From: a virus
Taxonomy: Duplodnaviria; Caudoviricetes
Virus record (IMG/VR): IMGVR_UViG_3300044953_000549
Coordinates: 1-56,079 of that record
Strand: one strand, 5' to 3'
Length of the DNA stretch: 56,079 bases
Within the stretch, counting starts at the first letter, position 1. Each line of letters opens with the position of its first letter. The position numbers and the translations under genes are program-made. The notes below the pieces were generated by a model. It did not search any database, was not told where the DNA came from, and saw nothing but the letters and a program-made list of their open reading frames with translations. This document shows positions 1 to 56,079 of this stretch, one piece after another.

Positions 1-22
1 TAGGTTTTGCCTTACAAAACTG
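1..22. repeat. 22-bp terminal overlap identical to 56058-56079 (circular contig)
   Basis: TAGGTTTTGCCTTACAAAACTG is present at both ends, and an ORF reads in frame across the join. Confidence 0.95.
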
Positions 23-727
23 ACATGCTTTTTTTGATGGTATACGTATAGCATCACTTGAATAAGCATTAATAATAACATCTTTTATTAATTGTAATCT
101 TTTACCATATAATAAAGATTTTTTTTGTTCATCCCGTAATTCAAAACAACTATCAGATAAATAAGGTTGCACTATATGTAAGAATAATTTTACATGTTTA
201 TGTATTGCTTTCTTATTAAATCCAGGAATATTTTCTTCAAATAAACTTAAAAAATCAAAATCATTTAAAACTCCTAGTGCATATAACATAAGTTGATAAT
301 TCTCATATGCTTCTACTTTTACTCCCATCCCGAATTTATAATCTATAATATGTAATTCATATACATCATCATTTTCATTATAACAGAAAACAACACTATC
401 TACTGTCCCATTCATATCCTCAAAAGGAGGGGTTAAGAAGTTAAGATTAAATTTCTTCTCATGTAAATCAATAATTGTTTTTTTGTTCCGTTTAACAGAA
501 TAAAAATATTCTTGAGCTTTCTTTACTATTTCCTGTAAATCCTCAGATAAATCTGCTTTCCATTCTTTATGTCCAGTAATTAATTTATTAACTCTATCAT
601 GCAACATTGTACCTTTTTCTGCATAAACAGAAGTAGTAACCGGTAAATCTTTCTCTGCCATTAGACTACCAGGACAAAGCATCCGTCGTTCAAAACTGGA
701 TGGACTAATTAATGTATGTTTAGACAT
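1..727 (-). CDS. DUF2800 / Cas4-like PD-(D/E)XK exonuclease, 5' part (continues at 56079..55633; about 383 aa in total)
   Basis: Manual translation from ATG 727: MSKHTLISPSSFERRMLCPGS...AEKGTMLH; across the join CQFCKAKPTC; lies upstream of a DUF2815-like SSB. Confidence 0.88.
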   Translation of the reverse strand, partial: MSKHTLISPSSFERRMLCPGSLMAEKDLPVTTSVYAEKGTMLHDRVNKLITGHKEWKADLSEDLQEIVKKAQEYFYSVKRNKKTIIDLHEKKFNLNFLTPPFEDMNGTVDSVVFCYNENDDVYELHIIDYKFGMGVKVEAYENYQLMLYALGVLNDFDFLSLFEENIPGFNKKAIHKHVKLFLHIVQPYLSDSCFELRDEQKKSLLYGKRLQLIKDVIINAYSSDAIRIPSKKACQFCKAKP

Positions 728-1034
728 TTATATATTTCTCTCTTTGTTTTTGAAGAAAATGGATGGAAATTTCTATATGCTTTTGATCTACTATTTTATG
801 ACTATTATGTTCGTCCCTACCAAAAGAAATTATCCAATCAACAATATGTTGAACGGATTGCTCACTTAATATTTTAAATACTCTTTCATCATCAGCGTCA
901 TAATCTTCTCCGTAACAACTCTCAAGCAATACATTTATCGCCATTTCTTTCTCCAGAAGATTTATTTCCTTATTCAAATACTTTTCTATTATTAAAGTTT
1001 CTATTTCTGATTTTTTATCTAGTAACATAATCAT
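720..1034 (-). CDS. hypothetical protein in replication operon
   Basis: 104-aa ORF packed between the polymerase fusion and DUF2800. Confidence 0.6.
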   Translation of the reverse strand: MIMLLDKKSEIETLIIEKYLNKEINLLEKEMAINVLLESCYGEDYDADDERVFKILSEQSVQHIVDWIISFGRDEHNSHKIVDQKHIEISIHFLQKQREKYINV

Positions 1035-1038
1035 TACC

Positions 1039-4000
1039 CTATAATCTCTCGGTATCTTTAATTTCCGTAATATTTAAAGTAGGATACTTTTTTTCTACTT
1101 TACTTACGCCCATAATCATTGCCCCTATTATATGATTCTTTAACTCGGTATACTTAGCTTCATCCTCAATTAAACCTATCGGCACTTCAAATATAAGCTC
1201 ATCATGAACAGTATTAACCAGATAATTTTTTAAATAATCGGGAAGAGCAATAAGTGTCTCAAGCAATACTTCTCCGCAAGAACCCTGAACTGCCGTATTA
1301 ATCATCTCACAATAAGCATTATCTATATCCTCAAAATACCTCTTCCTCCCTCCTCTGGTTAAAGCATATCCTCTTGCTTTACATTCTGCTCTTTCCTTAT
1401 CTGACCATTTTTTTAGGAAAGAATAAGTAGCCCAGAATTTTGTTTTAATACTCTCTGCTTCTACTAACGTTAAATCAACATTATAAGCCTCTTTGGCATT
1501 AACTATAAACCTGCTAGCTCCCATACCATAAAGGAATCCGAAGTTGGCAGCTTTGGCTTTCTGACGCTCTGATTTCTGCCAGTCTATCGGTTGCTCAAGG
1601 AATGTTTTAAGCGGCATGTTATTAAGTCTTGCTGCCATAATAGCATGTGGGTCTTTCCCGCTATTAAAAGCTTCAATAAGTACTTTCTCGTTAGACATAG
1701 CTGCAACCATTCTAAGCTCCTGTCCCGAGAAGTCTGCCCTTACAAATCTATGACCCTCTCTTGCTTTAAAAATATGACGGAATCCTGAACGTGGGAAATT
1801 CTGAACGTTAGGGTTTATCGTAGATAATCTACCTGTTTCAGTACCGCAAATAAGAACATTAATAGGAAGTCTACCATCTACAATATTCTCCTCTACTCCT
1901 TTAATGATATTATTTATTAAAGAGTTGGTTTTGCGGACTTCCTCTACTATCTTCATAACATCAGGAGTTACTTTATCCATAACCTCTTTCTTGGTTCTGA
2001 TATTATTATTATAAGTAATAACATCACCAAAGCCAAGATCGGTTAATTTCTTAAGTAGTTCATCTCTTTTGTTTTCCTTCTCTATTCTTAGATTTCTTAA
2101 AGCCTCAATATCAACAGGCAAACCTTTTTTAGCATAAGCATCTATGATGAAGCTAGCCGTATACATTCTATCGTATACAGGCTTATTTACATCCCTGAAC
2201 TTCTGCCATAATAGATAAGTAGCCTTAGCATCTTTAGCAGCGTATTCCAGTTGTTCCTTCGTTAATTCTTCTGCCCAGTTAGAAGTTTGCATTACTTTCT
2301 TGTTGTTATACGTAATACCTGTATAAGGACTTAAATCACCTATGCTACAGCGTCTTTTGGAAGTAGCAGCATGGTAGGCTATCATGGAACAATTTAAGTT
2401 CTTTAAATACGGCATAAACGATCTCTCAAAAGATGCGTTATGAGCAACAAAATTAATTTCTGAGAGTAAATTCTTCTCTTCCTCTGTTAATGGGGAATCA
2501 AAGACTTTATAGATGAATACCTTATCCAGATTGGGATTGTATATCTGGATTAGTGCTATTTTACTATTACTTGCTTTTAAGCCCGTTGTTTCTATATCAA
2601 GGCCGTAAACAATATCCGATATAAAATAATTTTTGAAATGCAATAATCTTGTTTTATTATCAACTACTTCATATTCAACAGTTGTTATAGGAACTTCTAT
2701 TGGTTCAGGTATTTGAGACTCAACTACTTTATTCTCTTCCTGTTTATCTTCTTGTTCAGATTCAAATATTGTCTCTTTTGTTATAGTATTTTCATTTAAC
2801 TTATCATCTAGTATAGGTCCTTCTAAACCTTTTATAAGAACCTTATATTGACCTTTTTTATTCTCTTTAAATCCGTATTTCTCTAAAGCCGTTTTAAATT
2901 GTTTTCTAATATTAGGTGTATTTTTAGCTGAAGCAAAAATTTCTTTTATTCTTTCAATAATTGCAATAGGTCTTCTAGCTTTACTATATTCAGGATTAAC
3001 AATATCTAAATTAATATAAGACAAAACATATTCAGTGCCCTCATCTTCTTCTACAAATCTAATAGACAATGTTTTTAATAGATTTCTTTCTTCTTCTGTA
3101 AGCTCATATATAGGAGATATTTCTCTTCTCGGATATTTAATTTTATACTCAAATATTTCCTGTTTTAATTCTACTATTAACTGAGCATATATTTGCATTA
3201 TATCAAATTCTTCGTATTTAATTTTAGATACTGGTAAAGTTAAAAATCTTGTATTTTCATCACTAGGATCAAATATTTTCATTCTATTAACACTACCTGC
3301 AAATGCTGTAGTTCTTCTGGTTTCTCTATGTTCTTTTATAAATTTTAAATCAATTTTATCATATGTTTTTGATATAAATTGTTTAATAACACCGCTTTTA
3401 TTGCTTTTAAGAATATCATCCAATTCTCCAAGTTCTACTAAAGAAGAATCTAATAATTGTTTTAAATTCATACGATCTTTTAAATCAACTTCTGCTGATA
3501 CATCATTATAATATCCCTCACCTAAATCAGGAGGTACTAAATTTTCAATAAATGTCGATTTACCTATATGTTCCTTACCTTGAAAAACTAATACCTGTCT
3601 TGCTTTTAACCCTTTTCTAGGATCATTATTAAAACAATTTATACAAATATATTGTTTTAAATATTTCTTCAAAATTATTTTTTTTATATTTTCCCACTCA
3701 GGAGGAACAACCAATAAGGAATAGAAATGTTCTAATCTATCAGTATTATCCCAATTAACACTTAACATTTTATCTCGAACAACATTTCTTATATTACTTT
3801 TACATAATAAATCTATTGCATTTCCTAGTAGTTTTTCATCTTTCCCTAGTTTATGTTTAATACACTTAAATATCATCCACTCTAACTTTGTTTCATATTT
3901 ATCTGGATCTGGATCATATTCTTCTATATTTATTTTTAATTCTTTATAATAGTCTGAATAATGTATAATTATTTCTTTTTTTTTCTTTATAACATCATAA

Positions 4001-5061
4001 TAACATTCAATATTGTAATATTTAAATAAAGCATCATAATTTTCAAAATCATTAGTAGGTTTACCTTTTTTATTTTTTATGGGTAACACCAATTTATTTT
4101 TATTTACATCAATAATATCTACATTTTCAATTTCATTGACACGCTTAATAATTGTCGCAAAAGTAAGAGGCCTGATTTTATCTTCTGTTCTAGTATTCTC
4201 ATAATAATGTGTATTACATCCATCAATTATCCCCTCTTTTGTTCTTTTTTTATCTCTTAAAGCCCATTCAAGTAAGATATCATACCCTTCCTTATTTCCT
4301 TGATATTGATGATGCAAAGCAAAAACAACATCACGCCATTCAGGGTAACCAATAATTTCTGATTCATACTTATTAAGTACCTCTTTTACTCTCTCTGTTG
4401 TAACATCAGGAAGAGGTAAATGATTATAAGTAGCTTCAATATCTGATATATTGATATTATTTTGTATTAATTTTTTGTTTTCATGAGCTTTATATGTATA
4501 TCCATAATCATTTAAATCAATTAACTTACCTTTATTATATTTGGCGGTAAATCTATCAAGACCATCATTTTTACCTATACAAGGTACATACATTCTCCTT
4601 GTAGCTTCATAACTAGAACTATCTATAGCCCTACTTAATGAATCACTAAATATTCGTAATACAATACTACGAGATAAAGGATCGTAAAATTCCGGTTGTA
4701 TCAATCCTATAGGAAATAAAATTATACGTATTTTAGGTTTTAGAAAAGTATGACTATATGTTGTATAATAAATATATTGATAATTTTTTAAATATTTTTC
4801 AATATCTTTAACCATTACATTAAAATTATCTTCATAACTATCAAGATCATATATAAATAAAGTTCTATATTCCAGATTATCGGACTTAATACCACCCTTA
4901 AAATATCCACCAAATAATAAGGGTAAATCATTCTTAGCCTTATCTTCAGTGTTTATTGTATATGTTTTTAGTTTATCTATAATTGAATTAACATTTAAAT
5001 CTAAAACCTCTGGTTTATTATTAGTTTTAGAAGAAAAGAAACATACTCTATATGTAAACAT
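1039..5061 (-). CDS. polA: primase (PriCT-2) / VirE-type helicase / 3'-5' exonuclease / family-A DNA polymerase fusion
   Basis: PriCT-2-like WRDVVFALHH..GYDILLEWA; Walker A GKEHIGKS with VirE-like ELGELD, RRTTAFAGSVN, NTRF; exonuclease DIETTG, HNASFE, YAAKDA; PolA motifs DFSGQELR, KAANFGFLYG, VHDE. Confidence 0.92.
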   Translation of the reverse strand: MFTYRVCFFSSKTNNKPEVLDLNVNSIIDKLKTYTINTEDKAKNDLPLLFGGYFKGGIKSDNLEYRTLFIYDLDSYEDNFNVMVKDIEKYLKNYQYIYYTTYSHTFLKPKIRIILFPIGLIQPEFYDPLSRSIVLRIFSDSLSRAIDSSSYEATRRMYVPCIGKNDGLDRFTAKYNKGKLIDLNDYGYTYKAHENKKLIQNNINISDIEATYNHLPLPDVTTERVKEVLNKYESEIIGYPEWRDVVFALHHQYQGNKEGYDILLEWALRDKKRTKEGIIDGCNTHYYENTRTEDKIRPLTFATIIKRVNEIENVDIIDVNKNKLVLPIKNKKGKPTNDFENYDALFKYYNIECYYDVIKKKKEIIIHYSDYYKELKINIEEYDPDPDKYETKLEWMIFKCIKHKLGKDEKLLGNAIDLLCKSNIRNVVRDKMLSVNWDNTDRLEHFYSLLVVPPEWENIKKIILKKYLKQYICINCFNNDPRKGLKARQVLVFQGKEHIGKSTFIENLVPPDLGEGYYNDVSAEVDLKDRMNLKQLLDSSLVELGELDDILKSNKSGVIKQFISKTYDKIDLKFIKEHRETRRTTAFAGSVNRMKIFDPSDENTRFLTLPVSKIKYEEFDIMQIYAQLIVELKQEIFEYKIKYPRREISPIYELTEEERNLLKTLSIRFVEEDEGTEYVLSYINLDIVNPEYSKARRPIAIIERIKEIFASAKNTPNIRKQFKTALEKYGFKENKKGQYKVLIKGLEGPILDDKLNENTITKETIFESEQEDKQEENKVVESQIPEPIEVPITTVEYEVVDNKTRLLHFKNYFISDIVYGLDIETTGLKASNSKIALIQIYNPNLDKVFIYKVFDSPLTEEEKNLLSEINFVAHNASFERSFMPYLKNLNCSMIAYHAATSKRRCSIGDLSPYTGITYNNKKVMQTSNWAEELTKEQLEYAAKDAKATYLLWQKFRDVNKPVYDRMYTASFIIDAYAKKGLPVDIEALRNLRIEKENKRDELLKKLTDLGFGDVITYNNNIRTKKEVMDKVTPDVMKIVEEVRKTNSLINNIIKGVEENIVDGRLPINVLICGTETGRLSTINPNVQNFPRSGFRHIFKAREGHRFVRADFSGQELRMVAAMSNEKVLIEAFNSGKDPHAIMAARLNNMPLKTFLEQPIDWQKSERQKAKAANFGFLYGMGASRFIVNAKEAYNVDLTLVEAESIKTKFWATYSFLKKWSDKERAECKARGYALTRGGRKRYFEDIDNAYCEMINTAVQGSCGEVLLETLIALPDYLKNYLVNTVHDELIFEVPIGLIEDEAKYTELKNHIIGAMIMGVSKVEKKYPTLNITEIKDTERL

Positions 5062-5203
5062 ATAATTTTTTTTAAAAGATTTTATTTAATGAAGATATTT
5101 CAAATACATAATCGAATCAATAGTCATTTTATCTTTAATAAGAAAAATACTTATAAGATAAATAACGATTATAGATAATGCAAATATTATACTTTTTATT
5201 ATT

Positions 5204-5389
5204 TCATTGTTCATTATTTTCATTCCCATCAATATTTTTAAATTCAGGGAATTTAATATCAGAATAATAATTTTTGATTATAGAAATTATTTGAGAAGTT
5301 CTACTTCGTTGATTATTAGAAGCATCCATATCAATTAACTCTACTACATCACTATCAAGAATGAAATTTATGTATTTAGTTTGTTTCAT
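5204..5389 (-). CDS. Arc/ribbon-helix-helix-like regulator
   Basis: 61 aa, KYINFILDSDVVELIDMDASNNQRSRTSQIISII fits the RHH pattern; first gene of the replication operon. Confidence 0.6.
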   Translation of the reverse strand: MKQTKYINFILDSDVVELIDMDASNNQRSRTSQIISIIKNYYSDIKFPEFKNIDGNENNEQ

Positions 5390-5499
5390 ATAAATTATTT
5401 ATAAACTTTTTATAGATAGTATATAGAAAGTTTATAAACAAAATAAAATATAATGTAAATAGTAAATTAACAAAAATATTATATATTAAATTTAATTAG

Positions 5500-5710
5500 C
5501 TATTTACTAAATTTTGTTGCAAGTACTGTATGATTATCTTTGCGAACAAAAACATAAACATAAGTACTATTTTCAGATACTTTTATAGTAAAACCACTAA
5601 CTGCTATTTCATTTACAGGATTACCTTCATCTACGATATTCTTATTTGCTATTGCGATTGAAAAAGGTAATAGTAAAGCTAGACTAATTAAAAAAATTTT
5701 TAATTTTCAT
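5500..5710 (-). pseudogene. ~70-aa signal-peptide protein with one extra base near its start
   Basis: Open frame KIFLISLALLLPFSIAIANKNIVDEG...KFSK*; ATG at 5710 is one base out of frame across A4/A5/T7 runs. Confidence 0.5.
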
Positions 5711-5720
5711 AATTTTTTCT

Positions 5721-5933
5721 TTATTTGTTTACAGGAATTTGTGCAATAATCTGATCAAGATCAGATTTAGAATCTTCGGATATTTTTAATAATTCTGCAC
5801 AAGCGTTTTGAAATTCAGTTGTAACTTCACCTTGATAGTTAAATACTTGATTACCAATACGACTTACAAACTGTGAATCTATAGAAAAATCTGACAGAGC
5901 TTTCAAGCCCTCTCTATTAGGATTAATTGACAT
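5721..5933 (-). CDS. hypothetical protein
   Basis: 70-aa ORF downstream of a consensus-like promoter. Confidence 0.6.
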   Translation of the reverse strand: MSINPNREGLKALSDFSIDSQFVSRIGNQVFNYQGEVTTEFQNACAELLKISEDSKSDLDQIIAQIPVNK

Positions 5934-5968
5934 AACTACACTTGCAATGGTTAAATATTATATTAAAT

Positions 5969-5996
5969 ATTATAATTAATATAATATTTAAGTCAA
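5969..5996 (-). promoter_or_regulatory. sigma70-like promoter
   Basis: TTGACT-16-TATAAT on the minus strand. Confidence 0.5.
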
Positions 5997-7295
5997 GTTA
6001 GGTTTTATTAACAGAATATTTAAAGTTACATTCTGCGTTACGCTTTGCGTCTCTTCTAGATATATTCTAGCTGTTGTATTAGTACTGGATTGTAGCACAG
6101 GAACACCTATGTCATTTGCATTACTACTAGACATATTGTTTAATACAAAAACAAATATATTAGGTATATAACCTTTATCTGCGTAAGTAATATCTATAAA
6201 ACTATCACCTGTACTATATCCATTTCGTTTGGTAGCTGCTAGCACCCCGCCGCTAACAGTTAAATTTACTGTTCCACTAGTTCCTCCAATATCCCCTACA
6301 GCTACATTACCAGTTCTAAATGTGTTACTTATAAGAGTATCAATATAATTTTTTGTAATATAATCTTGAGCAGAAACAGGGTCTTGTGCCGATACAATTC
6401 TTTTAGAATTTAAATTTAAATTTCCGTTTACATCTAAAGTAAAACCAGTACTACCCAAACTTGTTCCCGTGGTATTGTTCCATAAAGCAAGAGCATTAAT
6501 ACTAGTGCTACTACTTCCTGTTACGTTGCCTCCTGACAAAGGAGTAACCCATGAATAAGCACCATTATCAATAGTTAAAACTTGCCCATTTAATCCATAA
6601 CCTAGCGTATTAAAAGCTTTTAAATTACTGGCTAAATCTATATTAATATTACCTGATTGTGTAATAGGTGTATTTGTAATAATAATACCACTATTAATAG
6701 GTGTTGATATTCCAACAGAAGTTACAGTACCGACACTTTTCCAAACAAAAGTATTTGATGCTCCGACAGATAAAACCTGATTTAAACTTCCCATACCTAA
6801 AGAAGAAAAGTTTTGCAATTGATTAGAAAGATTAATGTTAATAATACCGCTTGTACTAATAGGTGATCCCGATATTGATAATCCATTAGTAGAAGTAGAA
6901 ACACTAACAGATGTTACACTACCATCACCAAAACCCCCAATTGAGGATTCTAGAAAAGATTTTGTTACTAAATCTTTATCATTAATCGGATCTAAACTAT
7001 TTGATATTCTAACAAAATTTTGTAAATCAATATTTTTATTAAATTTAAAAATATCATTAGTCCCATCATATTTTAATAACGTTATAATATTTGTATCTAT
7101 CTGTTTTTCTAGTAAAAAATCAGGAGTAGTGTTATACAAAGTACTATTATTTAATGCATATCCGTTGTTTTGATTGTTTAATAAAGGCAATCTCATTTGA
7201 CCTATTTCTCCAACATAAATAGGTAAAATATTTTTTAATTGAAATTTTGAATTTAATTCATTGAAATTAAATCCATCGTATAAAAAATTAGACAT
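5988..7295 (-). CDS. tail fibre / virion protein
   Basis: Repeated GSVTSV...PITxSGxINI units and DPVSAQDYITKNYID fibre motif; Gly/Ser/Thr-rich. Confidence 0.7.
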   Translation of the reverse strand: MSNFLYDGFNFNELNSKFQLKNILPIYVGEIGQMRLPLLNNQNNGYALNNSTLYNTTPDFLLEKQIDTNIITLLKYDGTNDIFKFNKNIDLQNFVRISNSLDPINDKDLVTKSFLESSIGGFGDGSVTSVSVSTSTNGLSISGSPISTSGIININLSNQLQNFSSLGMGSLNQVLSVGASNTFVWKSVGTVTSVGISTPINSGIIITNTPITQSGNINIDLASNLKAFNTLGYGLNGQVLTIDNGAYSWVTPLSGGNVTGSSSTSINALALWNNTTGTSLGSTGFTLDVNGNLNLNSKRIVSAQDPVSAQDYITKNYIDTLISNTFRTGNVAVGDIGGTSGTVNLTVSGGVLAATKRNGYSTGDSFIDITYADKGYIPNIFVFVLNNMSSSNANDIGVPVLQSSTNTTARIYLEETQSVTQNVTLNILLIKPNLT

Positions 7296-7323
7296 ATTTT
7301 TAACTCATTTGTTAATAATAAAT

Positions 7324-9906
7324 TTATGCTCCCCCTAACAAAACAGTGCCTCTTCTATTAGAATAATAAAGCTTACCATCGCTATTTACATACAAATATC
7401 CTGAACTGTCAAAAATAGGAACAGCCACGTAATTACCCTCTGGGATAACAATACCTCCTTTATTACTTGAATTTAATTGTATATAAAAATCACCAGATGT
7501 ATAAAATGGTTTTGAGTCAACATAATTTTTAGTTGCCGCATCTTGTAAGTCAACTGGATCATCTAAATTAGTTATTCTTTTAAAATCCAGTATCATACCT
7601 GTTCCTATAGAAACTTTATCATCTAAAACTGTTTCATTAACCGTTGATAATAAAAACATAGGTAAATTAGGTTCATTACAACGAAGAGTATTTTGACCAA
7701 ACGAAAATTGCCCAAATTCTTGTCTCACTGCTGTTGAAAAATTATTAATATCTGATGAACTTAATGCTGACCAAGTAATTGTTCCTGAACCATTGTTTTT
7801 AAAAAAACCATTATTATTAGTTGTAGGTAAAAACCATAATCTATTATTAGTTAATGGTCCATTCAACCTTACCTGTAATGAATAATTACCTGAAATAAAA
7901 TTCAAAGAACCAACACCATCAGCACTATTTACCTGCTGATTTAAAAATGTAGATGTACCATTGCTTGTCATATTTCCTGACGTATCAATAGTAACATTAG
8001 TGTTTAATAAAGAGTTTCCAGTAGTATTTCCCCATACGGCTATTGCCCTATTAGTTGTGGTGCTAGGAGAACCATTTGATACATTAGTTAATTGTCCTTG
8101 AGCATTCGTAGTAAAATTACTAAACCTATAACTCCCAGCAGTTACACCTGTATTTGCAATTGCTATAGTCCCAGTTGTAGTAATTGTTCCGCCACTCAAT
8201 CCTGTGCCAGCTGTTATTTGACTTACTCCACCACCAATAGGAATAGAATCAACATACTCTTTTGTTGCTGGATGTTTAGCTAAAGTAGGTGTTGGAACTT
8301 CTAAAGATTTAATAAATTTAAAACTGCTATTAGTCTGATCGTAATTCAATAAATCTATTATTATACTATTCTCAACATGTTGAAGCTTAAAATTATTTTT
8401 ATCATTTTTAACTAAATATCCATTATCATATCTGTTAAATAATCCTATTGCAGAACTGCTATCAATAGCAGGATAATAAGAGCTTTTTATTTTAACTATA
8501 AAATCTTTTTCATTAGAATTAAAGCCGTTGAAAATTCCGCTAATATTATTTAACGTACCATAAATTAAATTTACTGCATAAGATATATCTATATTTTGTC
8601 CTCCCCCTCCGTTATACCCTATTACCATTTTTTCATTAGTTGTACTTGTAGATTGAACAAAAGTAAGTGTTATTGGGTCTTCAACTTCTATGTCTGTCCA
8701 AGACATTTTTGTTATCGGTAAACTAATATCAACCTTTTTATTTTTTGATAATAGATTATTAACTTCACTTTCAGGTCTAACCCTACGCCAAGCTGTTTGT
8801 AATATTCTTTGATCTGGAGGTTGTACTGCTTCCGGCATTATAGGTTCTGTATCAGGAAGTTCTATCTGGTAACTATGGTCTAAATCAAAAGGAGCTTCCA
8901 TTCTAACAAAATCATCAGAAAGCTCGCTTATATCTTCAAAATCAAAAGCATCCCCGCTTACATTACCTTCAGCACTAATATCACCTAAAGAATCTATATC
9001 GCCTTGAGTAGATAAATCGCCATCTATATCCATATCTCCATCAAAACTAGCATCATTCCCGTGAATATCATTTGCATCAATATTACCTGGCGTGTCTATA
9101 TCACCTTTTATAGGATCAATAGATACTGGGCTAGCAGTAACAGTTCCAAGAGGTAATCCTGGAGTAGGTACAAAAACAGGTACGGGAAAAGGGGTTGTTA
9201 TAGGTATTGGTATAGGTATTGGTGTAAAAACTGGATAAGGGTTACTAGGGTCATAAGGATTATCCGTTGTTATTTGACTCGGAGGAGTAGACCAATATAA
9301 CTGATAGCTACCAGTTAATCCTGGTAGCCCAGGCGTAGTTAACATCTGTGTTGGAAATCCAGCAGTAGTCGGCAAACTATATAAAACATCAGATAGCATT
9401 AATGAAGGCGCATTAAAACCTGTGTTTTTTCCTGTTAAATTAGTTACATGTAAACTATTTGCATAAACCTCACCGTCATCATCAATTTTTACTTTACTAT
9501 CCTTAATTACTTGTCCTGTTGACCCATCAAATCTTGCTATATTATTATCTGTAGAAGATATTGGACCGCTGACTCTCTGTAAAATTTCTATTACTCCGTC
9601 TTTATTACCTAATACTCCATTATCTAAATCACTTAACGCTTGTGCATTGGGTAATCTTATATCGGGAGTTTGAATGATAAATTTAGCATCTGATATATCT
9701 GGATTTTTATTTTTTTGTAAAGCGTCTATATCATATCTCATATCCATCATATTAAGGCGGATATCAATTAATATAGGGCTTTGTTCTACTTTTAATTTAT
9801 TATTGCCAATAGTAGTATAATCTTCTTGTAACTCGGGCAATTGAAACCAAGTCGCTATCCTACCAGTTACAGGCGATATAAAATTATATAGACGATCATA
9901 TTTCAC
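7324..9906 (-). CDS. tail fibre / spike protein (GTG start)
   Basis: PATKEYVD and DAATKNYVD motifs, STDNNIARFDGSTG, TAGTGLSGGTITTTGTI, Pro-rich segment and acidic GD-repeat segment. Confidence 0.75.
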   Translation of the reverse strand: MKYDRLYNFISPVTGRIATWFQLPELQEDYTTIGNNKLKVEQSPILIDIRLNMMDMRYDIDALQKNKNPDISDAKFIIQTPDIRLPNAQALSDLDNGVLGNKDGVIEILQRVSGPISSTDNNIARFDGSTGQVIKDSKVKIDDDGEVYANSLHVTNLTGKNTGFNAPSLMLSDVLYSLPTTAGFPTQMLTTPGLPGLTGSYQLYWSTPPSQITTDNPYDPSNPYPVFTPIPIPIPITTPFPVPVFVPTPGLPLGTVTASPVSIDPIKGDIDTPGNIDANDIHGNDASFDGDMDIDGDLSTQGDIDSLGDISAEGNVSGDAFDFEDISELSDDFVRMEAPFDLDHSYQIELPDTEPIMPEAVQPPDQRILQTAWRRVRPESEVNNLLSKNKKVDISLPITKMSWTDIEVEDPITLTFVQSTSTTNEKMVIGYNGGGGQNIDISYAVNLIYGTLNNISGIFNGFNSNEKDFIVKIKSSYYPAIDSSSAIGLFNRYDNGYLVKNDKNNFKLQHVENSIIIDLLNYDQTNSSFKFIKSLEVPTPTLAKHPATKEYVDSIPIGGGVSQITAGTGLSGGTITTTGTIAIANTGVTAGSYRFSNFTTNAQGQLTNVSNGSPSTTTNRAIAVWGNTTGNSLLNTNVTIDTSGNMTSNGTSTFLNQQVNSADGVGSLNFISGNYSLQVRLNGPLTNNRLWFLPTTNNNGFFKNNGSGTITWSALSSSDINNFSTAVRQEFGQFSFGQNTLRCNEPNLPMFLLSTVNETVLDDKVSIGTGMILDFKRITNLDDPVDLQDAATKNYVDSKPFYTSGDFYIQLNSSNKGGIVIPEGNYVAVPIFDSSGYLYVNSDGKLYYSNRRGTVLLGGA

Positions 9907-9916
9907 TTTGTGGTCC

Positions 9917-18118: not shown

Positions 18119-20401
18119 TTAATACCTACTTGATATCTTCTGTATTTCTGTTTCATATTTTAATTTAGCTTCTTCCTCTGCCTGTTTTGTTTTCATTTTC
18201 TCTATTTCGAAATTCATTTGAGTTTTAAATGTTTCCGCTTCAATCTTATCATCAGCAATTTGTTTCTTAATAATATTTTCCTCACGTTTCTGCTCAATAT
18301 CAGCAGCAAGTAGAGCATTAGGATCAAGTGATTGTTCTCCTTCACCCTGATCTACCTTATTTAATCCAAGAGCTTCAATAGCCGCAGCAGCTCTTGATGC
18401 CAGTTCATACTGCAACTCCTGATCATCCTCAGGTACTTGAGATAAATCAATACCCATCTCATTCTGCATCTGAAGCATGAATTTTAATGCCATATGTTCC
18501 TGAATATGTGCCGCCGACTGTTCATTTTGTACAGCTGAATGAACAACAATATGAGCATCATGATTCTGCTGGATACCTGCTTTTACCGGTTTACCTTGCA
18601 TCAGATTCATATTCTCGGTTATTGGATCTGCTGGTTCTATTTCCTGTTCTTTAGTTACAAGACGTTCTATTTCCTCATTACTTAAACCTTGAGCAGCAAA
18701 TACCATCTTAAGTGCTTCAAAAGCATCTACTTTCTCCGGCATTTGCATAGCAGTCTGGAATACAGCTTCCGCCTTCATTATACGTTGCACGGTAGAATTA
18801 ACGGAAGGATCGGATACCGGAACTATCTGAACATCAGCAACAAAATCATCGGCCGTTATTATTCTTTTTTCTCCTTTAATAAAGAATTCTTCTTTTACCA
18901 GAACTTCCGCAAACATCTCATCCAGTAATTTAAGTTCTTCGGATAATGAATTATGTAGTGATTTTAAAACAGCTGCCTGTATTCTATTTTTCTCTTCCAG
19001 AAAGGCAACGGCCGTTCCTGTTGGTATATCTTCTTTTGAGTCCATCATACCAAGCTCTGACGCTGATAATCTATCCTGCATCTGTGATATCATATCACCT
19101 CTTAAATCAAGCAATGCCTGAGATGGACCTCCAAAAGGAAGAATAGCAAAATCAGATCTTATATCACCACCGGCAGAAGAAGGTAACTGCTTGAATGTAC
19201 CGGGAGATAATCTAATGTCGGTATTATCCATTTTAGTGCCTTTATAGAAACCTGAAGGAAGATTCTGATATGTAGCTGAGTCAATAGTCAATCTTAACAT
19301 TTTAGTGGCAGCTACGGCGTTATTAGCTGACATTCTTGCTATACCCTGACCCCATATATCAAATCCGGTATAATATTGATAACCGATAAAGAATCTTCTT
19401 CGTTTCTGTTTTTTATCTGATTGATGCCAGTTACGTTCTATTCTAAGTATTTTACGACTTTCCTTATCTATAAAAACAATATAAGGAAGAATATTACGAT
19501 TTTTTTTATCTTTTGTTTTCGATTGTCTCTTTTCGTTGTAATAATCAAGGTCAAGATCAATATGGGACTCATAGACATCATGCAAAGATCTTTCCTTGTA
19601 CACATTAATATCAACAAGTCCTCCTGAATTATCTGTAGTTGTATTATTTATATCTGATGTCCAGTCTATTTTAGTGTAAGGTAATTCAACATCCCTAAAT
19701 ACTCCTGACTTCTGACGGGATAGTATATCTCTTGTAGATAATTTAAGTATATGAGTAAGACGGTTTGAGTCCATAATTGTGCTACAATCAATATTAACCA
19801 GGAAATTATCTGGTAATATGAATCTGCTTATCGGCATACCAAGCAACTCATCATAACAGACCTTACGTATAACAGTCCCGTAGAATCCAAGATAATATAG
19901 GAATTTTTCATAATCCTTATAATATTCTTCATCTCTTACAGTTAGATAGTAATTAAGCCAGCTACTTCTATTGGTTGCTATATCCTCCATGGATCTTGAA
20001 TCCTGTCCGAACACCTTAAATCCAGCAGGGCCGCTCTCAGGCAATAACTCAGCTCTAGCAATAGCGGTAAAACGAACAAGAGCAGTACCGAGAGTCCCGT
20101 CAACAACAAGTGAATTCTCATTTTCTTTTGAAATATCATCACATTTATCACCCGTAAAAGTCATTAAATCTTTATGTAACTTCAACCATGGATCTCTTGC
20201 TTTTACATCATCTTCAAGAGCTGCTAGAATATAGGCGGATAACTTATTTAACGATTCTTCTGACATTTTACGTGATAAATCAGAATGAAAATCGTCTTTT
20301 TCCTTATCCATAAAATCATACACGGTAGACCCATCCGGTAATTGCTCCGACATCTCAAGCCTGCCGTATTCTCCTACATCAATAACATCATTATTCTTCA
20401 T
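18119..20401 (-). CDS. portal protein (P22-like)
   Basis: 760 aa directly after TerL; AELLPESGP, YLGFYG...KV.YD, PTGTAVAFLE, PVSDP, PITENM..MQGKP, QNHDAHI. Confidence 0.85.
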   Translation of the reverse strand: MKNNDVIDVGEYGRLEMSEQLPDGSTVYDFMDKEKDDFHSDLSRKMSEESLNKLSAYILAALEDDVKARDPWLKLHKDLMTFTGDKCDDISKENENSLVVDGTLGTALVRFTAIARAELLPESGPAGFKVFGQDSRSMEDIATNRSSWLNYYLTVRDEEYYKDYEKFLYYLGFYGTVIRKVCYDELLGMPISRFILPDNFLVNIDCSTIMDSNRLTHILKLSTRDILSRQKSGVFRDVELPYTKIDWTSDINNTTTDNSGGLVDINVYKERSLHDVYESHIDLDLDYYNEKRQSKTKDKKNRNILPYIVFIDKESRKILRIERNWHQSDKKQKRRRFFIGYQYYTGFDIWGQGIARMSANNAVAATKMLRLTIDSATYQNLPSGFYKGTKMDNTDIRLSPGTFKQLPSSAGGDIRSDFAILPFGGPSQALLDLRGDMISQMQDRLSASELGMMDSKEDIPTGTAVAFLEEKNRIQAAVLKSLHNSLSEELKLLDEMFAEVLVKEEFFIKGEKRIITADDFVADVQIVPVSDPSVNSTVQRIMKAEAVFQTAMQMPEKVDAFEALKMVFAAQGLSNEEIERLVTKEQEIEPADPITENMNLMQGKPVKAGIQQNHDAHIVVHSAVQNEQSAAHIQEHMALKFMLQMQNEMGIDLSQVPEDDQELQYELASRAAAAIEALGLNKVDQGEGEQSLDPNALLAADIEQKREENIIKKQIADDKIEAETFKTQMNFEIEKMKTKQAEEEAKLKYETEIQKISSRY

Positions 20402-20459
20402 ATTCCGGATAACTCTTATTTATTTGTAATCAATTCCGATTTTAACATAATCCAACAAT

Positions 20460-22511
20460 TTAATATATAATATTGCTTCTAATTGATTCATCATCTGGTT
20501 CAACATAATCTCCAGGATTCATCAATCTGCCAAGATTCCTTAAAACTATTAACGCTTGTGTCATTGTATCTACATAATCAAGAGATCTTGGATTAGGGAA
20601 ATATGATACTTCATTAATAAAATTCTTGGCGAAAGGTGCAGGTTCGTAGATATCAACAGATTTATCGATATCCAGCGGCATCCAAACCATTCCCCCTTCT
20701 ATTAAAGGTGTTATAAGTCTTACTCTTTGAAGTTTATCTCCATGTTTATTAGGTACAAAAGGCTCTGCAAACACTCCTCCCCTATTTAAATCAGCTATTA
20801 ACGGATCTCCTGAAGCTTTCGCTTCTATTATTATTCTATCAGGAGCATTAAACGGGTTATATTCAAGAGTTTCATATCCAGTATCCATATAATTCACCGA
20901 TAACCTCTTAACTCTTTCCCTCAGCTCAGGATATTCAAGTCTATCACGCCAGCAGGAAATCAAAATAACGTTGGTATTATCATATTTATCCCTAAAAATC
21001 CCCCATGTAGTACAAGCTGAATAAGCTGAACTTTCCTTAGCTGTAAGTGCCGTATCCCAGCTTTGCAATACATATTCAAATCTAGGTAACTGAGAGTGTT
21101 TATAAACCCTGAACCAGTGTTTCTTTATAATACCACCTTCAAGAGGTGCAGGTCTTTGCTGATACAGTGCCGCATAATCATACGATCCAAGCTCTTTTTT
21201 TAATTTTTCTACTTCCGATTGATCCATTCTCTCGGTAAGCAGCTCGCCTTCTTCCGTTCTTATGTCCTTCCAGATACCCATATATTTACTCGTTAATGTA
21301 TCATCAACAAAATCAGGCAAATAAACAGTTGGAACTACATATTCCTTCTCAAATTCAAGAGGAAGTATCAATTTTACCCATTCGTTCTTTATATCATTCT
21401 GTATTACATAACCAGATACATCAAGTTCATTACCTCTTTGCTGTACAAGTATTCTACATGTGCGTGATTCCTCATTAAGTATTACCCTGTTATACCATTT
21501 AAGAGACCACCATTTGTTGGTAGATTCCTGAATCACTTCCGACTCTCCTCCTACTGCATTAGGATCATCGCAATTATGGACAAGGATATTATTAGCGAAA
21601 TAATTGTTATTCCCTTCTATCTCTAAATTATAGACATATTCAGGTACAATATTCTGTTTACTTACAAATTTAACAATAACCTCATGTAAATGATTGTTAA
21701 TATTATATAAACATCTATCATATTCTTTTATATCTTTTATATGCTTATAACCAAAACCAGCAACATATACAGGATGTTCTTCAGTAGCTTCAATTTCAAT
21801 ACCATTTTGAAAAGCACAAACATATAATTTTAATTTATATGTTGTTTTACCTTCATGTTTATAATATTTAATAATTTTTTTATATTCTGTAGTATTTAAT
21901 TTATGATTATAAGTTAATATTTTAATATCAAGTTTATTATCTACTATATAACCTATATTAAATTCCCCATAAATAGTGGATACTTTTGTCTCATATGGTA
22001 TACAAATTAATATACTACCACCTTTTCCGATTACCGAAGATGTAACGGATGTTGAATATCGATAACCTTTCTTATCATTAACAAAATACCCTTTAGCGTT
22101 CTGATCTGATCTAAGCTTAAATCTATCACCCCATCTGGATTTAAACCAATCAGACATTAAAAGCAGTCTACTCTTGTCTGCGATATCTAGCGATAATCCG
22201 TTTGTTATAGAAGAACATAGAAATTTCTCGTTAGGGTTATGGATCCAAACCCATGCAGGAAACGCAACAGATATCAAACTAGTTTTTCCGAGACGAGGTG
22301 GAACGTTTATAAGTAGATTGGTGATTCTTCTATAATAAACATTCTCCAGATGTTCCGCTATAACCCGCAAAAACCATTCATCCGAAAAATAACCTGATCC
22401 GTCTATAATAGGTAAAGCCTGTTTATAGAACTCATACAAAGAGCTTTCAGCAAGAATTTTCAATCTTTCTTCATCGTCCTGCGGTAATAAAAGATCTGTG
22501 TATTTAATCAT
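20460..22511 (-). CDS. terL: terminase large subunit (intein-containing)
   Basis: LLINVPPRLGKT Walker A; Walker B ILI|CDDP; YQQRP; QSWDTA; IEAKASG; DYVDTMTQA. Confidence 0.95.
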   Translation of the reverse strand: MIKYTDLLLPQDDEERLKILAESSLYEFYKQALPIIDGSGYFSDEWFLRVIAEHLENVYYRRITNLLINVPPRLGKTSLISVAFPAWVWIHNPNEKFLCSSITNGLSLDIADKSRLLLMSDWFKSRWGDRFKLRSDQNAKGYFVNDKKGYRYSTSVTSSVIGKGGSILICIPYETKVSTIYGEFNIGYIVDNKLDIKILTYNHKLNTTEYKKIIKYYKHEGKTTYKLKLYVCAFQNGIEIEATEEHPVYVAGFGYKHIKDIKEYDRCLYNINNHLHEVIVKFVSKQNIVPEYVYNLEIEGNNNYFANNILVHNCDDPNAVGGESEVIQESTNKWWSLKWYNRVILNEESRTCRILVQQRGNELDVSGYVIQNDIKNEWVKLILPLEFEKEYVVPTVYLPDFVDDTLTSKYMGIWKDIRTEEGELLTERMDQSEVEKLKKELGSYDYAALYQQRPAPLEGGIIKKHWFRVYKHSQLPRFEYVLQSWDTALTAKESSAYSACTTWGIFRDKYDNTNVILISCWRDRLEYPELRERVKRLSVNYMDTGYETLEYNPFNAPDRIIIEAKASGDPLIADLNRGGVFAEPFVPNKHGDKLQRVRLITPLIEGGMVWMPLDIDKSVDIYEPAPFAKNFINEVSYFPNPRSLDYVDTMTQALIVLRNLGRLMNPGDYVEPDDESIRSNIIY
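21573..22004 (-). mobile_element. 144-aa mini-intein without homing endonuclease, in TerL Walker B
   Basis: Starts CIPYETKV; block B ATEEHP; ends VYNLEIEGNNNYFANNILVHN followed by Cys. Confidence 0.93.
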
Positions 22512-22513
22512 TG

Positions 22514-22876
22514 TTAATTTTTAATAACATTAATAATTATTAAACTTTTCTCTATTGTCTGTAGTTTCTCAAATATCTCATTTATTACTGACGCAGGAAG
22601 TAACTCAGTTGAATTATATGTGCGAGTATCCTTAGTCATACGAGTGAAGTTATACTTGAATACATTTACTTCTGAAAGCAACGTGTGTATATCGGGTTTT
22701 GTCTTACGTATTACATCTGTGTATCTATCCTTTATATTAGTTTTATCTGATACAAGAAAATTATTATCTGTCTCTGATATTCTTATATGATCATCCAGCA
22801 ATTCTTTTATATCGTAAATAAACGTTAATATATCCTTGTAATCATCAATAAATTTTAGATGTTGTTCTTTATTCAT
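22514..22876 (-). CDS. hypothetical protein
   Basis: 120-aa ORF with AAGGTAAAA RBS. Confidence 0.6.
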   Translation of the reverse strand: MNKEQHLKFIDDYKDILTFIYDIKELLDDHIRISETDNNFLVSDKTNIKDRYTDVIRKTKPDIHTLLSEVNVFKYNFTRMTKDTRTYNSTELLPASVINEIFEKLQTIEKSLIIINVIKN

Positions 22877-22887
22877 TTTTACCTTTT

Positions 22888-23394
22888 CTATAATCTATTA
22901 GCTTCATAAGCCCAGTTGATACGCTCCATCTCTTCATCGTATCCGTTCTTTTCCTTTATATATGCAAGTACTTCATCGCTTATATTAGAGAAGTAGTGCA
23001 TTAATCTAATTGCCCTAAGTCTTATATATTTCTGTTCTCTGGTCTCTATGTATTTACTAGATAATCCAATAGACTTATTCTGCTCCTGTATTAGTTCATT
23101 ATATATCTCTACGGCTTTTGTCCTACCTTGTAATGTCTGTTCTCTTAGAGACTGCTTGAATTCAATATTGGCAGCAACCTTACCCTTCTCATACGCATGT
23201 AATATCGCATCATTACTATGTATCAATTCCTTGAATTCATGCACATCAAAATCAAGAGCAACTGCAATCTCTTCAATGGATAGATTGTTTGATGCCATTT
23301 GTGTTATATGCTTCAGGAATTCCTTTATTTCCTCTTTATTCATTGCTTCCTTATTAAGTAATATACCAATTATCCTAATATGTTCAGTATCCAT
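22888..23394 (-). CDS. terminase small subunit (putative, HTH)
   Basis: LSIEEIAVALDFD HTH, then AYEKGK...SL..Q; upstream of TerL. Confidence 0.6.
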   Translation of the reverse strand: MDTEHIRIIGILLNKEAMNKEEIKEFLKHITQMASNNLSIEEIAVALDFDVHEFKELIHSNDAILHAYEKGKVAANIEFKQSLREQTLQGRTKAVEIYNELIQEQNKSIGLSSKYIETREQKYIRLRAIRLMHYFSNISDEVLAYIKEKNGYDEEMERINWAYEANRL

Positions 23395-23993
23395 TAATCT
23401 TTAATTAACAGTTCTTTTATATCTTTTAATTTTCCTTTGAATTTATCAACATTATTTAATCTGTTATCATTAACACTTTTTAACTCAAGTTCTGTTTCAA
23501 AAGATGGTATCTTGAAAGTGTCTGTTATTATCTTGGATATTCTTATATCTCTTCCCGTTAATACATGTTCGGAATTATTCTTGATATTACGTTCAATATT
23601 CTTTTTAGTGGATGCAATAAGTAAGACTACAACTTCAAGCCAATTTTGAGCTGCTACACTCTTTTTATCCTTATAATCAAGCTTTCTAAAATTACTTATA
23701 AGCTCCCGTGCTTCCTTACGGGTTATAAAGTCTTCTGGTTCCTGTTCTCCTACAGTAAGGGCAACAGATTCATCTACAATACACTCTCTCTTATGTCTTA
23801 ATATATGATAATGACTAAGTAGACTTATATCTTCAATCAGTATACTAAATTCAAATTTAAGTTGTTCTTTTTGATAATCATTAAAACCTAGTTTATATTC
23901 ATTTTGAATAAAACTATTAAATTTATCAATCTGGGAAATATCCCAATCATATTTATTAAATAATCTACATATATCACAATTAATACTAATCAT
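23394..23993 (-). CDS. hypothetical protein
   Basis: 199-aa ORF, translationally coupled to its neighbours. Confidence 0.6.
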   Translation of the reverse strand: MISINCDICRLFNKYDWDISQIDKFNSFIQNEYKLGFNDYQKEQLKFEFSILIEDISLLSHYHILRHKRECIVDESVALTVGEQEPEDFITRKEARELISNFRKLDYKDKKSVAAQNWLEVVVLLIASTKKNIERNIKNNSEHVLTGRDIRISKIITDTFKIPSFETELELKSVNDNRLNNVDKFKGKLKDIKELLIKD

Positions 23994-24204
23994 TTAATAT
24001 TTTATATTCCTTACATTTATCATAAAAACAATTACGCAGGACATCACTAAGACTTAAACGACCGCATCCATAACCTTTACGCATTATATCTCTTAATTTA
24101 TAAAGAGATACAACCTCATTCTTTGTAAATCTTGCAGAATATACACTAGTAGTTTCAGCTTTATAATTCTTTGTTGATGTCTTATTTTCTTTCATCACCA
24201 TCAA
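23986..24204 (-). CDS. possible RHH-type DNA-binding protein
   Basis: SVYSARFT...LSLSDVLRNC strand-helix-helix pattern. Confidence 0.4.
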   Translation of the reverse strand: MMVMKENKTSTKNYKAETTSVYSARFTKNEVVSLYKLRDIMRKGYGCGRLSLSDVLRNCFYDKCKEYKILND

Positions 24205-24373
24205 GAATAAATCTTATTCCATCTATACTATTTGATAAATCGGTTATTCTTTCGGCTAAATTCTGAACTATCATCTCAAGCTTATCAACTTTATTTATTA
24301 AACCTTTATTAATTTTACTATACAATAAATTGTTGTCAGCATTAAAATCTGTTGGTAATGGATTAACTTGCAT
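24182..24373 (-). CDS. small coiled-coil hypothetical protein, first gene of the leftward operon
   Basis: 63-aa ORF downstream of a promoter. Confidence 0.5.
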   Translation of the reverse strand: MQVNPLPTDFNADNNLLYSKINKGLINKVDKLEMIVQNLAERITDLSNSIDGIRFILDGDERK

Positions 24374-24392
24374 ATCTATTTAATATATTAAT

Positions 24393-24433
24393 TTGTCTAC
24401 AATACATATATAACAGTATACTAAATTAGTCAA
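24393..24433 (-). promoter_or_regulatory. leftward promoter with TTGT-N2-ACAA operator near +1
   Basis: TTGACT at 24433-24428, TGnTATATA-type -10, TTGTAGACAA at 24402-24393. Confidence 0.55.
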
Positions 24434-24503
24434 CTAATTATACATAAACGACATTATGACAAATTATAAATACAGGAAATCTTTGGATGATTATAAGAAG
24501 TAT

Positions 24504-24643
24504 TAGAAATAAAAAAAAGAACCTTGAATGACTAAGGTTCTTTTTATTTTGATTTATATATGCTTTTTTCTTTTTAAAAAGAAAAAAAACAACAGATTAA
24601 CTTTTATGATAACCACAATATAACATAAAACATACACTGTCAA
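24504..24643 (-). ncRNA. predicted small RNA A (promoter, ~100-nt body, terminator)
   Basis: TTGACA plus TGnTATATT; 48 bp identical (inverted) to 32002-32049; GAACCTT-loop-AAGGTTC-T8 terminator; no ORF. Confidence 0.55.
24514..24545. terminator. bidirectional intrinsic terminator, copy 1
   Basis: AAAAAGAACCTT-GAATGACT-AAGGTTCTTTTT. Confidence 0.8.
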
Positions 24644-25005
24644 TCTCATAAATATAAAAAAAATATTATCTGCAAGAATAACGTTCGTTTTCTAGATAGT
24701 TTAAAAGTTATCTATTTAAAATCTATAAATTATACAATAACTCATTCCAGTAATCTAAATAAGATTGACCTTATTGTTTTACCTTTTCTTGCGGAAACTA
24801 GAAATTCAACTAATAGGATTTCCTTGTAAAAACTAGAAATTCAATTAACACGATAAATATTTTCATAAAAATTTTTTTATTTCTAAAATTTTTATCTACT
24901 GAAAATTTTCTATAAATCTGAATTTTGAAATTTATAGATATTTTTAACTTAGGTTAAGTTTATATCTTAAATATAGTTTAAACGAGTTTTAAATATGTTT
25001 TTAGA

Positions 25006-25053
25006 AGGATATTTATATTTAATAGGGAATCATCCATTAAATATAAATATCCT
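25006..25053. repeat. 18-bp perfect inverted repeat
   Basis: AGGATATTTATATTTAAT-12 nt-ATTAAATATAAATATCCT. Confidence 0.85.
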
Positions 25054-25128
25054 ATTTAAAATTAAAATATGGAAGGTTTTTTACCTAAAAATATACTACG
25101 TATATTTTTAATTCAAAATAAAAAATGT

Positions 25129-25775
25129 GGTCGGTTACTATTTTGATATTTATTAGGTTTTCAATATACCGCAACACCTTTATTTATAAGGCTTGCAAGG
25201 CTAAACACAAAAAAATTCAAAATTTTTGTAACCGACCAAAAGTTATAAAACGACCTAGTAACCGACCTACCCCAACGCCTTATGCAACAAGGTGTTGAAG
25301 GGGTATGGTCGGTTACTGAGCTATTTTTCGCCTATAATATATAAATAAATATATAATATTACCTGTTCTTTTTATTACTATATTTTCTCTCTTTTTATAT
25401 TTTTTTCTTCTTAAATATATAAATATTACTTACCTTACCGACCTTATATATTTGAAAAGTATATATAATAAGGGTTTATAATAGGTCGTTTAGTTGGTCG
25501 TTTACTAGGTCGTCGGTCGTTTCAAAAATAGCAAAAATTCCGGGGTCAAAAACCAATTTTTTATACCCTTGAACACCAGTTGTTCACTGGCTTTGAAGGC
25601 TTTTTCATACACCCCGCAAACCCAGTACCCACCGTTGAGAAAAAAAAACACTAAAAAAGCGTAAATTTTGAATAATTTTAGACATATAAAAAAACTAATA
25701 AGTTTTTTTATATCATATTTCTCATAATTTGTCAAATATCCTCCAATCCTTGTTGTATTAAAGGGTTTGAGGGGA
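25129..25775. repeat. iteron array 1 (GGTCGGTTACT/GGTCG cores), putative replication origin
   Basis: About 10 GGTCG/CGACC cores in both orientations (25129-25522) around an AT-rich core, with interspersed imperfect CCTT...AAGG palindromes. Confidence 0.65.
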
Positions 25776-25960
25776 AAATAATAACCTACTATTTTAATCA
25801 ACTATCTATTTTATAAAAGATAAAATGTTAATATATTACTAAAACAGTTAACTATTATTAATAAAAATTCACCCAACCTTTGCATCATAGATAAAATAAC
25901 ACTTTTAATAGAAATTAAAACTAACTATAACAACTAAACATAACAAAAATATCACACTAA

Positions 25961-26020
25961 TAATATTTTGTAGACAATTTAATATTTATTGTTGACATAG
26001 TAAATTTCAACTAATAAGAT
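25961..26020 (+). promoter_or_regulatory. early promoter 1 with upstream TTGTAGACAA box
   Basis: TTGACA-17-TAAGAT; first 37 bp identical to 33411-33447. Confidence 0.8.
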
Positions 26021-26060
26021 ATAACTACGAACACAAAAACAATAACAAAAAGGTAAAATT

Positions 26061-26648
26061 ATGAACATAAACAGATATAACAAAATTCTAACTACATCAC
26101 CTTCAGGTTTGTATATTGAGCCGTTTTTCAAGTCTTACGATTTATTTCCATTGAATTTAAGTGAAAATTTATACAATGGTAATTTTGAAATAGAGATTCC
26201 GGATTTTATTATAGAAGCGGAACTGTTAGACAGATATTCAGATATATTTAGAAAATCCAAATTTAAAAGTCCGTACTGGCAAGACAGACTGACAGAGAAA
26301 CAGGAGGATGCTTATCATGAAGTTAGAAATGATCTTATAGGAGGAGCTTTAATATTAAACTCTGCTTGGCAAACTTTTAATTATGATGAGGGTATAGCAT
26401 ATCTTTGTGGGTTATTACCTTTTAAATTAACAGGTGATAATATAGATAAAGAGTTGTTGTCTTTATGGGGTTACGGAATGAATTTTAGTTACAAACTAGA
26501 AGCATATCAACTACTTGTAGATTGTTCTTATGATGAGAAAAGTTATTTTGCAAGTCAGGGGATTGAATACTTTGAAAAACACTACGGCTCTTCTTCCCTT
26601 GTTGTATGCGAGATAAGGAAGATGTTAGAGATACAAAAGGCAGCTTAA
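26061..26648 (+). CDS. early hypothetical protein
   Basis: 195 aa, AAGGTAAAATTATG leader. Confidence 0.75.
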   Translation: MNINRYNKILTTSPSGLYIEPFFKSYDLFPLNLSENLYNGNFEIEIPDFIIEAELLDRYSDIFRKSKFKSPYWQDRLTEKQEDAYHEVRNDLIGGALILNSAWQTFNYDEGIAYLCGLLPFKLTGDNIDKELLSLWGYGMNFSYKLEAYQLLVDCSYDEKSYFASQGIEYFEKHYGSSSLVVCEIRKMLEIQKAA

Positions 26649-26702
26649 AATTTAATTTACTTATGTAATGAATAGCAAAAACAACTAAAGAGGTAAAATA
26701 TT

Positions 26703-27071
26703 ATGTATACGCAATTTTCAAATATAACTGATTATATAGGTTGTAGATATGAATTAGAACTTAACAATAAAATCATAGGTAAATTTTATGGTCATCATGA
26801 TTTTAAAAAATTAGTAACATCTTATATTAGGTCTAGGGTAAGTGAATTATTAGAAAAACAAATTTTAGAGAACGATAATAATATTATTTATAGTATAAGA
26901 GTGAGAGATACAGAATTTTTAAATAAAAAAGTAGAACTTAGAGAAAAGGGAACTCCTTACAACATACCTAGTTACGTTAATGCGGGTAAATATGTAAGAA
27001 GTATTAAAAAGTATATGGGTAAAAATATCTTTCAATTAATTGATTTATTATCAATTACAATAAGAGAATAA
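26703..27071 (+). CDS. early hypothetical protein
   Basis: GAGGTAAAATATTATG leader. Confidence 0.7.
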   Translation: MYTQFSNITDYIGCRYELELNNKIIGKFYGHHDFKKLVTSYIRSRVSELLEKQILENDNNIIYSIRVRDTEFLNKKVELREKGTPYNIPSYVNAGKYVRSIKKYMGKNIFQLIDLLSITIRE

Positions 27072-27082
27072 AGGTTAATACC

Positions 27083-27343
27083 ATGAAAACAGAACTTGAT
27101 TTAGGTTACACATTAGAGATTTACGAAAAGGGTAATTACGGAACTGTAAAAAGAAAATATTTTGAAGATATGTTGGATTTAGTAACTTTTACAAATACGA
27201 AAGCAAGAAATTATAATACTGATTATATTATAGATGTTATTAACAAAACTGAATTTAAAACTAGGTATAAGGGTTGTATTCATACTTTTAATAGAAAAGT
27301 TAATGAAATATTAATACAAGGTGATTACAGCATAAACAACTAA
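27083..27343 (+). CDS. early hypothetical protein
   Basis: ORF with AAGGT RBS. Confidence 0.65.
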   Translation: MKTELDLGYTLEIYEKGNYGTVKRKYFEDMLDLVTFTNTKARNYNTDYIIDVINKTEFKTRYKGCIHTFNRKVNEILIQGDYSINN

Positions 27344-27360
27344 TAGAAAGGTAAAATATT

Positions 27361-27606
27361 ATGGAAAATGCTACACAAAAGATAGAAGAATACTTAAAAA
27401 ACTATTTTATAAGTCAACCTGCAATAAGTAAAAATGAAACGGATATACTAGCAAGTAATATAGTAATAATGCTTAAGAAAGATTTATCAAACACTATGTT
27501 TAAAGCTATTTCCAATATAATGAAATCTTGTATAGCTGAGGCTATGCTAGAGGATTATATAGAAAAATATAATAAAAAGGTGAAATATCATGAAAACAAA
27601 CAATAA
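27361..27606 (+). CDS. early hypothetical protein
   Basis: AAGGTAAAATATTATG leader. Confidence 0.65.
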   Translation: MENATQKIEEYLKNYFISQPAISKNETDILASNIVIMLKKDLSNTMFKAISNIMKSCIAEAMLEDYIEKYNKKVKYHENKQ

Positions 27607-27721
27607 CACAACAAATTTCAATACTGCTTTAGTTGAGTTGAATAGAGCATATAAAGATGGTTATATAACAAAAAGTGAATATGAAGAACAAAATGAGATA
27701 CTATTTTTAATATTAAACTAA
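27590..27721 (+). CDS. 43-aa SHOCT-like peptide
   Basis: LVELNRAYKDGYITKSEYEEQ resembles the SHOCT consensus; AAGGTGA RBS. Confidence 0.5.
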   Translation: MKTNNNTTNFNTALVELNRAYKDGYITKSEYEEQNEILFLILN

Positions 27722-27767
27722 TAATAAACACTAGAACAATCAATAATAATTAAATAGGTAAAATATT

Positions 27768-28043
27768 ATGTTTATAGATATATGGGACTTAGAGAATAAG
27801 GCAATTAAGATTAATAAATTCAATAAATATTATTACGAAGTTACGGGTAAAACGGGGTCTAAAATTGAATTTTCATCAACAGATGGTGGTTTTAATCAAG
27901 TATTATATTTTACTAGTATTGATGATTGTTTTAGGTTTTTATTTAGTGGAACATTCACTTACTTGTTTGATAGTGAAGATATAGACTACATACAAATAAA
28001 AGCAGGGAAATCTACAATATTCAAATATGATAATAGAGGTTAA
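27768..28043 (+). CDS. early hypothetical protein
   Basis: TAGGTAAAATATTATG leader. Confidence 0.65.
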   Translation: MFIDIWDLENKAIKINKFNKYYYEVTGKTGSKIEFSSTDGGFNQVLYFTSIDDCFRFLFSGTFTYLFDSEDIDYIQIKAGKSTIFKYDNRG

Positions 28044-28047
28044 TTAT

Positions 28048-28389
28048 ATGTACACAATAAACTTTTTTACATTAGACGAAATGTTTAATGACCATAAAAC
28101 TTTCATAGAAAACATGTTGAATTACGAGTTGAATTTATCATCTCTAGATGATGTAAAATCCTTTTTAGGTAGCGATTTTTATGAAAATGTTTATGAAAAC
28201 ATACTTGGGTTTACAGATGGAATTGTAATAACAGATGAAAATAATGAAGTAATCTATAAGGAAAGGTTTAATACAGATACTATATTTAACATACACACAG
28301 ATGAAGAAGGTAACATAATTTATAATGCAATAGAAGATGGTGAAAGTAATTATTTAATGGAAGACAAATATAAACTTTATTATAGGTAA
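28048..28389 (+). CDS. early hypothetical protein; intact paralog of the split gene at 31858-32980
   Basis: Start MYTINFF after GAGGT; YELNLSSLDDVKSFLGSDFY, GIVITDENNEVIYKE. Confidence 0.7.
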   Translation: MYTINFFTLDEMFNDHKTFIENMLNYELNLSSLDDVKSFLGSDFYENVYENILGFTDGIVITDENNEVIYKERFNTDTIFNIHTDEEGNIIYNAIEDGESNYLMEDKYKLYYR

Positions 28390-28394
28390 ATAAA

Positions 28395-28652
28395 ATGAAT
28401 AAAAACAGTAAAGGTAAGATAGAGATAACAGTTGATAAAACAGGTATGATACATCTAAATATTACAAATATGAGTAATACAAAAGTAGGAGCTATTATAG
28501 CAGCTACACTAGCACAATTAATACATACTGTAGGTACTAACGCTAATAAAACTCTAGGTGAAAGATTGGACTTTTTAATGAATGATATAGTACCTGATAT
28601 AAAGGATAATATACTTAAACTAGATAATGTATTTATGGATGAGCAATTATGA
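28395..28652 (+). CDS. early hypothetical protein
   Basis: ORF with AGGTAAA RBS; weak similarity to 33195..33407. Confidence 0.65.
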   Translation: MNKNSKGKIEITVDKTGMIHLNITNMSNTKVGAIIAATLAQLIHTVGTNANKTLGERLDFLMNDIVPDIKDNILKLDNVFMDEQL

Positions 28653-28954
28653 AGAACTATAGATTATATATTAGTAATAATAAAAGCTATGAGTTTGATA
28701 ATTATGAAGAATTTAAGAGATTAATTCGAATGAAGAGGTACAAACTACTTATAGATGATAAAAGTTATGATTTTAATAATTATGAGGAATTTAGGAGATT
28801 ATTCAATAAAATAACCATAAACATAAGAAAATATAAGGGTTTTGTTTTGCATTTCTATGCTGATAAAAATGAATCAAATATAGAATATAAGAGAATGTGG
28901 GAAATTCTTAATAACAATAAAAACAAAATTTTATTGTATCGGATATTAATATGA
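28649..28954 (+). CDS. hypothetical protein with duplicated N-terminus
   Basis: KNYRLYISNNKSYEFDNYEEFKRL / KRYKLLIDDKSYDFNNYEEFRRL. Confidence 0.65.
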   Translation: MKNYRLYISNNKSYEFDNYEEFKRLIRMKRYKLLIDDKSYDFNNYEEFRRLFNKITINIRKYKGFVLHFYADKNESNIEYKRMWEILNNNKNKILLYRILI

Positions 28955-29223
28955 GGTTAAAGAAAATGAAAAATAAATTATTACTAGTTAGTTGTATTTT
29001 AATTCCTTTTACAGTTCTTGCTAATACTATTAACGATATAAAGGAATTACGAGCTAAGATAAAAGAAACAGCAGAAGAAATTAGAATAGTTTGTGAAGGG
29101 TATACTAGATATCCAAATAGGGTCGGTCAAAATAATATATATTATTGTAATTATCTGGAAAAGGAAGTGAATGAGTATATTAAAAAAGTTCTAGAATTAG
29201 AAAATAATTTAAAGGAAAAATAA
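28951..29223 (+). CDS. small exported protein (signal peptide)
   Basis: MKNKLLLVSCILIPFTVLA followed by a helical domain with two Cys. Confidence 0.6.
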   Translation: MRLKKMKNKLLLVSCILIPFTVLANTINDIKELRAKIKETAEEIRIVCEGYTRYPNRVGQNNIYYCNYLEKEVNEYIKKVLELENNLKEK

Positions 29224-29224
29224 A

Positions 29225-29617
29225 ATGATAAATGACAAACACACTAATAATTCTTATGAAATACGCAGAGAAATAGAAAAATGTTATAACAATGAACAAA
29301 TTGAGAATATATTAAAAAGTTTCTCTAAGTTATGCACAAATATCAAGGAATTAACACCGAGAGATTTTGTAGAATGTGCAATACAGCTTATAAATTCGCT
29401 CCCTACTATGAATGAAGTCATAGCTTTGAAAATAGTAACTTATTTATATTCTATATTAGAGTATTTACCTGAATATGAGCTACATCATATATTAGGTATT
29501 AATAATACATATGGGGAAAGTAAATATAAATTACTTGATTTTCTAGTATATCCTTCAATTAAAAAGAAAATTAAAATGTTTATAGAGTATAGTAAATTAC
29601 AGAAGCAAGATAAATGA
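29225..29617 (+). CDS. early hypothetical protein
   Basis: 130-aa coupled ORF. Confidence 0.6.
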   Translation: MINDKHTNNSYEIRREIEKCYNNEQIENILKSFSKLCTNIKELTPRDFVECAIQLINSLPTMNEVIALKIVTYLYSILEYLPEYELHHILGINNTYGESKYKLLDFLVYPSIKKKIKMFIEYSKLQKQDK

Positions 29618-29835
29618 ATATAGTTGAAATAATGAAAATTGCTGAAAATAAAGATAAATTAAGACGTAAAGAATGGGGAGAGACAGGAAGTAGGGGAGCA
29701 TCAATATTATTTTTATATAAGAATGATGAGAAATACATTCCTATTTACTATCAAGGAGCTCAACCTTGTTTTAGATTAAGTACTTTTTTAATAAAAGAAG
29801 ATTATATAGCTGATGACTGGGAGATAGTAGAATGA
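29614..29835 (+). CDS. DUF2829/Tad2-like protein 1
   Basis: MNIVEIMK...LRRKEW...EDYIADDWEIVE. Confidence 0.7.
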   Translation: MNIVEIMKIAENKDKLRRKEWGETGSRGASILFLYKNDEKYIPIYYQGAQPCFRLSTFLIKEDYIADDWEIVE

Positions 29836-30200
29836 GTAAAGAATTAATAGATGAATTGAAAAATATTATTAGAGCTAATCCAACACTGGATTTAATAGAA
29901 GAAAGAAGAGAAAGAGAAGTTTTGTATATACTATATATAAATGATTCAACACAAACAGCAGTTACAGTAAATACAAGAAATGAATTTAATATCAAAACAT
30001 TAGAGCAAATAATAGATGACGATAAAACTAGATATGAAGCACCTACTAAAGAACAACTATGTAAATTCTATCTTGAATTTATTAAGAACAATAGCGGTCA
30101 TGATTTAGTTTTTGATATTGACGGTTCTATATACAGGAAAATAAAAAAGGTTAGTAAGGAGTTAAACTTTATAATATATGAATATTTAATAAACAGGTAA
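29832..30200 (+). CDS. early hypothetical protein
   Basis: ATGA-coupled ORF. Confidence 0.6.
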   Translation: MSKELIDELKNIIRANPTLDLIEERREREVLYILYINDSTQTAVTVNTRNEFNIKTLEQIIDDDKTRYEAPTKEQLCKFYLEFIKNNSGHDLVFDIDGSIYRKIKKVSKELNFIIYEYLINR

Positions 30201-30204
30201 TAGA

Positions 30205-30480
30205 ATGACAATAAGTAAAGAAAGAGTAGAAGAGTTAAGGTCTATATTTTTAAATAATTTACGTAAAGAATTTGAAGAAGAAATATCTTATCATATAGAC
30301 GAGCTTGGTAAAAATCCTGAAAAATTTTTTAAATCTTATTACAAAACTTTAATGAAGGATTGTATGGAAGAAAGAGGTTTAAGAAGTATTAATGGTTATA
30401 TAGGTATTGAATTTCCATTAAGATTAAATGATTTTACAGAAGAAGAAATTAAATATTTAGAAGAGGATAAAAGAAAATGA
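30205..30480 (+). CDS. early hypothetical protein
   Basis: ORF with CAGGTAA RBS. Confidence 0.6.
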   Translation: MTISKERVEELRSIFLNNLRKEFEEEISYHIDELGKNPEKFFKSYYKTLMKDCMEERGLRSINGYIGIEFPLRLNDFTEEEIKYLEEDKRK

Positions 30481-30653
30481 AAACAAAAATAAAACAAATT
30501 GAAAGAGATTTTTACGAACTAGATAATTTATGTAATTCGTGTAGTTCCCCTCTACCTGTGTTTGATATGTTAACAATTAAAATAGGTAATTCAAGATATG
30601 GTTCGCCTCTTTGTATTAATTGTCTTAATGAAAGAGGTATTAGTTATGAATAA
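30477..30653 (+). CDS. 58-aa CxxC...CxxC zinc-finger-like protein
   Basis: Manual translation: LCNSCSSPL...LCINCLNE; ATGA overlap with the upstream stop. Confidence 0.6.
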   Translation: MKTKIKQIERDFYELDNLCNSCSSPLPVFDMLTIKIGNSRYGSPLCINCLNERGISYE

Positions 30654-30834
30654 AGTAAAATTAAGAAACAAAATGCGAATAGGTGAAATAGAATTTGATG
30701 TTGTTGTACTTGATAATGGAGAAAGAGTGATAACAGAGGAAAGTTTACAAAAATTTATTGATGCAATGAAACTAGGAAACAATAAAGAAGTTAAAAAATT
30801 AATGAAGGATATTAGGATACATTATGTTGATTAA
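30646..30834 (+). CDS. small protein resembling the N-terminal part of P63C-domain proteins
   Basis: IGEIEFDVVVLDNGERVITEESL; GAGGT RBS favours a start at 30646. Confidence 0.5.
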   Translation: MNKVKLRNKMRIGEIEFDVVVLDNGERVITEESLQKFIDAMKLGNNKEVKKLMKDIRIHYVD

Positions 30835-30902
30835 ATACGCAATAATGTTATTAATTGTATTAACATTCGTAATAACAGCTACTTTTATTTTAAAATTTAT
30901 TT

Positions 30903-31145
30903 TTGATAAAAATAATTAAAACTATGGAATCACAATTTTGGACTACTAAAAATAGTAGAAAATTAAAAATCACTAATATCCGTGATGATCATTTAATAAA
31001 TATACATAAAATGCTATTGCGTAAAGACTTACATATTTACGAAATTAATTATGAAATGAGACGTAGAGGTTTTCTTCCAATTTCACCTGTAATTGAATTA
31101 TGGGAAATAGAACGTTTTCAAAATAGTTATGATGATCAATTATAA
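30903..31145 (+). CDS. small phage protein
   Basis: WTTKN...I..I.DDHLINI.KML motif. Confidence 0.6.
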   Translation: MIKIIKTMESQFWTTKNSRKLKITNIRDDHLINIHKMLLRKDLHIYEINYEMRRRGFLPISPVIELWEIERFQNSYDDQL

Positions 31146-31154
31146 AACAGGTAA

Positions 31155-31529
31155 GTGAAAATGAACATAATCGAAGCATTAAATGAAGTTAGGGATGGTA
31201 ATACAGTAACCCGCATAAACTGGTTTGATAATATTGTCGTTATGCTTTCTTCAGAAACTGGAAAAATAGTTGTACATAATACATGTACCAATGAGGACTT
31301 GGACTATCTTTTTACCGCAGACGATGTACAAGCAGATAATTGGGTAATAAAGCACTATAGACGACCATTGACTTTTGTTGACGCATTTAAAAAAGTTAAA
31401 AATGGTAAGAAAGTAAGAAGAAAAGTTTGGAATGATGATTGTTATATAACAGGTGATACTAGATTAAACAGTTTCTTCTTAGCAGAGGAAGATTTACTGG
31501 CTAATGATTGGGAGGTTATAGAAGCATGA
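31155..31529 (+). CDS. tandem two-domain DUF2829/Tad2-like protein
   Basis: MNIIEAL..V.DG..V.R.NW...DVQADNW plus LTFVDAF..VKNGKKVRRKVW...DLLANDWEV. Confidence 0.8.
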   Translation: MKMNIIEALNEVRDGNTVTRINWFDNIVVMLSSETGKIVVHNTCTNEDLDYLFTADDVQADNWVIKHYRRPLTFVDAFKKVKNGKKVRRKVWNDDCYITGDTRLNSFFLAEEDLLANDWEVIEA

Positions 31530-31753
31530 ATATAATAGAAGCAATTAATAGCTTGAAAGAAAATCCTGAATTGGCAATGAAATCAAAATATTTTACAATA
31601 ATATATGATGCTGATAAGAATGTTTTTTATCAACTTGAATATTACGAAAGAGGTGATGGGTTATTTGATGAAGAATTTTCTAGAATTGATATAGAAGAAA
31701 ATATCTTTTGTTTAAAAGATATTTTAAACAATGATTGGGAGGTGGTGGAATGA
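31526..31753 (+). CDS. DUF2829/Tad2-like protein 3
   Basis: MNIIEAINSLK...DILNNDWEVVE. Confidence 0.6.
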   Translation: MNIIEAINSLKENPELAMKSKYFTIIYDADKNVFYQLEYYERGDGLFDEEFSRIDIEENIFCLKDILNNDWEVVE

Positions 31754-31848
31754 GTGATATAGAAATTATAATGTTAATACATACAATAATTTTAATTGTT
31801 GGGATAATAGGTCTTGGACTTAGTTTTTGGTATAATATGAATAATTAG
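31750..31848 (+). CDS. 32-aa single-TM peptide
   Basis: MSDIEIIMLIHTIILIVGIIGLGLSFWYNMNN, ATGA-coupled. Confidence 0.45.
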   Translation: MSDIEIIMLIHTIILIVGIIGLGLSFWYNMNN

Positions 31849-31986
31849 CAGGACAAAATGTATACAATAAACTTTTTTAATTTAGCGGAAATAGAACGTA
31901 AACAATATAAACATCCTAGCTGTAATCTTTGCAATACATTTTACGAAGAAAAACGATTATATTTTGAATTTAAATTAACAAACCTG

Positions 31987-32130
31987 TTGATTTTCTTATG
32001 TTTTTATGTTATATTGTGGTTATCATAAAAGTTAATCTGTTGTTTTTTTCTTGGTATAAAATTACTAAGAAAAAATTTTTATAAGTATAAAAAGAACCTT
32101 GAATGACTAAGGTTCTTTTTTTTATTTCTA
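31987..32130 (+). ncRNA. predicted small RNA B (sister of A)
   Basis: TTGATT-17-TATATT (TGn extended); 48-bp identity with A; terminator at 32089-32123. Confidence 0.55.
32089..32123. terminator. intrinsic terminator, copy 2
   Basis: AAAAAGAACCTT-GAATGACT-AAGGTTCTTTTTTTT. Confidence 0.8.
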
Positions 32131-32355
32131 TTTCTTCTATAAATTACCGATAAAAATTCTTAATAAATTTCCCTTACCTAAAACCAATATTAAATTTCTT
32201 AAACCTTAATAATTTTGAAAAATTTTATGAAATTTCTATTTTTAATTTAGACATCAAAGATACAAGCAAAAATTATCATCAAAACTATCATCAAAATTAT
32301 TGAATATTTCATCATACTAAAAATATAAAATTTTACTCTGATTTTAGACACTCCC

Positions 32356-32692
32356 AAAAAAGTTGGAAGACGCTCAACACCAGTTAAATAAAGGGGTTCA
32401 ATGGATATATAAAAAACCCGTCTTTCAACAAGAAAACCAAAATTGGAAGACGCTCAACACAAGGATATATAAAGGTTTTAAGGGGAATCTTCCAATCTTC
32501 CAACTTTTTTAGAACAGTGTCTATATATATTAGAGAAAATAAAAATATCTATTTTCTTATTTTTCAATTATTATAATTATTTTTCTATATACACATACAT
32601 TAAAAAAAGTTGGAAGATTGGAAGATTATACCTTGAATACAAGTTGAATAAAGGTTTTCAGCATCTTCCAACTTTTTTACCTAGTTGGAAGA
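32356..32692. repeat. iteron array 2 (TTGGAAGA), putative replication origin
   Basis: 8 exact TTGGAAGA/TCTTCCAA copies; perfect 25-bp inverted repeat 32486-32510 / 32603-32627 around an AT-rich core. Confidence 0.7.
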
Positions 32693-32984
32693 CACACCTA
32701 TATTGAAGATGTAAAATCATTTTTACATTCTAATTTTTATAAACAAATTGTACACCACATTGATAATGAGCCTTATATAAATGAAGAAAGAATATTTGGG
32801 ATTATTATAACTTCACATAATGAAATTATTTATAAAAAGTTACTTAGAAATTGGTTTTGTGATGATAAATATTTAGCAATACATAGTAATATTGATAATA
32901 AAACCATTTATAAAACGGTTAATGATAAAGAAATTATTGAAGATTTGGTTTTAGTTTGTAATAAGGGATTGTTAGAATAATAAA

Positions 32985-33194
32985 ATGAACATTAAACAAC
33001 TTATAGAACAAAATAAAGTTCAATATGATTTAACAAATAAAGATAAAACAAAAATTTTAAATATCCGTGATGGATTATATAAAGTATTTGATGATAAAAC
33101 TAATACTTGGGTTAAATATAATTTAGATGATTTAGAAAAATTAAATTTTGAACTTTTTATACAAATTTTATTTGATGATTGGGAGGTAATATAA
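32985..33194 (+). CDS. divergent DUF2829/Tad2-like protein 4
   Basis: MNIKQLI...ILFDDWEVI. Confidence 0.45.
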   Translation: MNIKQLIEQNKVQYDLTNKDKTKILNIRDGLYKVFDDKTNTWVKYNLDDLEKLNFELFIQILFDDWEVI

Positions 33195-33407
33195 ATGAAA
33201 AGATTAGAGATACTTATAGACGAGAAAAATGATAGATTTAAGATACTTAACCACGACAATCTGAACTATTCCGATGTTACAAGATATCTTGCGGATTCTA
33301 TGGTACATATTATAAACGATAATTATATGGGTGATAAAATTCAATTTCTTGAAGATTTACTAGAACCAATGAAACAGGATTTAATAAACTTGAATAAAGA
33401 AAAATAA
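33195..33407 (+). CDS. early hypothetical protein
   Basis: GGAGGT RBS. Confidence 0.65.
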   Translation: MKRLEILIDEKNDRFKILNHDNLNYSDVTRYLADSMVHIINDNYMGDKIQFLEDLLEPMKQDLINLNKEK

Positions 33408-33410
33408 ATA

Positions 33411-33470
33411 TAATATTTTGTAGACAATTTAATATTTATTGTTGACAGATATAAAAACAACTACTAATAT
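33411..33470 (+). promoter_or_regulatory. early promoter 2 (duplicate of promoter 1)
   Basis: TTGTAGACAA box, TTGACA-17-TAATAT. Confidence 0.8.
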
Positions 33471-33509
33471 ATAAATACGAACACAAAAATAATTAAAAAG
33501 GTAAACATC

Positions 33510-33821
33510 ATGAAAATTAAAGACGACATACTACTAGAATATATTAAACCTCATATATCAGAGAAAGTATACAATTTGTTATATGATAATATTAATGAAC
33601 CAAAAGAATATAAGGTTGCTTTTAAAGAAGCAGAAAAAAAAACATCAGAAGATTACAGTATAATTTTTCATTCTCTTACGGAAAGTTTTTATTTTCTAAA
33701 AAGCAATCTGATTATCAATTTATTGAAAATGTCTAATATATTTGATTCCATAGAAGTTTCATTAATAACAGTTCAAGGTGATAAACTATTGTTTAAGTTC
33801 AATGTAAAAGATTTATATTAA
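33510..33821 (+). CDS. early hypothetical protein
   Basis: Shared GAACACAAAAA...AAGGTAAA leader. Confidence 0.65.
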   Translation: MKIKDDILLEYIKPHISEKVYNLLYDNINEPKEYKVAFKEAEKKTSEDYSIIFHSLTESFYFLKSNLIINLLKMSNIFDSIEVSLITVQGDKLLFKFNVKDLY

Positions 33822-33825
33822 AATT

Positions 33826-34308
33826 ATGAATAACAATCAGGAAGAAAAATTAAAAATACAAATAGATGATTTTATCTTAAATATGAAATTCAAGGATTTA
33901 TTGCATACATATTTTAAGGATACGCACCCATTTTTAAATAGAATAAGTATAAAAGAAATAGATTCAGGTTTTGTTTTTAATGAAGATGAAAGTTTATTGG
34001 CTAGAATGGAAACATATCAATATCATTGTTTTAATGAAGATAGTAATAAGGATTTGTTAATAATTTCAGACACAATTAAAAATATTTTTAATAATCTAGA
34101 AGAAAAAGCAAAATATATTTTTAATCCTTTGTATTCAGAAATGAATATCATCTTTATAAGAGAAGAAATAAACTATCAATGTTTTATAAATCAAATTACA
34201 AAAAGAAGATGTATTCTAGTAATGGGTAGATTTGGGTTTTACAATATATTAACAAATAATGATTGTAAAACAGTTAAAACAGAGGACGGACAAGAAGTGC
34301 CATTATAA
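33826..34308 (+). CDS. early hypothetical protein
   Basis: 160-aa ORF. Confidence 0.6.
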   Translation: MNNNQEEKLKIQIDDFILNMKFKDLLHTYFKDTHPFLNRISIKEIDSGFVFNEDESLLARMETYQYHCFNEDSNKDLLIISDTIKNIFNNLEEKAKYIFNPLYSEMNIIFIREEINYQCFINQITKRRCILVMGRFGFYNILTNNDCKTVKTEDGQEVPL

Positions 34309-34324
34309 AAATAGTGTTAATATT

Positions 34325-34717
34325 ATGCCTAAGAAAAATATAAAAATAGATGATATACATGTTCATATAGGTAACAAAATAAAAATATACCGATATGAGA
34401 TAGGGTTATCAAGAAGTGAATTAGCCCCTAAAATTAATATCAGTCAACAGCAATTAACTAAGTATGAAGCAGGAGTAAATAAAATATCTGTCGGTAGATT
34501 GCTTCTACTTGCTAATGTATTAAATAAAAATATAACAGATTTTATATATACTGATGAATGGGAAATTAATACGGAAAATCTATCACGTATTGATATGGAG
34601 ATATTATGTAATTTAAGTAGTATTAAAAATCCTGAACTAAAGGAAAATATTAATACATTAATAAAAACAACAATTAAATCATATGTTGATACAACAGAAA
34701 TTAAAAAGTTTGGATAG
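34325..34717 (+). CDS. XRE-family HTH regulator of alphaproteobacterial type
   Basis: HIGNKIK.YR...GLSRSELA..INISQQQLTKYEAGVNKISVGRL; likely start ATG 34325. Confidence 0.88.
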   Translation: MPKKNIKIDDIHVHIGNKIKIYRYEIGLSRSELAPKINISQQQLTKYEAGVNKISVGRLLLLANVLNKNITDFIYTDEWEINTENLSRIDMEILCNLSSIKNPELKENINTLIKTTIKSYVDTTEIKKFG

Positions 34718-34737
34718 TAAAGAAATAGAGGTTTTAA

Positions 34738-34965
34738 ATGAGTATAATAATTATTATTGCTATTATAACAATAGGTCAGATAGCAATAGCTATAATGATA
34801 AGCAGTAATATTGATGATTGTGATAGATATAGACGTAACGAGCAATACGGTATTAGTATTAATGTTATAGATAATATAAAAAGAAAATCCGTTATTATAA
34901 GTAAACTGAGTAAATTAATAATATTATTACTTGGTATTGTGTGGGGATTTATAATAATTAAATAA
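34738..34965 (+). CDS. small two-TM membrane protein
   Basis: Hydrophobic N- and C-termini. Confidence 0.55.
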   Translation: MSIIIIIAIITIGQIAIAIMISSNIDDCDRYRRNEQYGISINVIDNIKRKSVIISKLSKLIILLLGIVWGFIIIK

Positions 34966-35067
34966 TTATGGTAATTAAACTGATTGTAATAGCTTTATTA
35001 CTTGTTTTTATAGTTGGGATTGGAACATATATAATGAAGCTGATATTTGATAAAGAGGACTAAATAT

Positions 35068-36081
35068 ATGAAATTTACAAAAATAAAAAACTTTACAGAA
35101 ATTAATGAAGTAAGAATTAAAACATCTACTTCAAAAGGTGAGGTAACTAATAAACTTGTTATCTATATTGGTAAGGAGATAGCAGATAAATATTTTAGTG
35201 AAAGCAACTATGTAAATGTTAGAGTAGTTAAAGATAAATTAGGTAAAAATGATATTCATTTATTTAAAGCTATTGATGGTTCTGATTTAAGAAAATACAA
35301 GTTCGCTGTAACAGGTAACGGTACATGCCAGACGAGAAAACTATTAATCAGTATGCCTGTTGATGTAGATATGAACAATTATATAATTAATAAATCTGTT
35401 ATATACTCTAATATTGATAATACTCTGATACTTCATATAGATAGTAAAAGTAAAATATCTAAGAAAACCAATAAAAGTAAATTAATTGTAAACGGTATAG
35501 ATCAGGCAACCTTAGATAAGCAGTTTCAAAATAAATTCAATGAGTTGTATGATGAAGAATATAATAAATATGAAGCATTAGGACAACCTATAACTAGAGC
35601 TGTTAGAAAAGCAAGAATGGGAACTGAAAATAATATTGATTCTATAACCTCACATAAACAAAAAAGAGATAAATTAATTGAGTTGTATGGAATAAGAGAG
35701 GATCTCGATTCAAACAACCAATATCATTATGAAGAATTAAAAAAGTTAGTGTGGGAAACAATACTTCGTTTAGATTTTCTGGATAAAAAAGTTGATTTTC
35801 TTTCTCCTATTTGTAAAGCTATGGATAGGTTAGAAGATAAAATAGACGTTATTACATCTAAAAATACTACTAATGAAACTAATTCAAAAGAATTAAATAA
35901 TCTAGGTTATGATAAATTAACACAAGATTTAAGAGATCGTCAGCTTTATACAGAGAAAATACTATTTGAATTAATAGAACATAAAAATACAAATTTAAAA
36001 AGATTATGTGAAATTGAGAATAAAGTTAAAAACATTAAAGAATATAAAAGAAGTCTGTTTGATAGGATATTCGGGGATTAA
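35068..36081 (+). CDS. hypothetical protein (beta N-domain plus coiled coil)
   Basis: Long ORF; GAGGA RBS favours ATG 35068. Confidence 0.7.
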   Translation: MKFTKIKNFTEINEVRIKTSTSKGEVTNKLVIYIGKEIADKYFSESNYVNVRVVKDKLGKNDIHLFKAIDGSDLRKYKFAVTGNGTCQTRKLLISMPVDVDMNNYIINKSVIYSNIDNTLILHIDSKSKISKKTNKSKLIVNGIDQATLDKQFQNKFNELYDEEYNKYEALGQPITRAVRKARMGTENNIDSITSHKQKRDKLIELYGIREDLDSNNQYHYEELKKLVWETILRLDFLDKKVDFLSPICKAMDRLEDKIDVITSKNTTNETNSKELNNLGYDKLTQDLRDRQLYTEKILFELIEHKNTNLKRLCEIENKVKNIKEYKRSLFDRIFGD

Positions 36082-36083
36082 TT

Positions 36084-36317
36084 ATGGACAATAAAATACA
36101 TAGTATTCCATATGAAATAAAATCAATGAAGAAACTGGCGGAAAATATTGCGTATGTTAATAAAAGTAAGGGTGCTTTTGTAATTATTCTTGAGAAGGAT
36201 GATACAGTACGTATGGGTTGTAGCGGTCTTACTTTCCATGAACAGAAAGAAGTTTTAACTGTTGCAATATATAATGTCTATGATAAGGATAAACAAATTA
36301 AAATAGAGTATGAATAA
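36084..36317 (+). CDS. hypothetical protein
   Basis: Coupled ORF. Confidence 0.6.
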   Translation: MDNKIHSIPYEIKSMKKLAENIAYVNKSKGAFVIILEKDDTVRMGCSGLTFHEQKEVLTVAIYNVYDKDKQIKIEYE

Positions 36318-36639
36318 CACAATAAACGATTTATTATTTGAAATAGATTTTTGTTTAGATAGTATTTTCCCTATAGAAGAAAGAGTTACTAAAAAACAAA
36401 GTATAGAAAGAATATTATTAACAATAAGTCAATTAAGAGGACAATTATTATCTATGAGAGATGATATAGTTAGAGATAATGATATTAAAGGACGTAAAGA
36501 ATTGTACCATCCTCTTGAAGCATTACCTTTAGAATTAATGCGAAATTTATACAACGATATGCCCGATAATTTAGCTGAAAAACATTTTGATTCTACAACA
36601 TATAATAAATGTAGTAAAAGAAATAGAGGTGTTATATGA
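36310..36639 (+). CDS. hypothetical protein
   Basis: Coupled ORF. Confidence 0.6.
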   Translation: MNNTINDLLFEIDFCLDSIFPIEERVTKKQSIERILLTISQLRGQLLSMRDDIVRDNDIKGRKELYHPLEALPLELMRNLYNDMPDNLAEKHFDSTTYNKCSKRNRGVI

Positions 36640-36833
36640 CAATAACACGATCAATAGCTGTTCATATAAAGAAAGGTAGCAGTCTTTTTGATTTTATTAG
36701 TGAAGTAGAAAGCAAAACAACATTAAGTAGTAAGGAGATACTAGAGTTTCTTATAAACTGGGCGTACGAAGATTATTTTTATAATGATGTTGATCGTTTG
36801 CTGGAATTAATGGATAGTAGGAGGTTAAAATAA
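36636..36833 (+). CDS. small protein, possibly RHH-like
   Basis: RSIAVHI strand followed by two helices. Confidence 0.45.
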   Translation: MTITRSIAVHIKKGSSLFDFISEVESKTTLSSKEILEFLINWAYEDYFYNDVDRLLELMDSRRLK

Positions 36834-37408
36834 TGAAAGAATATATAGCAATTCATATAGGGAATTTAACCATTGAATTACAAAATGAGGTAGTTAAGGT
36901 TAATGATACTATAGTAGAATTATTTGTTCTTGAATATAAAATATTATCTTTACTAAGTAGAGCTGATATAAACTGCTGGATATCAATAGAAGATATAAAA
37001 GAAAAACTTGATCATGCTAATATTTCTATTTGTATATCTAATTTACAGAAGAAACTAAGTAAACATAAAAGTACGGTTAATATTATAGAATCTTTGACAG
37101 GTGAATACGTTAAGCTTGGTTCTTATGTTCTGGATTATGAATCTGCGTGTAAAATAGAAATAACTGAATTTGATAAAAGTTCTAAGGAAACACAAAAGAA
37201 AGAAGAACTTATAGATGAGTTAAGATATCAAATAAGAAGAGATATGGAAGACTTTAAACTTCTCTGTTCCCGTATACCTGATATAGACGGTGAGGAATAC
37301 AACCGAATATTTGGTGATGAAGAGTGTTATAGTTTTTTTAGAACCTATTTAATGAATAAGATAGAAGATAACATAGAAAAATTAAGAGGATTAGTAGATG
37401 TTAGATAA
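36833..37408 (+). CDS. OmpR/PhoB-type winged-helix protein lacking a receiver domain
   Basis: IGNLTIELQNEVVKVNDTIVELFVLEYKILSLL...ICISNLQKKL...IES. Confidence 0.65.
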   Translation: MKEYIAIHIGNLTIELQNEVVKVNDTIVELFVLEYKILSLLSRADINCWISIEDIKEKLDHANISICISNLQKKLSKHKSTVNIIESLTGEYVKLGSYVLDYESACKIEITEFDKSSKETQKKEELIDELRYQIRRDMEDFKLLCSRIPDIDGEEYNRIFGDEECYSFFRTYLMNKIEDNIEKLRGLVDVR

Positions 37409-37628
37409 AATTTACGATATTTTAGGTTCTATATTTCTTATATTCGCTGCACCTTTTCTTATTATTGGGTTTGTTTTTATATTTGTAAGTAAGTGTATCT
37501 TAAGATCAACATATCTTTGGTATTATATAGTTATCCCTTATATTAAATATATTGTAATTACAAACGATAAGGAATCTTGGGATAGATCGGTAAGAGAACG
37601 TATACATAATAAAAAATATTATGAATGA
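37398..37628 (+). CDS. small membrane protein
   Basis: Hydrophobic N-terminal half. Confidence 0.55.
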   Translation: MLDKIYDILGSIFLIFAAPFLIIGFVFIFVSKCILRSTYLWYYIVIPYIKYIVITNDKESWDRSVRERIHNKKYYE

Positions 37629-37950
37629 TAAAGAATTAGAAAAATTACAGAACGATTTTGCTAAATTGATTCGTAAATATAAATTACAGGATACACTTAT
37701 TATTAGTAATAAGGGGTATATAAAACCTGTAGAATATAGTGAAAATCAAATATTAGATTGTGTATTTGCTGCTTTAGAGAATATATTAACTGATATAACA
37801 ATTAGACTTACTTATAATAGTTCATATGATGATTTTAATGTTGAATATGATAGATTAATGCAAACATTAGATAATCTTCTTATTAGACTAAAACAAAGAA
37901 TTAAACATAGAATAGAGGAGGTAGAAGACAAAAATATTAAATATAATTAA
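37621..37950 (+). CDS. hypothetical protein
   Basis: Coupled ORF. Confidence 0.6.
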   Translation: MNDKELEKLQNDFAKLIRKYKLQDTLIISNKGYIKPVEYSENQILDCVFAALENILTDITIRLTYNSSYDDFNVEYDRLMQTLDNLLIRLKQRIKHRIEEVEDKNIKYN

Positions 37951-37998
37951 ACAGAACTGAACAATCGAATTTAATTAATTTTTAAAAAGGTAAATAAT

Positions 37999-38244
37999 AT
38001 GGAAAATAAAGATTATAATAATGATTTTGATATATCTGAATTTAAACATACAATAGAGAGTATACAAATTGATATACAAGACGCAAAGAATGAAATATTA
38101 AATTGTGTAAAAGATGAGATATGGGTTGTATATCAAGAAATATATAATGAAATACACGACACTAAAATATCTTTTATATGTGAACTTATTATAATTTCTT
38201 ATGGTGTCTATGGTTTGATAAAAATCTATAAATATTTTTTCTAA
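37999..38244 (+). CDS. coiled-coil protein with C-terminal TM
   Basis: GAACAATC...AAGGTAAA leader; hydrophobic tail. Confidence 0.6.
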   Translation: MENKDYNNDFDISEFKHTIESIQIDIQDAKNEILNCVKDEIWVVYQEIYNEIHDTKISFICELIIISYGVYGLIKIYKYFF

Positions 38245-38299
38245 TAAACACTAAACAATTAAAAATAATTAAAAACAATTAAATTAAAGGTAAAATAGA

Positions 38300-38917
38300 A
38301 TGAATAAGATATTTCAATCTTTGATTGATAATTGGTATATAATTACACCAATTATTATATGTATGATAACATCAATATTTTTTGAGGTTTCTATTATAAC
38401 ATTCATAATAAATATAACAAGTTTTTCAATATTTTTACTTATTCCTTATTATAAGATTATATATAAAATAATATTAAAGGAAATAAAAGATACAATACAA
38501 TGGTTAATAGATTTTTATATTTCACTTATAAGTATGCCAGGAAAAATATTTAATGTAATACAAGAATTAAGATCTGTTGAGATAACTGAAGAAGATATTA
38601 AAATAATAGGAAATGTTATATCTAAAACAATAAAAAATATATTATGGATTTTCACTAAATATTTTTTATGGATATTTTTAATATTATCAGTAACTGTCGG
38701 TATGTTTCATAGTGTACTTGGTTTTGCGTATTTGAAAATTATTGCAAGTTATATATATGGAATAATAGGTATGCCGCTATTTATAATACTAGCTGTAATA
38801 AGTGTATTATCTGGGTTTATACTTGGTATATGGTATCTATGTTTATTCGCTGCCATAATATATGGTATGATTATTGTTATTACAGCGTTAATAGTAATAT
38901 TATCTCATATATTTTAA
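38300..38917 (+). CDS. multi-pass membrane protein
   Basis: Several long hydrophobic segments; shared leader. Confidence 0.7.
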   Translation: MNKIFQSLIDNWYIITPIIICMITSIFFEVSIITFIINITSFSIFLLIPYYKIIYKIILKEIKDTIQWLIDFYISLISMPGKIFNVIQELRSVEITEEDIKIIGNVISKTIKNILWIFTKYFLWIFLILSVTVGMFHSVLGFAYLKIIASYIYGIIGMPLFIILAVISVLSGFILGIWYLCLFAAIIYGMIIVITALIVILSHIF

Positions 38918-40884
38918 TTGTTAATTTTTTCCGATTTTTTATTTTTTATATCATTAGTAACAATAGGATAAATATTTTTAGTTCTTTTATACACTGGGTT
39001 ATAGTTGAAAGGTATTTTAGGTTTTTTATTTTTTAATGTATCTATTGTATCTTTCAATAATTTGTCATTATTTACCACTGTTTTATATAATATAGATGGT
39101 AAAGCTAATTTAATTGAACCCCATAAAGAAGGTTTAGATGCGAATGAACCTAAAGATATTAAATTAGCTCCTGTTGTTGCTGATCCTGAAGGATTAGGGT
39201 TACTTTTGTTGCTTTTAAATATTGCATCACTAATAATACCTAAATCCTCCAGATTTTGATCTAATTTTTCTTTTGTTGTTTTAGGTTTATTTTTGTATGT
39301 ATGTTGAATTTTTTTAATCTTTTTCGGTGTATTTAAAGTTCTTGATAACATTGCGGGTTGATAATTAAACATATCATAATTAAAACCACCATTAATTAAA
39401 GAATTTTCAAAATTCTCTCTAGCTGCAACATTCGCAAAAAATTTATCTGCATCTTTTAAAGAAGCGTGCCAATCTGGATATCTTTCACCTAAAGTGTCTA
39501 AATCTTTTCTATAACCTACCCCGAATTTTTTAGCATTATTTCTTATATTACTATTAGGATTATTATAATTTATCAAAGAATCATTATCATTAAGACTTAT
39601 TTTTGTTTCAAGAATACGTTTAGCATCAATCGGTTGTATAGGAGGTGTATATCCTTCTATTCTTTTACCTTCTATAAAAGCTCCTGGTGCTAATTGATCT
39701 AATATTTCTTGTCTGTAATTCATTACAGCTGTTTCATTAGGAGAAGGTGAAAGACTTGTAGTATTAAATCCTTCCTGTAAAGATTTAACAGAATGTTCAG
39801 GTAGTATCATCCTATCTTCAGGATTTTCTGGGAACAATTCTCTTGTTTTTGCGTATTTCGTATCTATTAATTTCTCTACTTCTTTAGTTTTCTGTGGTCC
39901 AACTAATTTTAAATTTTCGTCTATTACTTCTTTTATTTTTTCACCTATATTTCTATTATGTAGAACATATGAATCACTACTAAGAGGATTTTTAGCTACC
40001 ATATTATTTACAGTAGCAATACCTCCACTAGGATTAAGTTCAGAGAAATTTAATTTTAAACCCAATCTTTCAGCAGCATTAGCAGCTTTCATATTAAAAT
40101 TATTTTTATTTATTTTAAATAAACCTCTAGCTGTTTTATATCCAACATTTTTAAGATTTTTTGGGATATTATATAAATGTTGTGGGGTACGTAATAATGT
40201 AGGAGTAAGAGCAACACTAGATAAATCTGCTAATAACGGATTTATTTCACCTTCCTGTAATACCCCAGAACCAGCACCTACTAAAGAATTTTCAATAAAT
40301 GGGTTATTAATAGCTTTAGTATAATCCTTATTTACATAAGATAAACCTTTTCTAGGGTAATCTATACCATATCTTTTAGCTGTAGCCCAAAACCCTTTAG
40401 GTATTTCTTTTGGTATAGTGTAAATAGCTTTTGAGAAAGTAACTGGGGTTGAAACTCCCGGTAGCGGAACACTAGCTGCCGCTCCTCCAAATTCTCCTGC
40501 TTTATATAAAATATTACCTAAACTATCATTTTCATCCGGTCTTGTATTATATAAAGAATCCAAACCTTTTTCTGCTGCTTCTGCTCCGGCAATTGCAGAA
40601 GCGGGTAGAATTGGTGCAACTACTTCGGGGGCAACCTCCATAACACCCGCTCCGAATGAGTCGGCCGCCTCCATTAAATTACCACCAGTAAATCCAGATA
40701 AAACACCTAATCCAAATTGTTTTAATCTCTGTTTTGCTGTATATAAATCTTGTTCTATAGATGCACGTTCAAAATTATCATCTTCGATATTATCATCTAT
40801 ATAGTTATCTTTTATAACATATCGAGATAAATCAAATTCTTCTGGATCTTGTATCTTATATTTAGATAAATCAAATTCATTCAT
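38914..40884 (-). CDS. DNA ejection / internal virion protein (putative)
   Basis: FDLSKY repeats at the N-terminus, Gly/Ala-rich segments, NPSGSA near the C-terminus, as in P22-like ejection proteins. Confidence 0.6.
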   Translation of the reverse strand: MNEFDLSKYKIQDPEEFDLSRYVIKDNYIDDNIEDDNFERASIEQDLYTAKQRLKQFGLGVLSGFTGGNLMEAADSFGAGVMEVAPEVVAPILPASAIAGAEAAEKGLDSLYNTRPDENDSLGNILYKAGEFGGAAASVPLPGVSTPVTFSKAIYTIPKEIPKGFWATAKRYGIDYPRKGLSYVNKDYTKAINNPFIENSLVGAGSGVLQEGEINPLLADLSSVALTPTLLRTPQHLYNIPKNLKNVGYKTARGLFKINKNNFNMKAANAAERLGLKLNFSELNPSGGIATVNNMVAKNPLSSDSYVLHNRNIGEKIKEVIDENLKLVGPQKTKEVEKLIDTKYAKTRELFPENPEDRMILPEHSVKSLQEGFNTTSLSPSPNETAVMNYRQEILDQLAPGAFIEGKRIEGYTPPIQPIDAKRILETKISLNDNDSLINYNNPNSNIRNNAKKFGVGYRKDLDTLGERYPDWHASLKDADKFFANVAARENFENSLINGGFNYDMFNYQPAMLSRTLNTPKKIKKIQHTYKNKPKTTKEKLDQNLEDLGIISDAIFKSNKSNPNPSGSATTGANLISLGSFASKPSLWGSIKLALPSILYKTVVNNDKLLKDTIDTLKNKKPKIPFNYNPVYKRTKNIYPIVTNDIKNKKSEKINN

Positions 40885-40885
40885 C

Positions 40886-42046
40886 CTATTGCACTCTTGC
40901 TCTTTTTAAACTAGGTTTAGCTCTTATGGCTAATTCTTCTTCTTCAATAGGCACATTATAATAATTTCCTGTTTCAGGATCATATAATTTAATATAACCA
41001 TTATTCAAATTACTGGAGTTATTTGTATTATTAGAATTATTTAATTTACCATCAAAACTATTACGGCTTAACATACCAGATACATCTATAGTTGGGTCTG
41101 CAAGATAGTTTGTTTGTTTTAACTTTTTTGTATAATCGTTATATCTTTGTATATTTTTTAGTGCGTTATTTCTATCTCTTTTTAAAATTTTTATAGCTGC
41201 ATTATAATCTTTATCAGAAGTAGGTGCTGTTTGCATTATAGCTTTAAATTCAAAAGTTGAGGGGTTACTGCCACCACCTTGTTTTACTCGACCTAAATAT
41301 GCTGCTTCAGCTGCTTTAATTAAATCTAATTCTTCAGTATCCCCTATATATGAAGCCCATTTTCTATTAAATCTTTTACCTAAACTTGAACCTATATATC
41401 CTTCTTCTTTTGCTTTATTAAAAACATCTTCGATATCATTTAATGTTTCCACTAGAGCAATATTTTCTAATATTTCTTTATTATCTTTTTCTAGTTTTTT
41501 TAAATTTGAATTTCTTATATCTTTATTATGTGGAGATTCTTTTGTAGAAACCGATAAATTTTTATTCTCAAGCAACCCTTGATGATACCTCTCCTGCTCC
41601 AGTAACTTCTCGTACTCAAGTCCTAGTTGTTTATCTTTAAAATAAGCATCAAAAGCATCCTTGTCTTGCTCTCTTAATCTTTTTATCTCCGAGTCTCTGA
41701 GTTTTTTAGCAACCTCAAGTACTTCCTTCATATCATGCTGTATTTTTTCTCCTTCTGCTTCATACCCTTCTAGCCCCGCTGATATAGCAGGCCCGAGAGA
41801 TGCAACCTTACCGAGAGTCCCGTCTCTTTCTCTAAATCTTGGATCGCCGTATTGTTTGTTTAAAGCATCCGAGAACATGTGAAGACCTTTACGTATTGCT
41901 CTATGTTCCTGATCAGTATTAAGTGCCAAGGATTTCTTGGAGGCTTCAATAGCTCTCATAACTCCTGCGTCAAAAGGATTCTTTGCATCTACTTCGTTTT
42001 CTATTTCCCTTCTCCTGTTATCAAGAGCATCAATGTAACGTTTCAT
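40886..42046 (-). CDS. internal virion / ejection protein (putative)
   Basis: Helical; GGSNPSTFEFKAI...P motif; adjacent to the 656-aa ejection gene. Confidence 0.55.
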   Translation of the reverse strand: MKRYIDALDNRRREIENEVDAKNPFDAGVMRAIEASKKSLALNTDQEHRAIRKGLHMFSDALNKQYGDPRFRERDGTLGKVASLGPAISAGLEGYEAEGEKIQHDMKEVLEVAKKLRDSEIKRLREQDKDAFDAYFKDKQLGLEYEKLLEQERYHQGLLENKNLSVSTKESPHNKDIRNSNLKKLEKDNKEILENIALVETLNDIEDVFNKAKEEGYIGSSLGKRFNRKWASYIGDTEELDLIKAAEAAYLGRVKQGGGSNPSTFEFKAIMQTAPTSDKDYNAAIKILKRDRNNALKNIQRYNDYTKKLKQTNYLADPTIDVSGMLSRNSFDGKLNNSNNTNNSSNLNNGYIKLYDPETGNYYNVPIEEEELAIRAKPSLKRARVQ

Positions 42047-42112
42047 AAGATAAATATTTGCTTATGTTAATAATTGATATTATAATTCATTTAATAATAA
42101 TAGTTAAGTGTT

Positions 42113-42796
42113 ATGTCGATATTCAAGGAATACAATTACCTCGCAGCTAGTAACAATAATATAACTAGTTTGACCTCTTATGCTGCTGCGGCTAATTCAA
42201 TTATAAGTTTTAATGGTATACTCGGTGATACAAAAATAGATTTTAATAATAAATATACTTTTGTTCCTAGAATAACTTTTACTTCCGGTGCTGATAGATC
42301 TAACATTACTTTTACTCTAAGAGGATATCAGAATGGTATTTATATCGAAGAACTATTAGTTGGCCCAAACGTTGCTACTGTTACAAGTGTTAATGCTTTC
42401 GATCTATTAGAAAATATTACTTATACTACAAATGGCGGTGTACCTCCTATTCCCGGATCTAACTTTGTTTCTGTTGGTACATCAGGAGTTGGATATTTTC
42501 CGTTAATAAGATTAAATACCTTAAAACAAAATGTTACAAATCTTAATTATGCTTTAAATATGATGGTAGCTGCTAATAACCCCGCTACCTATCAAGTATT
42601 CTTATCCTTAAAAGATAGTTATAATCAAGGAACATACGATAGCTTAACAACAGCAAACAATAACTTCATAGCTCCAGCAGCTGCAAGTAACGTATCAGCT
42701 TTACTTAACTACACACAACTAGCATCTAATATATTAATTAAAGTAACACCTAACAATAACGGAACAGCATTAAAAGCCCAGTTCATGCAACTATAA
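42113..42796 (+). CDS. virion structural protein (putative)
   Basis: PRITFTSGAD.SNITFT..G......EELL.GPN..TVTS motif; beta-rich. Confidence 0.55.
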   Translation: MSIFKEYNYLAASNNNITSLTSYAAAANSIISFNGILGDTKIDFNNKYTFVPRITFTSGADRSNITFTLRGYQNGIYIEELLVGPNVATVTSVNAFDLLENITYTTNGGVPPIPGSNFVSVGTSGVGYFPLIRLNTLKQNVTNLNYALNMMVAANNPATYQVFLSLKDSYNQGTYDSLTTANNNFIAPAAASNVSALLNYTQLASNILIKVTPNNNGTALKAQFMQL

Positions 42797-42811
42797 TCTA
42801 AAACCATAACA

Positions 42812-42859
42812 AAACCTCCATTATTTAGTATTAAAAAAAATATTAGATAATGGAGTTTT
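42812..42859 (+). terminator. long hairpin / terminator after 42113..42796
   Basis: CTCCATTATTTAGTATT / AATATTAGATAATGGAG followed by TTTT. Confidence 0.65.
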
Positions 42860-42863
42860 CAGA

Positions 42864-42898
42864 AATTTGTAGACAAATTAGTGTTATTTCTATATACT
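42864..42898 (+). promoter_or_regulatory. promoter of small RNA C, overlapped by the AATTTGTAGACAAATT palindrome
   Basis: TAGACA-17-TATACT. Confidence 0.65.
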
Positions 42899-42900
42899 AA

Positions 42901-43017
42901 GTTTTGCTATGTCATCAGAATAGCAAACTATGTTAACATATTTTACCGTATGTTAATTGTTTTTGATTGTTCATTAAGTAGACGCTGCTTTAAATATTTA
43001 AGGTGGCGTTTATTTTT
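42901..43017 (+). ncRNA. predicted small RNA C, antisense to early-gene leaders
   Basis: Three stem-loops; terminator stem with four G-U pairs fixes the + strand; reverse complement matches the leaders at 26029, 27734, 38255 and others. Confidence 0.7.
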
Positions 43018-43098
43018 ATGAAGATAGATAAATAATAGATTTGTCAAGTTCGGAAAAATAATTCCGAGGTTAGTTTATTTAGAATTTAATAATTAAAC

Positions 43099-43473
43099 AT
43101 GAAAATTAAAACAAATCCAAAATATACTTCTAAATACGATAAAGTTGTTAAAAAGTATACTTTTGAAGAATTACAGAATTTACTCGATAATTGTCAATCC
43201 AAAACAGCTTTATGTTTAAGACTTAAGTTAAGTTTAAAATATCTTAATATGATAATTGAATTAAATGGATTGAAATATGTTAATAAGGATAGAGGGTTGC
43301 CTCCCGGATTTGTTCATAAACCAAAGAAAATAGATAAAGAAGAAACTATTAAAGTAAGATTAACTCAGGAAATGATCTCAGAAGATACAGCACTTGAAAG
43401 ATTTTATAAAGAACTTGAAGTTAAAAAGAAGAAAAGATTGATTAAAGATGTATTAGATCCTTATGGAGATTGA
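43099..43473 (+). CDS. basic HTH-like hypothetical protein
   Basis: SKTALCLRLKLSLKYLNMIIELNGL. Confidence 0.55.
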   Translation: MKIKTNPKYTSKYDKVVKKYTFEELQNLLDNCQSKTALCLRLKLSLKYLNMIIELNGLKYVNKDRGLPPGFVHKPKKIDKEETIKVRLTQEMISEDTALERFYKELEVKKKKRLIKDVLDPYGD

Positions 43474-43838
43474 TTTAAAAAATTAACTATGATTGTATTA
43501 TTTAAATTTTTTATATTATCTTTAATTTTAGGGTTATAATATAAACCTACAACTAATATGAAAATTATGAACTTTAAATTTAATCTTTGGTTAAATATAA
43601 CAGATTTTAAAATATATAACACTAGAGAGTAAAAGTAAACAGTAATGAGTATATATCTATCATTCTATTATATCTGTTGTATTAGATGTTTTGGGTTGTA
43701 TATCATTTGGTATAAAAAGATAAACTAAAGAACCTATTGTTTGAAATAATAAATAAAGTTGATTATTTTCAATATAAGTTAATCTAATAAAGAATAAGAT
43801 AAATATAATATCTCTTATATATTTAAGATATTTTTGCA

Positions 43839-44213
43839 TTATTTGTTGAGTTTTCGTTTAATGAAATTTTCAATAATTCCTTTACCTTTATGTTTTTTAG
43901 CGTTTTCACGTAAACTATCTTCATAATCAGTAAAAGCTTTTTCATATTTTTCTGAAAGATCTAATAACGCTGATTTTGGCTTTTCTTTCTTCTTAACTTT
44001 TTTAGAATCAATATAATCTTCTATATATTTTTTCATTTGAGGACTTACACTTTTACGCTCAGTTTCTTCATCCTCATCGTCTTCAGTATCTTCTACCTCA
44101 TTTTCGTCATCTTCATCTTTTTTCTTACCAAACATTTTTCTTAAATGTTTTGGTTGATTGAAGAGTAAATCAATATCAACTTCGTTTTTATTGAAAATAG
44201 ACTTTTTCTTCAT
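43839..44213 (-). CDS. charged low-complexity protein
   Basis: Acidic run DEDDENEVEDTEDDEDEE flanked by Lys clusters. Confidence 0.6.
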   Translation of the reverse strand: MKKKSIFNKNEVDIDLLFNQPKHLRKMFGKKKDEDDENEVEDTEDDEDEETERKSVSPQMKKYIEDYIDSKKVKKKEKPKSALLDLSEKYEKAFTDYEDSLRENAKKHKGKGIIENFIKRKLNK

Positions 44214-44288
44214 GTATTTAGATGAAAATTATTAAAACTTAATGTATTATAATATCAAATATTTATTATTTCAATAGCTAATTTAACA

Positions 44289-44960
44289 ATGAATTATAAT
44301 AGTTTAATTTTAGATATCCAACATTATATGATAAGGTATGATGATCAACCGTTTATAGACAAGATACCGGATCTTATACAACAAGGGATTATCAGGATTT
44401 ATAATAAAGCAAAAGATATTGGATTTGAAATAATTACAACACATAGAAATATTATTGCTGGTACATTAAATTTACCTATGCCGGATAATTGGTTAGAAAC
44501 TATATCAGTTCAGATGATTAATATTATAACAAGAGAAGTAACATTTTTACAACCGAGATCATACGAATTTTGTAGAACATATTGGCCGTATTATCAAAAT
44601 GTAACTAGAGCAAAACCAAAATATTACGCTCATCATGGACAGAATATTAATAATTTAAGAAACGCTGATCCTTATAGTAGAGAGATATATATGTTAGTTC
44701 CAGTTCCAGATATTACTTATGATTTTGATATTATATATCATGGTATACCCTTATTTAACATTAATAACCAAACAAATTTCCTAACTCAAAGATATCCAAG
44801 CCTTCTTCTTTCTTCTTGTCTTATTGAAGCAGCATTATTTCTGGATAATCAACCTAAACTTGCGGAATATAGGAATATGTTTAATGAGGAACTAGATACA
44901 ATCAATAAAATCAATAAAGATAGAAGTGCTGATAGAACTGTAATAAGAGAAAATAATTAA
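44289..44960 (+). CDS. tail adaptor / tubular protein A-like
   Basis: MNYNSL..DI..Y; PKYYA; PVPD..Y; NFL...YPSLLL..CLIEA. Confidence 0.75.
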   Translation: MNYNSLILDIQHYMIRYDDQPFIDKIPDLIQQGIIRIYNKAKDIGFEIITTHRNIIAGTLNLPMPDNWLETISVQMINIITREVTFLQPRSYEFCRTYWPYYQNVTRAKPKYYAHHGQNINNLRNADPYSREIYMLVPVPDITYDFDIIYHGIPLFNINNQTNFLTQRYPSLLLSSCLIEAALFLDNQPKLAEYRNMFNEELDTINKINKDRSADRTVIRENN

Positions 44961-46570
44961 TGCGTGTACCTCTTGTATATAAACCAGGAATTAAAAGAAA
45001 CGCCGGAGATTTCCAAGACGAATATTGTATAGACGGACAATGGGTAAGATTTGTTGGAGGTAAAATACGTAAGATGAAGGGTCAAAAGGAAATCCATCAA
45101 CCTATAGGGATTGAGCCGACATTTCTTGATATGTATTTTAACGGTACAAACCCGGTTCTGATATATACAACTATCAATCAGGTAAATCGTTGTATTTTAA
45201 ATAATGAACTATCAAATGTTACTAACGATAGACGAGTATTAGACGGTCTTGGTGGTGATACAACAAGAACTTGGCAAGCAGCAAAATTCATTATGAACGG
45301 AGTACCTTATATAGCCTTGTTATCTACTTTTAATGGTAATAATATGTTAAGCAATCAGAACGGCGTATTATTCTGGAAATCAATGACAGACGATAGTGCT
45401 GATTTTGTATCATATGAAGATAGGTTAATACCCGGAAACAATGAAAATATTGTATCCGGAGGGATAATATATTCATCACCTTGTTTGTATTTATATGGTA
45501 ATAATGGTACTATACTTAGAAGCAAAACAAGTAATCCTCTGGATTTCGATGAAACAGGAGAGAATTCAGATGCTGATTCCTTCAGTATATCCGAAAATAA
45601 ATTATTGTTCGGTGCATCAATTAGAGGCGGTACTAATACCCCTACTTTTCTTTTCTGGACTCAGAACTCCGTTATATATCTAACAAACGTTGCCGATGGT
45701 ACTAATCCAAGAAACCCTATTGAATTCCATAAAGAGGTAATAACAACAAATTCTTCTGTTATGTCCCCTAAATCAATTGTTCAACATGATAGCCTTTTTT
45801 TCTGGCTTGGTACTAATAGGGCTTTTGTTTATAACGGAATTGTTGAACCGATAAAAAATGATGTTAATTTCGAATGGTTTCTGGAAAATGTTGACTTAAA
45901 TAAAAGACAGAAGATTTACGGATACAAGGTAGATAGATACGGAGAAATTAGGTGGGCCTATCCTGAAATTAGATATAAAGATAACCCTAATATAGGATGC
46001 ACAAGAGAGATTGTATATAATGTAAGGGAAAACAGCTGGTATGATACTACAATACAAAGAGATTGTATTACTGTTTATGAGGCAACAGGGGATATATTTA
46101 GTTATGGTGATAGTTGTACCAATTATCCTTATGTACCAGATAATGCCTATAAATCAATCTGGAAACATGAAACAGGTTTTTATGAAGTAAGAAGAGATAA
46201 TTCAGTACATAATATACCTTCATTTTTTACAACACCTTGGTTTGGATATATAGCTTTTCCTCCAGCTAAGGATGGTAAAGTAATGGATAAATATATTAAA
46301 ATAACCGAAATAGAACCAGATTTCCCTGCACCTGAAAATTATACAAGAAACAATGATGAATTACTTGTTGTCAGATCAGCAATGCTTAAATATGCAGGAG
46401 TACCTAAACAGGTTATAGTACCTTTGGAATTTAATTTGTATACACCAAATAATAGAGGTAAAATAGATATGAGAGTACAAGGAAGATTTGTAAATCTTAC
46501 TTTTGCTTGTGTTCATCCTTATACTGTCGGTAATATATTGATTAACTTTGAAATTGGGGACGGACAATGA
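44960..46570 (+). CDS. tail nozzle / stabilisation protein (tubular B, P22 gp10-like)
   Basis: KPGI; DGQWVRF..G..RKM.G; FFWLG...FVYNG; EIRWAYP; VYN..ENSWY; DMRVQGR. Confidence 0.75.
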   Translation: MRVPLVYKPGIKRNAGDFQDEYCIDGQWVRFVGGKIRKMKGQKEIHQPIGIEPTFLDMYFNGTNPVLIYTTINQVNRCILNNELSNVTNDRRVLDGLGGDTTRTWQAAKFIMNGVPYIALLSTFNGNNMLSNQNGVLFWKSMTDDSADFVSYEDRLIPGNNENIVSGGIIYSSPCLYLYGNNGTILRSKTSNPLDFDETGENSDADSFSISENKLLFGASIRGGTNTPTFLFWTQNSVIYLTNVADGTNPRNPIEFHKEVITTNSSVMSPKSIVQHDSLFFWLGTNRAFVYNGIVEPIKNDVNFEWFLENVDLNKRQKIYGYKVDRYGEIRWAYPEIRYKDNPNIGCTREIVYNVRENSWYDTTIQRDCITVYEATGDIFSYGDSCTNYPYVPDNAYKSIWKHETGFYEVRRDNSVHNIPSFFTTPWFGYIAFPPAKDGKVMDKYIKITEIEPDFPAPENYTRNNDELLVVRSAMLKYAGVPKQVIVPLEFNLYTPNNRGKIDMRVQGRFVNLTFACVHPYTVGNILINFEIGDGQ

Positions 46571-46839
46571 TAAGGAATTTACCTTTTCCAAGTCAGATAT
46601 CTTTTGATCGTTGGTATAGGGAAATACTTAGAATATACAAGGATGAGAGACTTCCTATACCTATGCCGAATGATGATTGGCGTGAGATAGCAAACAAAAT
46701 GGCGGGAATAGGGACATTCAAAACCAATAATATCCCGATTGCCGCAAGTAATAAAAGCGGTAGGAAACTTGATATGTTCAAAACATGGGAAGATTGGGCT
46801 AAAGCGGTATATATAGTAATGATGAGGACGGATAAATGA
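46567..46839 (+). CDS. small Trp-rich tail-module protein
   Basis: FDRW...DDWRE.A...FKTWEDWA. Confidence 0.6.
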   Translation: MIRNLPFPSQISFDRWYREILRIYKDERLPIPMPNDDWREIANKMAGIGTFKTNNIPIAASNKSGRKLDMFKTWEDWAKAVYIVMMRTDK

Positions 46840-47948
46840 CAAACAATAAAAAACATATTAGAGATATGTTTAAGGGTAGTAAAACTAAAAAAAAGTTAAA
46901 TAAGAAACATATTAGAGATGTATTAAATCAGGTAAAAGCTGAAGGAAGAAACGGTGATACTGAACTTGCCCATATCAACCCGGTTGAATCAAAAATATTA
47001 AAAAGTATTGGTGGTAGCGGAACTATTAATCCTAAAACAGGTCTTCGTGAATATGGAATGATGCCTTGGCATAGGAAATTCAAACCTCTTAAAGCTATAA
47101 CAAGTTCACTTGGAGGAGGAGCAGGAGCTCTCATCGGTAATATGATTCTACCAGGCGTTGGGGGTATTATAGGAGGAGCTATAGGTCAAGGTGCTCAGAA
47201 TGCTGCCAGAGGTAAAAATGTCATACAAGGAGCCTTAAAAGGGGCAGGTATGGGAGCCGCTATCCCTTCTGTTGCTTCCGGTCTTGGATGGGGAGCTACC
47301 AAACTAGGAATGAGTGGTATTGGCTCTACTTTAAGTAATTACGGAACAAAAAACGCCATATTACCTGCTCTTGGGTTTGGTAAAGATTCCGGATCTGGCA
47401 TTATGGGAATGGGCAAGGAAGCTGCCAAATACGGAGGAGCTAGTACACTTCTTAGCGGTATAGGTGGAGGAGGTCAAAAGGGAGCCGGAATAGCCGCCGG
47501 TGATGATACTGAAAGTTATCTACAATATCTCCTTGCTAAGGAAAAGAAAAAGGATGATATGGGATTTATGGAGAAATTAAGTAGTAATACAGCTGATTTC
47601 TTCACTAAACCTAAAAATCTATTAGCTGTCGGTTCTGCCGGACTTACTTTATATGATAGATTCAATCAACCTAAACCAAAATCAGCAGCACAACTAGGAA
47701 GAGAAGAAAAAGAAAAAATGCTTGCTATGCGACTTACTCCTGAAGAACTTGCTGCTCAGGAACAATATGAATTAATGCAGGAACAGGCAAGACGTAGAAA
47801 TAACAGAAAAAAATATCTACCTGAAGAAAAAATAGAAATAGATCCTCTATATACAAGAGTAAGTACTCCGGAGGAAAGAGAAAGAACCGGTAGATGGTTA
47901 AATTATTATAATAATCCCGGGTTTACAGGCAATCCAATAAGAATCTAA
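46836..47948 (+). CDS. DNA ejection / pilot protein
   Basis: GRNGDTELAHINP.E...L..IGGSGTINPKTGLREY motif followed by a Gly/Ala-rich hydrophobic region. Confidence 0.7.
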   Translation: MTNNKKHIRDMFKGSKTKKKLNKKHIRDVLNQVKAEGRNGDTELAHINPVESKILKSIGGSGTINPKTGLREYGMMPWHRKFKPLKAITSSLGGGAGALIGNMILPGVGGIIGGAIGQGAQNAARGKNVIQGALKGAGMGAAIPSVASGLGWGATKLGMSGIGSTLSNYGTKNAILPALGFGKDSGSGIMGMGKEAAKYGGASTLLSGIGGGGQKGAGIAAGDDTESYLQYLLAKEKKKDDMGFMEKLSSNTADFFTKPKNLLAVGSAGLTLYDRFNQPKPKSAAQLGREEKEKMLAMRLTPEELAAQEQYELMQEQARRRNNRKKYLPEEKIEIDPLYTRVSTPEERERTGRWLNYYNNPGFTGNPIRI

Positions 47949-47949
47949 T

Positions 47950-50148
47950 ATGGCTAAACAATACGTACCTTTTGAATTAATAAGAGATAAGGCAAGACAG
48001 ATATTACTTCGTGATAGCGGAAGATTATCTACATCAAACTATACTCCGTATCCAGGAAAAACTCTAGCTCCCATGTCTTCTATGACACAAAGAGCAAGAG
48101 GTCTTGCTGAGAGAAGAACAGATAAAGGTATGCCTTATCAGAAAGATTTATCAACTTTAACTAATGCACCTATTGAAGGTATTAACGAAGGAAATATTAA
48201 TCAGCTACAGGATTTTGCCTATAACACAGGAAATACAGGATTACAAACTACGTCTAACAGATTGAGAGATCAATTCGGAAATAGTTTTAATAGATATAGA
48301 GATAGATTTAATGAAGAAGCAGATCGTACGAATAGATTAAAAACAGATGAACTAAAATCTGATATTGATTTAGTAAATCCTGAATTAAAAAAGATTCAAG
48401 GGAAATATAGAGATGCAGCTTTTGATGCTATTTATAATTCAGGAAAAAGTAAATATGATAGAGAAAAATCTTTAATTGATGAACTAAATAGATACGGCGA
48501 GCAAAAACACGGGATAATTAATAGAGGTTTAACTTCCGAGAAAGCAAGATTTGAAGCTGAAAGAAATGAACCATATCAAAGACTTTATGATCTTGGTAGA
48601 ATAGTAAACGGTTTAGGCGATTCAGATGCCGGTAGCATGGATCCAACTGTTGTTGATTTACAAGGAAAACAATTAATAAAAGCTCTTCAAGCTTACGGCA
48701 TAGATACAGGTTTACCTATTGATCAGTGGTTAACAGCACCAAGAACAAATCTACCTGTATATCCGGGAAAATTAGCAGAACCTGTAAACGAGGAACTCGC
48801 TAAATCCTATGAACTAGCCGAAAATATAAGCCCATTCTATAAAGATAAAAATTATCTTGATCGGAAACTAACAAGAAAATCCATAATAGATAATATTAAT
48901 CCAGCAAATAGTGTTGTTGAATCATTACCTGAGAATCTAAGACCTAAGTTTGCATCTCTTGATGATGAAGCAAAAAAGAAAATGGAAGCCGATTTAACAG
49001 CTTTAAACGCTAAATATATAAAACAGGGTATGTATGGCAGTAATTCCCATCTAAAATCTGTTAACAGTAGGATGCAGGATTTAATGTCGGCAACACAGGA
49101 TTCAAGAGGTAAACTGATAAAAGAGGGTTTATTTAAGGATGTACTTAATAAGGAAATAGACAATGTTAATAATATTCAAAAATTAGGACAATATGATAAA
49201 CTTGCAAATACTGAATTCGCAGGAATGCTTGATGATGTTAAGAGATCTAATTTGAAAGGTCTTGAGAAATGGAAAAATGAAAATCAACGTAATGAACAGT
49301 TATACAATGATTATCAAGCAGAAAAAACAGGTATGAACCCTAAATTACTGACTAATGCTAGAAATACAGGGTATGAAGGAGGTGTAAATAGTGGAATAGA
49401 TACTTTATTTAATCATTTCAAAAATCAGGGAATTGATTTATCCACGATAAGTGATCTTAACAACAGATATTCTGAAATGGAAAAAGAAAGATTCTCTAAT
49501 CTAGATAAAATAAAAAGTCTTGAGGATTATAAACTTCAAGCTGAAGAATTAACTAAAAAGAATCTTGGAGAATATGAAACAGAAAAAGATAGAAGAATTG
49601 CTCTTGGTATTGAACGTGATGAATTAAATACAAAATTACAAAACGAAATAGCAGCTAGAATTAATCTGGAAACGGATCTAAAAAAACGTGCTGAACTTGA
49701 GAATCAACAAAGAGAACTTAGGGAAAAGGAAGAAAACGCTAACCGTTTAAGATTGGAACAAACACAAAGACAAGAAGAAGCAAGACGTAGAGAAGAACAG
49801 AGAATTGCCGAAGAAAATAGGCAAGCTGAAATCAGAAGACAGGAGAATATAAGAAGGCAGGAAGAAGCTGATCGTCAAGCAGAAATACTTCGTATAGCTG
49901 AAGTTAATAGACAGAATCAGATTAAAGCGGATAATAAGAAAAAAGCTTTAGAAAAATTACCTATATATACAACACAATTAAAACGTCAACAAGATGAATT
50001 AGCTAAAGTTAAAGTTAGATATGATTTGATGCGTCATCTTGGATTAGATTATAAAAATTATGATAGAGATAAAAACAGGATAGCTGTTCTAGAACCAAGA
50101 ATAGCAGGTATATTAAAAAATATTAGTTACTGGAATCAATATAAATAG
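47950..50148 (+). CDS. internal virion / ejection protein with coiled-coil tail
   Basis: Two YPGK.LA(P) repeats, PYQRL, GMYGSN; EE.RRQE repeats. Confidence 0.65.
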   Translation: MAKQYVPFELIRDKARQILLRDSGRLSTSNYTPYPGKTLAPMSSMTQRARGLAERRTDKGMPYQKDLSTLTNAPIEGINEGNINQLQDFAYNTGNTGLQTTSNRLRDQFGNSFNRYRDRFNEEADRTNRLKTDELKSDIDLVNPELKKIQGKYRDAAFDAIYNSGKSKYDREKSLIDELNRYGEQKHGIINRGLTSEKARFEAERNEPYQRLYDLGRIVNGLGDSDAGSMDPTVVDLQGKQLIKALQAYGIDTGLPIDQWLTAPRTNLPVYPGKLAEPVNEELAKSYELAENISPFYKDKNYLDRKLTRKSIIDNINPANSVVESLPENLRPKFASLDDEAKKKMEADLTALNAKYIKQGMYGSNSHLKSVNSRMQDLMSATQDSRGKLIKEGLFKDVLNKEIDNVNNIQKLGQYDKLANTEFAGMLDDVKRSNLKGLEKWKNENQRNEQLYNDYQAEKTGMNPKLLTNARNTGYEGGVNSGIDTLFNHFKNQGIDLSTISDLNNRYSEMEKERFSNLDKIKSLEDYKLQAEELTKKNLGEYETEKDRRIALGIERDELNTKLQNEIAARINLETDLKKRAELENQQRELREKEENANRLRLEQTQRQEEARRREEQRIAEENRQAEIRRQENIRRQEEADRQAEILRIAEVNRQNQIKADNKKKALEKLPIYTTQLKRQQDELAKVKVRYDLMRHLGLDYKNYDRDKNRIAVLEPRIAGILKNISYWNQYK

Positions 50149-50149
50149 A

Positions 50150-50527
50150 TTACTTTAATCCTTCCTTATAAATATAATACCTTATTTTAAACTTATATAG
50201 CTCATCTAACCATTCTTTAGTATATCTGGATTTAGGTGAGCATATAATGGTTAATTCAGATATTAAATTTTCTAAATTATTGATCTTTTCTTTATTTTCT
50301 ATTTCATTTTGTTTGTATACTAAAATATATTTTTTTAAATCATCAATAAGAATATTTGTTTTAATACATACAGGATTAAAAGCGGTTTTTAATTCCTTAT
50401 TTGCATTTACAGGTATTGAAGGAAAGTCAGGTAGAGAAATAGAATAGACTGTGGTATTAATTTTTGTCTGACAACCTGTCAATAGCATCATTAATAGTAT
50501 CAGAAGGCTTAATCTTTCCGCTAGCAT
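50150..50527 (-). CDS. o-spanin-like lipoprotein (Rz1-like)
   Basis: Lipobox LLTGC; overlaps the 3' end of the i-spanin candidate. Confidence 0.65.
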   Translation of the reverse strand: MLAERLSLLILLMMLLTGCQTKINTTVYSISLPDFPSIPVNANKELKTAFNPVCIKTNILIDDLKKYILVYKQNEIENKEKINNLENLISELTIICSPKSRYTKEWLDELYKFKIRYYIYKEGLK

Positions 50528-50690
50528 TGATATCTTTTGCTTGAATATTAATTATTGTATCTTTTTCGTTATTATTCGTTATTAACTGTTCTTTTTCAAG
50601 TTTTAAGGTTTTATTTCGATTAAATAAATATAAAGCAAAGAAACCAACTATACCCAGTAATATTTCTTTTAAATAAGTAAAAAAGAACAT
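50457..50690 (-). CDS. i-spanin-like protein (Rz-like)
   Basis: N-terminal TM followed by coiled coil; in the lysis cassette. Confidence 0.6.
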   Translation of the reverse strand: MFFFTYLKEILLGIVGFFALYLFNRNKTLKLEKEQLITNNNEKDTIINIQAKDINASGKIKPSDTINDAIDRLSDKN

Positions 50691-50691
50691 C

Positions 50692-51792
50692 CTAGATTTC
50701 CTCTAACTCATTATCTCCGCTAAGTACAATACTCTCTAAAACTTTACTTTCATTGTTGCTTGGATATATGGATTCTAATGTATTACCTTTCTCAAGAATT
50801 TTAGTTACAAAACCTTGTTTTATTGAAGGTTCTATTTTAGATTCAATTTTAAAGGAACTATTGATATCTTCAAAACTTATCTGATTTATCTTAAATATCT
50901 CTATTTCATTAACCAGTTTTAATTTATCTGTTTTTAGATCATTTTTATCGGATTTCAATTCCTTGATATTTTCTTCCAATAATTTAATAGTATTCTCAAG
51001 ACCTCCAACTAAACTTGTTCTATTTTCAATTTCCTTATCTTTAAATAATAACGTAGATTCAAGTTTAGCGTTAATACCACTTAAATTAGATATAATATCT
51101 TTTAAACGTTTGTTCTCATCTTCTTGAATTTTTGAATTAGATGTAAGATTATTTATTGTTGAATCTCTATTTTCTATCTGTTTTTCTAAAATATCTTTTT
51201 GATTTATTATAGAATTATGTTTATCAGAAATAATTTGATCTTTTAATTTTATTTCTGTTTGAAGTAAATTAATAGAATTATCTTTTTGTATAATTATTGA
51301 TTCTTTTGACTTTATATTAGATTCAAGATTACTTATTGTTTGATCTTTAATTTTTTTATCTGATTCAAGATTGGAGATAATTAGTACCTTATCTGAAATA
51401 GTTTTATCTTTCGAGCTTATTTCTATTTGTAGAGAATTAATGTTATTATCTTTTTGTATAATAGCAGAATTTTTAATTTTAATATCAGACTCTAAATTAG
51501 ATATTACAGTAATCTTATCTGAAATATTCTTATCTTTTAATTTTATATCGTTTTCTTGTTTTGATATAACCTGATCTTTTAATTTATTATCAGATTCAAG
51601 ATTGGAAATATAACTTTTTAATGAATTGCTATCTTTTTTTAAATTTTCAATATAGGCATTAAGATTAGTTTGCTCGGATTTTAATGTTGAGATAGTATCA
51701 ATTAAACTATTATATTCAATTTCAAGCTGAGAAAGATTTTTTATGGTTGTTCTACCATCAGGCAACTTTATAGTTTGAACGGTTCTTTTCAT
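50692..51792 (-). CDS. coiled-coil repeat protein
   Basis: Repeated ISNLESDxKxKD / IIQKDN units; acidic tail ending VLSGDNELEEI. Confidence 0.75.
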   Translation of the reverse strand: MKRTVQTIKLPDGRTTIKNLSQLEIEYNSLIDTISTLKSEQTNLNAYIENLKKDSNSLKSYISNLESDNKLKDQVISKQENDIKLKDKNISDKITVISNLESDIKIKNSAIIQKDNNINSLQIEISSKDKTISDKVLIISNLESDKKIKDQTISNLESNIKSKESIIIQKDNSINLLQTEIKLKDQIISDKHNSIINQKDILEKQIENRDSTINNLTSNSKIQEDENKRLKDIISNLSGINAKLESTLLFKDKEIENRTSLVGGLENTIKLLEENIKELKSDKNDLKTDKLKLVNEIEIFKINQISFEDINSSFKIESKIEPSIKQGFVTKILEKGNTLESIYPSNNESKVLESIVLSGDNELEEI

Positions 51793-52448
51793 AAAGCAAA
51801 CCTTAAACCAAGTGTTATATTGTGGATTTCATATGTACGATTACCTACATTTTGTATTCCACCTATAGTTTTTCTTTTTATATTACCAAAATTAAAATAA
51901 TTGTAAGCTACTTCACCTGTAACTTTATCACTTAATTTTACATCCGTGCCAACAGATAGTTTATATGCAAACTGATTTCTTTTCTTAGATATTTTATTAA
52001 TATCATTTGTCGTATTATCTAATTTTAAAGTATATACACCGCCGGCAGATTCTTTTAAATGTGCTATACCAATACCACCTCCAATAAAAGGTGTGAATTT
52101 ACTGATTGTAGTAATATCTTTGTAAATATTAAACATTAAGCCATCAGCTTTTGTCTTACCTGATATTTTAAATGTATCTTTAATAGAATTAGTGGATATT
52201 TCAGATGTTCTAAACAGAAAATAATAGTCAATAATACTCTCAACTCTAATACCATTATCAAATTTATAACCAATACCAGCTTCAATTAATGGGAAACTAT
52301 CTGATAATTTAATTTTTCCTTCAAAATCATGATTACTGAATTTTGAAGTTTTAATACTATTTAATCCAACACCGCCTTTTAAGTAAAAATTATTAGCAAA
52401 AGATATAGCAGGTATAAGCAACATTAAAGATAATAATATTTTAAACAT
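51789..52448 (-). CDS. outer-membrane beta-barrel protein (Opa/OmpA-TM/Adr/WSP-like)
   Basis: Signal peptide; FYLKGGVG; GIGYKFDNGIRVE; TPFIGGGIG; FAYKL..G; YNYFNFG; HNITLGLRF. Confidence 0.88.
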   Translation of the reverse strand: MFKILLSLMLLIPAISFANNFYLKGGVGLNSIKTSKFSNHDFEGKIKLSDSFPLIEAGIGYKFDNGIRVESIIDYYFLFRTSEISTNSIKDTFKISGKTKADGLMFNIYKDITTISKFTPFIGGGIGIAHLKESAGGVYTLKLDNTTNDINKISKKRNQFAYKLSVGTDVKLSDKVTGEVAYNYFNFGNIKRKTIGGIQNVGNRTYEIHNITLGLRFAL

Positions 52449-52449
52449 T

Positions 52450-52662
52450 CTATTCCTCTAAAAATCTTCTTACAGTCGCACATTCAATCATTCTTTCTTG
52501 TGATTGATCTATATATTGTAATAATGCAGCTATTCTTTCTTCAGGAGTACCGGCAACTAAAGTTGATAATGGTGTATCATCTGTAGAAGTATTTACTTCA
52601 GATAACACTTCTTCTTTATTATCAATAGATAAATTAATTTCTTCTGTATTTTGATCTTTCAT
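52450..52662 (-). CDS. small acidic hypothetical protein
   Basis: GAGGT RBS, 70 aa. Confidence 0.6.
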   Translation of the reverse strand: MKDQNTEEINLSIDNKEEVLSEVNTSTDDTPLSTLVAGTPEERIAALLQYIDQSQERMIECATVRRFLEE

Positions 52663-52683
52663 AAAACCTCTTAATTTTTTTTA

Positions 52684-53124
52684 TTATGAATATAAATTTA
52701 ATTCTGCTTGTCTTCTATTATAAAGTCCTTTAGAAAATTTACCATTAATATTAACTACCCCTTTTTCTTTACTGAAAAACTCATTAGCGGCTTCACTAAA
52801 ATAACCTTGATTCAAAAGAGATAAACCTTTACTTTTCTTGAAATTATCAATACCCCAATTAAAAATAAGAGAGACAAGAGCATCAAATTGACCTTGAGAT
52901 AGTTGAATAGTAACTACATTATTTAAACTGTTTTCCGCTTTTTCTATATCTGATTTAAGTAATTTTTCTGCTAATGTCATTGATATAGGAGCAACAAATT
53001 TATCGGACGATTTTCTTACATGTCCATACCCTATTGTTGTTTTTTTTCCTTCGCAAAAATACCATGTATCTGAGAATCCTTCGTATTTTTTTATTAGAGC
53101 TAAACCTCTATTTGATATGTGCAT
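52684..53124 (-). CDS. endolysin (GH24 phage lysozyme)
   Basis: LIKKYEG...C......TIGYGH; QFDALVS..FN.G; GL..RR.AE. Confidence 0.93.
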   Translation of the reverse strand: MHISNRGLALIKKYEGFSDTWYFCEGKKTTIGYGHVRKSSDKFVAPISMTLAEKLLKSDIEKAENSLNNVVTIQLSQGQFDALVSLIFNWGIDNFKKSKGLSLLNQGYFSEAANEFFSKEKGVVNINGKFSKGLYNRRQAELNLYS

Positions 53125-53324
53125 TATGTTATATCTATATTTTTATTAATTGTTATTTTAATTAAAAATTCTAATGTCTGTTCCCATAAATTATCATTAC
53201 CAAATATCCAATGGGAAAATATTCCGCCGGCAATAAAGAACCCTACTATAAAACCTATAATAAATTCTTTAGTACAAACAAGTTCGATAATAATTGATTT
53301 TAACTTATCTATGACTTCAAACAT
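53124..53324 (-). CDS. holin-like membrane protein (putative)
   Basis: One TM segment, coupled directly upstream of the lysozyme. Confidence 0.5.
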   Translation of the reverse strand: MFEVIDKLKSIIIELVCTKEFIIGFIVGFFIAGGIFSHWIFGNDNLWEQTLEFLIKITINKNIDIT

Positions 53325-54645
53325 CCTGTAATTTTAATACCTTAAATAATTCTTCTTGAGTTAAATCCTTGTTACCTATAACCTGCATAACTCTTTCATC
53401 TTTACAATTCTTACCGACTAGATGATATATTATAACAGGTTTATCCTGTCCTTGTCTATGAAGTCTTGCATTGAATTGAATGTAGCTATCCAGTCTAAAT
53501 GTAAGTCCAAACCAGATTATTATTCTTCCCCCTTTTTGAATATTAAGCCCTCTTCCACTATTACATTGACATAACATCATTTTAATTTTACCATTATTCC
53601 ATAAAGGCTCTAACTCATTAACAGTTTTAGCTGTCATAGATACTGCATAAGGGAATCTTTCTTTTATACGATCTTCGTCTGATTTGAAATTATACGCTAT
53701 TAAAAAATTCTCATCTATATGCTGTTTCATTATTTCCTCTAGCATATCAAGTTTATTGTTATGGATAATAATTACGTTTCTATACTGATCATAAATAGCT
53801 CCGTTACAATACTGGATAAGCTTACCACATAATACCCCAGCATTAACCGCTGTTATTTCAGTATCCTGTATTTGCAAATAAAATTCTTTTTCAAATTCCT
53901 TATACTGATTATAATTATCTATTGTAACAGGCGTTGTAATCATCATTTTATCTGGTAATTGTAGATAATCCTTACTATCCATGAACAACCAGTTCTTTTT
54001 TAGTTTACTCATAATTAGTTTAGGATAAATACATTCATACCCTTGTCCGTTTCTTTTCTCTCTAAAATAATGATTCCTAAATCCGGTAATAGTATCACCA
54101 AACATTTTTCCCTTATCTATCAAATACTGTTGAGACCAGAAATCTGTTAACCCACTAGGAGCGGGAGTACCGCTTAATAATACAATATATTTTGATTCAA
54201 ATTCTTTAAGAGCTTTAAACCGATATGAAGCATGACCCTTGAATTCATGACTTTCATCAACAGCAATCATACCATATTTGTAGAATCCTTGAGTATACAT
54301 CCATTCAACATTTTCCTGATTTATAACGTAAATATCTGCATCTGAATTTAAACTTGCAAGTCTTGTTTTCTCATCTCCACAACAGATTGAAACTCTGAAA
54401 TTAAATGTATGTTCCCATTTACCGACTTCATTAACCCATACATTTTTTGCAATAGTTAAAGGGGCAATAACAAGCAGTTTTTTTACTTTCTTACCAATTA
54501 TTTCTGAGAATGCCGTAAGAGTACAAACAGTTTTACCAAGTCCTGGTTTTAATCCAAGACCGCATCTTTTTTTTGTTAATATATATTGAATTGCCTTATT
54601 CTGATATTCTTCTAAATCATTCCTATTAAGTAGCTGTTGGTTCAT
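53317..54645 (-). CDS. SNF2-family helicase
   Basis: PGLGKT, VDESH, LSGTP, GLNIQ, NARLHRQGQ. Confidence 0.92.
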   Translation of the reverse strand: MNQQLLNRNDLEEYQNKAIQYILTKKRCGLGLKPGLGKTVCTLTAFSEIIGKKVKKLLVIAPLTIAKNVWVNEVGKWEHTFNFRVSICCGDEKTRLASLNSDADIYVINQENVEWMYTQGFYKYGMIAVDESHEFKGHASYRFKALKEFESKYIVLLSGTPAPSGLTDFWSQQYLIDKGKMFGDTITGFRNHYFREKRNGQGYECIYPKLIMSKLKKNWLFMDSKDYLQLPDKMMITTPVTIDNYNQYKEFEKEFYLQIQDTEITAVNAGVLCGKLIQYCNGAIYDQYRNVIIIHNNKLDMLEEIMKQHIDENFLIAYNFKSDEDRIKERFPYAVSMTAKTVNELEPLWNNGKIKMMLCQCNSGRGLNIQKGGRIIIWFGLTFRLDSYIQFNARLHRQGQDKPVIIYHLVGKNCKDERVMQVIGNKDLTQEELFKVLKLQDV

Positions 54646-54973
54646 ATAAAGGATCGTAAATAGAAGTACATTTTATTTTATTAATATTACTATTTAAAAT
54701 ATCCATACCTCTTTGAATATTATTAACCAGATAAATTGATATGCCGCGATGAATAAGTTTACTAAATACCATTCTTTGTAGAGAAGTAACCTTACCTGAT
54801 AGACTTTTGAACTCAATGAAAAATATCTGACCGGTTTTATTGATAAAAATTCTATCAGGTACACCTCTATTAGAAGGTGAAGTAAATTTATAAGTTACAA
54901 AACCGAGTTCTACAGCTTTCTTAGTTATAGTAGATTCTATATATCTCTCGGTTAATACTCTGTTTTTCTTCAT
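54626..54973 (-). CDS. VRR-NUC domain nuclease
   Basis: E..IE...KFTSP...GVPDRI.......FIEFKS..G....LQ. Confidence 0.9.
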   Translation of the reverse strand: MKKNRVLTERYIESTITKKAVELGFVTYKFTSPSNRGVPDRIFINKTGQIFFIEFKSLSGKVTSLQRMVFSKLIHRGISIYLVNNIQRGMDILNSNINKIKCTSIYDPLYEPTAT

Positions 54974-54978
54974 GATAA

Positions 54979-55590
54979 TTAGAAAATATCTTCATCATCC
55001 TGTATTTTATTGAACTCATCACTAGCATCAATAGTATCTATTTTACCTCCAAGCATCTCACCGTCTCTAGCAAATAGAATATGTTGAAGTCTTTTAGTTA
55101 CCCCTTTTGGAACTTTTTTGAAGTCATAAGAATCAAGAGTAAACAGAATATGAGCAAAACAACCTGGATAAAATGGATTCTCATCAACTCCAATATCAAG
55201 TAATTGACCTTTAACTAAACTTAATTTTGGTTGAACTTTATTTTTTAACGTAAGAACATATTGTCCTTCAAGATATTTGTTATTAGCTTTTTTTTCTTTT
55301 CCTTTATCTGTTGAATCGTCAATTGATTTATATACTTCATCACCGTCTTTAAATAATTCGTATATATGTTTTTTTACTTTAATACGTTTTAGAATATCAT
55401 CAGCTATATCATTTATTTTTCTGTAATAATCCATATGTTTTGGATTATTCTTTGATAAGAGAACATCTACTTTGAATCTTCTCTGTTCTTCTGTTTCTAT
55501 ATACTCACTAATAGGCTCTTTATCAAACAAATAAGGCCATGCAATACGTACGTTTTCGAGTAATATTTTTTCAGTGATTTTTGTAGTCAT
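54979..55590 (-). CDS. DUF2815-like ssDNA-binding protein
   Basis: NVRIAWPYLF, KDGD, FYPGC, DGE.LGG, acidic C-terminus DDEDIF. Confidence 0.85.
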   Translation of the reverse strand: MTTKITEKILLENVRIAWPYLFDKEPISEYIETEEQRRFKVDVLLSKNNPKHMDYYRKINDIADDILKRIKVKKHIYELFKDGDEVYKSIDDSTDKGKEKKANNKYLEGQYVLTLKNKVQPKLSLVKGQLLDIGVDENPFYPGCFAHILFTLDSYDFKKVPKGVTKRLQHILFARDGEMLGGKIDTIDASDEFNKIQDDEDIF

Positions 55591-55632
55591 AGTTAATACC
55601 TTTTAATATAATTTAATTTATTTTAAATATTT

Positions 55633-56079
55633 TTAATCTGTTAATAATGCTTCAATTGAATAATCCTGTTTTACTATTTTTTTATCTGTTACCTCCTTTG
55701 TAGTTAACTTAATAATATCTTCCTTAGAAAGCAATTTTTCCGCTTTTGTAATAGTTATAAGTTTTTTTGTTGTCTCATAAGCAGAATCACCTAGAATATC
55801 AACCAATTGTTTTTCTGCTCCATTCATCCATTTACGATTAGAGTATTTATCTTGTAGTTCATATCCTTCAAAACTACCACCTAATATTCTATCCTTAATA
55901 TATTCTTCTATAGTATTAAGATACATGATTATTACATCTTTTTTATCATAAATGTTACTTATTTCTTCGTCTGATAATAATCTTATACGAGCTAAAAGTG
56001 TATCCTTATCGGAAACATTATCTATATTTGGAACGGTACTTGCTAAACTACTGCAAGTAGGTTTTGCCTTACAAAACTG
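55633..56079 (-). CDS. DUF2800 exonuclease, 3' part
   Basis: In frame with 727..1; GYEL....SNRKW...KLITITKAEKLL. Confidence 0.85.
   Translation of the reverse strand, partial: QFCKAKPTCSSLASTVPNIDNVSDKDTLLARIRLLSDEEISNIYDKKDVIIMYLNTIEEYIKDRILGGSFEGYELQDKYSNRKWMNGAEKQLVDILGDSAYETTKKLITITKAEKLLSKEDIIKLTTKEVTDKKIVKQDYSIEALLTD

Follow-up and report, generated by a model that had tools for sequence, protein, structure and literature searches.

Candidate paralogous promoter-terminator cassettes inverted at two operon borders of a lake-water phage genome, with one terminator loop flipped

Kissing antisense control RNAs such as ColE1 RNAI/RNAII and R1 CopA/CopT are cis-antisense to a primer or rep leader within the control region of a replicon, and minute inversions at hairpins occur in chloroplast DNA. 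The small RNAs OmrA and OmrB have almost identical 5' and 3' ends and distinct central regions, as stated in the part of PMC2588501 drawn on here. According to excerpts of PMC2839356 and PMC4122927, promoter and stem-loop (PeSL) cassettes mediate indels and replacements, and excerpts of PMC8794818 document inversions of 7-8-nt loops by template switching. At the T-phi terminator of phage T7, abortive transcripts act in trans by pairing with the 5' half of the terminator, causing antitermination (PMC2952870, in part).

The window analysed here is a complete 56,079-bp phage genome from lake water and represents a whole virus record. Its late operon (terS, terL and structural genes) lies on the minus strand up to 24373, and small early ORFs are found on the plus strand from 26061, early operon 1 spanning 26061-32028. 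The phage encodes its own primase-helicase-PolA fusion as well as a Gp2.5-like annealing protein and exonucleases identified with PHROGs. It looks virulent, as no integrase was found in the genome and no repressor module was identified apart from one HTH ORF.

Using sequence inspection, a promoter/terminator scan and folding, we delineated two units, A (24504..24643, minus strand) and B (31987..32130, plus strand), which are inverted, 7.4 kb apart, and constitute as a whole inverted repeats of ~145 nt at 82% identity. The perfect 48-bp inverted repeat reported in the preliminary description was borne out (48/48 identities). This block 1 (24583..24630, minus, in A; 32002..32049, plus, in B) covers positions ~-20 to +28 of the predicted units and harbours the extended -10-like motif TGTTATATT (24625 to 24617 on the minus strand, 32007-32015 on the plus strand), with a second -10-like hexamer, TATCAT, just 3' of TATATT. 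No reading frame is common to A and B across block 1, the frames differing between the copies. The terminator block is composed of 14 nt, an 8-nt loop and 22 nt, and its 44 nt are identical between the units apart from the flip of the loop. As had been proposed, the loop alone is flipped and its flanks are kept: the hairpins form a 32-nt direct repeat and the tail AAGGTTCTTTTTTTTATTTCTA a 22-nt inverted repeat between units, both at 100%. The centres, initially called unrelated, are indeed diverged by several indels, yet each forms a hairpin, and the two middle hairpins are predicted to share the basal stem U7CUU/AAGA6. Middle hairpin A (24561..24591, minus; UUUUUUUUCUUUUUAAAAAGAAAAAA) includes, as DNA, a perfect 24-nt palindrome (24564-24587), and in middle hairpin B (32044..32075, plus) the basal stem of A carries a different apex, homologous to that of a unit in the relative L021. 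At the sequence level, an identical 5' block and terminator around a diverged centre is the conservation pattern of sibling small RNAs.

The -35-like hexamer is TTGACA in unit A (24643 to 24638) and TTGATT in unit B (31987-31992), followed by spacers of 15 and 17 nt, respectively, and then by TGTTATATT; for unit A, the scan listed TTGACA-17-TATTGT and a hairpin. Predicted starts at ~24610 and ~32022 and U-tracts at 24518 to 24511 and 32116-32123 delimit predicted RNAs of ~100 nt each, with folding energies of -21 kcal/mol (z -3.8) for A and -29 kcal/mol (z -5.5) for B. As sigma-70-like matches in the AT-rich genome do not exceed the number expected from shuffles (78 versus 83.9), the promoters rest on the conserved TGTTATATT and on the presence of a -35-like hexamer in each copy. 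The ORF-less transcript of ~100 nt suggested earlier is plausible as a promoter-to-terminator unit, although promoter use is a prediction.

Both units end in a predicted strong intrinsic terminator, tA (24514..24545; core 24519-24540, loop 24526-24533) and tB (32089..32120; core 32094-32115, with a loop at 32101-32108 that is inverted with respect to its flanks), whose hairpins fold with z -4.2 to -4.4. They represent two of just four intergenic co-oriented terminator-like sites, among eight sites genome-wide. On the plus strand, tA has an A8 run 5' and T5ATTTT 3' of it and so resembles a terminator whichever way it is read. There are exactly two copies of the 22-mer GAACCTTGAATGACTAAGGTTC, at 24519 and 32094, each on the plus strand (none expected from 100 shuffles). 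In transcript sense the loop reads AGUCAUUC in A and GAAUGACU in B within identical flanks. Logan contigs of run X1, possibly the source sample, cover 24000-24545 and 32091-33439 without any difference, and run X3, from a different sample and study, covers 24243-24547, again with none. The orientation of the A loop relative to its unique flank was thus reproduced independently, that of B in X1 only, and the flip is not the assembly artefact that had been envisaged. Unit 1 of L021 has a B-like spacer and compensatory stem changes (GAACCTG/CGGGTTC), and its loop, AGTCATTA in transcript sense, differs at 1/8 positions from the loop described here and has the orientation of A. Since this B-type unit has its loop in A's orientation, B is the flipped copy. 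The flip corresponds to one mutational event of a kind described in PMC8794818 (in the part used), and complementary loops can therefore arise without selection; it is probably a neutral by-product.

Unit A is located just 5' of the late operon (first ATG, 24373) and is directed toward it, so that tA separates everything upstream from terS, terL and the structural genes; no upstream ORF was found that unit A would terminate. Between tA and the first late ORF lies a conserved promoter-like block (24380..24450, minus; TTGACT-17-TATATG followed by TTGTAGACAAATTAATAT), and upstream of the unit are two 35-nt direct repeats with a AACTAGAAATTCAA core (24784..24853), which are kept in L006. A hairpin with a T-run was found at this slot in 8/8 relatives' loci that reach it (L006, L008-L011 and L020-L022), upstream of the late-promoter block and with at least three unrelated bodies. 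Compared across these loci, the tA slot is a hot spot at which relatives carry different putative cassettes. The flanks are about 80-83% identical to those of L006 over blastn-matched blocks, versus ~65% for the cassette (~24486-24637; hand count on the alignment), and a contig of run X2 skips from 24486 to 24638. In the unit of L006, the closest relative, 11 nt are missing between TTGACA and the -10 region, and no good -10 is found at an appropriate distance. Three relatives (L010, L021 and L022) have an L008-type unit whose promoter-like block is made up of the 3' end of a small ORF; in these, the hairpin may be no more than the terminator of that operon.

As for unit B, whose terminator closes early operon 1, it evidently arrived within an insertion of ~715 bp (31987..32701, plus) that broke a small early gene, a paralogue of the ORF at 28027-28389. 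The insertion comprises unit B, a 210-bp spacer and an array of TTGGAAGA sites containing a palindrome with 61-nt arms. The N-terminal fragment of the split gene (MYTINFF...; 31858..31986, plus) continues as an open frame to 32028, inside block 1, and the C-terminal fragment (IEDVKSFL...LLE*; 32702..32980, plus) is homologous to the ORF at 28027-28389. Homologues of the split gene are contiguous in L020 and L008, and in G004 the stretch from the orf31508 homologue to the second early promoter has no such cassette or gap. The array of the insertion (array B, 32356..32700) has eight TTGGAAGA sites arranged symmetrically around an AT-rich centre (8/10 sites fall within 32363-32692; palindrome arms 32486-32546 and 32567-32627). 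Array A (25129..25520), unrelated to it, consists of GGTCGKTTA sites on both strands, 6/7 of them within 25129-25504. An iteron array had been noted beside each unit; the arrays are real, but they are not placed equivalently: array A is upstream of A's promoter and array B downstream of B's terminator, and with arrays on opposite sides the units do not have one common layout with them.

Because of the flip, predicted RNA A contains 32 nt that are the perfect complement of RNA B sequence and, equally, of the 3' end of any early-operon-1 transcript terminated at tB. Loop complementarity holds (8/8 positions), but it is not restricted to the loop, as it spans the whole palindromic hairpin (32/32). 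The predicted interaction is strong, with cofold ddG values of -21.6 kcal/mol for A:B, -11.6 for A:A and -2.8 for B:B, and duplex energies of -46.5, -27.0 and -27.8 kcal/mol, respectively. Among the phage's own mRNAs no target emerged: of its 83 translation-start regions, the one forming the best duplex reaches -17.3 kcal/mol, a value that 30/40 shuffled seeds also attain. As 33-37 nt of block 1 are missing from L021, conservation of the 'seed' does not extend beyond this genome. The proposed resemblance to a leader plus ATG stands in part, since 12 nt and the AUG flank match a small-ORF leader in L021 and L010, but that ORF is absent here, and neither unit is antisense to any gene leader of this phage. 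There is so far no sign that the phage uses the A/B complementarity; going by the predicted pairing, a functional kissing pair is possible.

There is about an even chance that the units are paralogous, gene-less promoter-terminator cassettes of ~150 nt, inverted at two operon borders. That such cassettes are shuffled by recombination and insulate operons, probably yielding two sibling RNAs of ~100 nt, seems to us evenly balanced. The extended -10 promoter of each cassette would fire, and the resulting RNAs of ~100 nt would be identical in the first ~30 nt and in the terminator but differ in the middle hairpin, making them two sibling small RNAs with one common seed. The cassettes would be spread and exchanged by homologous or short-homology recombination, with T4-type PeSL as a model, through the phage's own Gp2.5-like annealing protein and exonuclease. 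The flipped loop would result from a one-step hairpin-loop inversion in copy B, either through template switching inside the hairpin or through gene conversion when the two palindromic hairpins align in direct register.

It is unlikely, if by no means negligible, that the units are simply ordinary bidirectional operon terminators producing no independent short RNA, with block 1 and the promoter-like motifs as scars that recent recombination (inverted duplication or gene conversion) left behind. The chance-level frequency of promoter-like matches, the coding 3' end that makes up the slot-A 'promoter' of some relatives and the lack of a properly spaced -10 in L006 are consistent with this; tB lies exactly where early operon 1 needs a terminator, and the annealing protein and exonucleases could homogenise repeats. 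However, a neutral scar would not be expected to show 48 perfect nt beside a centre in which at least 3-4 indels or substitutions have accumulated, the estimated chance that four random events over 137 nt all fall in the 45-nt centre being ~0.01. Moreover, a -35-like hexamer is retained in both copies amid otherwise diverged sequence, and unit A has no upstream ORF to terminate. We consider it rather improbable that the units are antitermination cassettes of the lambda PR'-tR' type, in which a constitutive promoter immediately precedes a terminator, A fronting the late operon and B the second early/middle block. The identical 48-bp block (~-20 to +28) would then be the shared recognition and pause site of a phage antiterminator allowing RNA polymerase to read through tA and tB. 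Unit A does point into the late operon, promoter-like sequence, short body and terminator occur at slot A in 8/8 relatives' loci, the identical block is the promoter-proximal region with TATCAT downstream of TATATT, and short PR'-tR' transcripts can double as sRNAs, as reported for StxS in part of PMC7547250. Nevertheless, Q, N and other antiterminator families have no match among 83 ORFs (PHROGs) or 50 ORFs (Pfam), a weak null as the majority of early ORFs have no match of any kind. The near-consensus promoter-like block between tA and the first late gene is present in all relatives, so the late operon need not depend on read-through, and unit B is a recent insertion and not a conserved control point.

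Selection of the flip for pairing between RNAs A and B is distinctly improbable in our view. Starting from the 8-nt loops, RNA A would pair in this way with RNA B and also with mRNAs of early operon 1 at their 3' ends, and the outcome could be mutual sequestration, RNase III cleavage or interference in trans with the nascent terminator and hence read-through. The extensive A:B complementarity, the 1/8 difference of the L021 loop and the precedent of T7 RNAs that pair with a terminator 5' half (PMC2952870, in part) agree with such a role. Conversely, it involves a single event in a single genome, inversion of the loop of a perfectly palindromic hairpin is known as a neutral type of mutation (PMC8794818, in part), opposite-strand transcripts of one palindromic hairpin are always complementary by construction, and full pairing needs the opening of stable 12-13-bp stems. 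The earlier proposal of replication or incompatibility control, here taken to mean that RNAs like those of ColE1 or R1 control copy number, replication or incompatibility at two iteron origins, is in line with the complementary loops and with two non-coding arrays with AT-rich palindromic centres 0.2-0.6 kb from the units. It is unsupported and very improbable: no Rep/initiator, partition or plasmid-type gene and no recombinase or invertase gene was found among 83 ORFs (PHROGs) or 50 ORFs (Pfam), neither unit is antisense to a primer or rep leader, the arrays are unlike in sequence and on opposite sides relative to transcription, and promoter B is cut off from array B by a strong terminator. 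In G004 (32 kb), the one relative whose sequence is long enough for this comparison, there is a single unit instead of two, and the early operon has no second array; the twin arrangement is seen in this genome only. Equally improbable is an invertible 7.4-kb segment, with the 145-nt inverted repeats that bound 24631-32001 as crossover sites flipping early operon 1 and its promoter. With a bidirectional terminator at each end, the segment would be insulated in either orientation, and contigs of runs X2 and X4 join 24589 to 32043 on opposite strands (depths 4.4 and 2.84, sides 76 and 46). These joints, however, lie at repeats exceeding the word length of the contig builder, at depth <5, in runs containing just 0.40 and 0.18 of the words, and may be chimeric paths or other strains; X1, at depth 10-18, has no such joint, and the PHROGs and Pfam comparisons identified no recombinase or invertase gene.

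Returning to cassettes that insulate operons and yield sibling RNAs, the units resemble the E. coli Hfq-type OmrA/OmrB pair (PMC2588501, in part) as two paralogous ORF-less ~100-nt units with near-identical 5' seed and 3' terminator, a distinct centre and a hairpin and U-tract end. They have no Rfam or sequence relationship to OmrA/OmrB, and differ in being phage-borne, predicted from sequence, 7.4 kb apart and inverted rather than adjacent, with a seed that is not conserved in relatives. Complementary loops of 6-8 nt could nucleate RNA-RNA pairing as in ColE1 and R1, but here there is neither an identified rep gene nor leader overlap, and complementarity is in trans between two terminators. 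T7 T-phi likewise involves RNA from elsewhere on the genome, complementary to the upstream half of a terminator before downstream genes, but uses 4-6-nt G-rich abortive products and T7 RNA polymerase (PMC2952870, in part), whereas the candidate effector here is a predicted structured 32-nt hairpin. Like lambda and Stx-phage PR'-tR' (6S-like RNA, StxS; PMC7547250, in part), unit A has a predicted promoter followed immediately by an intrinsic terminator, directly upstream of the late operon and pointing into it, an arrangement whose terminated by-product can act as an sRNA; it differs by the lack of an identified Q homologue, the extra promoter-like block before the late genes, a second copy in the early region and the apparently virulent nature of the phage. 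As in template-switch inversion, a loop of 7-8 nt is replaced by its exact reverse complement with stem and flanks unchanged (PMC8794818, in part), but ectopic conversion between two palindromic copies is an alternative here, and the hairpin has a same-genome paralogue transcribed from the other strand, so that inversion creates intermolecular complementarity. The units differ from T4-type PeSL in having the promoter ahead of the hairpin with no gene behind it in the same unit, and in being present as just two copies that are inverted and not direct; moreover, the phage is not T4-type, and the candidate recombination products are ambiguous contig joints (X2, X4). Nevertheless, as in the PeSL described in parts of PMC2839356 and PMC4122927, the units are small composites that combine a sigma-70-like promoter with a terminator hairpin, are repeated in the genome with no dedicated recombinase, and are located at borders of variable ORFan blocks, where they coincide with insertion and replacement breakpoints between close relatives.

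The window, a whole IMG/VR virus record of 56,079 bp whose ends overlap by 22 bp, is found mainly in lake-water metagenomes. According to ORF predictions and PHROGs searches, its - strand carries from 24373 to 1 a block of small ORFs, terS-like and terL genes, head and tail genes and a 1,340-aa primase-helicase-PolA fusion. The latter is a single ORF (1039-5061, -) with PHROG matches to primase-like, helicase and family-A DNA polymerase regions along its length. A non-coding stretch of 1.7 kb (24373-26060) separates this block from approximately 35 small early ORFs on the + strand (26061-38917), which are interrupted by non-coding DNA at 32029-32700. PHROGs searches also revealed a Gp2.5-like annealing protein, exonucleases and a resolvase-like nuclease. 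Searches of 83 ORFs with PHROGs and 50 with Pfam gave no match to an integrase, invertase, Rep/initiator or Q/N-type antiterminator; as most early ORFs are ORFans, the missing Q-family match is weak evidence. One early ORF (31155-31529, +) harbours a Tad2-like (Thoeris anti-defence 2) domain (PF11195, E 1.9e-14, 54 bits for a cut-off of 25), and a second ORF (29614-29835, +) has a sub-threshold match to the same family. Another ORF (51789-52448, -) codes for an outer-membrane beta-barrel domain (Pfam OMP_b-brl, E 6.7e-11), which together with SD-like sites and TTGACA/TATAAT-like promoters suggests a Gram-negative host, probably outside Bacteroidota.

Unit A (24504-24643, -) and unit B (31987-32130, +) share a perfect 48-bp inverted repeat (24583-24630 / 32002-32049, hereafter block 1), as the preliminary description had claimed. 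In the transcript sense, each unit comprises the identical 48-nt block 1, a centre of 36 nt in A and 39 nt in B that differs by several indels, and a terminator block of 14 nt, an 8-nt loop and 22 nt, all identical except for the loop. The B loop is the exact reverse complement of the A loop between conserved flanks, again as claimed. The stem is palindromic, as are its A/T extensions, so that at the DNA level the flip turns the whole 32-nt hairpin into a direct repeat; GAACCTTGAATGACTAAGGTTC occurs twice, both times on the + strand, where shuffles give 0 expected. For the same reason RNAs A and B, the predicted transcripts, are complementary beyond the loop: the complementarity first noticed at eight of eight loop positions holds, but the pairing is wider and extends to 32 of 32 hairpin positions. 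The spacers, initially considered unrelated, differ at their apex but both fold into a hairpin with a common basal stem (U7CUU/AAGA6). Both units are devoid of ORFs and have the same 5' and 3' ends around a differing centre. Block 1 was also considered as coding sequence, a possibility that we rejected since the open frames crossing it differ between A and B.

The flipped loop is not an artefact of assembly. In sequencing run X1, contigs span hairpin A together with the unique flank on its left (24000-24545) and hairpin B together with its right flank (32091-33439), and a contig of run X3 likewise spans hairpin A and the unique left flank (24243-24547), all with 0 differences. These contigs were built apart from the IMG assembly; X1 possibly represents the source sample, and another sample and study gave X3.

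Termination is the role that can be assigned most firmly to the units. The two hairpins, tA and tB, have 12-13 pairs (3 of them G-C), 6-8-nt loops, T8 tails and z scores of -4.2 to -4.4, as found in intrinsic terminators. The stem is kept by compensatory change in the single homologue available for this comparison, that of the related locus L021 (GAACCTG/CGGGTTC vs GAACCTT/AAGGTTC), with one pair altered on both sides and one on a single side. A genome-wide scan identified eight terminator-like sites, four of which lie between genes in the orientation of the upstream gene: one at 12.69 kb, after the major head gene, and the others at 24.5, 32.1 and 42.98 kb. Thus positioned, tB closes early operon 1 (26061-32028) and tA shields the late operon.

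We collected relatives through TerL, with seven loci from IMG/VR and six confirmed among 18 candidate stretches from JGI metagenomes; L019 equals L008 over the compared part. Eight loci (L006, L008, L009, L010, L011, L020, L021 and L022) extend into the DNA preceding the late operon, and we left out L005 and L007, which stop short of it, and L023 and L024, which are too short or too distant. A late-promoter-like block (TATGTATAAT..GTTGACTAATT...) is common to all eight, and a second conserved block (CTTCTAAAAACAT...), farther upstream, is present in seven, the L011 contig starting inside the region. Between the conserved blocks, a TTGACA-containing sequence is followed by a hairpin and a T-run in every locus. 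The TTGACA block of L010, L021 and L022 forms the 3' end of a small ORF, and the hairpin in these loci thereby also closes a two-gene mini-operon. L006 (TerL 92%) has a diverged unit A homologue with a different loop, ~65% identical in block 1 by hand count, and its flanks are ~80-83% identical over blastn-matched blocks. Body and hairpin are unrelated to unit A in L008, L009, L010, L011, L020 and L022. A contig of run X2 jumps from 24486 to 24638, with limits matching those of the L006 replacement (24486-24637). Judging from these differing bodies at a common slot, the site of unit A is a hot spot of cassette exchange, whose constant feature is a terminator before the late operon.

Two further elements were noted in this part of the genome. 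At 24972-25061, the block GTTTAAACGAGTTTTAAATATGTTTTTAGAAG is kept in seven of the eight relatives' loci (the L011 contig begins too late) and adjoins in the window a palindrome with 26-nt arms (24998-25023 / 25036-25061); it is a candidate conserved cis site, e.g. an origin or a packaging signal, in the late/early divergent region. The 18-nt motif TTGTAGACAAWTTAATAT has three exact copies and six with at most two mismatches, vs 0.07 expected, including those at 24385-24402 (-), 25968-25985 (+) and 33418-33435 (+) and a weaker one at 42867-42884 (+). It lies directly upstream of the -35 at both early promoters, which themselves form a 115-nt repeat (25935-26049 / 33385-33499, 78%), and directly downstream of the -10 at the late promoter. 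It looks like the site of a single regulator with two modes of use. The motif is found in L006 and absent from L008-type relatives.

Unit B lies within a split gene. The start of ORF 31858-32028 resembles that of ORF 28027-28389 (MYTINFF...) and the frame 32702-32980 continues the same family (DVKSFL...IIYK...), with the fragments on either side of 31987-32701. The homologues are unbroken in L020 (57% identity) and L008 (41%). G004 (32 kb) is the record behind L008; in it, the homologue of the ORF at 31508-31753 is followed by a few small ORFs and the second early promoter, and the early operon is devoid of a terminator-plus-array cassette. These three observations indicate that unit B is part of a lineage-specific insertion, of which it represents the first 144 bp of ~715 bp; the remainder is a 210-bp spacer, then eight TTGGAAGA sites around an AT-rich palindrome. 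The insertion begins exactly at the -35-like TTGATT and is flanked by CAAACCT and CACACCT. Used as a query for related loci, the C-terminal part of the split gene yielded no relatives. Directly preceding the split gene and the B cassette is a hydrophobic mini-ORF of 32 codons (31751-31849, +; MSDIEIIMLIHTIILIVGIIGLGLSFWYNMNN), which is kept in G004. GC-richer elements that loosely resemble one another, with the pattern ..CAACAC(C/A)..N..AAGG(G/T)TT..AGGGG, occur at both non-coding arrays (25570-25600, 25285-25310 and 25755-25780; 32370-32400, 32450-32490 and 32630-32665), for example TAAAGGTTTTAAGGGGAA at 32470-32487 vs TAAAGGGTTTGAGGGGAA at 25759-25776.

Blastn ('distant') of 24300-26100 and 31800-33500 yielded 0 matches among 50,697 phage records, and Rfam gave none in the window at the gathering threshold; at E<=1, a search of the two unit regions gave only mir-266 (25.4 bits vs a gathering score of 80). 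Exact-pattern scans of IMG/VR returned no match for a 20-mer of block 1 or for a degenerate hairpin pattern, and >110 unspecific matches for TTGGAAGATTGGAAGA, none of which resembles the B cassette or the A region over more than ~30 nt. In GTDB genomes, the 22-nt hairpin had no match, and a 19-mer of the seed (the 5' RNA region from block 1) had two, in a Chitinophagaceae MAG and a Mucilaginibacter MAG, in unrelated contexts; by a rough estimate, this is about the number due to chance. Four unit homologues, very unequal, were available in all (alignment A3). We found no description of twin phage RNAs with reverse-complementary terminator loops in a literature search that covered few subscription journals.

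Our preferred reading, in which we have about even confidence, is that the units are promoter-terminator cassettes that insulate operons and probably yield two sibling RNAs. Both units harbour TGTTATATT and a -35-like hexamer. A putative promoter of their own is favoured by the location of TGTTATATT in the perfectly conserved block 1, by the retention of the hexamer in each copy amid diverged DNA, by the lack of a reading frame common to A and B in block 1 and by the same-ends, distinct-centre pattern, as described for OmrA and OmrB, which have almost identical ends and a distinct central region (PMC2588501). However, promoter-like matches in the window DNA are at chance level overall, L006 has no -10 at proper spacing, and the seed is not kept in relatives: it is diverged in the L006 homologue, 33-37 nt are missing in L021, and L008-type units are unrelated to it. 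The first two points would suit units that are terminators only, i.e. hairpins without a short RNA of their own, which we consider unlikely. As for targets, the best pairing of the 30-nt 5' region with the phage's 83 translation-start regions (-17.3 kcal/mol) is matched by 30 of 40 shuffles. The same region is predicted to pair with the leader of a small ORF, including its AUG, at the corresponding locus in L021 and L010; the antisense match to a leader plus ATG proposed earlier has a counterpart in these relatives, but the ORF is absent from the window. The L021 pairing (-15.8 kcal/mol) is equalled by 1 of 300 shuffles, and shuffles do as well in 6 of 300 cases for L010 and 146 of 300 for L022; since the target was picked after the motif had been seen, leader pairing should be taken as no more than a lead. 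An inverted relic of an L021/L010-type leader could account for it, as could an RNA directed against co-infecting relatives. If transcribed, the units would provide an uncultivated freshwater phage with a pair of sibling small RNAs, few of which are known in virulent phages.

Other functions can be envisaged for the hairpins. In unit A, a putative promoter leads directly into a terminator, the two preceding the late operon and pointing into it, and the short transcript of lambda PR'-tR' is its closest match by position (PMC7547250). A lambda-type Q antitermination unit nevertheless appears rather improbable; a Q-family gene was not found in the 83 ORFs (PHROGs) or 50 ORFs (Pfam). Slightly less probable still is a functional antisense pair of RNAs A and B: the predicted cofold ddG is -21.6 kcal/mol for A:B, vs -11.6 for A:A and -2.8 for B:B (-8.6 for the loops alone), and in this model thermodynamics trivially favours A:B pairing. 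One could further imagine, at a distinctly lower probability, that accumulating early-transcript 3' ends act as an RNA timer antiterminating tA in trans. Transcripts of early operon 1 and RNA B would end in a hairpin that is fully complementary, in loop and stem, to tA as it emerges, and with rising early RNA, loop-loop kissing would lead to invasion of tA during its synthesis. With tA formation blocked, polymerase from promoter A would enter the packaging/structural operon; reciprocally, tB would be opened by RNA A. If true, this would represent protein-independent trans-acting antitermination arising from one 8-nt inversion; T7 offers a distant precedent for trans-acting antitermination (PMC2952870).

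Control of replication by copy-number or incompatibility RNAs, the function first proposed, seems very improbable. The complementary loops (8/8) are indeed reminiscent of replicon antisense or kissing RNAs of the ColE1 RNAI and R1 CopA types, and an array lies near each unit. However, the arrays are unrelated in sequence (TTGGAAGA vs GGTCGKTTA) and oppositely placed, array A (25129-25520) being upstream of promoter A and array B (32356-32700) downstream of terminator B. Moreover, no rep/initiator gene was found (83 ORFs with PHROGs, 50 with Pfam), the opposite strand of the units has no gene leader, and G004, the sole relative long enough, has one unit. We regard as equally improbable a Gin/Hin/Cin-type switch inverting the 7.4-kb segment. 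Contigs do connect the flank of A, on one strand, to that of B on the other (24589<->32043, 24464<->32197, 24503<->32150), in addition to the joints 24513<->24545 (opposite strands) and 32088->24514 (which goes back 7575), and one X4 contig links the flanks in direct register, at the hairpin. Yet all these opposite-strand and backward joints are limited to runs X2 and X4 (0.40 and 0.18 of sampled words, respectively), at depths of 2.6-4.4, and coincide with or adjoin repeats that reach the length of the contig word (at least 31 nt); inversion, excision or loop polymorphism is therefore not inferred from them. In X1 (depth 10-18), A-B joints are absent and contigs merely end at the repeats. No invertase or recombinase gene was found in the 83 ORFs (PHROGs) or 50 ORFs (Pfam). 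X2 coverage is absent over 32242-33192. A site-specific recombination site (7-bp arms and an 8-bp asymmetric core, in direct orientation) was likewise dropped, no recombinase having been found.

With regard to the origin of the flip, L021 has two tandem units ahead of its late operon, separated by a 43-nt promoter-block duplication. The first has a spacer homologous to that of B (TCTTGGTAGATAAAAC...), lacks the above-mentioned part of block 1 and ends with the terminator AAAAGAACCTGAGTCATTACGGGTTCTTTTTTAATTTCTAA. Its loop AGTCATTA matches the A loop AGTCATTC at seven of eight positions in the transcript sense, and this A-like orientation indicates that A has the older orientation and that B is an inverted copy. 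The near-perfect duplication flanks the B-type unit (L021:1361-1572), a modular duplication like that of the window, but in direct orientation. Exact inversion of hairpin loops, including those of 7-8 nt, is a known product of replication template switching (PMC8794818). The flip would have occurred through a template switch or through conversion between palindromic hairpins in direct register, with an identical product either way.

Taken as promoter-terminator cassettes, the units provide a clean natural example, outside the T4 group, of such cassettes moving, replacing each other and splitting genes. They also illustrate that a one-step hairpin inversion can yield perfect trans-complementarity of two RNAs, as raw material for antisense regulation. 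From its sequence, the locus appears to be a well-documented curiosity: its kinds of elements are known, and its unusual trait, so far functionless, is trans-complementarity that stems from a one-step inversion. By the architecture of the units, the closest known match is that of OmrA/B-like sibling sRNAs, and template-switch loop inversions are the closest match for the flip (PMC8794818). By genomic behaviour, it is the PeSL cassettes of T4-type phages (PMC2839356, PMC4122927). As in the latter, a composite of a sigma-70-like promoter and a terminator stem-loop is present, here in two copies, and indel or replacement breakpoints between close relatives coincide with the cassettes (24486-24637; edge of the unit B insertion). 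However, PeSLs of T4-type phages are ordered as stem-loop, promoter and SD/ATG of the flanked ORFan, whereas in the window the putative promoter precedes the hairpin, the unit harbours no gene, and the genome is 56 kb long with a primase-helicase-PolA fusion.

Follow-up and report, generated by a model that had tools for sequence, protein, structure and literature searches.

How does a stretch of DNA that encodes no protein, and that resembles the replication origin of a plasmid with a small RNA gene attached, come to lie inside a gene of a phage, and what could it do there? The locus was singled out in a sequence-only reading, in which a small RNA gene and a repeat array were proposed to have entered the gene as one unit.

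The window, that is, the whole stretch of DNA analysed here, corresponds to an entire virus record, 56,079 bp long and ending in direct terminal repeats, and is a complete 56-kb phage. Pfam and PHROG matches identify a large terminase, tail-fibre-like and virion proteins, an SNF2-type helicase, and an Enc34-type ssDNA-binding protein, with the nearest cultured relatives of the terminase being Roseobacter phages (38-39% identity); many of the encoded proteins are of unknown family. The replicase is located as follows:

1039..5061, minus strand: phage replicase, 1340 aa (Pfam and PHROG)

This enzyme is a fusion of primase, PriCT, VapE-like helicase, 3'-5' exonuclease, and family A polymerase. 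Its polymerase part is 90% identical at the nucleotide level over 1249 bp, and 89% identical at the protein level over 548 residues, to the replicase of CP113873.1, a plasmid of Candidatus Megaera polyxenophila, and 73% identical over 1549 bp to a Megaera chromosome. Given these identities, and several further genes common to phage and plasmid, we infer a Megaera-like host and exchange between phage and plasmid; from such sequence comparisons, the host is probably a Candidatus Megaera-like Rickettsiales bacterium. Of the related phage records, 3/3 have a VapE-type helicase, and CP113873.1 has none. The related phage contigs L022-L024 end short of the 24-35 kb region, and a more distant relative, L031, is syntenic with the phage, yet lacks the gene that is interrupted here.

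An insertion in a small early gene

The two parts of the interrupted gene, the insert between them, and an intact paralog are arranged as follows:

31858..31984, plus strand: N-terminal part of the interrupted small early gene, 42 codons (ORF list, ortholog and paralog alignments)
31985..32702 (or equally 31981-32698), no strand: protein-free insert, 718 bp (contig joints, frame restoration)
32703..32980, plus strand: C-terminal part of the interrupted gene, 92 codons and stop (alignment to P0001; frame read from the sequence, absent from the ORF list)
28048..28389, plus strand: intact paralog of the interrupted gene, 113 aa (protein alignments)

The frame of the N-terminal half continues into the insert as far as a stop at 32026-32028, resulting in an ORF of 56 aa, and the C-terminal half is start-less: from the upstream stop at 32645-32647 to where the homology begins, no ATG, GTG, or TTG lies in frame. 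Both halves had been proposed to match the paralog at 28048-28389, and they do, the N half with 9/12 identical residues (E 2e-4) and the C half (32702-32980) with 27/78 (E 9e-9). Judged by alignment, uninterrupted orthologs are a much stronger support for a split gene than the paralog. A protein search with the C half gave two matches at E<=0.001 among three candidates, P0001 (134 aa) and P0002 (133 aa), whose clusters have two members each, with one member on a 43-kb contig. Residues 1-41 of P0001 align with the N half (27/41 identical, E 1e-17) and residues 41-134 with the C part (73/94 identical, E 5e-51). The interrupted gene belongs to no Pfam family, and its atlas matches, at 0.82 or less, are under the lead threshold. 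When the C half, the paralog, and P0001 were used to guide protein scans of IMG/VR, no relative covering the insertion site emerged, and a P0001 scan of the phage collection gave no match.

Contigs of four public runs were placed on positions 30000-35000 of the window, and the table of contig joints revealed the empty site. In run X6, which comes from a different study than the best-matching run X1, a 468-nt contig at a depth of 55.5 covers 31825-31984 and then 32703-32956, skipping 718 positions with zero letters between and with 161 letters on the shorter side of the joint. Because it differs from the window at 30 and 41 letters, this contig derives from a related phage. Another contig, with a depth of 2.8x, likewise skips 718 positions, passing from 31980 to 32699. 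Deletion of 31985-32702 leaves a 134-codon frame, the length of P0001; thus, the skipping contigs and the frame restored on removal establish that the insertion is real and measures exactly 718 bp. By parsimony, the paralog, the two orthologs, and the two contigs indicate that the lineage of the window gained the insert, which has no ORF of at least 60 aa in the ORF list.

The core of the sequence-only reading, the insertion of protein-free DNA into a gene whose halves are spanned by orthologs, therefore holds, and the empty site that it called for exists in the X6 contig, which joins 31984 to 32703. The exact ends it gave for the insert are less certain, since the two empty-site contigs split 4 nt apart and the insert is either 31981-32698 or 31985-32702, a boundary resolved to within 4 nt. 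Both flanks carry a Thr-41 codon at this boundary. Residue 42 reads Asn in the left flank and Tyr in the right, as in the orthologs. The flanks agree at 8/26 letters at an offset of 718, and the empty-site joint has at most one shared letter. A junction similarity, ACA(A/C)ACCT, had been pointed out and is present (7/8 letters), with an offset of 714 bp and not 718. An 8-bp target duplication of this motif was rejected, as the 714-bp offset would break the frame. The earlier statement that terminal inverted repeats are lacking agrees with our finding that no pair joins the insert ends among the 25 longest of 70 inverted pairs.

An assembly chimera, or an intron spliced from the messenger, could in principle mimic such an insertion, and we regard either as extremely improbable. 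Each junction is spanned in X1 by a separate contig with 0 differences (left, 31158-32031; right, 32091-33439), so the chimera that would have undone the earlier proposal does not appear; X1, with 0.95 of words, may be the source sample, and its contigs therefore count as independent assembly and not as independent data. As for an intron, Rfam, whose intron families were included, gave no family at gathering score in the window, a permissive Rfam scan of 31800-32800 returned, at E<=1, just microRNA-precursor and snoRNA matches far under the threshold, and the insert has its own terminator.

The best reading is that the insertion killed a dispensable early phage gene. A disrupted gene means that the insertion is tolerated and says nothing of selection. 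That the insertion is recent, as had been proposed from both halves remaining open, is plausible.

The predicted small RNA, the repeat array, and a resident counterpart

Four features can be distinguished within the insert:

31987..32015, plus strand: RNA B promoter-like site, TTGATT, 17-nt spacer, TATATT (read from the sequence; homologous positions in RNA A and plasmid)
32018..32128, plus strand: predicted RNA B, ~105-110 nt (fold, terminator scan)
32129..32355, no strand: AT-rich spacer, 80% AT, ~230 bp (alignment; composition of 32126-32355)
32356..32692, no strand: repeat (iteron) array (repeat counts; homology with plasmid repeats)

Consensus-type promoter matches around the insert are at chance level (78 found versus 83.9 expected), so the call of the RNA B promoter rests on conservation. 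Three hairpins make up the predicted RNA B: one at the 5' end, a U/A-rich one in the middle, and a terminator at 32089-32120 (13 pairs), followed by a T run that reaches 32128; the predicted fold is -29 kcal/mol (z -5.4), which 0/200 shuffles equalled. A -10-like TATCAT is found within the early transcribed region. The 25-nt 5' end of the RNA occurs in the window only at 32018 (+) and 24590 (-). In a scan of ~11,000 windows for trans-target duplexes, the best non-self candidate, at about -26.7 kcal/mol and ~4 sd, was not convincing.

The array consists of TTGGAAGA repeats, with exact copies on the plus strand at 32363, 32443, 32610, 32618, and 32685, on the minus strand at 32488, 32496, and 32664, and one degenerate copy at 32421 (-). 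The window holds 10 exact copies against 2.64 expected, a count that 0/100 shuffles reached, and 8 of the 10 fall within 32363-32692 (330 bp). Two inverted sets of the repeat flank a 106-nt core at 32504-32609 with 85% AT, compared with 71% for the genome. The insert therefore combines two marks of an iteron origin, a short repeat clustered above chance and repeat sets flanking an AT-rich stretch; the third, an adjoining cognate initiator gene, is found in plasmid CP113873.1 and not in the phage. GC skew tracks gene orientation in both phage and plasmid and thus cannot locate an origin. Near-identical pieces of the cassette were found at low depth in two more lake-water runs of other studies, one with 8 differences over 408 nt and the other with 1 difference and an 8-nt indel over 186 nt.

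Elsewhere in the phage lies a resident module that had been proposed as kin of the insert:

24514..24643, minus strand: resident RNA unit A, TTGACA promoter site, same 25-nt 5' end as RNA B (alignment, terminator scan)
25129..25505, no strand: resident GGTCGGTTAC repeats, 4 exact and 3 degenerate (repeat counts, composition)

Unit A has a terminator hairpin at 24514-24545 and lies directly upstream of the packaging/late operon, in the same orientation, with TerS-like and TerL genes downstream; a separate promoter module with a TTGTAGACAA motif lies between its terminator and the first late gene. It is directed away from the GGTCGGTTAC repeats, which surround an 84% AT stretch (25320-25433) between the divergent late and early operons. 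The GGTCGGTTAC region is presumed to be the native phage origin. The syntenic divergent region of L031 contains five CCRGCTACC repeats around an AT-rich core, and such divergent-region repeats are likely the native origin class of VapE-type phages. The late operon of L031 has no preceding RNA unit.

The kinship between the two modules is upheld for the RNA unit, with 24491-24634 being 82% identical to the insert over ~146 nt on the opposite strand, and for a 10-nt motif, SAACACCAGT, spotted post hoc, which is confined to the two modules and a single site in the plasmid array; the repeats, on the other hand, differ. Over the first 33 nt, RNA B is identical to RNA A at 32/33 positions and to the plasmid RNA at 17/33, which indicates that the RNA gene of the insert has been homogenised with RNA A of the phage. 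The best Rfam match in the RNA A region is to the patAB leader, at 24 bits versus a gathering score of 92.

A plasmid homolog and the proposed source of the insert

In the plasmid collection, the only DNA similar to the insert belongs to CP113873.1, the 27-kb Megaera plasmid introduced above, with 71% identity over 364 columns and 75% over 170. The homology spans from the -35 of the RNA promoter through the last repeats, so that RNA and array recur together in a different context, as expected from the proposal that they form one unit. The insert spacer is partly conserved with the plasmid and has a 60-nt insertion relative to it. The plasmid repeats read TTGGAACA and are position-for-position homologous to the TTGGAAGA repeats of the insert, with the same G/C letter differing at aligned sites, as co-evolution with a specific binding protein would produce. 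All 8/8 exact TTGGAACA copies of CP113873.1 fall within 2682-3052 (1.12 expected), and the replicase gene starts at 3568, ~500 bp from the array; a sole repeat cluster at this distance from the replicase gene is the expected picture of a plasmid origin. This replicase carries a DUF927 helicase, a domain absent from the phage window, and outside the polymerase part its N-terminal 1066 aa have as their only match in the window a PriCT-like segment of ~97 aa. An excerpt of PMC7581432 relates DUF927 helicases to SaPIbov1 Rep and describes SaPI Rep helicases as binding iteron origins that adjoin their genes.

The edges of the homology are informative as well. The array of CP113873.1 extends one repeat past the right end of the insert, whose copy ends at a TTGAA common to the plasmid sequence and the target gene; an array that runs on in the plasmid, together with TTGAA at the right end, is compatible with a microhomology junction, an argument in which one plasmid sequence stands in for the donor. 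No plasmid with TTGGAAGA repeats was found; the donor is thus hypothetical, the sole relative carrying TTGGAACA at 71-75% identity. The left edge of the insert is within 2-6 nt of the start of homology in the RNA A unit and in the plasmid, and an end so placed looks more like that of a defined unit than a random break. Besides, the start of the plasmid unit lies 13 nt past a module of promoter and ribosome site that has no gene behind it; in the window, this module stands ahead of real genes at 26061 and 33510, and the geneless copy could be an insertion scar.

Taken as a whole, the explanation we favor, with a confidence only a little above even, is that a dispensable phage gene received, and was killed by, a foreign origin module of plasmid type, which would depend on a replicase supplied in trans. 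Such a module would be of the kind served by self-loading helicase-type replicases and may have been copied from a plasmid-like replicon of the same Megaera-like host. The TTGGAAGA repeats would be putative binding sites for a DUF927-type helicase-primase-polymerase like that of the plasmid. Since the phage has no DUF927-type replicase, any function of the module would need a replicase provided in trans; the module might then fire, or titrate the initiator, only when the matching plasmid replicase is present, acting as a second origin or soaking up the replicase protein, and the VapE-type replicase of the phage would use the resident GGTCGGTTAC origin. Against this, one of the many phage proteins of unknown family could bind TTGGAAGA. 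The insertion itself may have arisen by illegitimate, microhomology-type recombination between phage and plasmid, without dedicated transposition machinery, to which nothing points given that end repeats, a duplication, and, in the phage, a recombinase of the four families searched are all lacking. After arrival, the promoter-proximal part of RNA B would have been homogenised with resident RNA A, and this homogenisation would argue for a phage-specific role of the RNA.

The sequence-only reading had gone further and seen in the insert an undescribed kind of non-autonomous mobile element. This proposal fares poorly, with two contexts, a right end that is not conserved, and no recombinase of the four families searched in the phage, and a single illegitimate phage-plasmid recombination in a common host explains the data at least as well. 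That a discrete element of origin and RNA was moved whole by a recombinase acting in trans, and inserted independently in phage and plasmid, is thus unlikely, even though the insertion is exact at 718 bp with an empty site in relatives, the homology ends on the left at the -35 in three copies, and the plasmid unit starts 13 nt after the promoter and ribosome-site module; the coincidence of the left ends of the three RNA units and the position in the plasmid keep a defined mobile unit within consideration. Some transposon families typically insert without a target duplication, and its lack here would be in keeping with them. Against such an element, the whole unit is known from just two contexts, with one copy in the window and one in the plasmid, and the right end differs from that of the plasmid. 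The search for the unit at other loci, suggested earlier, yielded CP113873.1 and nothing else. In IMG/VR, 13/13 loci with a 19-mer are an unrelated coding junction, and the RNA 5' 25-mer and the terminator 22-mer have 0 matches each; in JGI metagenomes, 8/8 loci with a 20-mer have 50-63% GC and no similarity to the window; among 400 Rickettsiales genomes, with two candidates scored per genome and one genome not scored, 77 have weak AT-rich matches of at most 51.8 bits and no copy came to light; and the phage collection holds no further copy. These searches used exact motifs or a few scored candidates, so that distant copies could be missed. The resolvase, IS110, IS200/605, and tyrosine-recombinase families, searched as PF00239, PF01548, PF01797, and PF00589 (0/4), are absent from the phage, and none of the usual marks of a transposable element (inverted repeats, target duplication, multiple copies, or a recombinase of these families in the phage) is seen. 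An RNA-guided IS110-like element was considered separately and rejected, there being no DEDD recombinase and no internal-loop RNA architecture. We regard as quite unlikely a selfish "origin parasite," a protein-free replicon core, made of repeats that bind the initiator and an RNA with a regulatory role, spreading among the phages and plasmids of an intracellular symbiont by exploiting the DUF927-type replicase of another replicon; if true, it would amount to origin piracy, in which the resident plasmid enzyme replicates incoming phage DNA at once, or, alternatively, would let the phage displace the resident plasmid.

The transplanted module may also be no working origin in the phage at all, serving as a decoy that titrates or handcuffs the plasmid replicase, or persisting as an inert relic of recombination. 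In the decoy version, the unit could cause incompatibility or otherwise act against a plasmid, or be a centromere-like site. No partition genes were recognised in the 30 phage proteins scanned. We consider this improbable, although the phage lacks the cognate DUF927 replicase, the array is truncated relative to that of the plasmid, the broken gene means a tolerated and not a selected insertion, and cloned lambda origin repeats have been reported to inhibit lambdoid phages (PMC3349717, in excerpt). All eight repeats are, however, exact and the AT-rich core is intact, the 5' part of the RNA has been kept identical to RNA A, suggesting selection or very recent conversion, and near-identical cassette pieces recur in the two further lake-water runs. 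A different reading concerns the RNA part only and is compatible with the others. Lambda late genes are preceded by a short terminated transcript, and the small RNA could similarly be a promoter-leader-terminator unit with controlled read-through and no trans regulator, such that RNA A would gate the packaging/late operon and RNA B transcription across the array. The position and orientation of RNA A directly upstream of the TerS-like/TerL operon, the confinement of conservation to the promoter-proximal 50 nt, the TATCAT, and a trans-target scan with nothing beyond ~4 sd in ~11,000 windows all favor it; yet the 30 proteins scanned include no recognised antiterminator family, the separate TTGTAGACAA promoter module follows the RNA A terminator ahead of the first late gene, the late operon of L031 lacks a preceding unit of this kind, and the resident RNA points away from the repeats, which leaves this reading tentative and rather doubtful.

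Relation to known origins and significance

If the favored explanation of a transplanted plasmid origin module applies, its closest counterparts are the origins of self-loading helicases. In SaPI origins, two repeat sets flank an AT-rich region. The insert resembles the iteron origins of SaPI/PICI Rep and of SCCmec Cch/Cch2 in having short repeats in two sets and an AT-rich stretch. The likeness extends to a plasmid array that adjoins the gene of the DUF927 replicase (PMC7581432, in excerpt) and to a repeat sequence that changes with the replicon (PMC7581432 and bioRxiv 10.64898/2026.10.17.759575, both in excerpt). Unlike SaPI and SCCmec origins, to which the likeness is one of layout, the phage array lies ~27 kb from the replicase, has no cognate helicase gene in the genome, and is linked with a terminated small RNA gene inside a broken gene.

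The lambda origin lies within O, an intact gene that encodes its binding protein. Together with the oop RNA, it offers a second parallel, as it likewise places an iteron and AT-rich origin beside a short hairpin-terminated RNA gene within a coding region; here, in contrast, the interrupted gene is destroyed and unrelated to replication, and there is no sequence relation. Extrachromosomal prophages of actinobacteriophages exchange replication modules, including RNA-based origins, which resemble the insert as portable cassettes that differ among close phages and are in some cases protein-free and RNA-expressing, but these occupy a fixed position, replace one another, and are the only maintenance origin, and they do not lie in an unrelated gene (PMC7157519, in excerpt). 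MITEs and palindromic elements derived from IS200/IS605 share with the insert a short, protein-free nature and precise insertion. Insertion of the IS200/605 type leaves no target duplication. Compared with these elements, the insert has no inverted ends, no multicopy family, and no matching transposase in the phage, and its content is that of a replicon control region.

Each part has a known counterpart, in the iteron origins of self-loading helicases, in the small RNA next to the lambda origin, and in the portable replication modules of phages. Their combination is unusual, with what appears to be an orphan, protein-free origin module, carrying its own RNA gene, lodged in an unrelated phage gene, together with an empty site and a plasmid homolog. 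No paper on the origin of CP113873.1, a phage of Megaera, or an insertion of this kind came up in a search of the open-access literature.

Replication origins are usually regarded as fixed partners of initiator genes. The phage described here carries a lone origin-type module, remote from any matching initiator, and the homolog of this module looks like a working plasmid origin. The case documents a complete phage, and gene flow between phage and plasmid, in Rickettsiales of protists, for which few phages have been described. If the module is inert, it is simply a clean example of mosaic recombination, and as a case of origin swapping between plasmid and phage it is tidy and not revolutionary. 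If trans-active, the insert would be a concrete, clonable test object of 718 bp, and phages and plasmids of an obligate intracellular symbiont may share, steal, or jam each other's replication machinery.

Replicases and shared modules of the phage and the plasmid

The fused replicases of the phage and of plasmid CP113873.1 of Ca. Megaera polyxenophila (L030 and L006 both stand for sequence of this plasmid) have in common an exonuclease-polymerase part that is 89% identical, joined to a VapE-like helicase-primase part in the phage but to a DUF927 one in the plasmid. This difference is a domain swap inside one fused replicase.

Window 1039-5061, - strand: fused replicase of the phage
L030 3568-8409: fused replicase of the plasmid

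A promoter and ribosome-site module of ~95 nt, which precedes two early operons of the window, has a 78% identical copy in the plasmid (L006 4617-4705), where it immediately precedes the RNA and repeat unit.

25967-26062: ~95-nt module with motif TTGTAGACAA, before an early operon
33402-33505: ~95-nt module with motif TTGTAGACAA, before an early operon
24393-24402, - strand: motif TTGTAGACAA without the rest of the module, before the late operon
42867-42876 (42.9 kb): motif TTGTAGACAA without the rest of the module

Within the window, SAACACCAGT is confined to the two origin-like modules (25571-25580 and 32375-32384; 0.08 expected, a post hoc observation), and the plasmid array holds one copy (L030 2709-2718). 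Besides, the 15-nt CCCTTGAACACCAGT is common to the resident module and the plasmid's right end. A motif shared in this way, noticed post hoc, may represent a start site, or a site for a host factor, that the modules have in common.

Terminator hairpins and the array core

The terminator hairpins of RNA A and RNA B (24514-24548 and 32089-32120), the predicted short RNAs of the resident module and the insert, are 97% identical when both are compared on the + strand. As the two RNA genes run in opposite directions, the loop is inverted relative to its RNA in one of the modules, an arrangement that hints at recombination at the terminator hairpin. The stretch separating RNA A from the resident repeats contains, as read from the sequence, two direct copies of approximately AAACTAGAAATTCAA(C/T)TAA, 35 nt apart (24790-24850). 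In the insert, one low-depth contig from the public sequencing run X3 carries 8 additional letters (TATATATA) at 32521, within the AT-rich core of the array, the length of which thus differs between samples.

The accessory island around the broken gene

The gene broken by the 718-bp insert sits within an accessory island of small early-region proteins that share the C-terminal end ...DWEV(V/I)E. One of these presents two Pfam matches to Tad2-like (Thoeris anti-defence) domains (E 1.9e-14), and the remaining members were assigned to the cluster by eye from the ORF list. A comparable run of small proteins is found in L031, a more distant syntenic relative.

31155-31529: ...DWEV(V/I)E cluster
29614-29835: ...DWEV(V/I)E cluster
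31508-31753: ...DWEV(V/I)E cluster
32985-33194: ...DWEV(V/I)E cluster

Terminase, recombinases and lifestyle

An intein seems to lie inside the large terminase gene, where residues 197-313 match Pfam Intein_splicing (E 1.1e-6; 29 bits, under the 35.8 cut-off) and known-phage matches are split in two pieces.

20460-22511, - strand: large terminase gene with candidate intein

Searches of the whole window for the tyrosine integrase, serine recombinase, IS110 and IS200-type transposase families gave no match, and no partition gene was found among the window proteins scanned. An XRE-type repressor-like protein is encoded at 34259-34717. The phage may be lytic or a plasmid-like prophage.

Follow-up and report, generated by a model that had tools for sequence, protein, structure and literature searches.

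A candidate anti-leader small RNA gene in a freshwater phage, complementary to the leader common to its putative early genes

The sequence analysed here, called the window throughout, is a 56,079-nt stretch of freshwater phage DNA (IMGVR_UViG_3300044953_000549, Caudoviricetes). Upstream of a gene for a 124-aa protein it carries a short unit laid out as a small RNA (sRNA) gene, with a sigma-70-like promoter, two hairpins, a U/G-rich linker and an intrinsic terminator (Table 1), all of them lying where the first-pass annotation had put them. The promoter agrees with the consensus at 10 of 12 positions, in AT-rich DNA where such matches are not enriched (21 found, 18.4 expected). The terminator stem comprises 18 base pairs and, in the minimum free energy (MFE) fold, five G-U pairs rather than the four first counted; seven G-U pairs occur in total over the three helices and the terminator when the unit is read on the + strand. 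The accompanying claim that the terminator fixes the + strand is borne out by the fold energies: the + strand reaches an MFE of -34 to -35.0 kcal/mol (z -4.77 to -5.45; 0/200 shuffles equal), and the - strand reaches -16.8 kcal/mol (z -1.90; 10/200 shuffles equal). In the window, the UUUACC loop of hairpin 2 has an unpaired probability of 1.0 and is antisense to a GGUAAA Shine-Dalgarno (SD) sequence, in keeping with the exposed seed proposed at first pass. No conserved ORF was found within the predicted sRNA in either the window or its relatives, so that, as judged from sequence, the unit has what is expected of a trans-encoded sRNA: its own promoter, a Rho-independent terminator and no coding content. 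No gene lies opposite 42900-43017, as one would for a cis-antisense RNA of the OOP or sar type; the targets are instead found at 26021-38302. Rfam 15 gave no matches at gathering thresholds across the whole window, and a permissive search of 42780-43110 and of the homologue in relative L002 returned as its best hits unrelated families far below threshold, none of them C4. Complements of the conserved 12-mer of hairpin 1 are not enriched in the window (6 matches with at most two mismatches, 3.9 expected). In metagenome contigs, the differences listed for X4 include the loss of one nucleotide at 42918 and an extra insertion after 42932.

Table 1. Positions of the predicted sRNA unit, its surroundings and the proposed target leaders in the window (energies in kcal/mol; ddG from cofolding).
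Feature	Positions	Strand	Basis
Strong hairpin between A-run and U-run	42811-42859	+	fold -19.1, z -6.41, 0/200 shuffles
Palindrome AATTTGT-AG-ACAAATT, core TTGTAGACAA at 42867-42876, overlapping the -35	42864-42879		motif scan
Sigma-70-like promoter TAGACA-17-TATACT; -35 at 42870-42875, -10 at 42893-42898	42870-42898	+	consensus match
Predicted sRNA, ~112-118 nt	42900-43017	+	relatives-only covariance model, fold, terminator
Hairpin 1	42903-42927	+	fold; comparison with relatives
Hairpin 2, anti-SD loop UUUACC at 42942-42947	42932-42957	+	fold, unpaired probability
Antisense core; reverse complement resembles early-gene leader and SD	42938-42972	+	alignment, duplex energies
U/G-rich single-stranded linker	42958-42975	+	unpaired-probability profile, duplex structures
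Intrinsic terminator, stem 42976-43015 then U-rich tail	42976-43019	+	fold
124-aa gene downstream of the unit in three lineages	43099-43473	+	synteny
Putative early promoter P1, TTGACA-17-TAAGAT	25968-26020	+	consensus match
Leader of gene 26061, first behind P1	26021-26063	+	duplex -28.5, ddG -22.4
Leader of gene 26703	26663-26705	+	duplex -28.6, ddG -19.8
Leader of gene 27361, weaker	27321-27363	+	duplex -23.2, ddG -12.0, close to background
Leader of gene 27768, best target	27728-27770	+	duplex -31.0, ddG -23.5
Putative early promoter P2, TTGACA-17-TAATAT	33418-33470	+	consensus match
Leader of gene 33510, first behind P2, weaker	33470-33512	+	duplex -21.3, ddG -13.9
Leader of gene 37999	37959-38001	+	duplex -25.8, ddG -16.9
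Leader of gene 38300	38260-38302	+	duplex -27.9, ddG -19.5

Three lineages were compared, namely the window and two related records (G2, 32,316 bp; G3, 19,864 bp), and in all of them the unit sits directly upstream of the 124-aa gene. On the other side, a gene for a 227-aa protein is present in the window and in L002 and absent in G2 and G3. The hairpin between that gene and the sRNA promoter may be an insulating terminator of bidirectional appearance, and in G3, which lacks the 227-aa gene, a hairpin almost identical to it also lies ahead of the unit. The promoter itself recurs as TTTACA-17 with an identical -10 (TATACT) in L002-type relatives and as TTGACA-17-TATATT in G3. The palindrome overlapping its -35 contains the motif TTGT-N2-ACAA. 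The window has just four copies of this motif (24393, 25968, 33418 and 42867), each between genes; G2 has it at the sRNA promoter and at one early promoter, and G3 at the sRNA promoter. We regard it as a candidate operator that the sRNA promoter would have in common with both early promoters; the sharing of this palindrome by sRNA and early promoters holds in all three lineages and would fit co-regulation of the sRNA with its targets. A promoter scan of the early region as a whole gave 125 matches (130 expected).

To identify targets, we scored the core (42930-42977) by RNAduplex against the 73 gene starts of the window. Seven leaders named in the first-pass annotation take ranks 1-7, with energies from -31.0 to -21.3 kcal/mol (median over the gene starts, -12.5), and these include the leaders of 27361, 33510 and 37999 that had been described as less close. 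Their sum of -186.3 compares with -123.9 (sd 8.0) in composition-matched shuffles, none of 500 of which reaches it. All seven belong to ORFan genes on the + strand, which we take to be early from their small size, their ORFan nature and their position downstream of two strong TTGACA promoters. The first-pass quotation of the reverse complement of 42938-42972 is correct, as is its alignment with the leaders, and local alignment of the reverse-complemented core against both strands of the whole window places the leaders of 27768, 38300, 26703 and 26061 at the four best positions (scores 46, 37, 37 and 37). Among 200 dinucleotide-shuffled cores, one reaches the best score of 46 and none the fourth-best of 37 (maximum 32). 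The closest of the four, that of gene 27768, is identical to the core in 31 of 35 columns, with two 1-nt gaps and two mismatches, and this gene is the entry to a chain of overlapping ORFs. In the duplex structures, the linker pairs with the upstream, A/C-rich portion of the leaders.

The result is more modest once structure is charged for. When the leaders were cofolded with the full sRNA and unfolding costs were included, the same seven still ranked highest, and the top-five sum of -102.1 was reached by 0 of 58 shuffled cores (-70.6, sd 12.2); for the top-seven sum, one of 58 shuffles reached the observed value, the advantage being modest after the opening of hairpin 2 is paid for, and the leaders of 27361 and 33510 drop to background level. 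A blind scan of 11,156 50-nt windows also found a few non-leader sites at about -27 to -28 kcal/mol (e.g. 48561 on the + strand and 90-139 on the - strand), and a profile HMM built from the seven leaders matched the - strand at 42970-42938 only at E 0.29. The first-pass annotation had cautioned that the short GGTAAAA core also precedes the major capsid protein (MCP) gene. The MCP leader (start 13763, - strand) scores -14.1, close to background, and since SD-only sites of this kind score so poorly, the predicted sRNA would be specific beyond the SD. The initiation-region complementarity to genes elsewhere in the genome exceeds chance, less strongly so with unfolding costs.

The phage database holds no DNA match to 42000-44300, and its protein relatives are only distant (HTVC023P-type pelagiphages and Caulobacter phages, 22-34% identity), so there is no cultured model for this phage. 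Protein-guided scans yielded nothing for the 124-aa protein alone or for a 386-aa protein, and an alignment scan of metagenome and genome contigs with the 227-aa protein gave no match. Two adaptor-guided loci (L003 and L004) are without the sRNA unit, four of ten metagenome pattern matches are chance (L008, L009, L010 and L016), and a second DNA pattern scan returned 35 stretches, of which the 32 new ones are all chance matches. We built a covariance model from five relatives only, leaving the window out. Its only significant match is exactly 42900-43017 of the window (36.6 bits, E 3.1e-06; next E 0.087). The structure alignment contains 35 pairs with 98.1% of cells paired and eight pairs changed on both sides, a covariation that reflects one contrast, the window against one tight clade, in an alignment fitted to the model; 0/500 shuffles reach the observed value, slid alignments give 0-3 compensatory pairs, and the terminator accounts for five compensatory pairs between the window and the relatives. 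A MAFFT alignment of the window with the relatives, in which hairpin 2 was misaligned, was left out.

The two hairpins have fared differently across lineages. The 5' arm and loop of hairpin 1 (GCUAUGUCAUCA) are identical in L002-type relatives, and the hairpin is absent in G3. The stem of hairpin 2 has a different sequence in each of the three lineages with pairing kept, and its loop reads UUUUACCG in the window and in G3 alike; L002-type relatives expose only CC plus UUAAAU, most of UUUACC being buried in the stem. On the G3 locus the covariance model did not detect the unit (best E 0.29, elsewhere in the locus), and homology there is argued from synteny, the identical loop and the architecture. 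The analyses establish, at the level of sequence, the anatomy, strand, conservation and complementarity of the unit.

The complementarity recurs in the two other lineages. In G2, the top five among 6,404 blind windows are without exception leaders that immediately precede an ATG; in G3, leaders make up five of the seven best among 3,910 windows, the remainder being non-leader sites. Site sets defined independently of the sRNA (GGTAAA, 1-9 nt, ATG, ORF of at least 40 codons) gave values that 0/300 shuffles reach in each of the three genomes. In a 3 x 3 table of mean best-five energies, the pairing of an sRNA with its own leaders is best in every row and column (diagonal -28.2, -25.6 and -27.6; off-diagonal -17.7 to -24.9). 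Over 33 sites, the own minus cross difference comes to -3.9 kcal/mol (Wilcoxon p 0.0018) and the own sRNA is the best of three at 19 of these, although in per-genome three-way tests only G3 is significant (p 0.02; window 0.19, G2 0.17). The G3 sRNA is also promiscuous, at -24.9 and -23.5 on the other two genomes. The differences can be followed in individual motifs: GGTAAAAT leaders go with a AUUUUACC loop in the window and G3, whereas GGTAAAT goes with AUUUACC in G2, and the leader motifs GAACAA (window), ACACAA (G2) and AACAACTAATAA (G3) each have their mirror image in that phage's own sRNA. On these comparisons, the complementarity to leaders goes far beyond composition and is reproduced in the two further lineages with lineage-specific matching.

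The constant neighbour of the unit, the 124-aa protein, has eight homologues (67-96% identity) and is without a Pfam or PHROG family. Its AlphaFold model (pLDDT 73.6) found no PDB match by Foldseek at E <= 0.001, the best being helix-turn-helix (HTH) proteins at E > 2, and the Atlas leads are HTH families, below 0.9. An HTH protein with a long C-terminal helix is possible, as a lead from modelling.

We lean towards reading the locus as a phage gene for a trans-acting anti-leader sRNA of about 115 nt that blocks translation of the early block. Transcription would be driven by the sRNA's own sigma-70-type promoter and ended by the strong intrinsic terminator. The UUUACC loop of hairpin 2 would nucleate on the GGUAAA SD region of mRNAs with the A/C-rich leader, and pairing would then extend into the 3' arm and along the U/G-rich linker until the entire leader is covered and, on the other side, as far as the start codon. 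The resulting duplex of 30-45 nt would block ribosome entry and probably mark the mRNA for cleavage. Since five to seven leaders are involved, including those of the first genes behind both promoters and of entry points to ORF chains, one RNA could lower the expression of the greater part of the ORFan block (26061-38917). Such a post-transcriptional early shut-off would be an RNA counterpart of T4 RegA/RegB. Of the dispersed regulon envisaged at first pass, a separate + strand unit antisense to a common leader and ribosome-binding site (RBS) stands; silencing and early timing we infer, as we do the transcription of the sRNA, its nucleation order and mRNA decay.

A wider proposal, possible but on the whole doubtful, is that the shared leader is a portable address tag, at once a cassette-swap junction and a landing pad for the sRNA, under a joint early shut-off module. 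Each early cassette would carry the common 35-40-nt leader, so that a newly acquired gene would fall under the same timer. The sRNA would be fired from an early-class promoter with the TTGT-N2-ACAA palindrome, and read-through into the 124-aa putative DNA-binding protein would close the early promoters. One module would then combine post-transcriptional and transcriptional shut-off, with sRNA and leaders co-evolving in each lineage.

Because the 124-aa gene always lies closely downstream, the unit might instead be the 5' leader or attenuator of that gene, with the promoter at 42870 serving it, the hairpins and terminator setting read-through, and the short RNA arising as a by-product. We consider this unlikely, though it is compatible with a role in trans. 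The terminator does lie in the 5' region of the gene, the unit adjoins the gene in three lineages while the gene on the other side varies, and the distance from terminator end to ATG, 80 nt in the window, is only ~25 nt in L002-type relatives and ~35 nt in G3, leaving little room there for a separate promoter. RNAs from premature termination have, moreover, been described in virulent Pseudomonas phages, in the cited sections of PMC10914365. Attenuation would, however, leave unexplained why the core mirrors distant leaders in three genomes. Nor is a conserved antiterminator pairing seen in the MFE or centroid folds of six homologues, nor an Rfam cis-regulatory family; the region upstream of the 124-aa gene has no GGTAAA leader, and a -10-like TATATT just past the terminator in L002-type relatives could give the gene a weak promoter of its own.

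The first-pass annotation had also suggested that the RNA maintains an integrase-free carrier state and superinfection immunity. A constitutive factor of this kind, silencing both resident and superinfecting early genes as P1 c4 or P4 CI do, appears very unlikely and the suggestion is left unsupported: the scanned subset of window ORFs gave no match to an integrase, repressor or partition family, and a search of 185,579 bacterial and archaeal species (one genome each) found no relative of the 227-aa protein, hence no prophage copy by that probe. Lineage-specific matching of sRNA and leader is the pattern expected of heteroimmunity groups, and c4 does give P1/P7 heteroimmunity by pairing around an RBS (PMC12197685, cited passages). 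The specificity is poor for this purpose, however, with the G3 sRNA cross-reacting well with the other two leader sets.

Improbable to the same degree is a non-functional relic, a copy of the leader inserted upside down beside a terminator and kept similar by gene conversion. The leaders are repeats (families D4 and D9), and related metagenome contigs join or skip cassettes at them (joints 26650->27347 and 27345->28047, with leader-like letters between); gene conversion among repeats could in principle account for the likeness of the inverted copy without selection for pairing. Against this, the inverted copy occupies one and the same position in three lineages whose versions of the neighbouring protein differ at 27-35% of residues, and it lies between a conserved promoter and a terminator specific to the + strand. 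Each lineage has reshaped the copy into a hairpin that displays the anti-SD on a stem of its own sequence, and the copy is identical to no single leader, unlike the product of a recent conversion. Finally, it is scarcely credible that the unit acts on the - strand, as a leftward decoy leader titrating ribosomes or a leader-binding protein: that strand does read GGTAAAATATG TTA ACA TAG (an SD, a start codon, two further sense codons and a stop) and its folds in relatives beat shuffles (z -4.9 and -4.4), but the G-U pairs of the + strand become A-C mismatches, each of the three lineages loses 11-18 kcal/mol of MFE relative to the + strand, only the + strand has a U-tail after the terminator, no good - strand promoter was found, and the mini-ORF is not conserved (G2 lacks the ATG; in G3 it has 16 codons).

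What is known of early shut-off in lytic phages concerns mainly proteins such as T4 RegA/RegB and the switching of promoters, and to our knowledge hardly any function has been assigned to an sRNA of a virulent phage. In the cited parts of PMC4933390 and PMC10914365, the sRNAs of virulent phages are described without targets; what the former gives for a PAK_P3 sRNA is confined to a tRNA-loop motif and two phage matches of 11 nt. The 5'UTR-derived ncRNAs of virulent Pseudomonas phages resemble the present unit in their order of promoter, short structured RNA, terminator and gene, and are conserved within genera with function unknown; unlike here, none is reported in the cited sections to mirror a leader common to other genes (PMC10914365). 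Our search of the full-text literature, with subscription journals and supplementary files outside it, found no comparable anti-leader system. If the proposed sRNA acts as we suggest, it would be a simple RNA-based timer acting on the phage's own scattered early genes, it would explain the common leader kept by ORFan early cassettes, and it would provide synthetic translation control with an orthogonal leader/anti-leader pair. The three lineages would supply natural compensatory variants of sRNA and leader.

Several known regulators share parts of this design. The SD-complementary hairpin loops of Staphylococcus aureus RNAIII and RsaE nucleate on several mRNAs and block initiation; they use short C-rich seeds on unrelated mRNAs, whereas here 30-45 nt of a repeated leader would be paired by a regulator resembling its inverted copy. 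P4 CI, lambda OOP and P22 sar are small phage antisense regulators of early or immunity functions. P4 CI terminates transcription at sites within its own operon, and OOP and sar are cis-antisense RNAs encoded opposite their targets; unlike OOP and sar, the sRNA locus described here overlaps none of its predicted targets. The c4 RNA is cut out of the transcript that also carries its only target (icd/ant), and its role is in lysogenic immunity. The predicted sRNA differs from it in having its own promoter and terminator, in its five to seven predicted targets, which belong to two operons and lie 4.6-17 kb away, in the lack of lysogeny genes among the scanned ORFs and in the Rfam search without a C4 match. 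In the cited passages of PMC12197685, which also name sar among phage antisense RNAs, c4 of P1/P7 is a structured phage RNA (about 77 nt) whose loop sequences pair around an RBS and block translation, and the likeness lies in this loop-exposed pairing and in lineage-specific matching, here read from sequence. T4 RegB cuts GGAG in early SD sequences and RegA binds A+U-rich sites at many starts (PMC3014915, cited part), and the arrangement proposed here is similar in that one early phage factor would act on many early mRNAs at their initiation regions. RegB and RegA are proteins, whereas the recognising agent here would be an RNA, predicted to base-pair with a long leader.

The first-pass annotation had described a small RNA gene on the + strand (the sRNA unit, 42900-43017), and all of the sequence elements attributed to it were found to be present as described. 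One detail differs in that the terminator does contain G-U pairs, but the stem of the minimum free energy (MFE) structure holds five of them (from a total of seven in the unit) rather than the four claimed. The + strand fold has an energy of -35.0 kcal/mol (z -4.77), which was equalled by 0/200 shuffles, compared with -16.8 kcal/mol for the - strand (z -1.90; 10/200 shuffles as good). A further strong hairpin (42811-42859, z -6.4) lies between the unit and the upstream gene. There is no ORF conserved between the sRNA unit of the window and its homologue, and no Rfam family matches the unit, permissive search included.

Predicted elements of the sRNA unit and occurrences of the TTGT-N2-ACAA palindrome in the window
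Feature	Coordinates	Strand	Basis
Promoter match TAGACA-17-TATACT	42870-42898	+	Consensus match
Hairpin 1	42903-42927	+	Fold of RNA from ~42900
Hairpin 2, loop UUUACC	42932-42957	+	Fold of RNA from ~42900
Unpaired U/G-rich linker	42958-42975	+	Fold
Terminator, 18 bp, U-rich tail after stem	42976-43015	+	Fold
TTGT-N2-ACAA	24393-24402		Whole window, one of only four sites
TTGT-N2-ACAA	25968-25977		Whole window, one of only four sites
TTGT-N2-ACAA	33418-33427		Whole window, one of only four sites
TTGT-N2-ACAA	42867-42876		Whole window, one of only four sites

The candidate targets lie in a + strand block of ~30 small ORFs (26061-38917), where no ORF among those tested belongs to a family and whose genes are called 'early' by analogy only. 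The two halves of this ORFan block are headed by promoter-plus-leader regions of 115 nt each (25935-26049 and 33385-33499; 78% identical) with promoters of the form TTGACA-17-TAAGAT or TAATAT. In metagenome contigs from related phages, cassettes are left out or exchanged with joints at the leaders (26650 to 27347 and 27345 to 28047, with leader-like letters between), so that the leaders resemble the edges of modules traded as cassettes. An inverted 90-nt repeat (24541-24630 / 32002-32091, 78%) is common to two ORF-poor stretches (24204-25505 and 31753-33195), which also carry identical 13-bp terminator hairpins (24514-24545, 32089-32120); might these stretches serve as an origin, or encode further RNAs?

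The window is a complete virus record of 56,079 bp with direct terminal repeats and ~28% G+C, and no near relative was found among the deposited phages searched; the capsid and one virion protein are 22–34% identical to those of HTVC023P-type pelagiphages and Caulobacter phages. The replication genes are on the - strand and comprise a helicase, SSB, an exonuclease and a 1340-aa primase/VapE-helicase/PolA fusion (1039-5061), in which PriCT-2/VapE-type primase-helicase, 3'-5' exonuclease and family A DNA polymerase domains share one ORF. The terminase, capsid, tail-fibre and endolysin genes are likewise on the - strand. The large terminase (20460-22511, -) may have an intein inside, given a weak match to an intein-splicing domain (residues 197-313; 29.0 bits, Pfam cut-off 35.8). 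Other - strand genes encode a patatin-like phospholipase amid the structural genes (9917-10981; E 2e-26) and a GroES-like co-chaperonin (PHROG 3188; 17525-17923). On the same strand, a 366-aa ORF without family (50692-51792) has internal tandem repeats at 51122-51610, with units of 78-117 nt that have diverged to 63-74% identity.

When the reverse-complemented sRNA core (42930-42977) was aligned to both strands of the whole window, the four best places were the leaders of genes 27768, 38300, 26703 and 26061 (scores 46, 37, 37 and 37); 46 was reached by 1/200 dinucleotide shuffles and 37 at fourth place by 0/200. The seven leaders proposed in the first-pass annotation (these four plus 27361, 33510 and 37999) occupy ranks 1-7 of 73 gene starts by RNAduplex (-31.0 to -21.3 kcal/mol, median -12.5), and their summed energy of -186.3 compares with -123.9 (sd 8.0) for shuffles, 0/500 of which were as good. 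The same seven remain on top in cofold calculations that take the full-length sRNA and charge for unfolding, although 27361 (-12.0) and 33510 (-13.9) adjoin background (-11.9); the sum of five was reached by 0/58 shuffles and that of seven by 1/58. When 11,156 windows of the record were scanned blind, leaders took four of the top five positions and a small number of unrelated sites scored -27 to -28; a leader HMM matched the sRNA locus weakly (E 0.29). The annotation had cautioned that the DNA is AT-rich and that the short core also precedes the MCP. The MCP start, which has only GGTAAAAT in common with the leaders, scores just -14.1, so the sRNA core matches the extended leader, beyond the Shine-Dalgarno (SD) sequence alone.

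Relatives were sought in IMG/VR and metagenome contigs by the pattern of promoter plus hairpin 1, yielding six distinct variants of the L002 type, including a 32,316-bp record (G2), while alignment of the 124-aa protein encoded downstream of the unit revealed a third lineage (G3, 19,864 bp). The sRNA unit is directly upstream of the 124-aa gene in 3/3 lineages. On its other side, the 227-aa ORFan (42113-42796) is a variable cassette, shared by the window and L002 at 84% identity and missing from both G2 and G3. Despite the missing gene, G3 (L077 1243-1296) keeps the insulating hairpin that precedes the sRNA promoter and contains CCUCC and GGAG(G). A short non-coding motif upstream of the unit, ATCCTATAA(A/G)GTCAGATT, is common to the L002 type (L002 3715-3745) and G3 (L077 1185-1205) and was not seen in the window. 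A covariance model built from five L002-type sequences alone, leaving the window out, gave a single significant match in the window, at 42900-43017 (36.6 bits, E 3.1e-06). In the alignment obtained with it, 98.1% of cells are paired and 8/35 pairs have changed on both sides (0/500 shuffles; slid controls 0-3), in what is one evolutionary contrast only and an alignment fitted to the model. The G3 unit was not detected by this model and is missing hairpin 1; its UUUUACCG loop is unchanged but sits on another stem (AUUCAUAA/UUAUGAAU), and it has a linker and a 20-bp terminator biased to the + strand (-30.6 vs -19.7 kcal/mol).

RNA and leaders appear to change together across the lineages. Blind scans with the G2 and G3 cores recovered leaders just before an ATG as all of the best 5 of 6,404 windows, and leaders as 5 of the best 7 among 3,910, respectively. 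For sites defined independently of the sRNA (GGTAAA, 1-9 nt, ATG, ORF of at least 40 codons; n = 13, 11 and 9 in the window, G2 and G3), mean best-five energies were -28.2, -25.6 and -27.6 against -15.1, -13.8 and -13.5 for shuffles, 0/300 of which reached the observed value in each genome. In the 3x3 table of sRNAs and leaders the own pair is best in every row and column (off-diagonal -17.7 to -24.9). The own sRNA is best at 19/33 sites, and across all 33 its energy is 3.9 kcal/mol lower than the mean cross value (p 0.0018), with significance in individual genomes confined to G3 (p 0.02; window p 0.19, G2 p 0.17), whose RNA is rather promiscuous in cross-pairing. At the SD, GGTAAAAT leaders accompany AUUUUACC RNAs (window, G3) and GGTAAAT accompanies AUUUACC (G2); further upstream, GAACAA...AAAAACAATTAA (window), ACACAA...AACTAAATTTA (G2) and AAACAAACAACTAATAA (G3) are each mirrored in the RNA of the same phage. 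Orthologous genes keep the leader in each lineage (26061 / G2 8538; 33510 / G2 15132 / G3 9233; 27768 / G3 1690).

The most economical reading of these comparisons is a predicted trans-acting anti-leader sRNA, whose loop CC(A) would meet the GG of the SD. From there pairing would extend via the 3' arm and linker across the leader, and via the 5' arm to the AUG, an extension visible in the cofold structures; the long duplex would keep the 30S subunit out. Some of the targets lead into chains of ORFs whose stops and starts overlap, so repression could spread down these chains by translational coupling.

A less probable rival reading makes the unit the 5' leader or attenuator of the 124-aa gene, which probably depends on read-through because the terminator lies only ~25-35 nt before its ATG in relatives. 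We regard this role as a real possibility on that account, and it may coexist with trans action. Attenuation alone leaves the mirror-image core unexplained. Less likely is a relic copy of the leader kept alike by gene conversion: leaders do act as recombination junctions in related contigs, but the conserved position, promoter and + strand terminator, and a hairpin reshaped lineage by lineage, argue otherwise. The G-U pairs and fold energies speak against a decoy transcribed from the - strand. The immunity or carrier-state role raised in the annotation gains no support: the scanned ORFs of the window include no lysogeny genes, and one probe (the 227-aa protein against bacterial and archaeal genomes) detected no prophage copy.

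The anti-leader sRNA may itself be regulated with its targets, as suggested by a TTGT-N2-ACAA palindrome (in the window, TTGTAGACAA) that its promoter shares with early promoters. Apart from the sRNA promoter and both early promoters, the window has the palindrome at a single further intergenic position (24393). G2 has it at two sites, 8443 and 23463, which belong to its sRNA and early promoters, and G3 at the sRNA promoter (15747), with a one-base variant before the second early promoter of G3. It is a candidate operator for some regulator, possibly the 124-aa protein.

Such co-regulation recalls T4 regB, an early gene acting on early mRNAs, whose product inactivates them at the SD (PMC3014915). 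T4 RegA/RegB are nearest in role, although those are proteins. Nearest in mechanism is the c4 RNA of P1/P7 (PMC12197685); the predicted sRNA unit is no member of that family, given its lack of an Rfam hit, its own predicted promoter and its many distant targets. Terminated 5'UTR RNAs of virulent phages have the same layout and no known targets (PMC10914365). Full-text literature searches did not turn up an account of any phage sRNA that mirrors a leader common to early genes.
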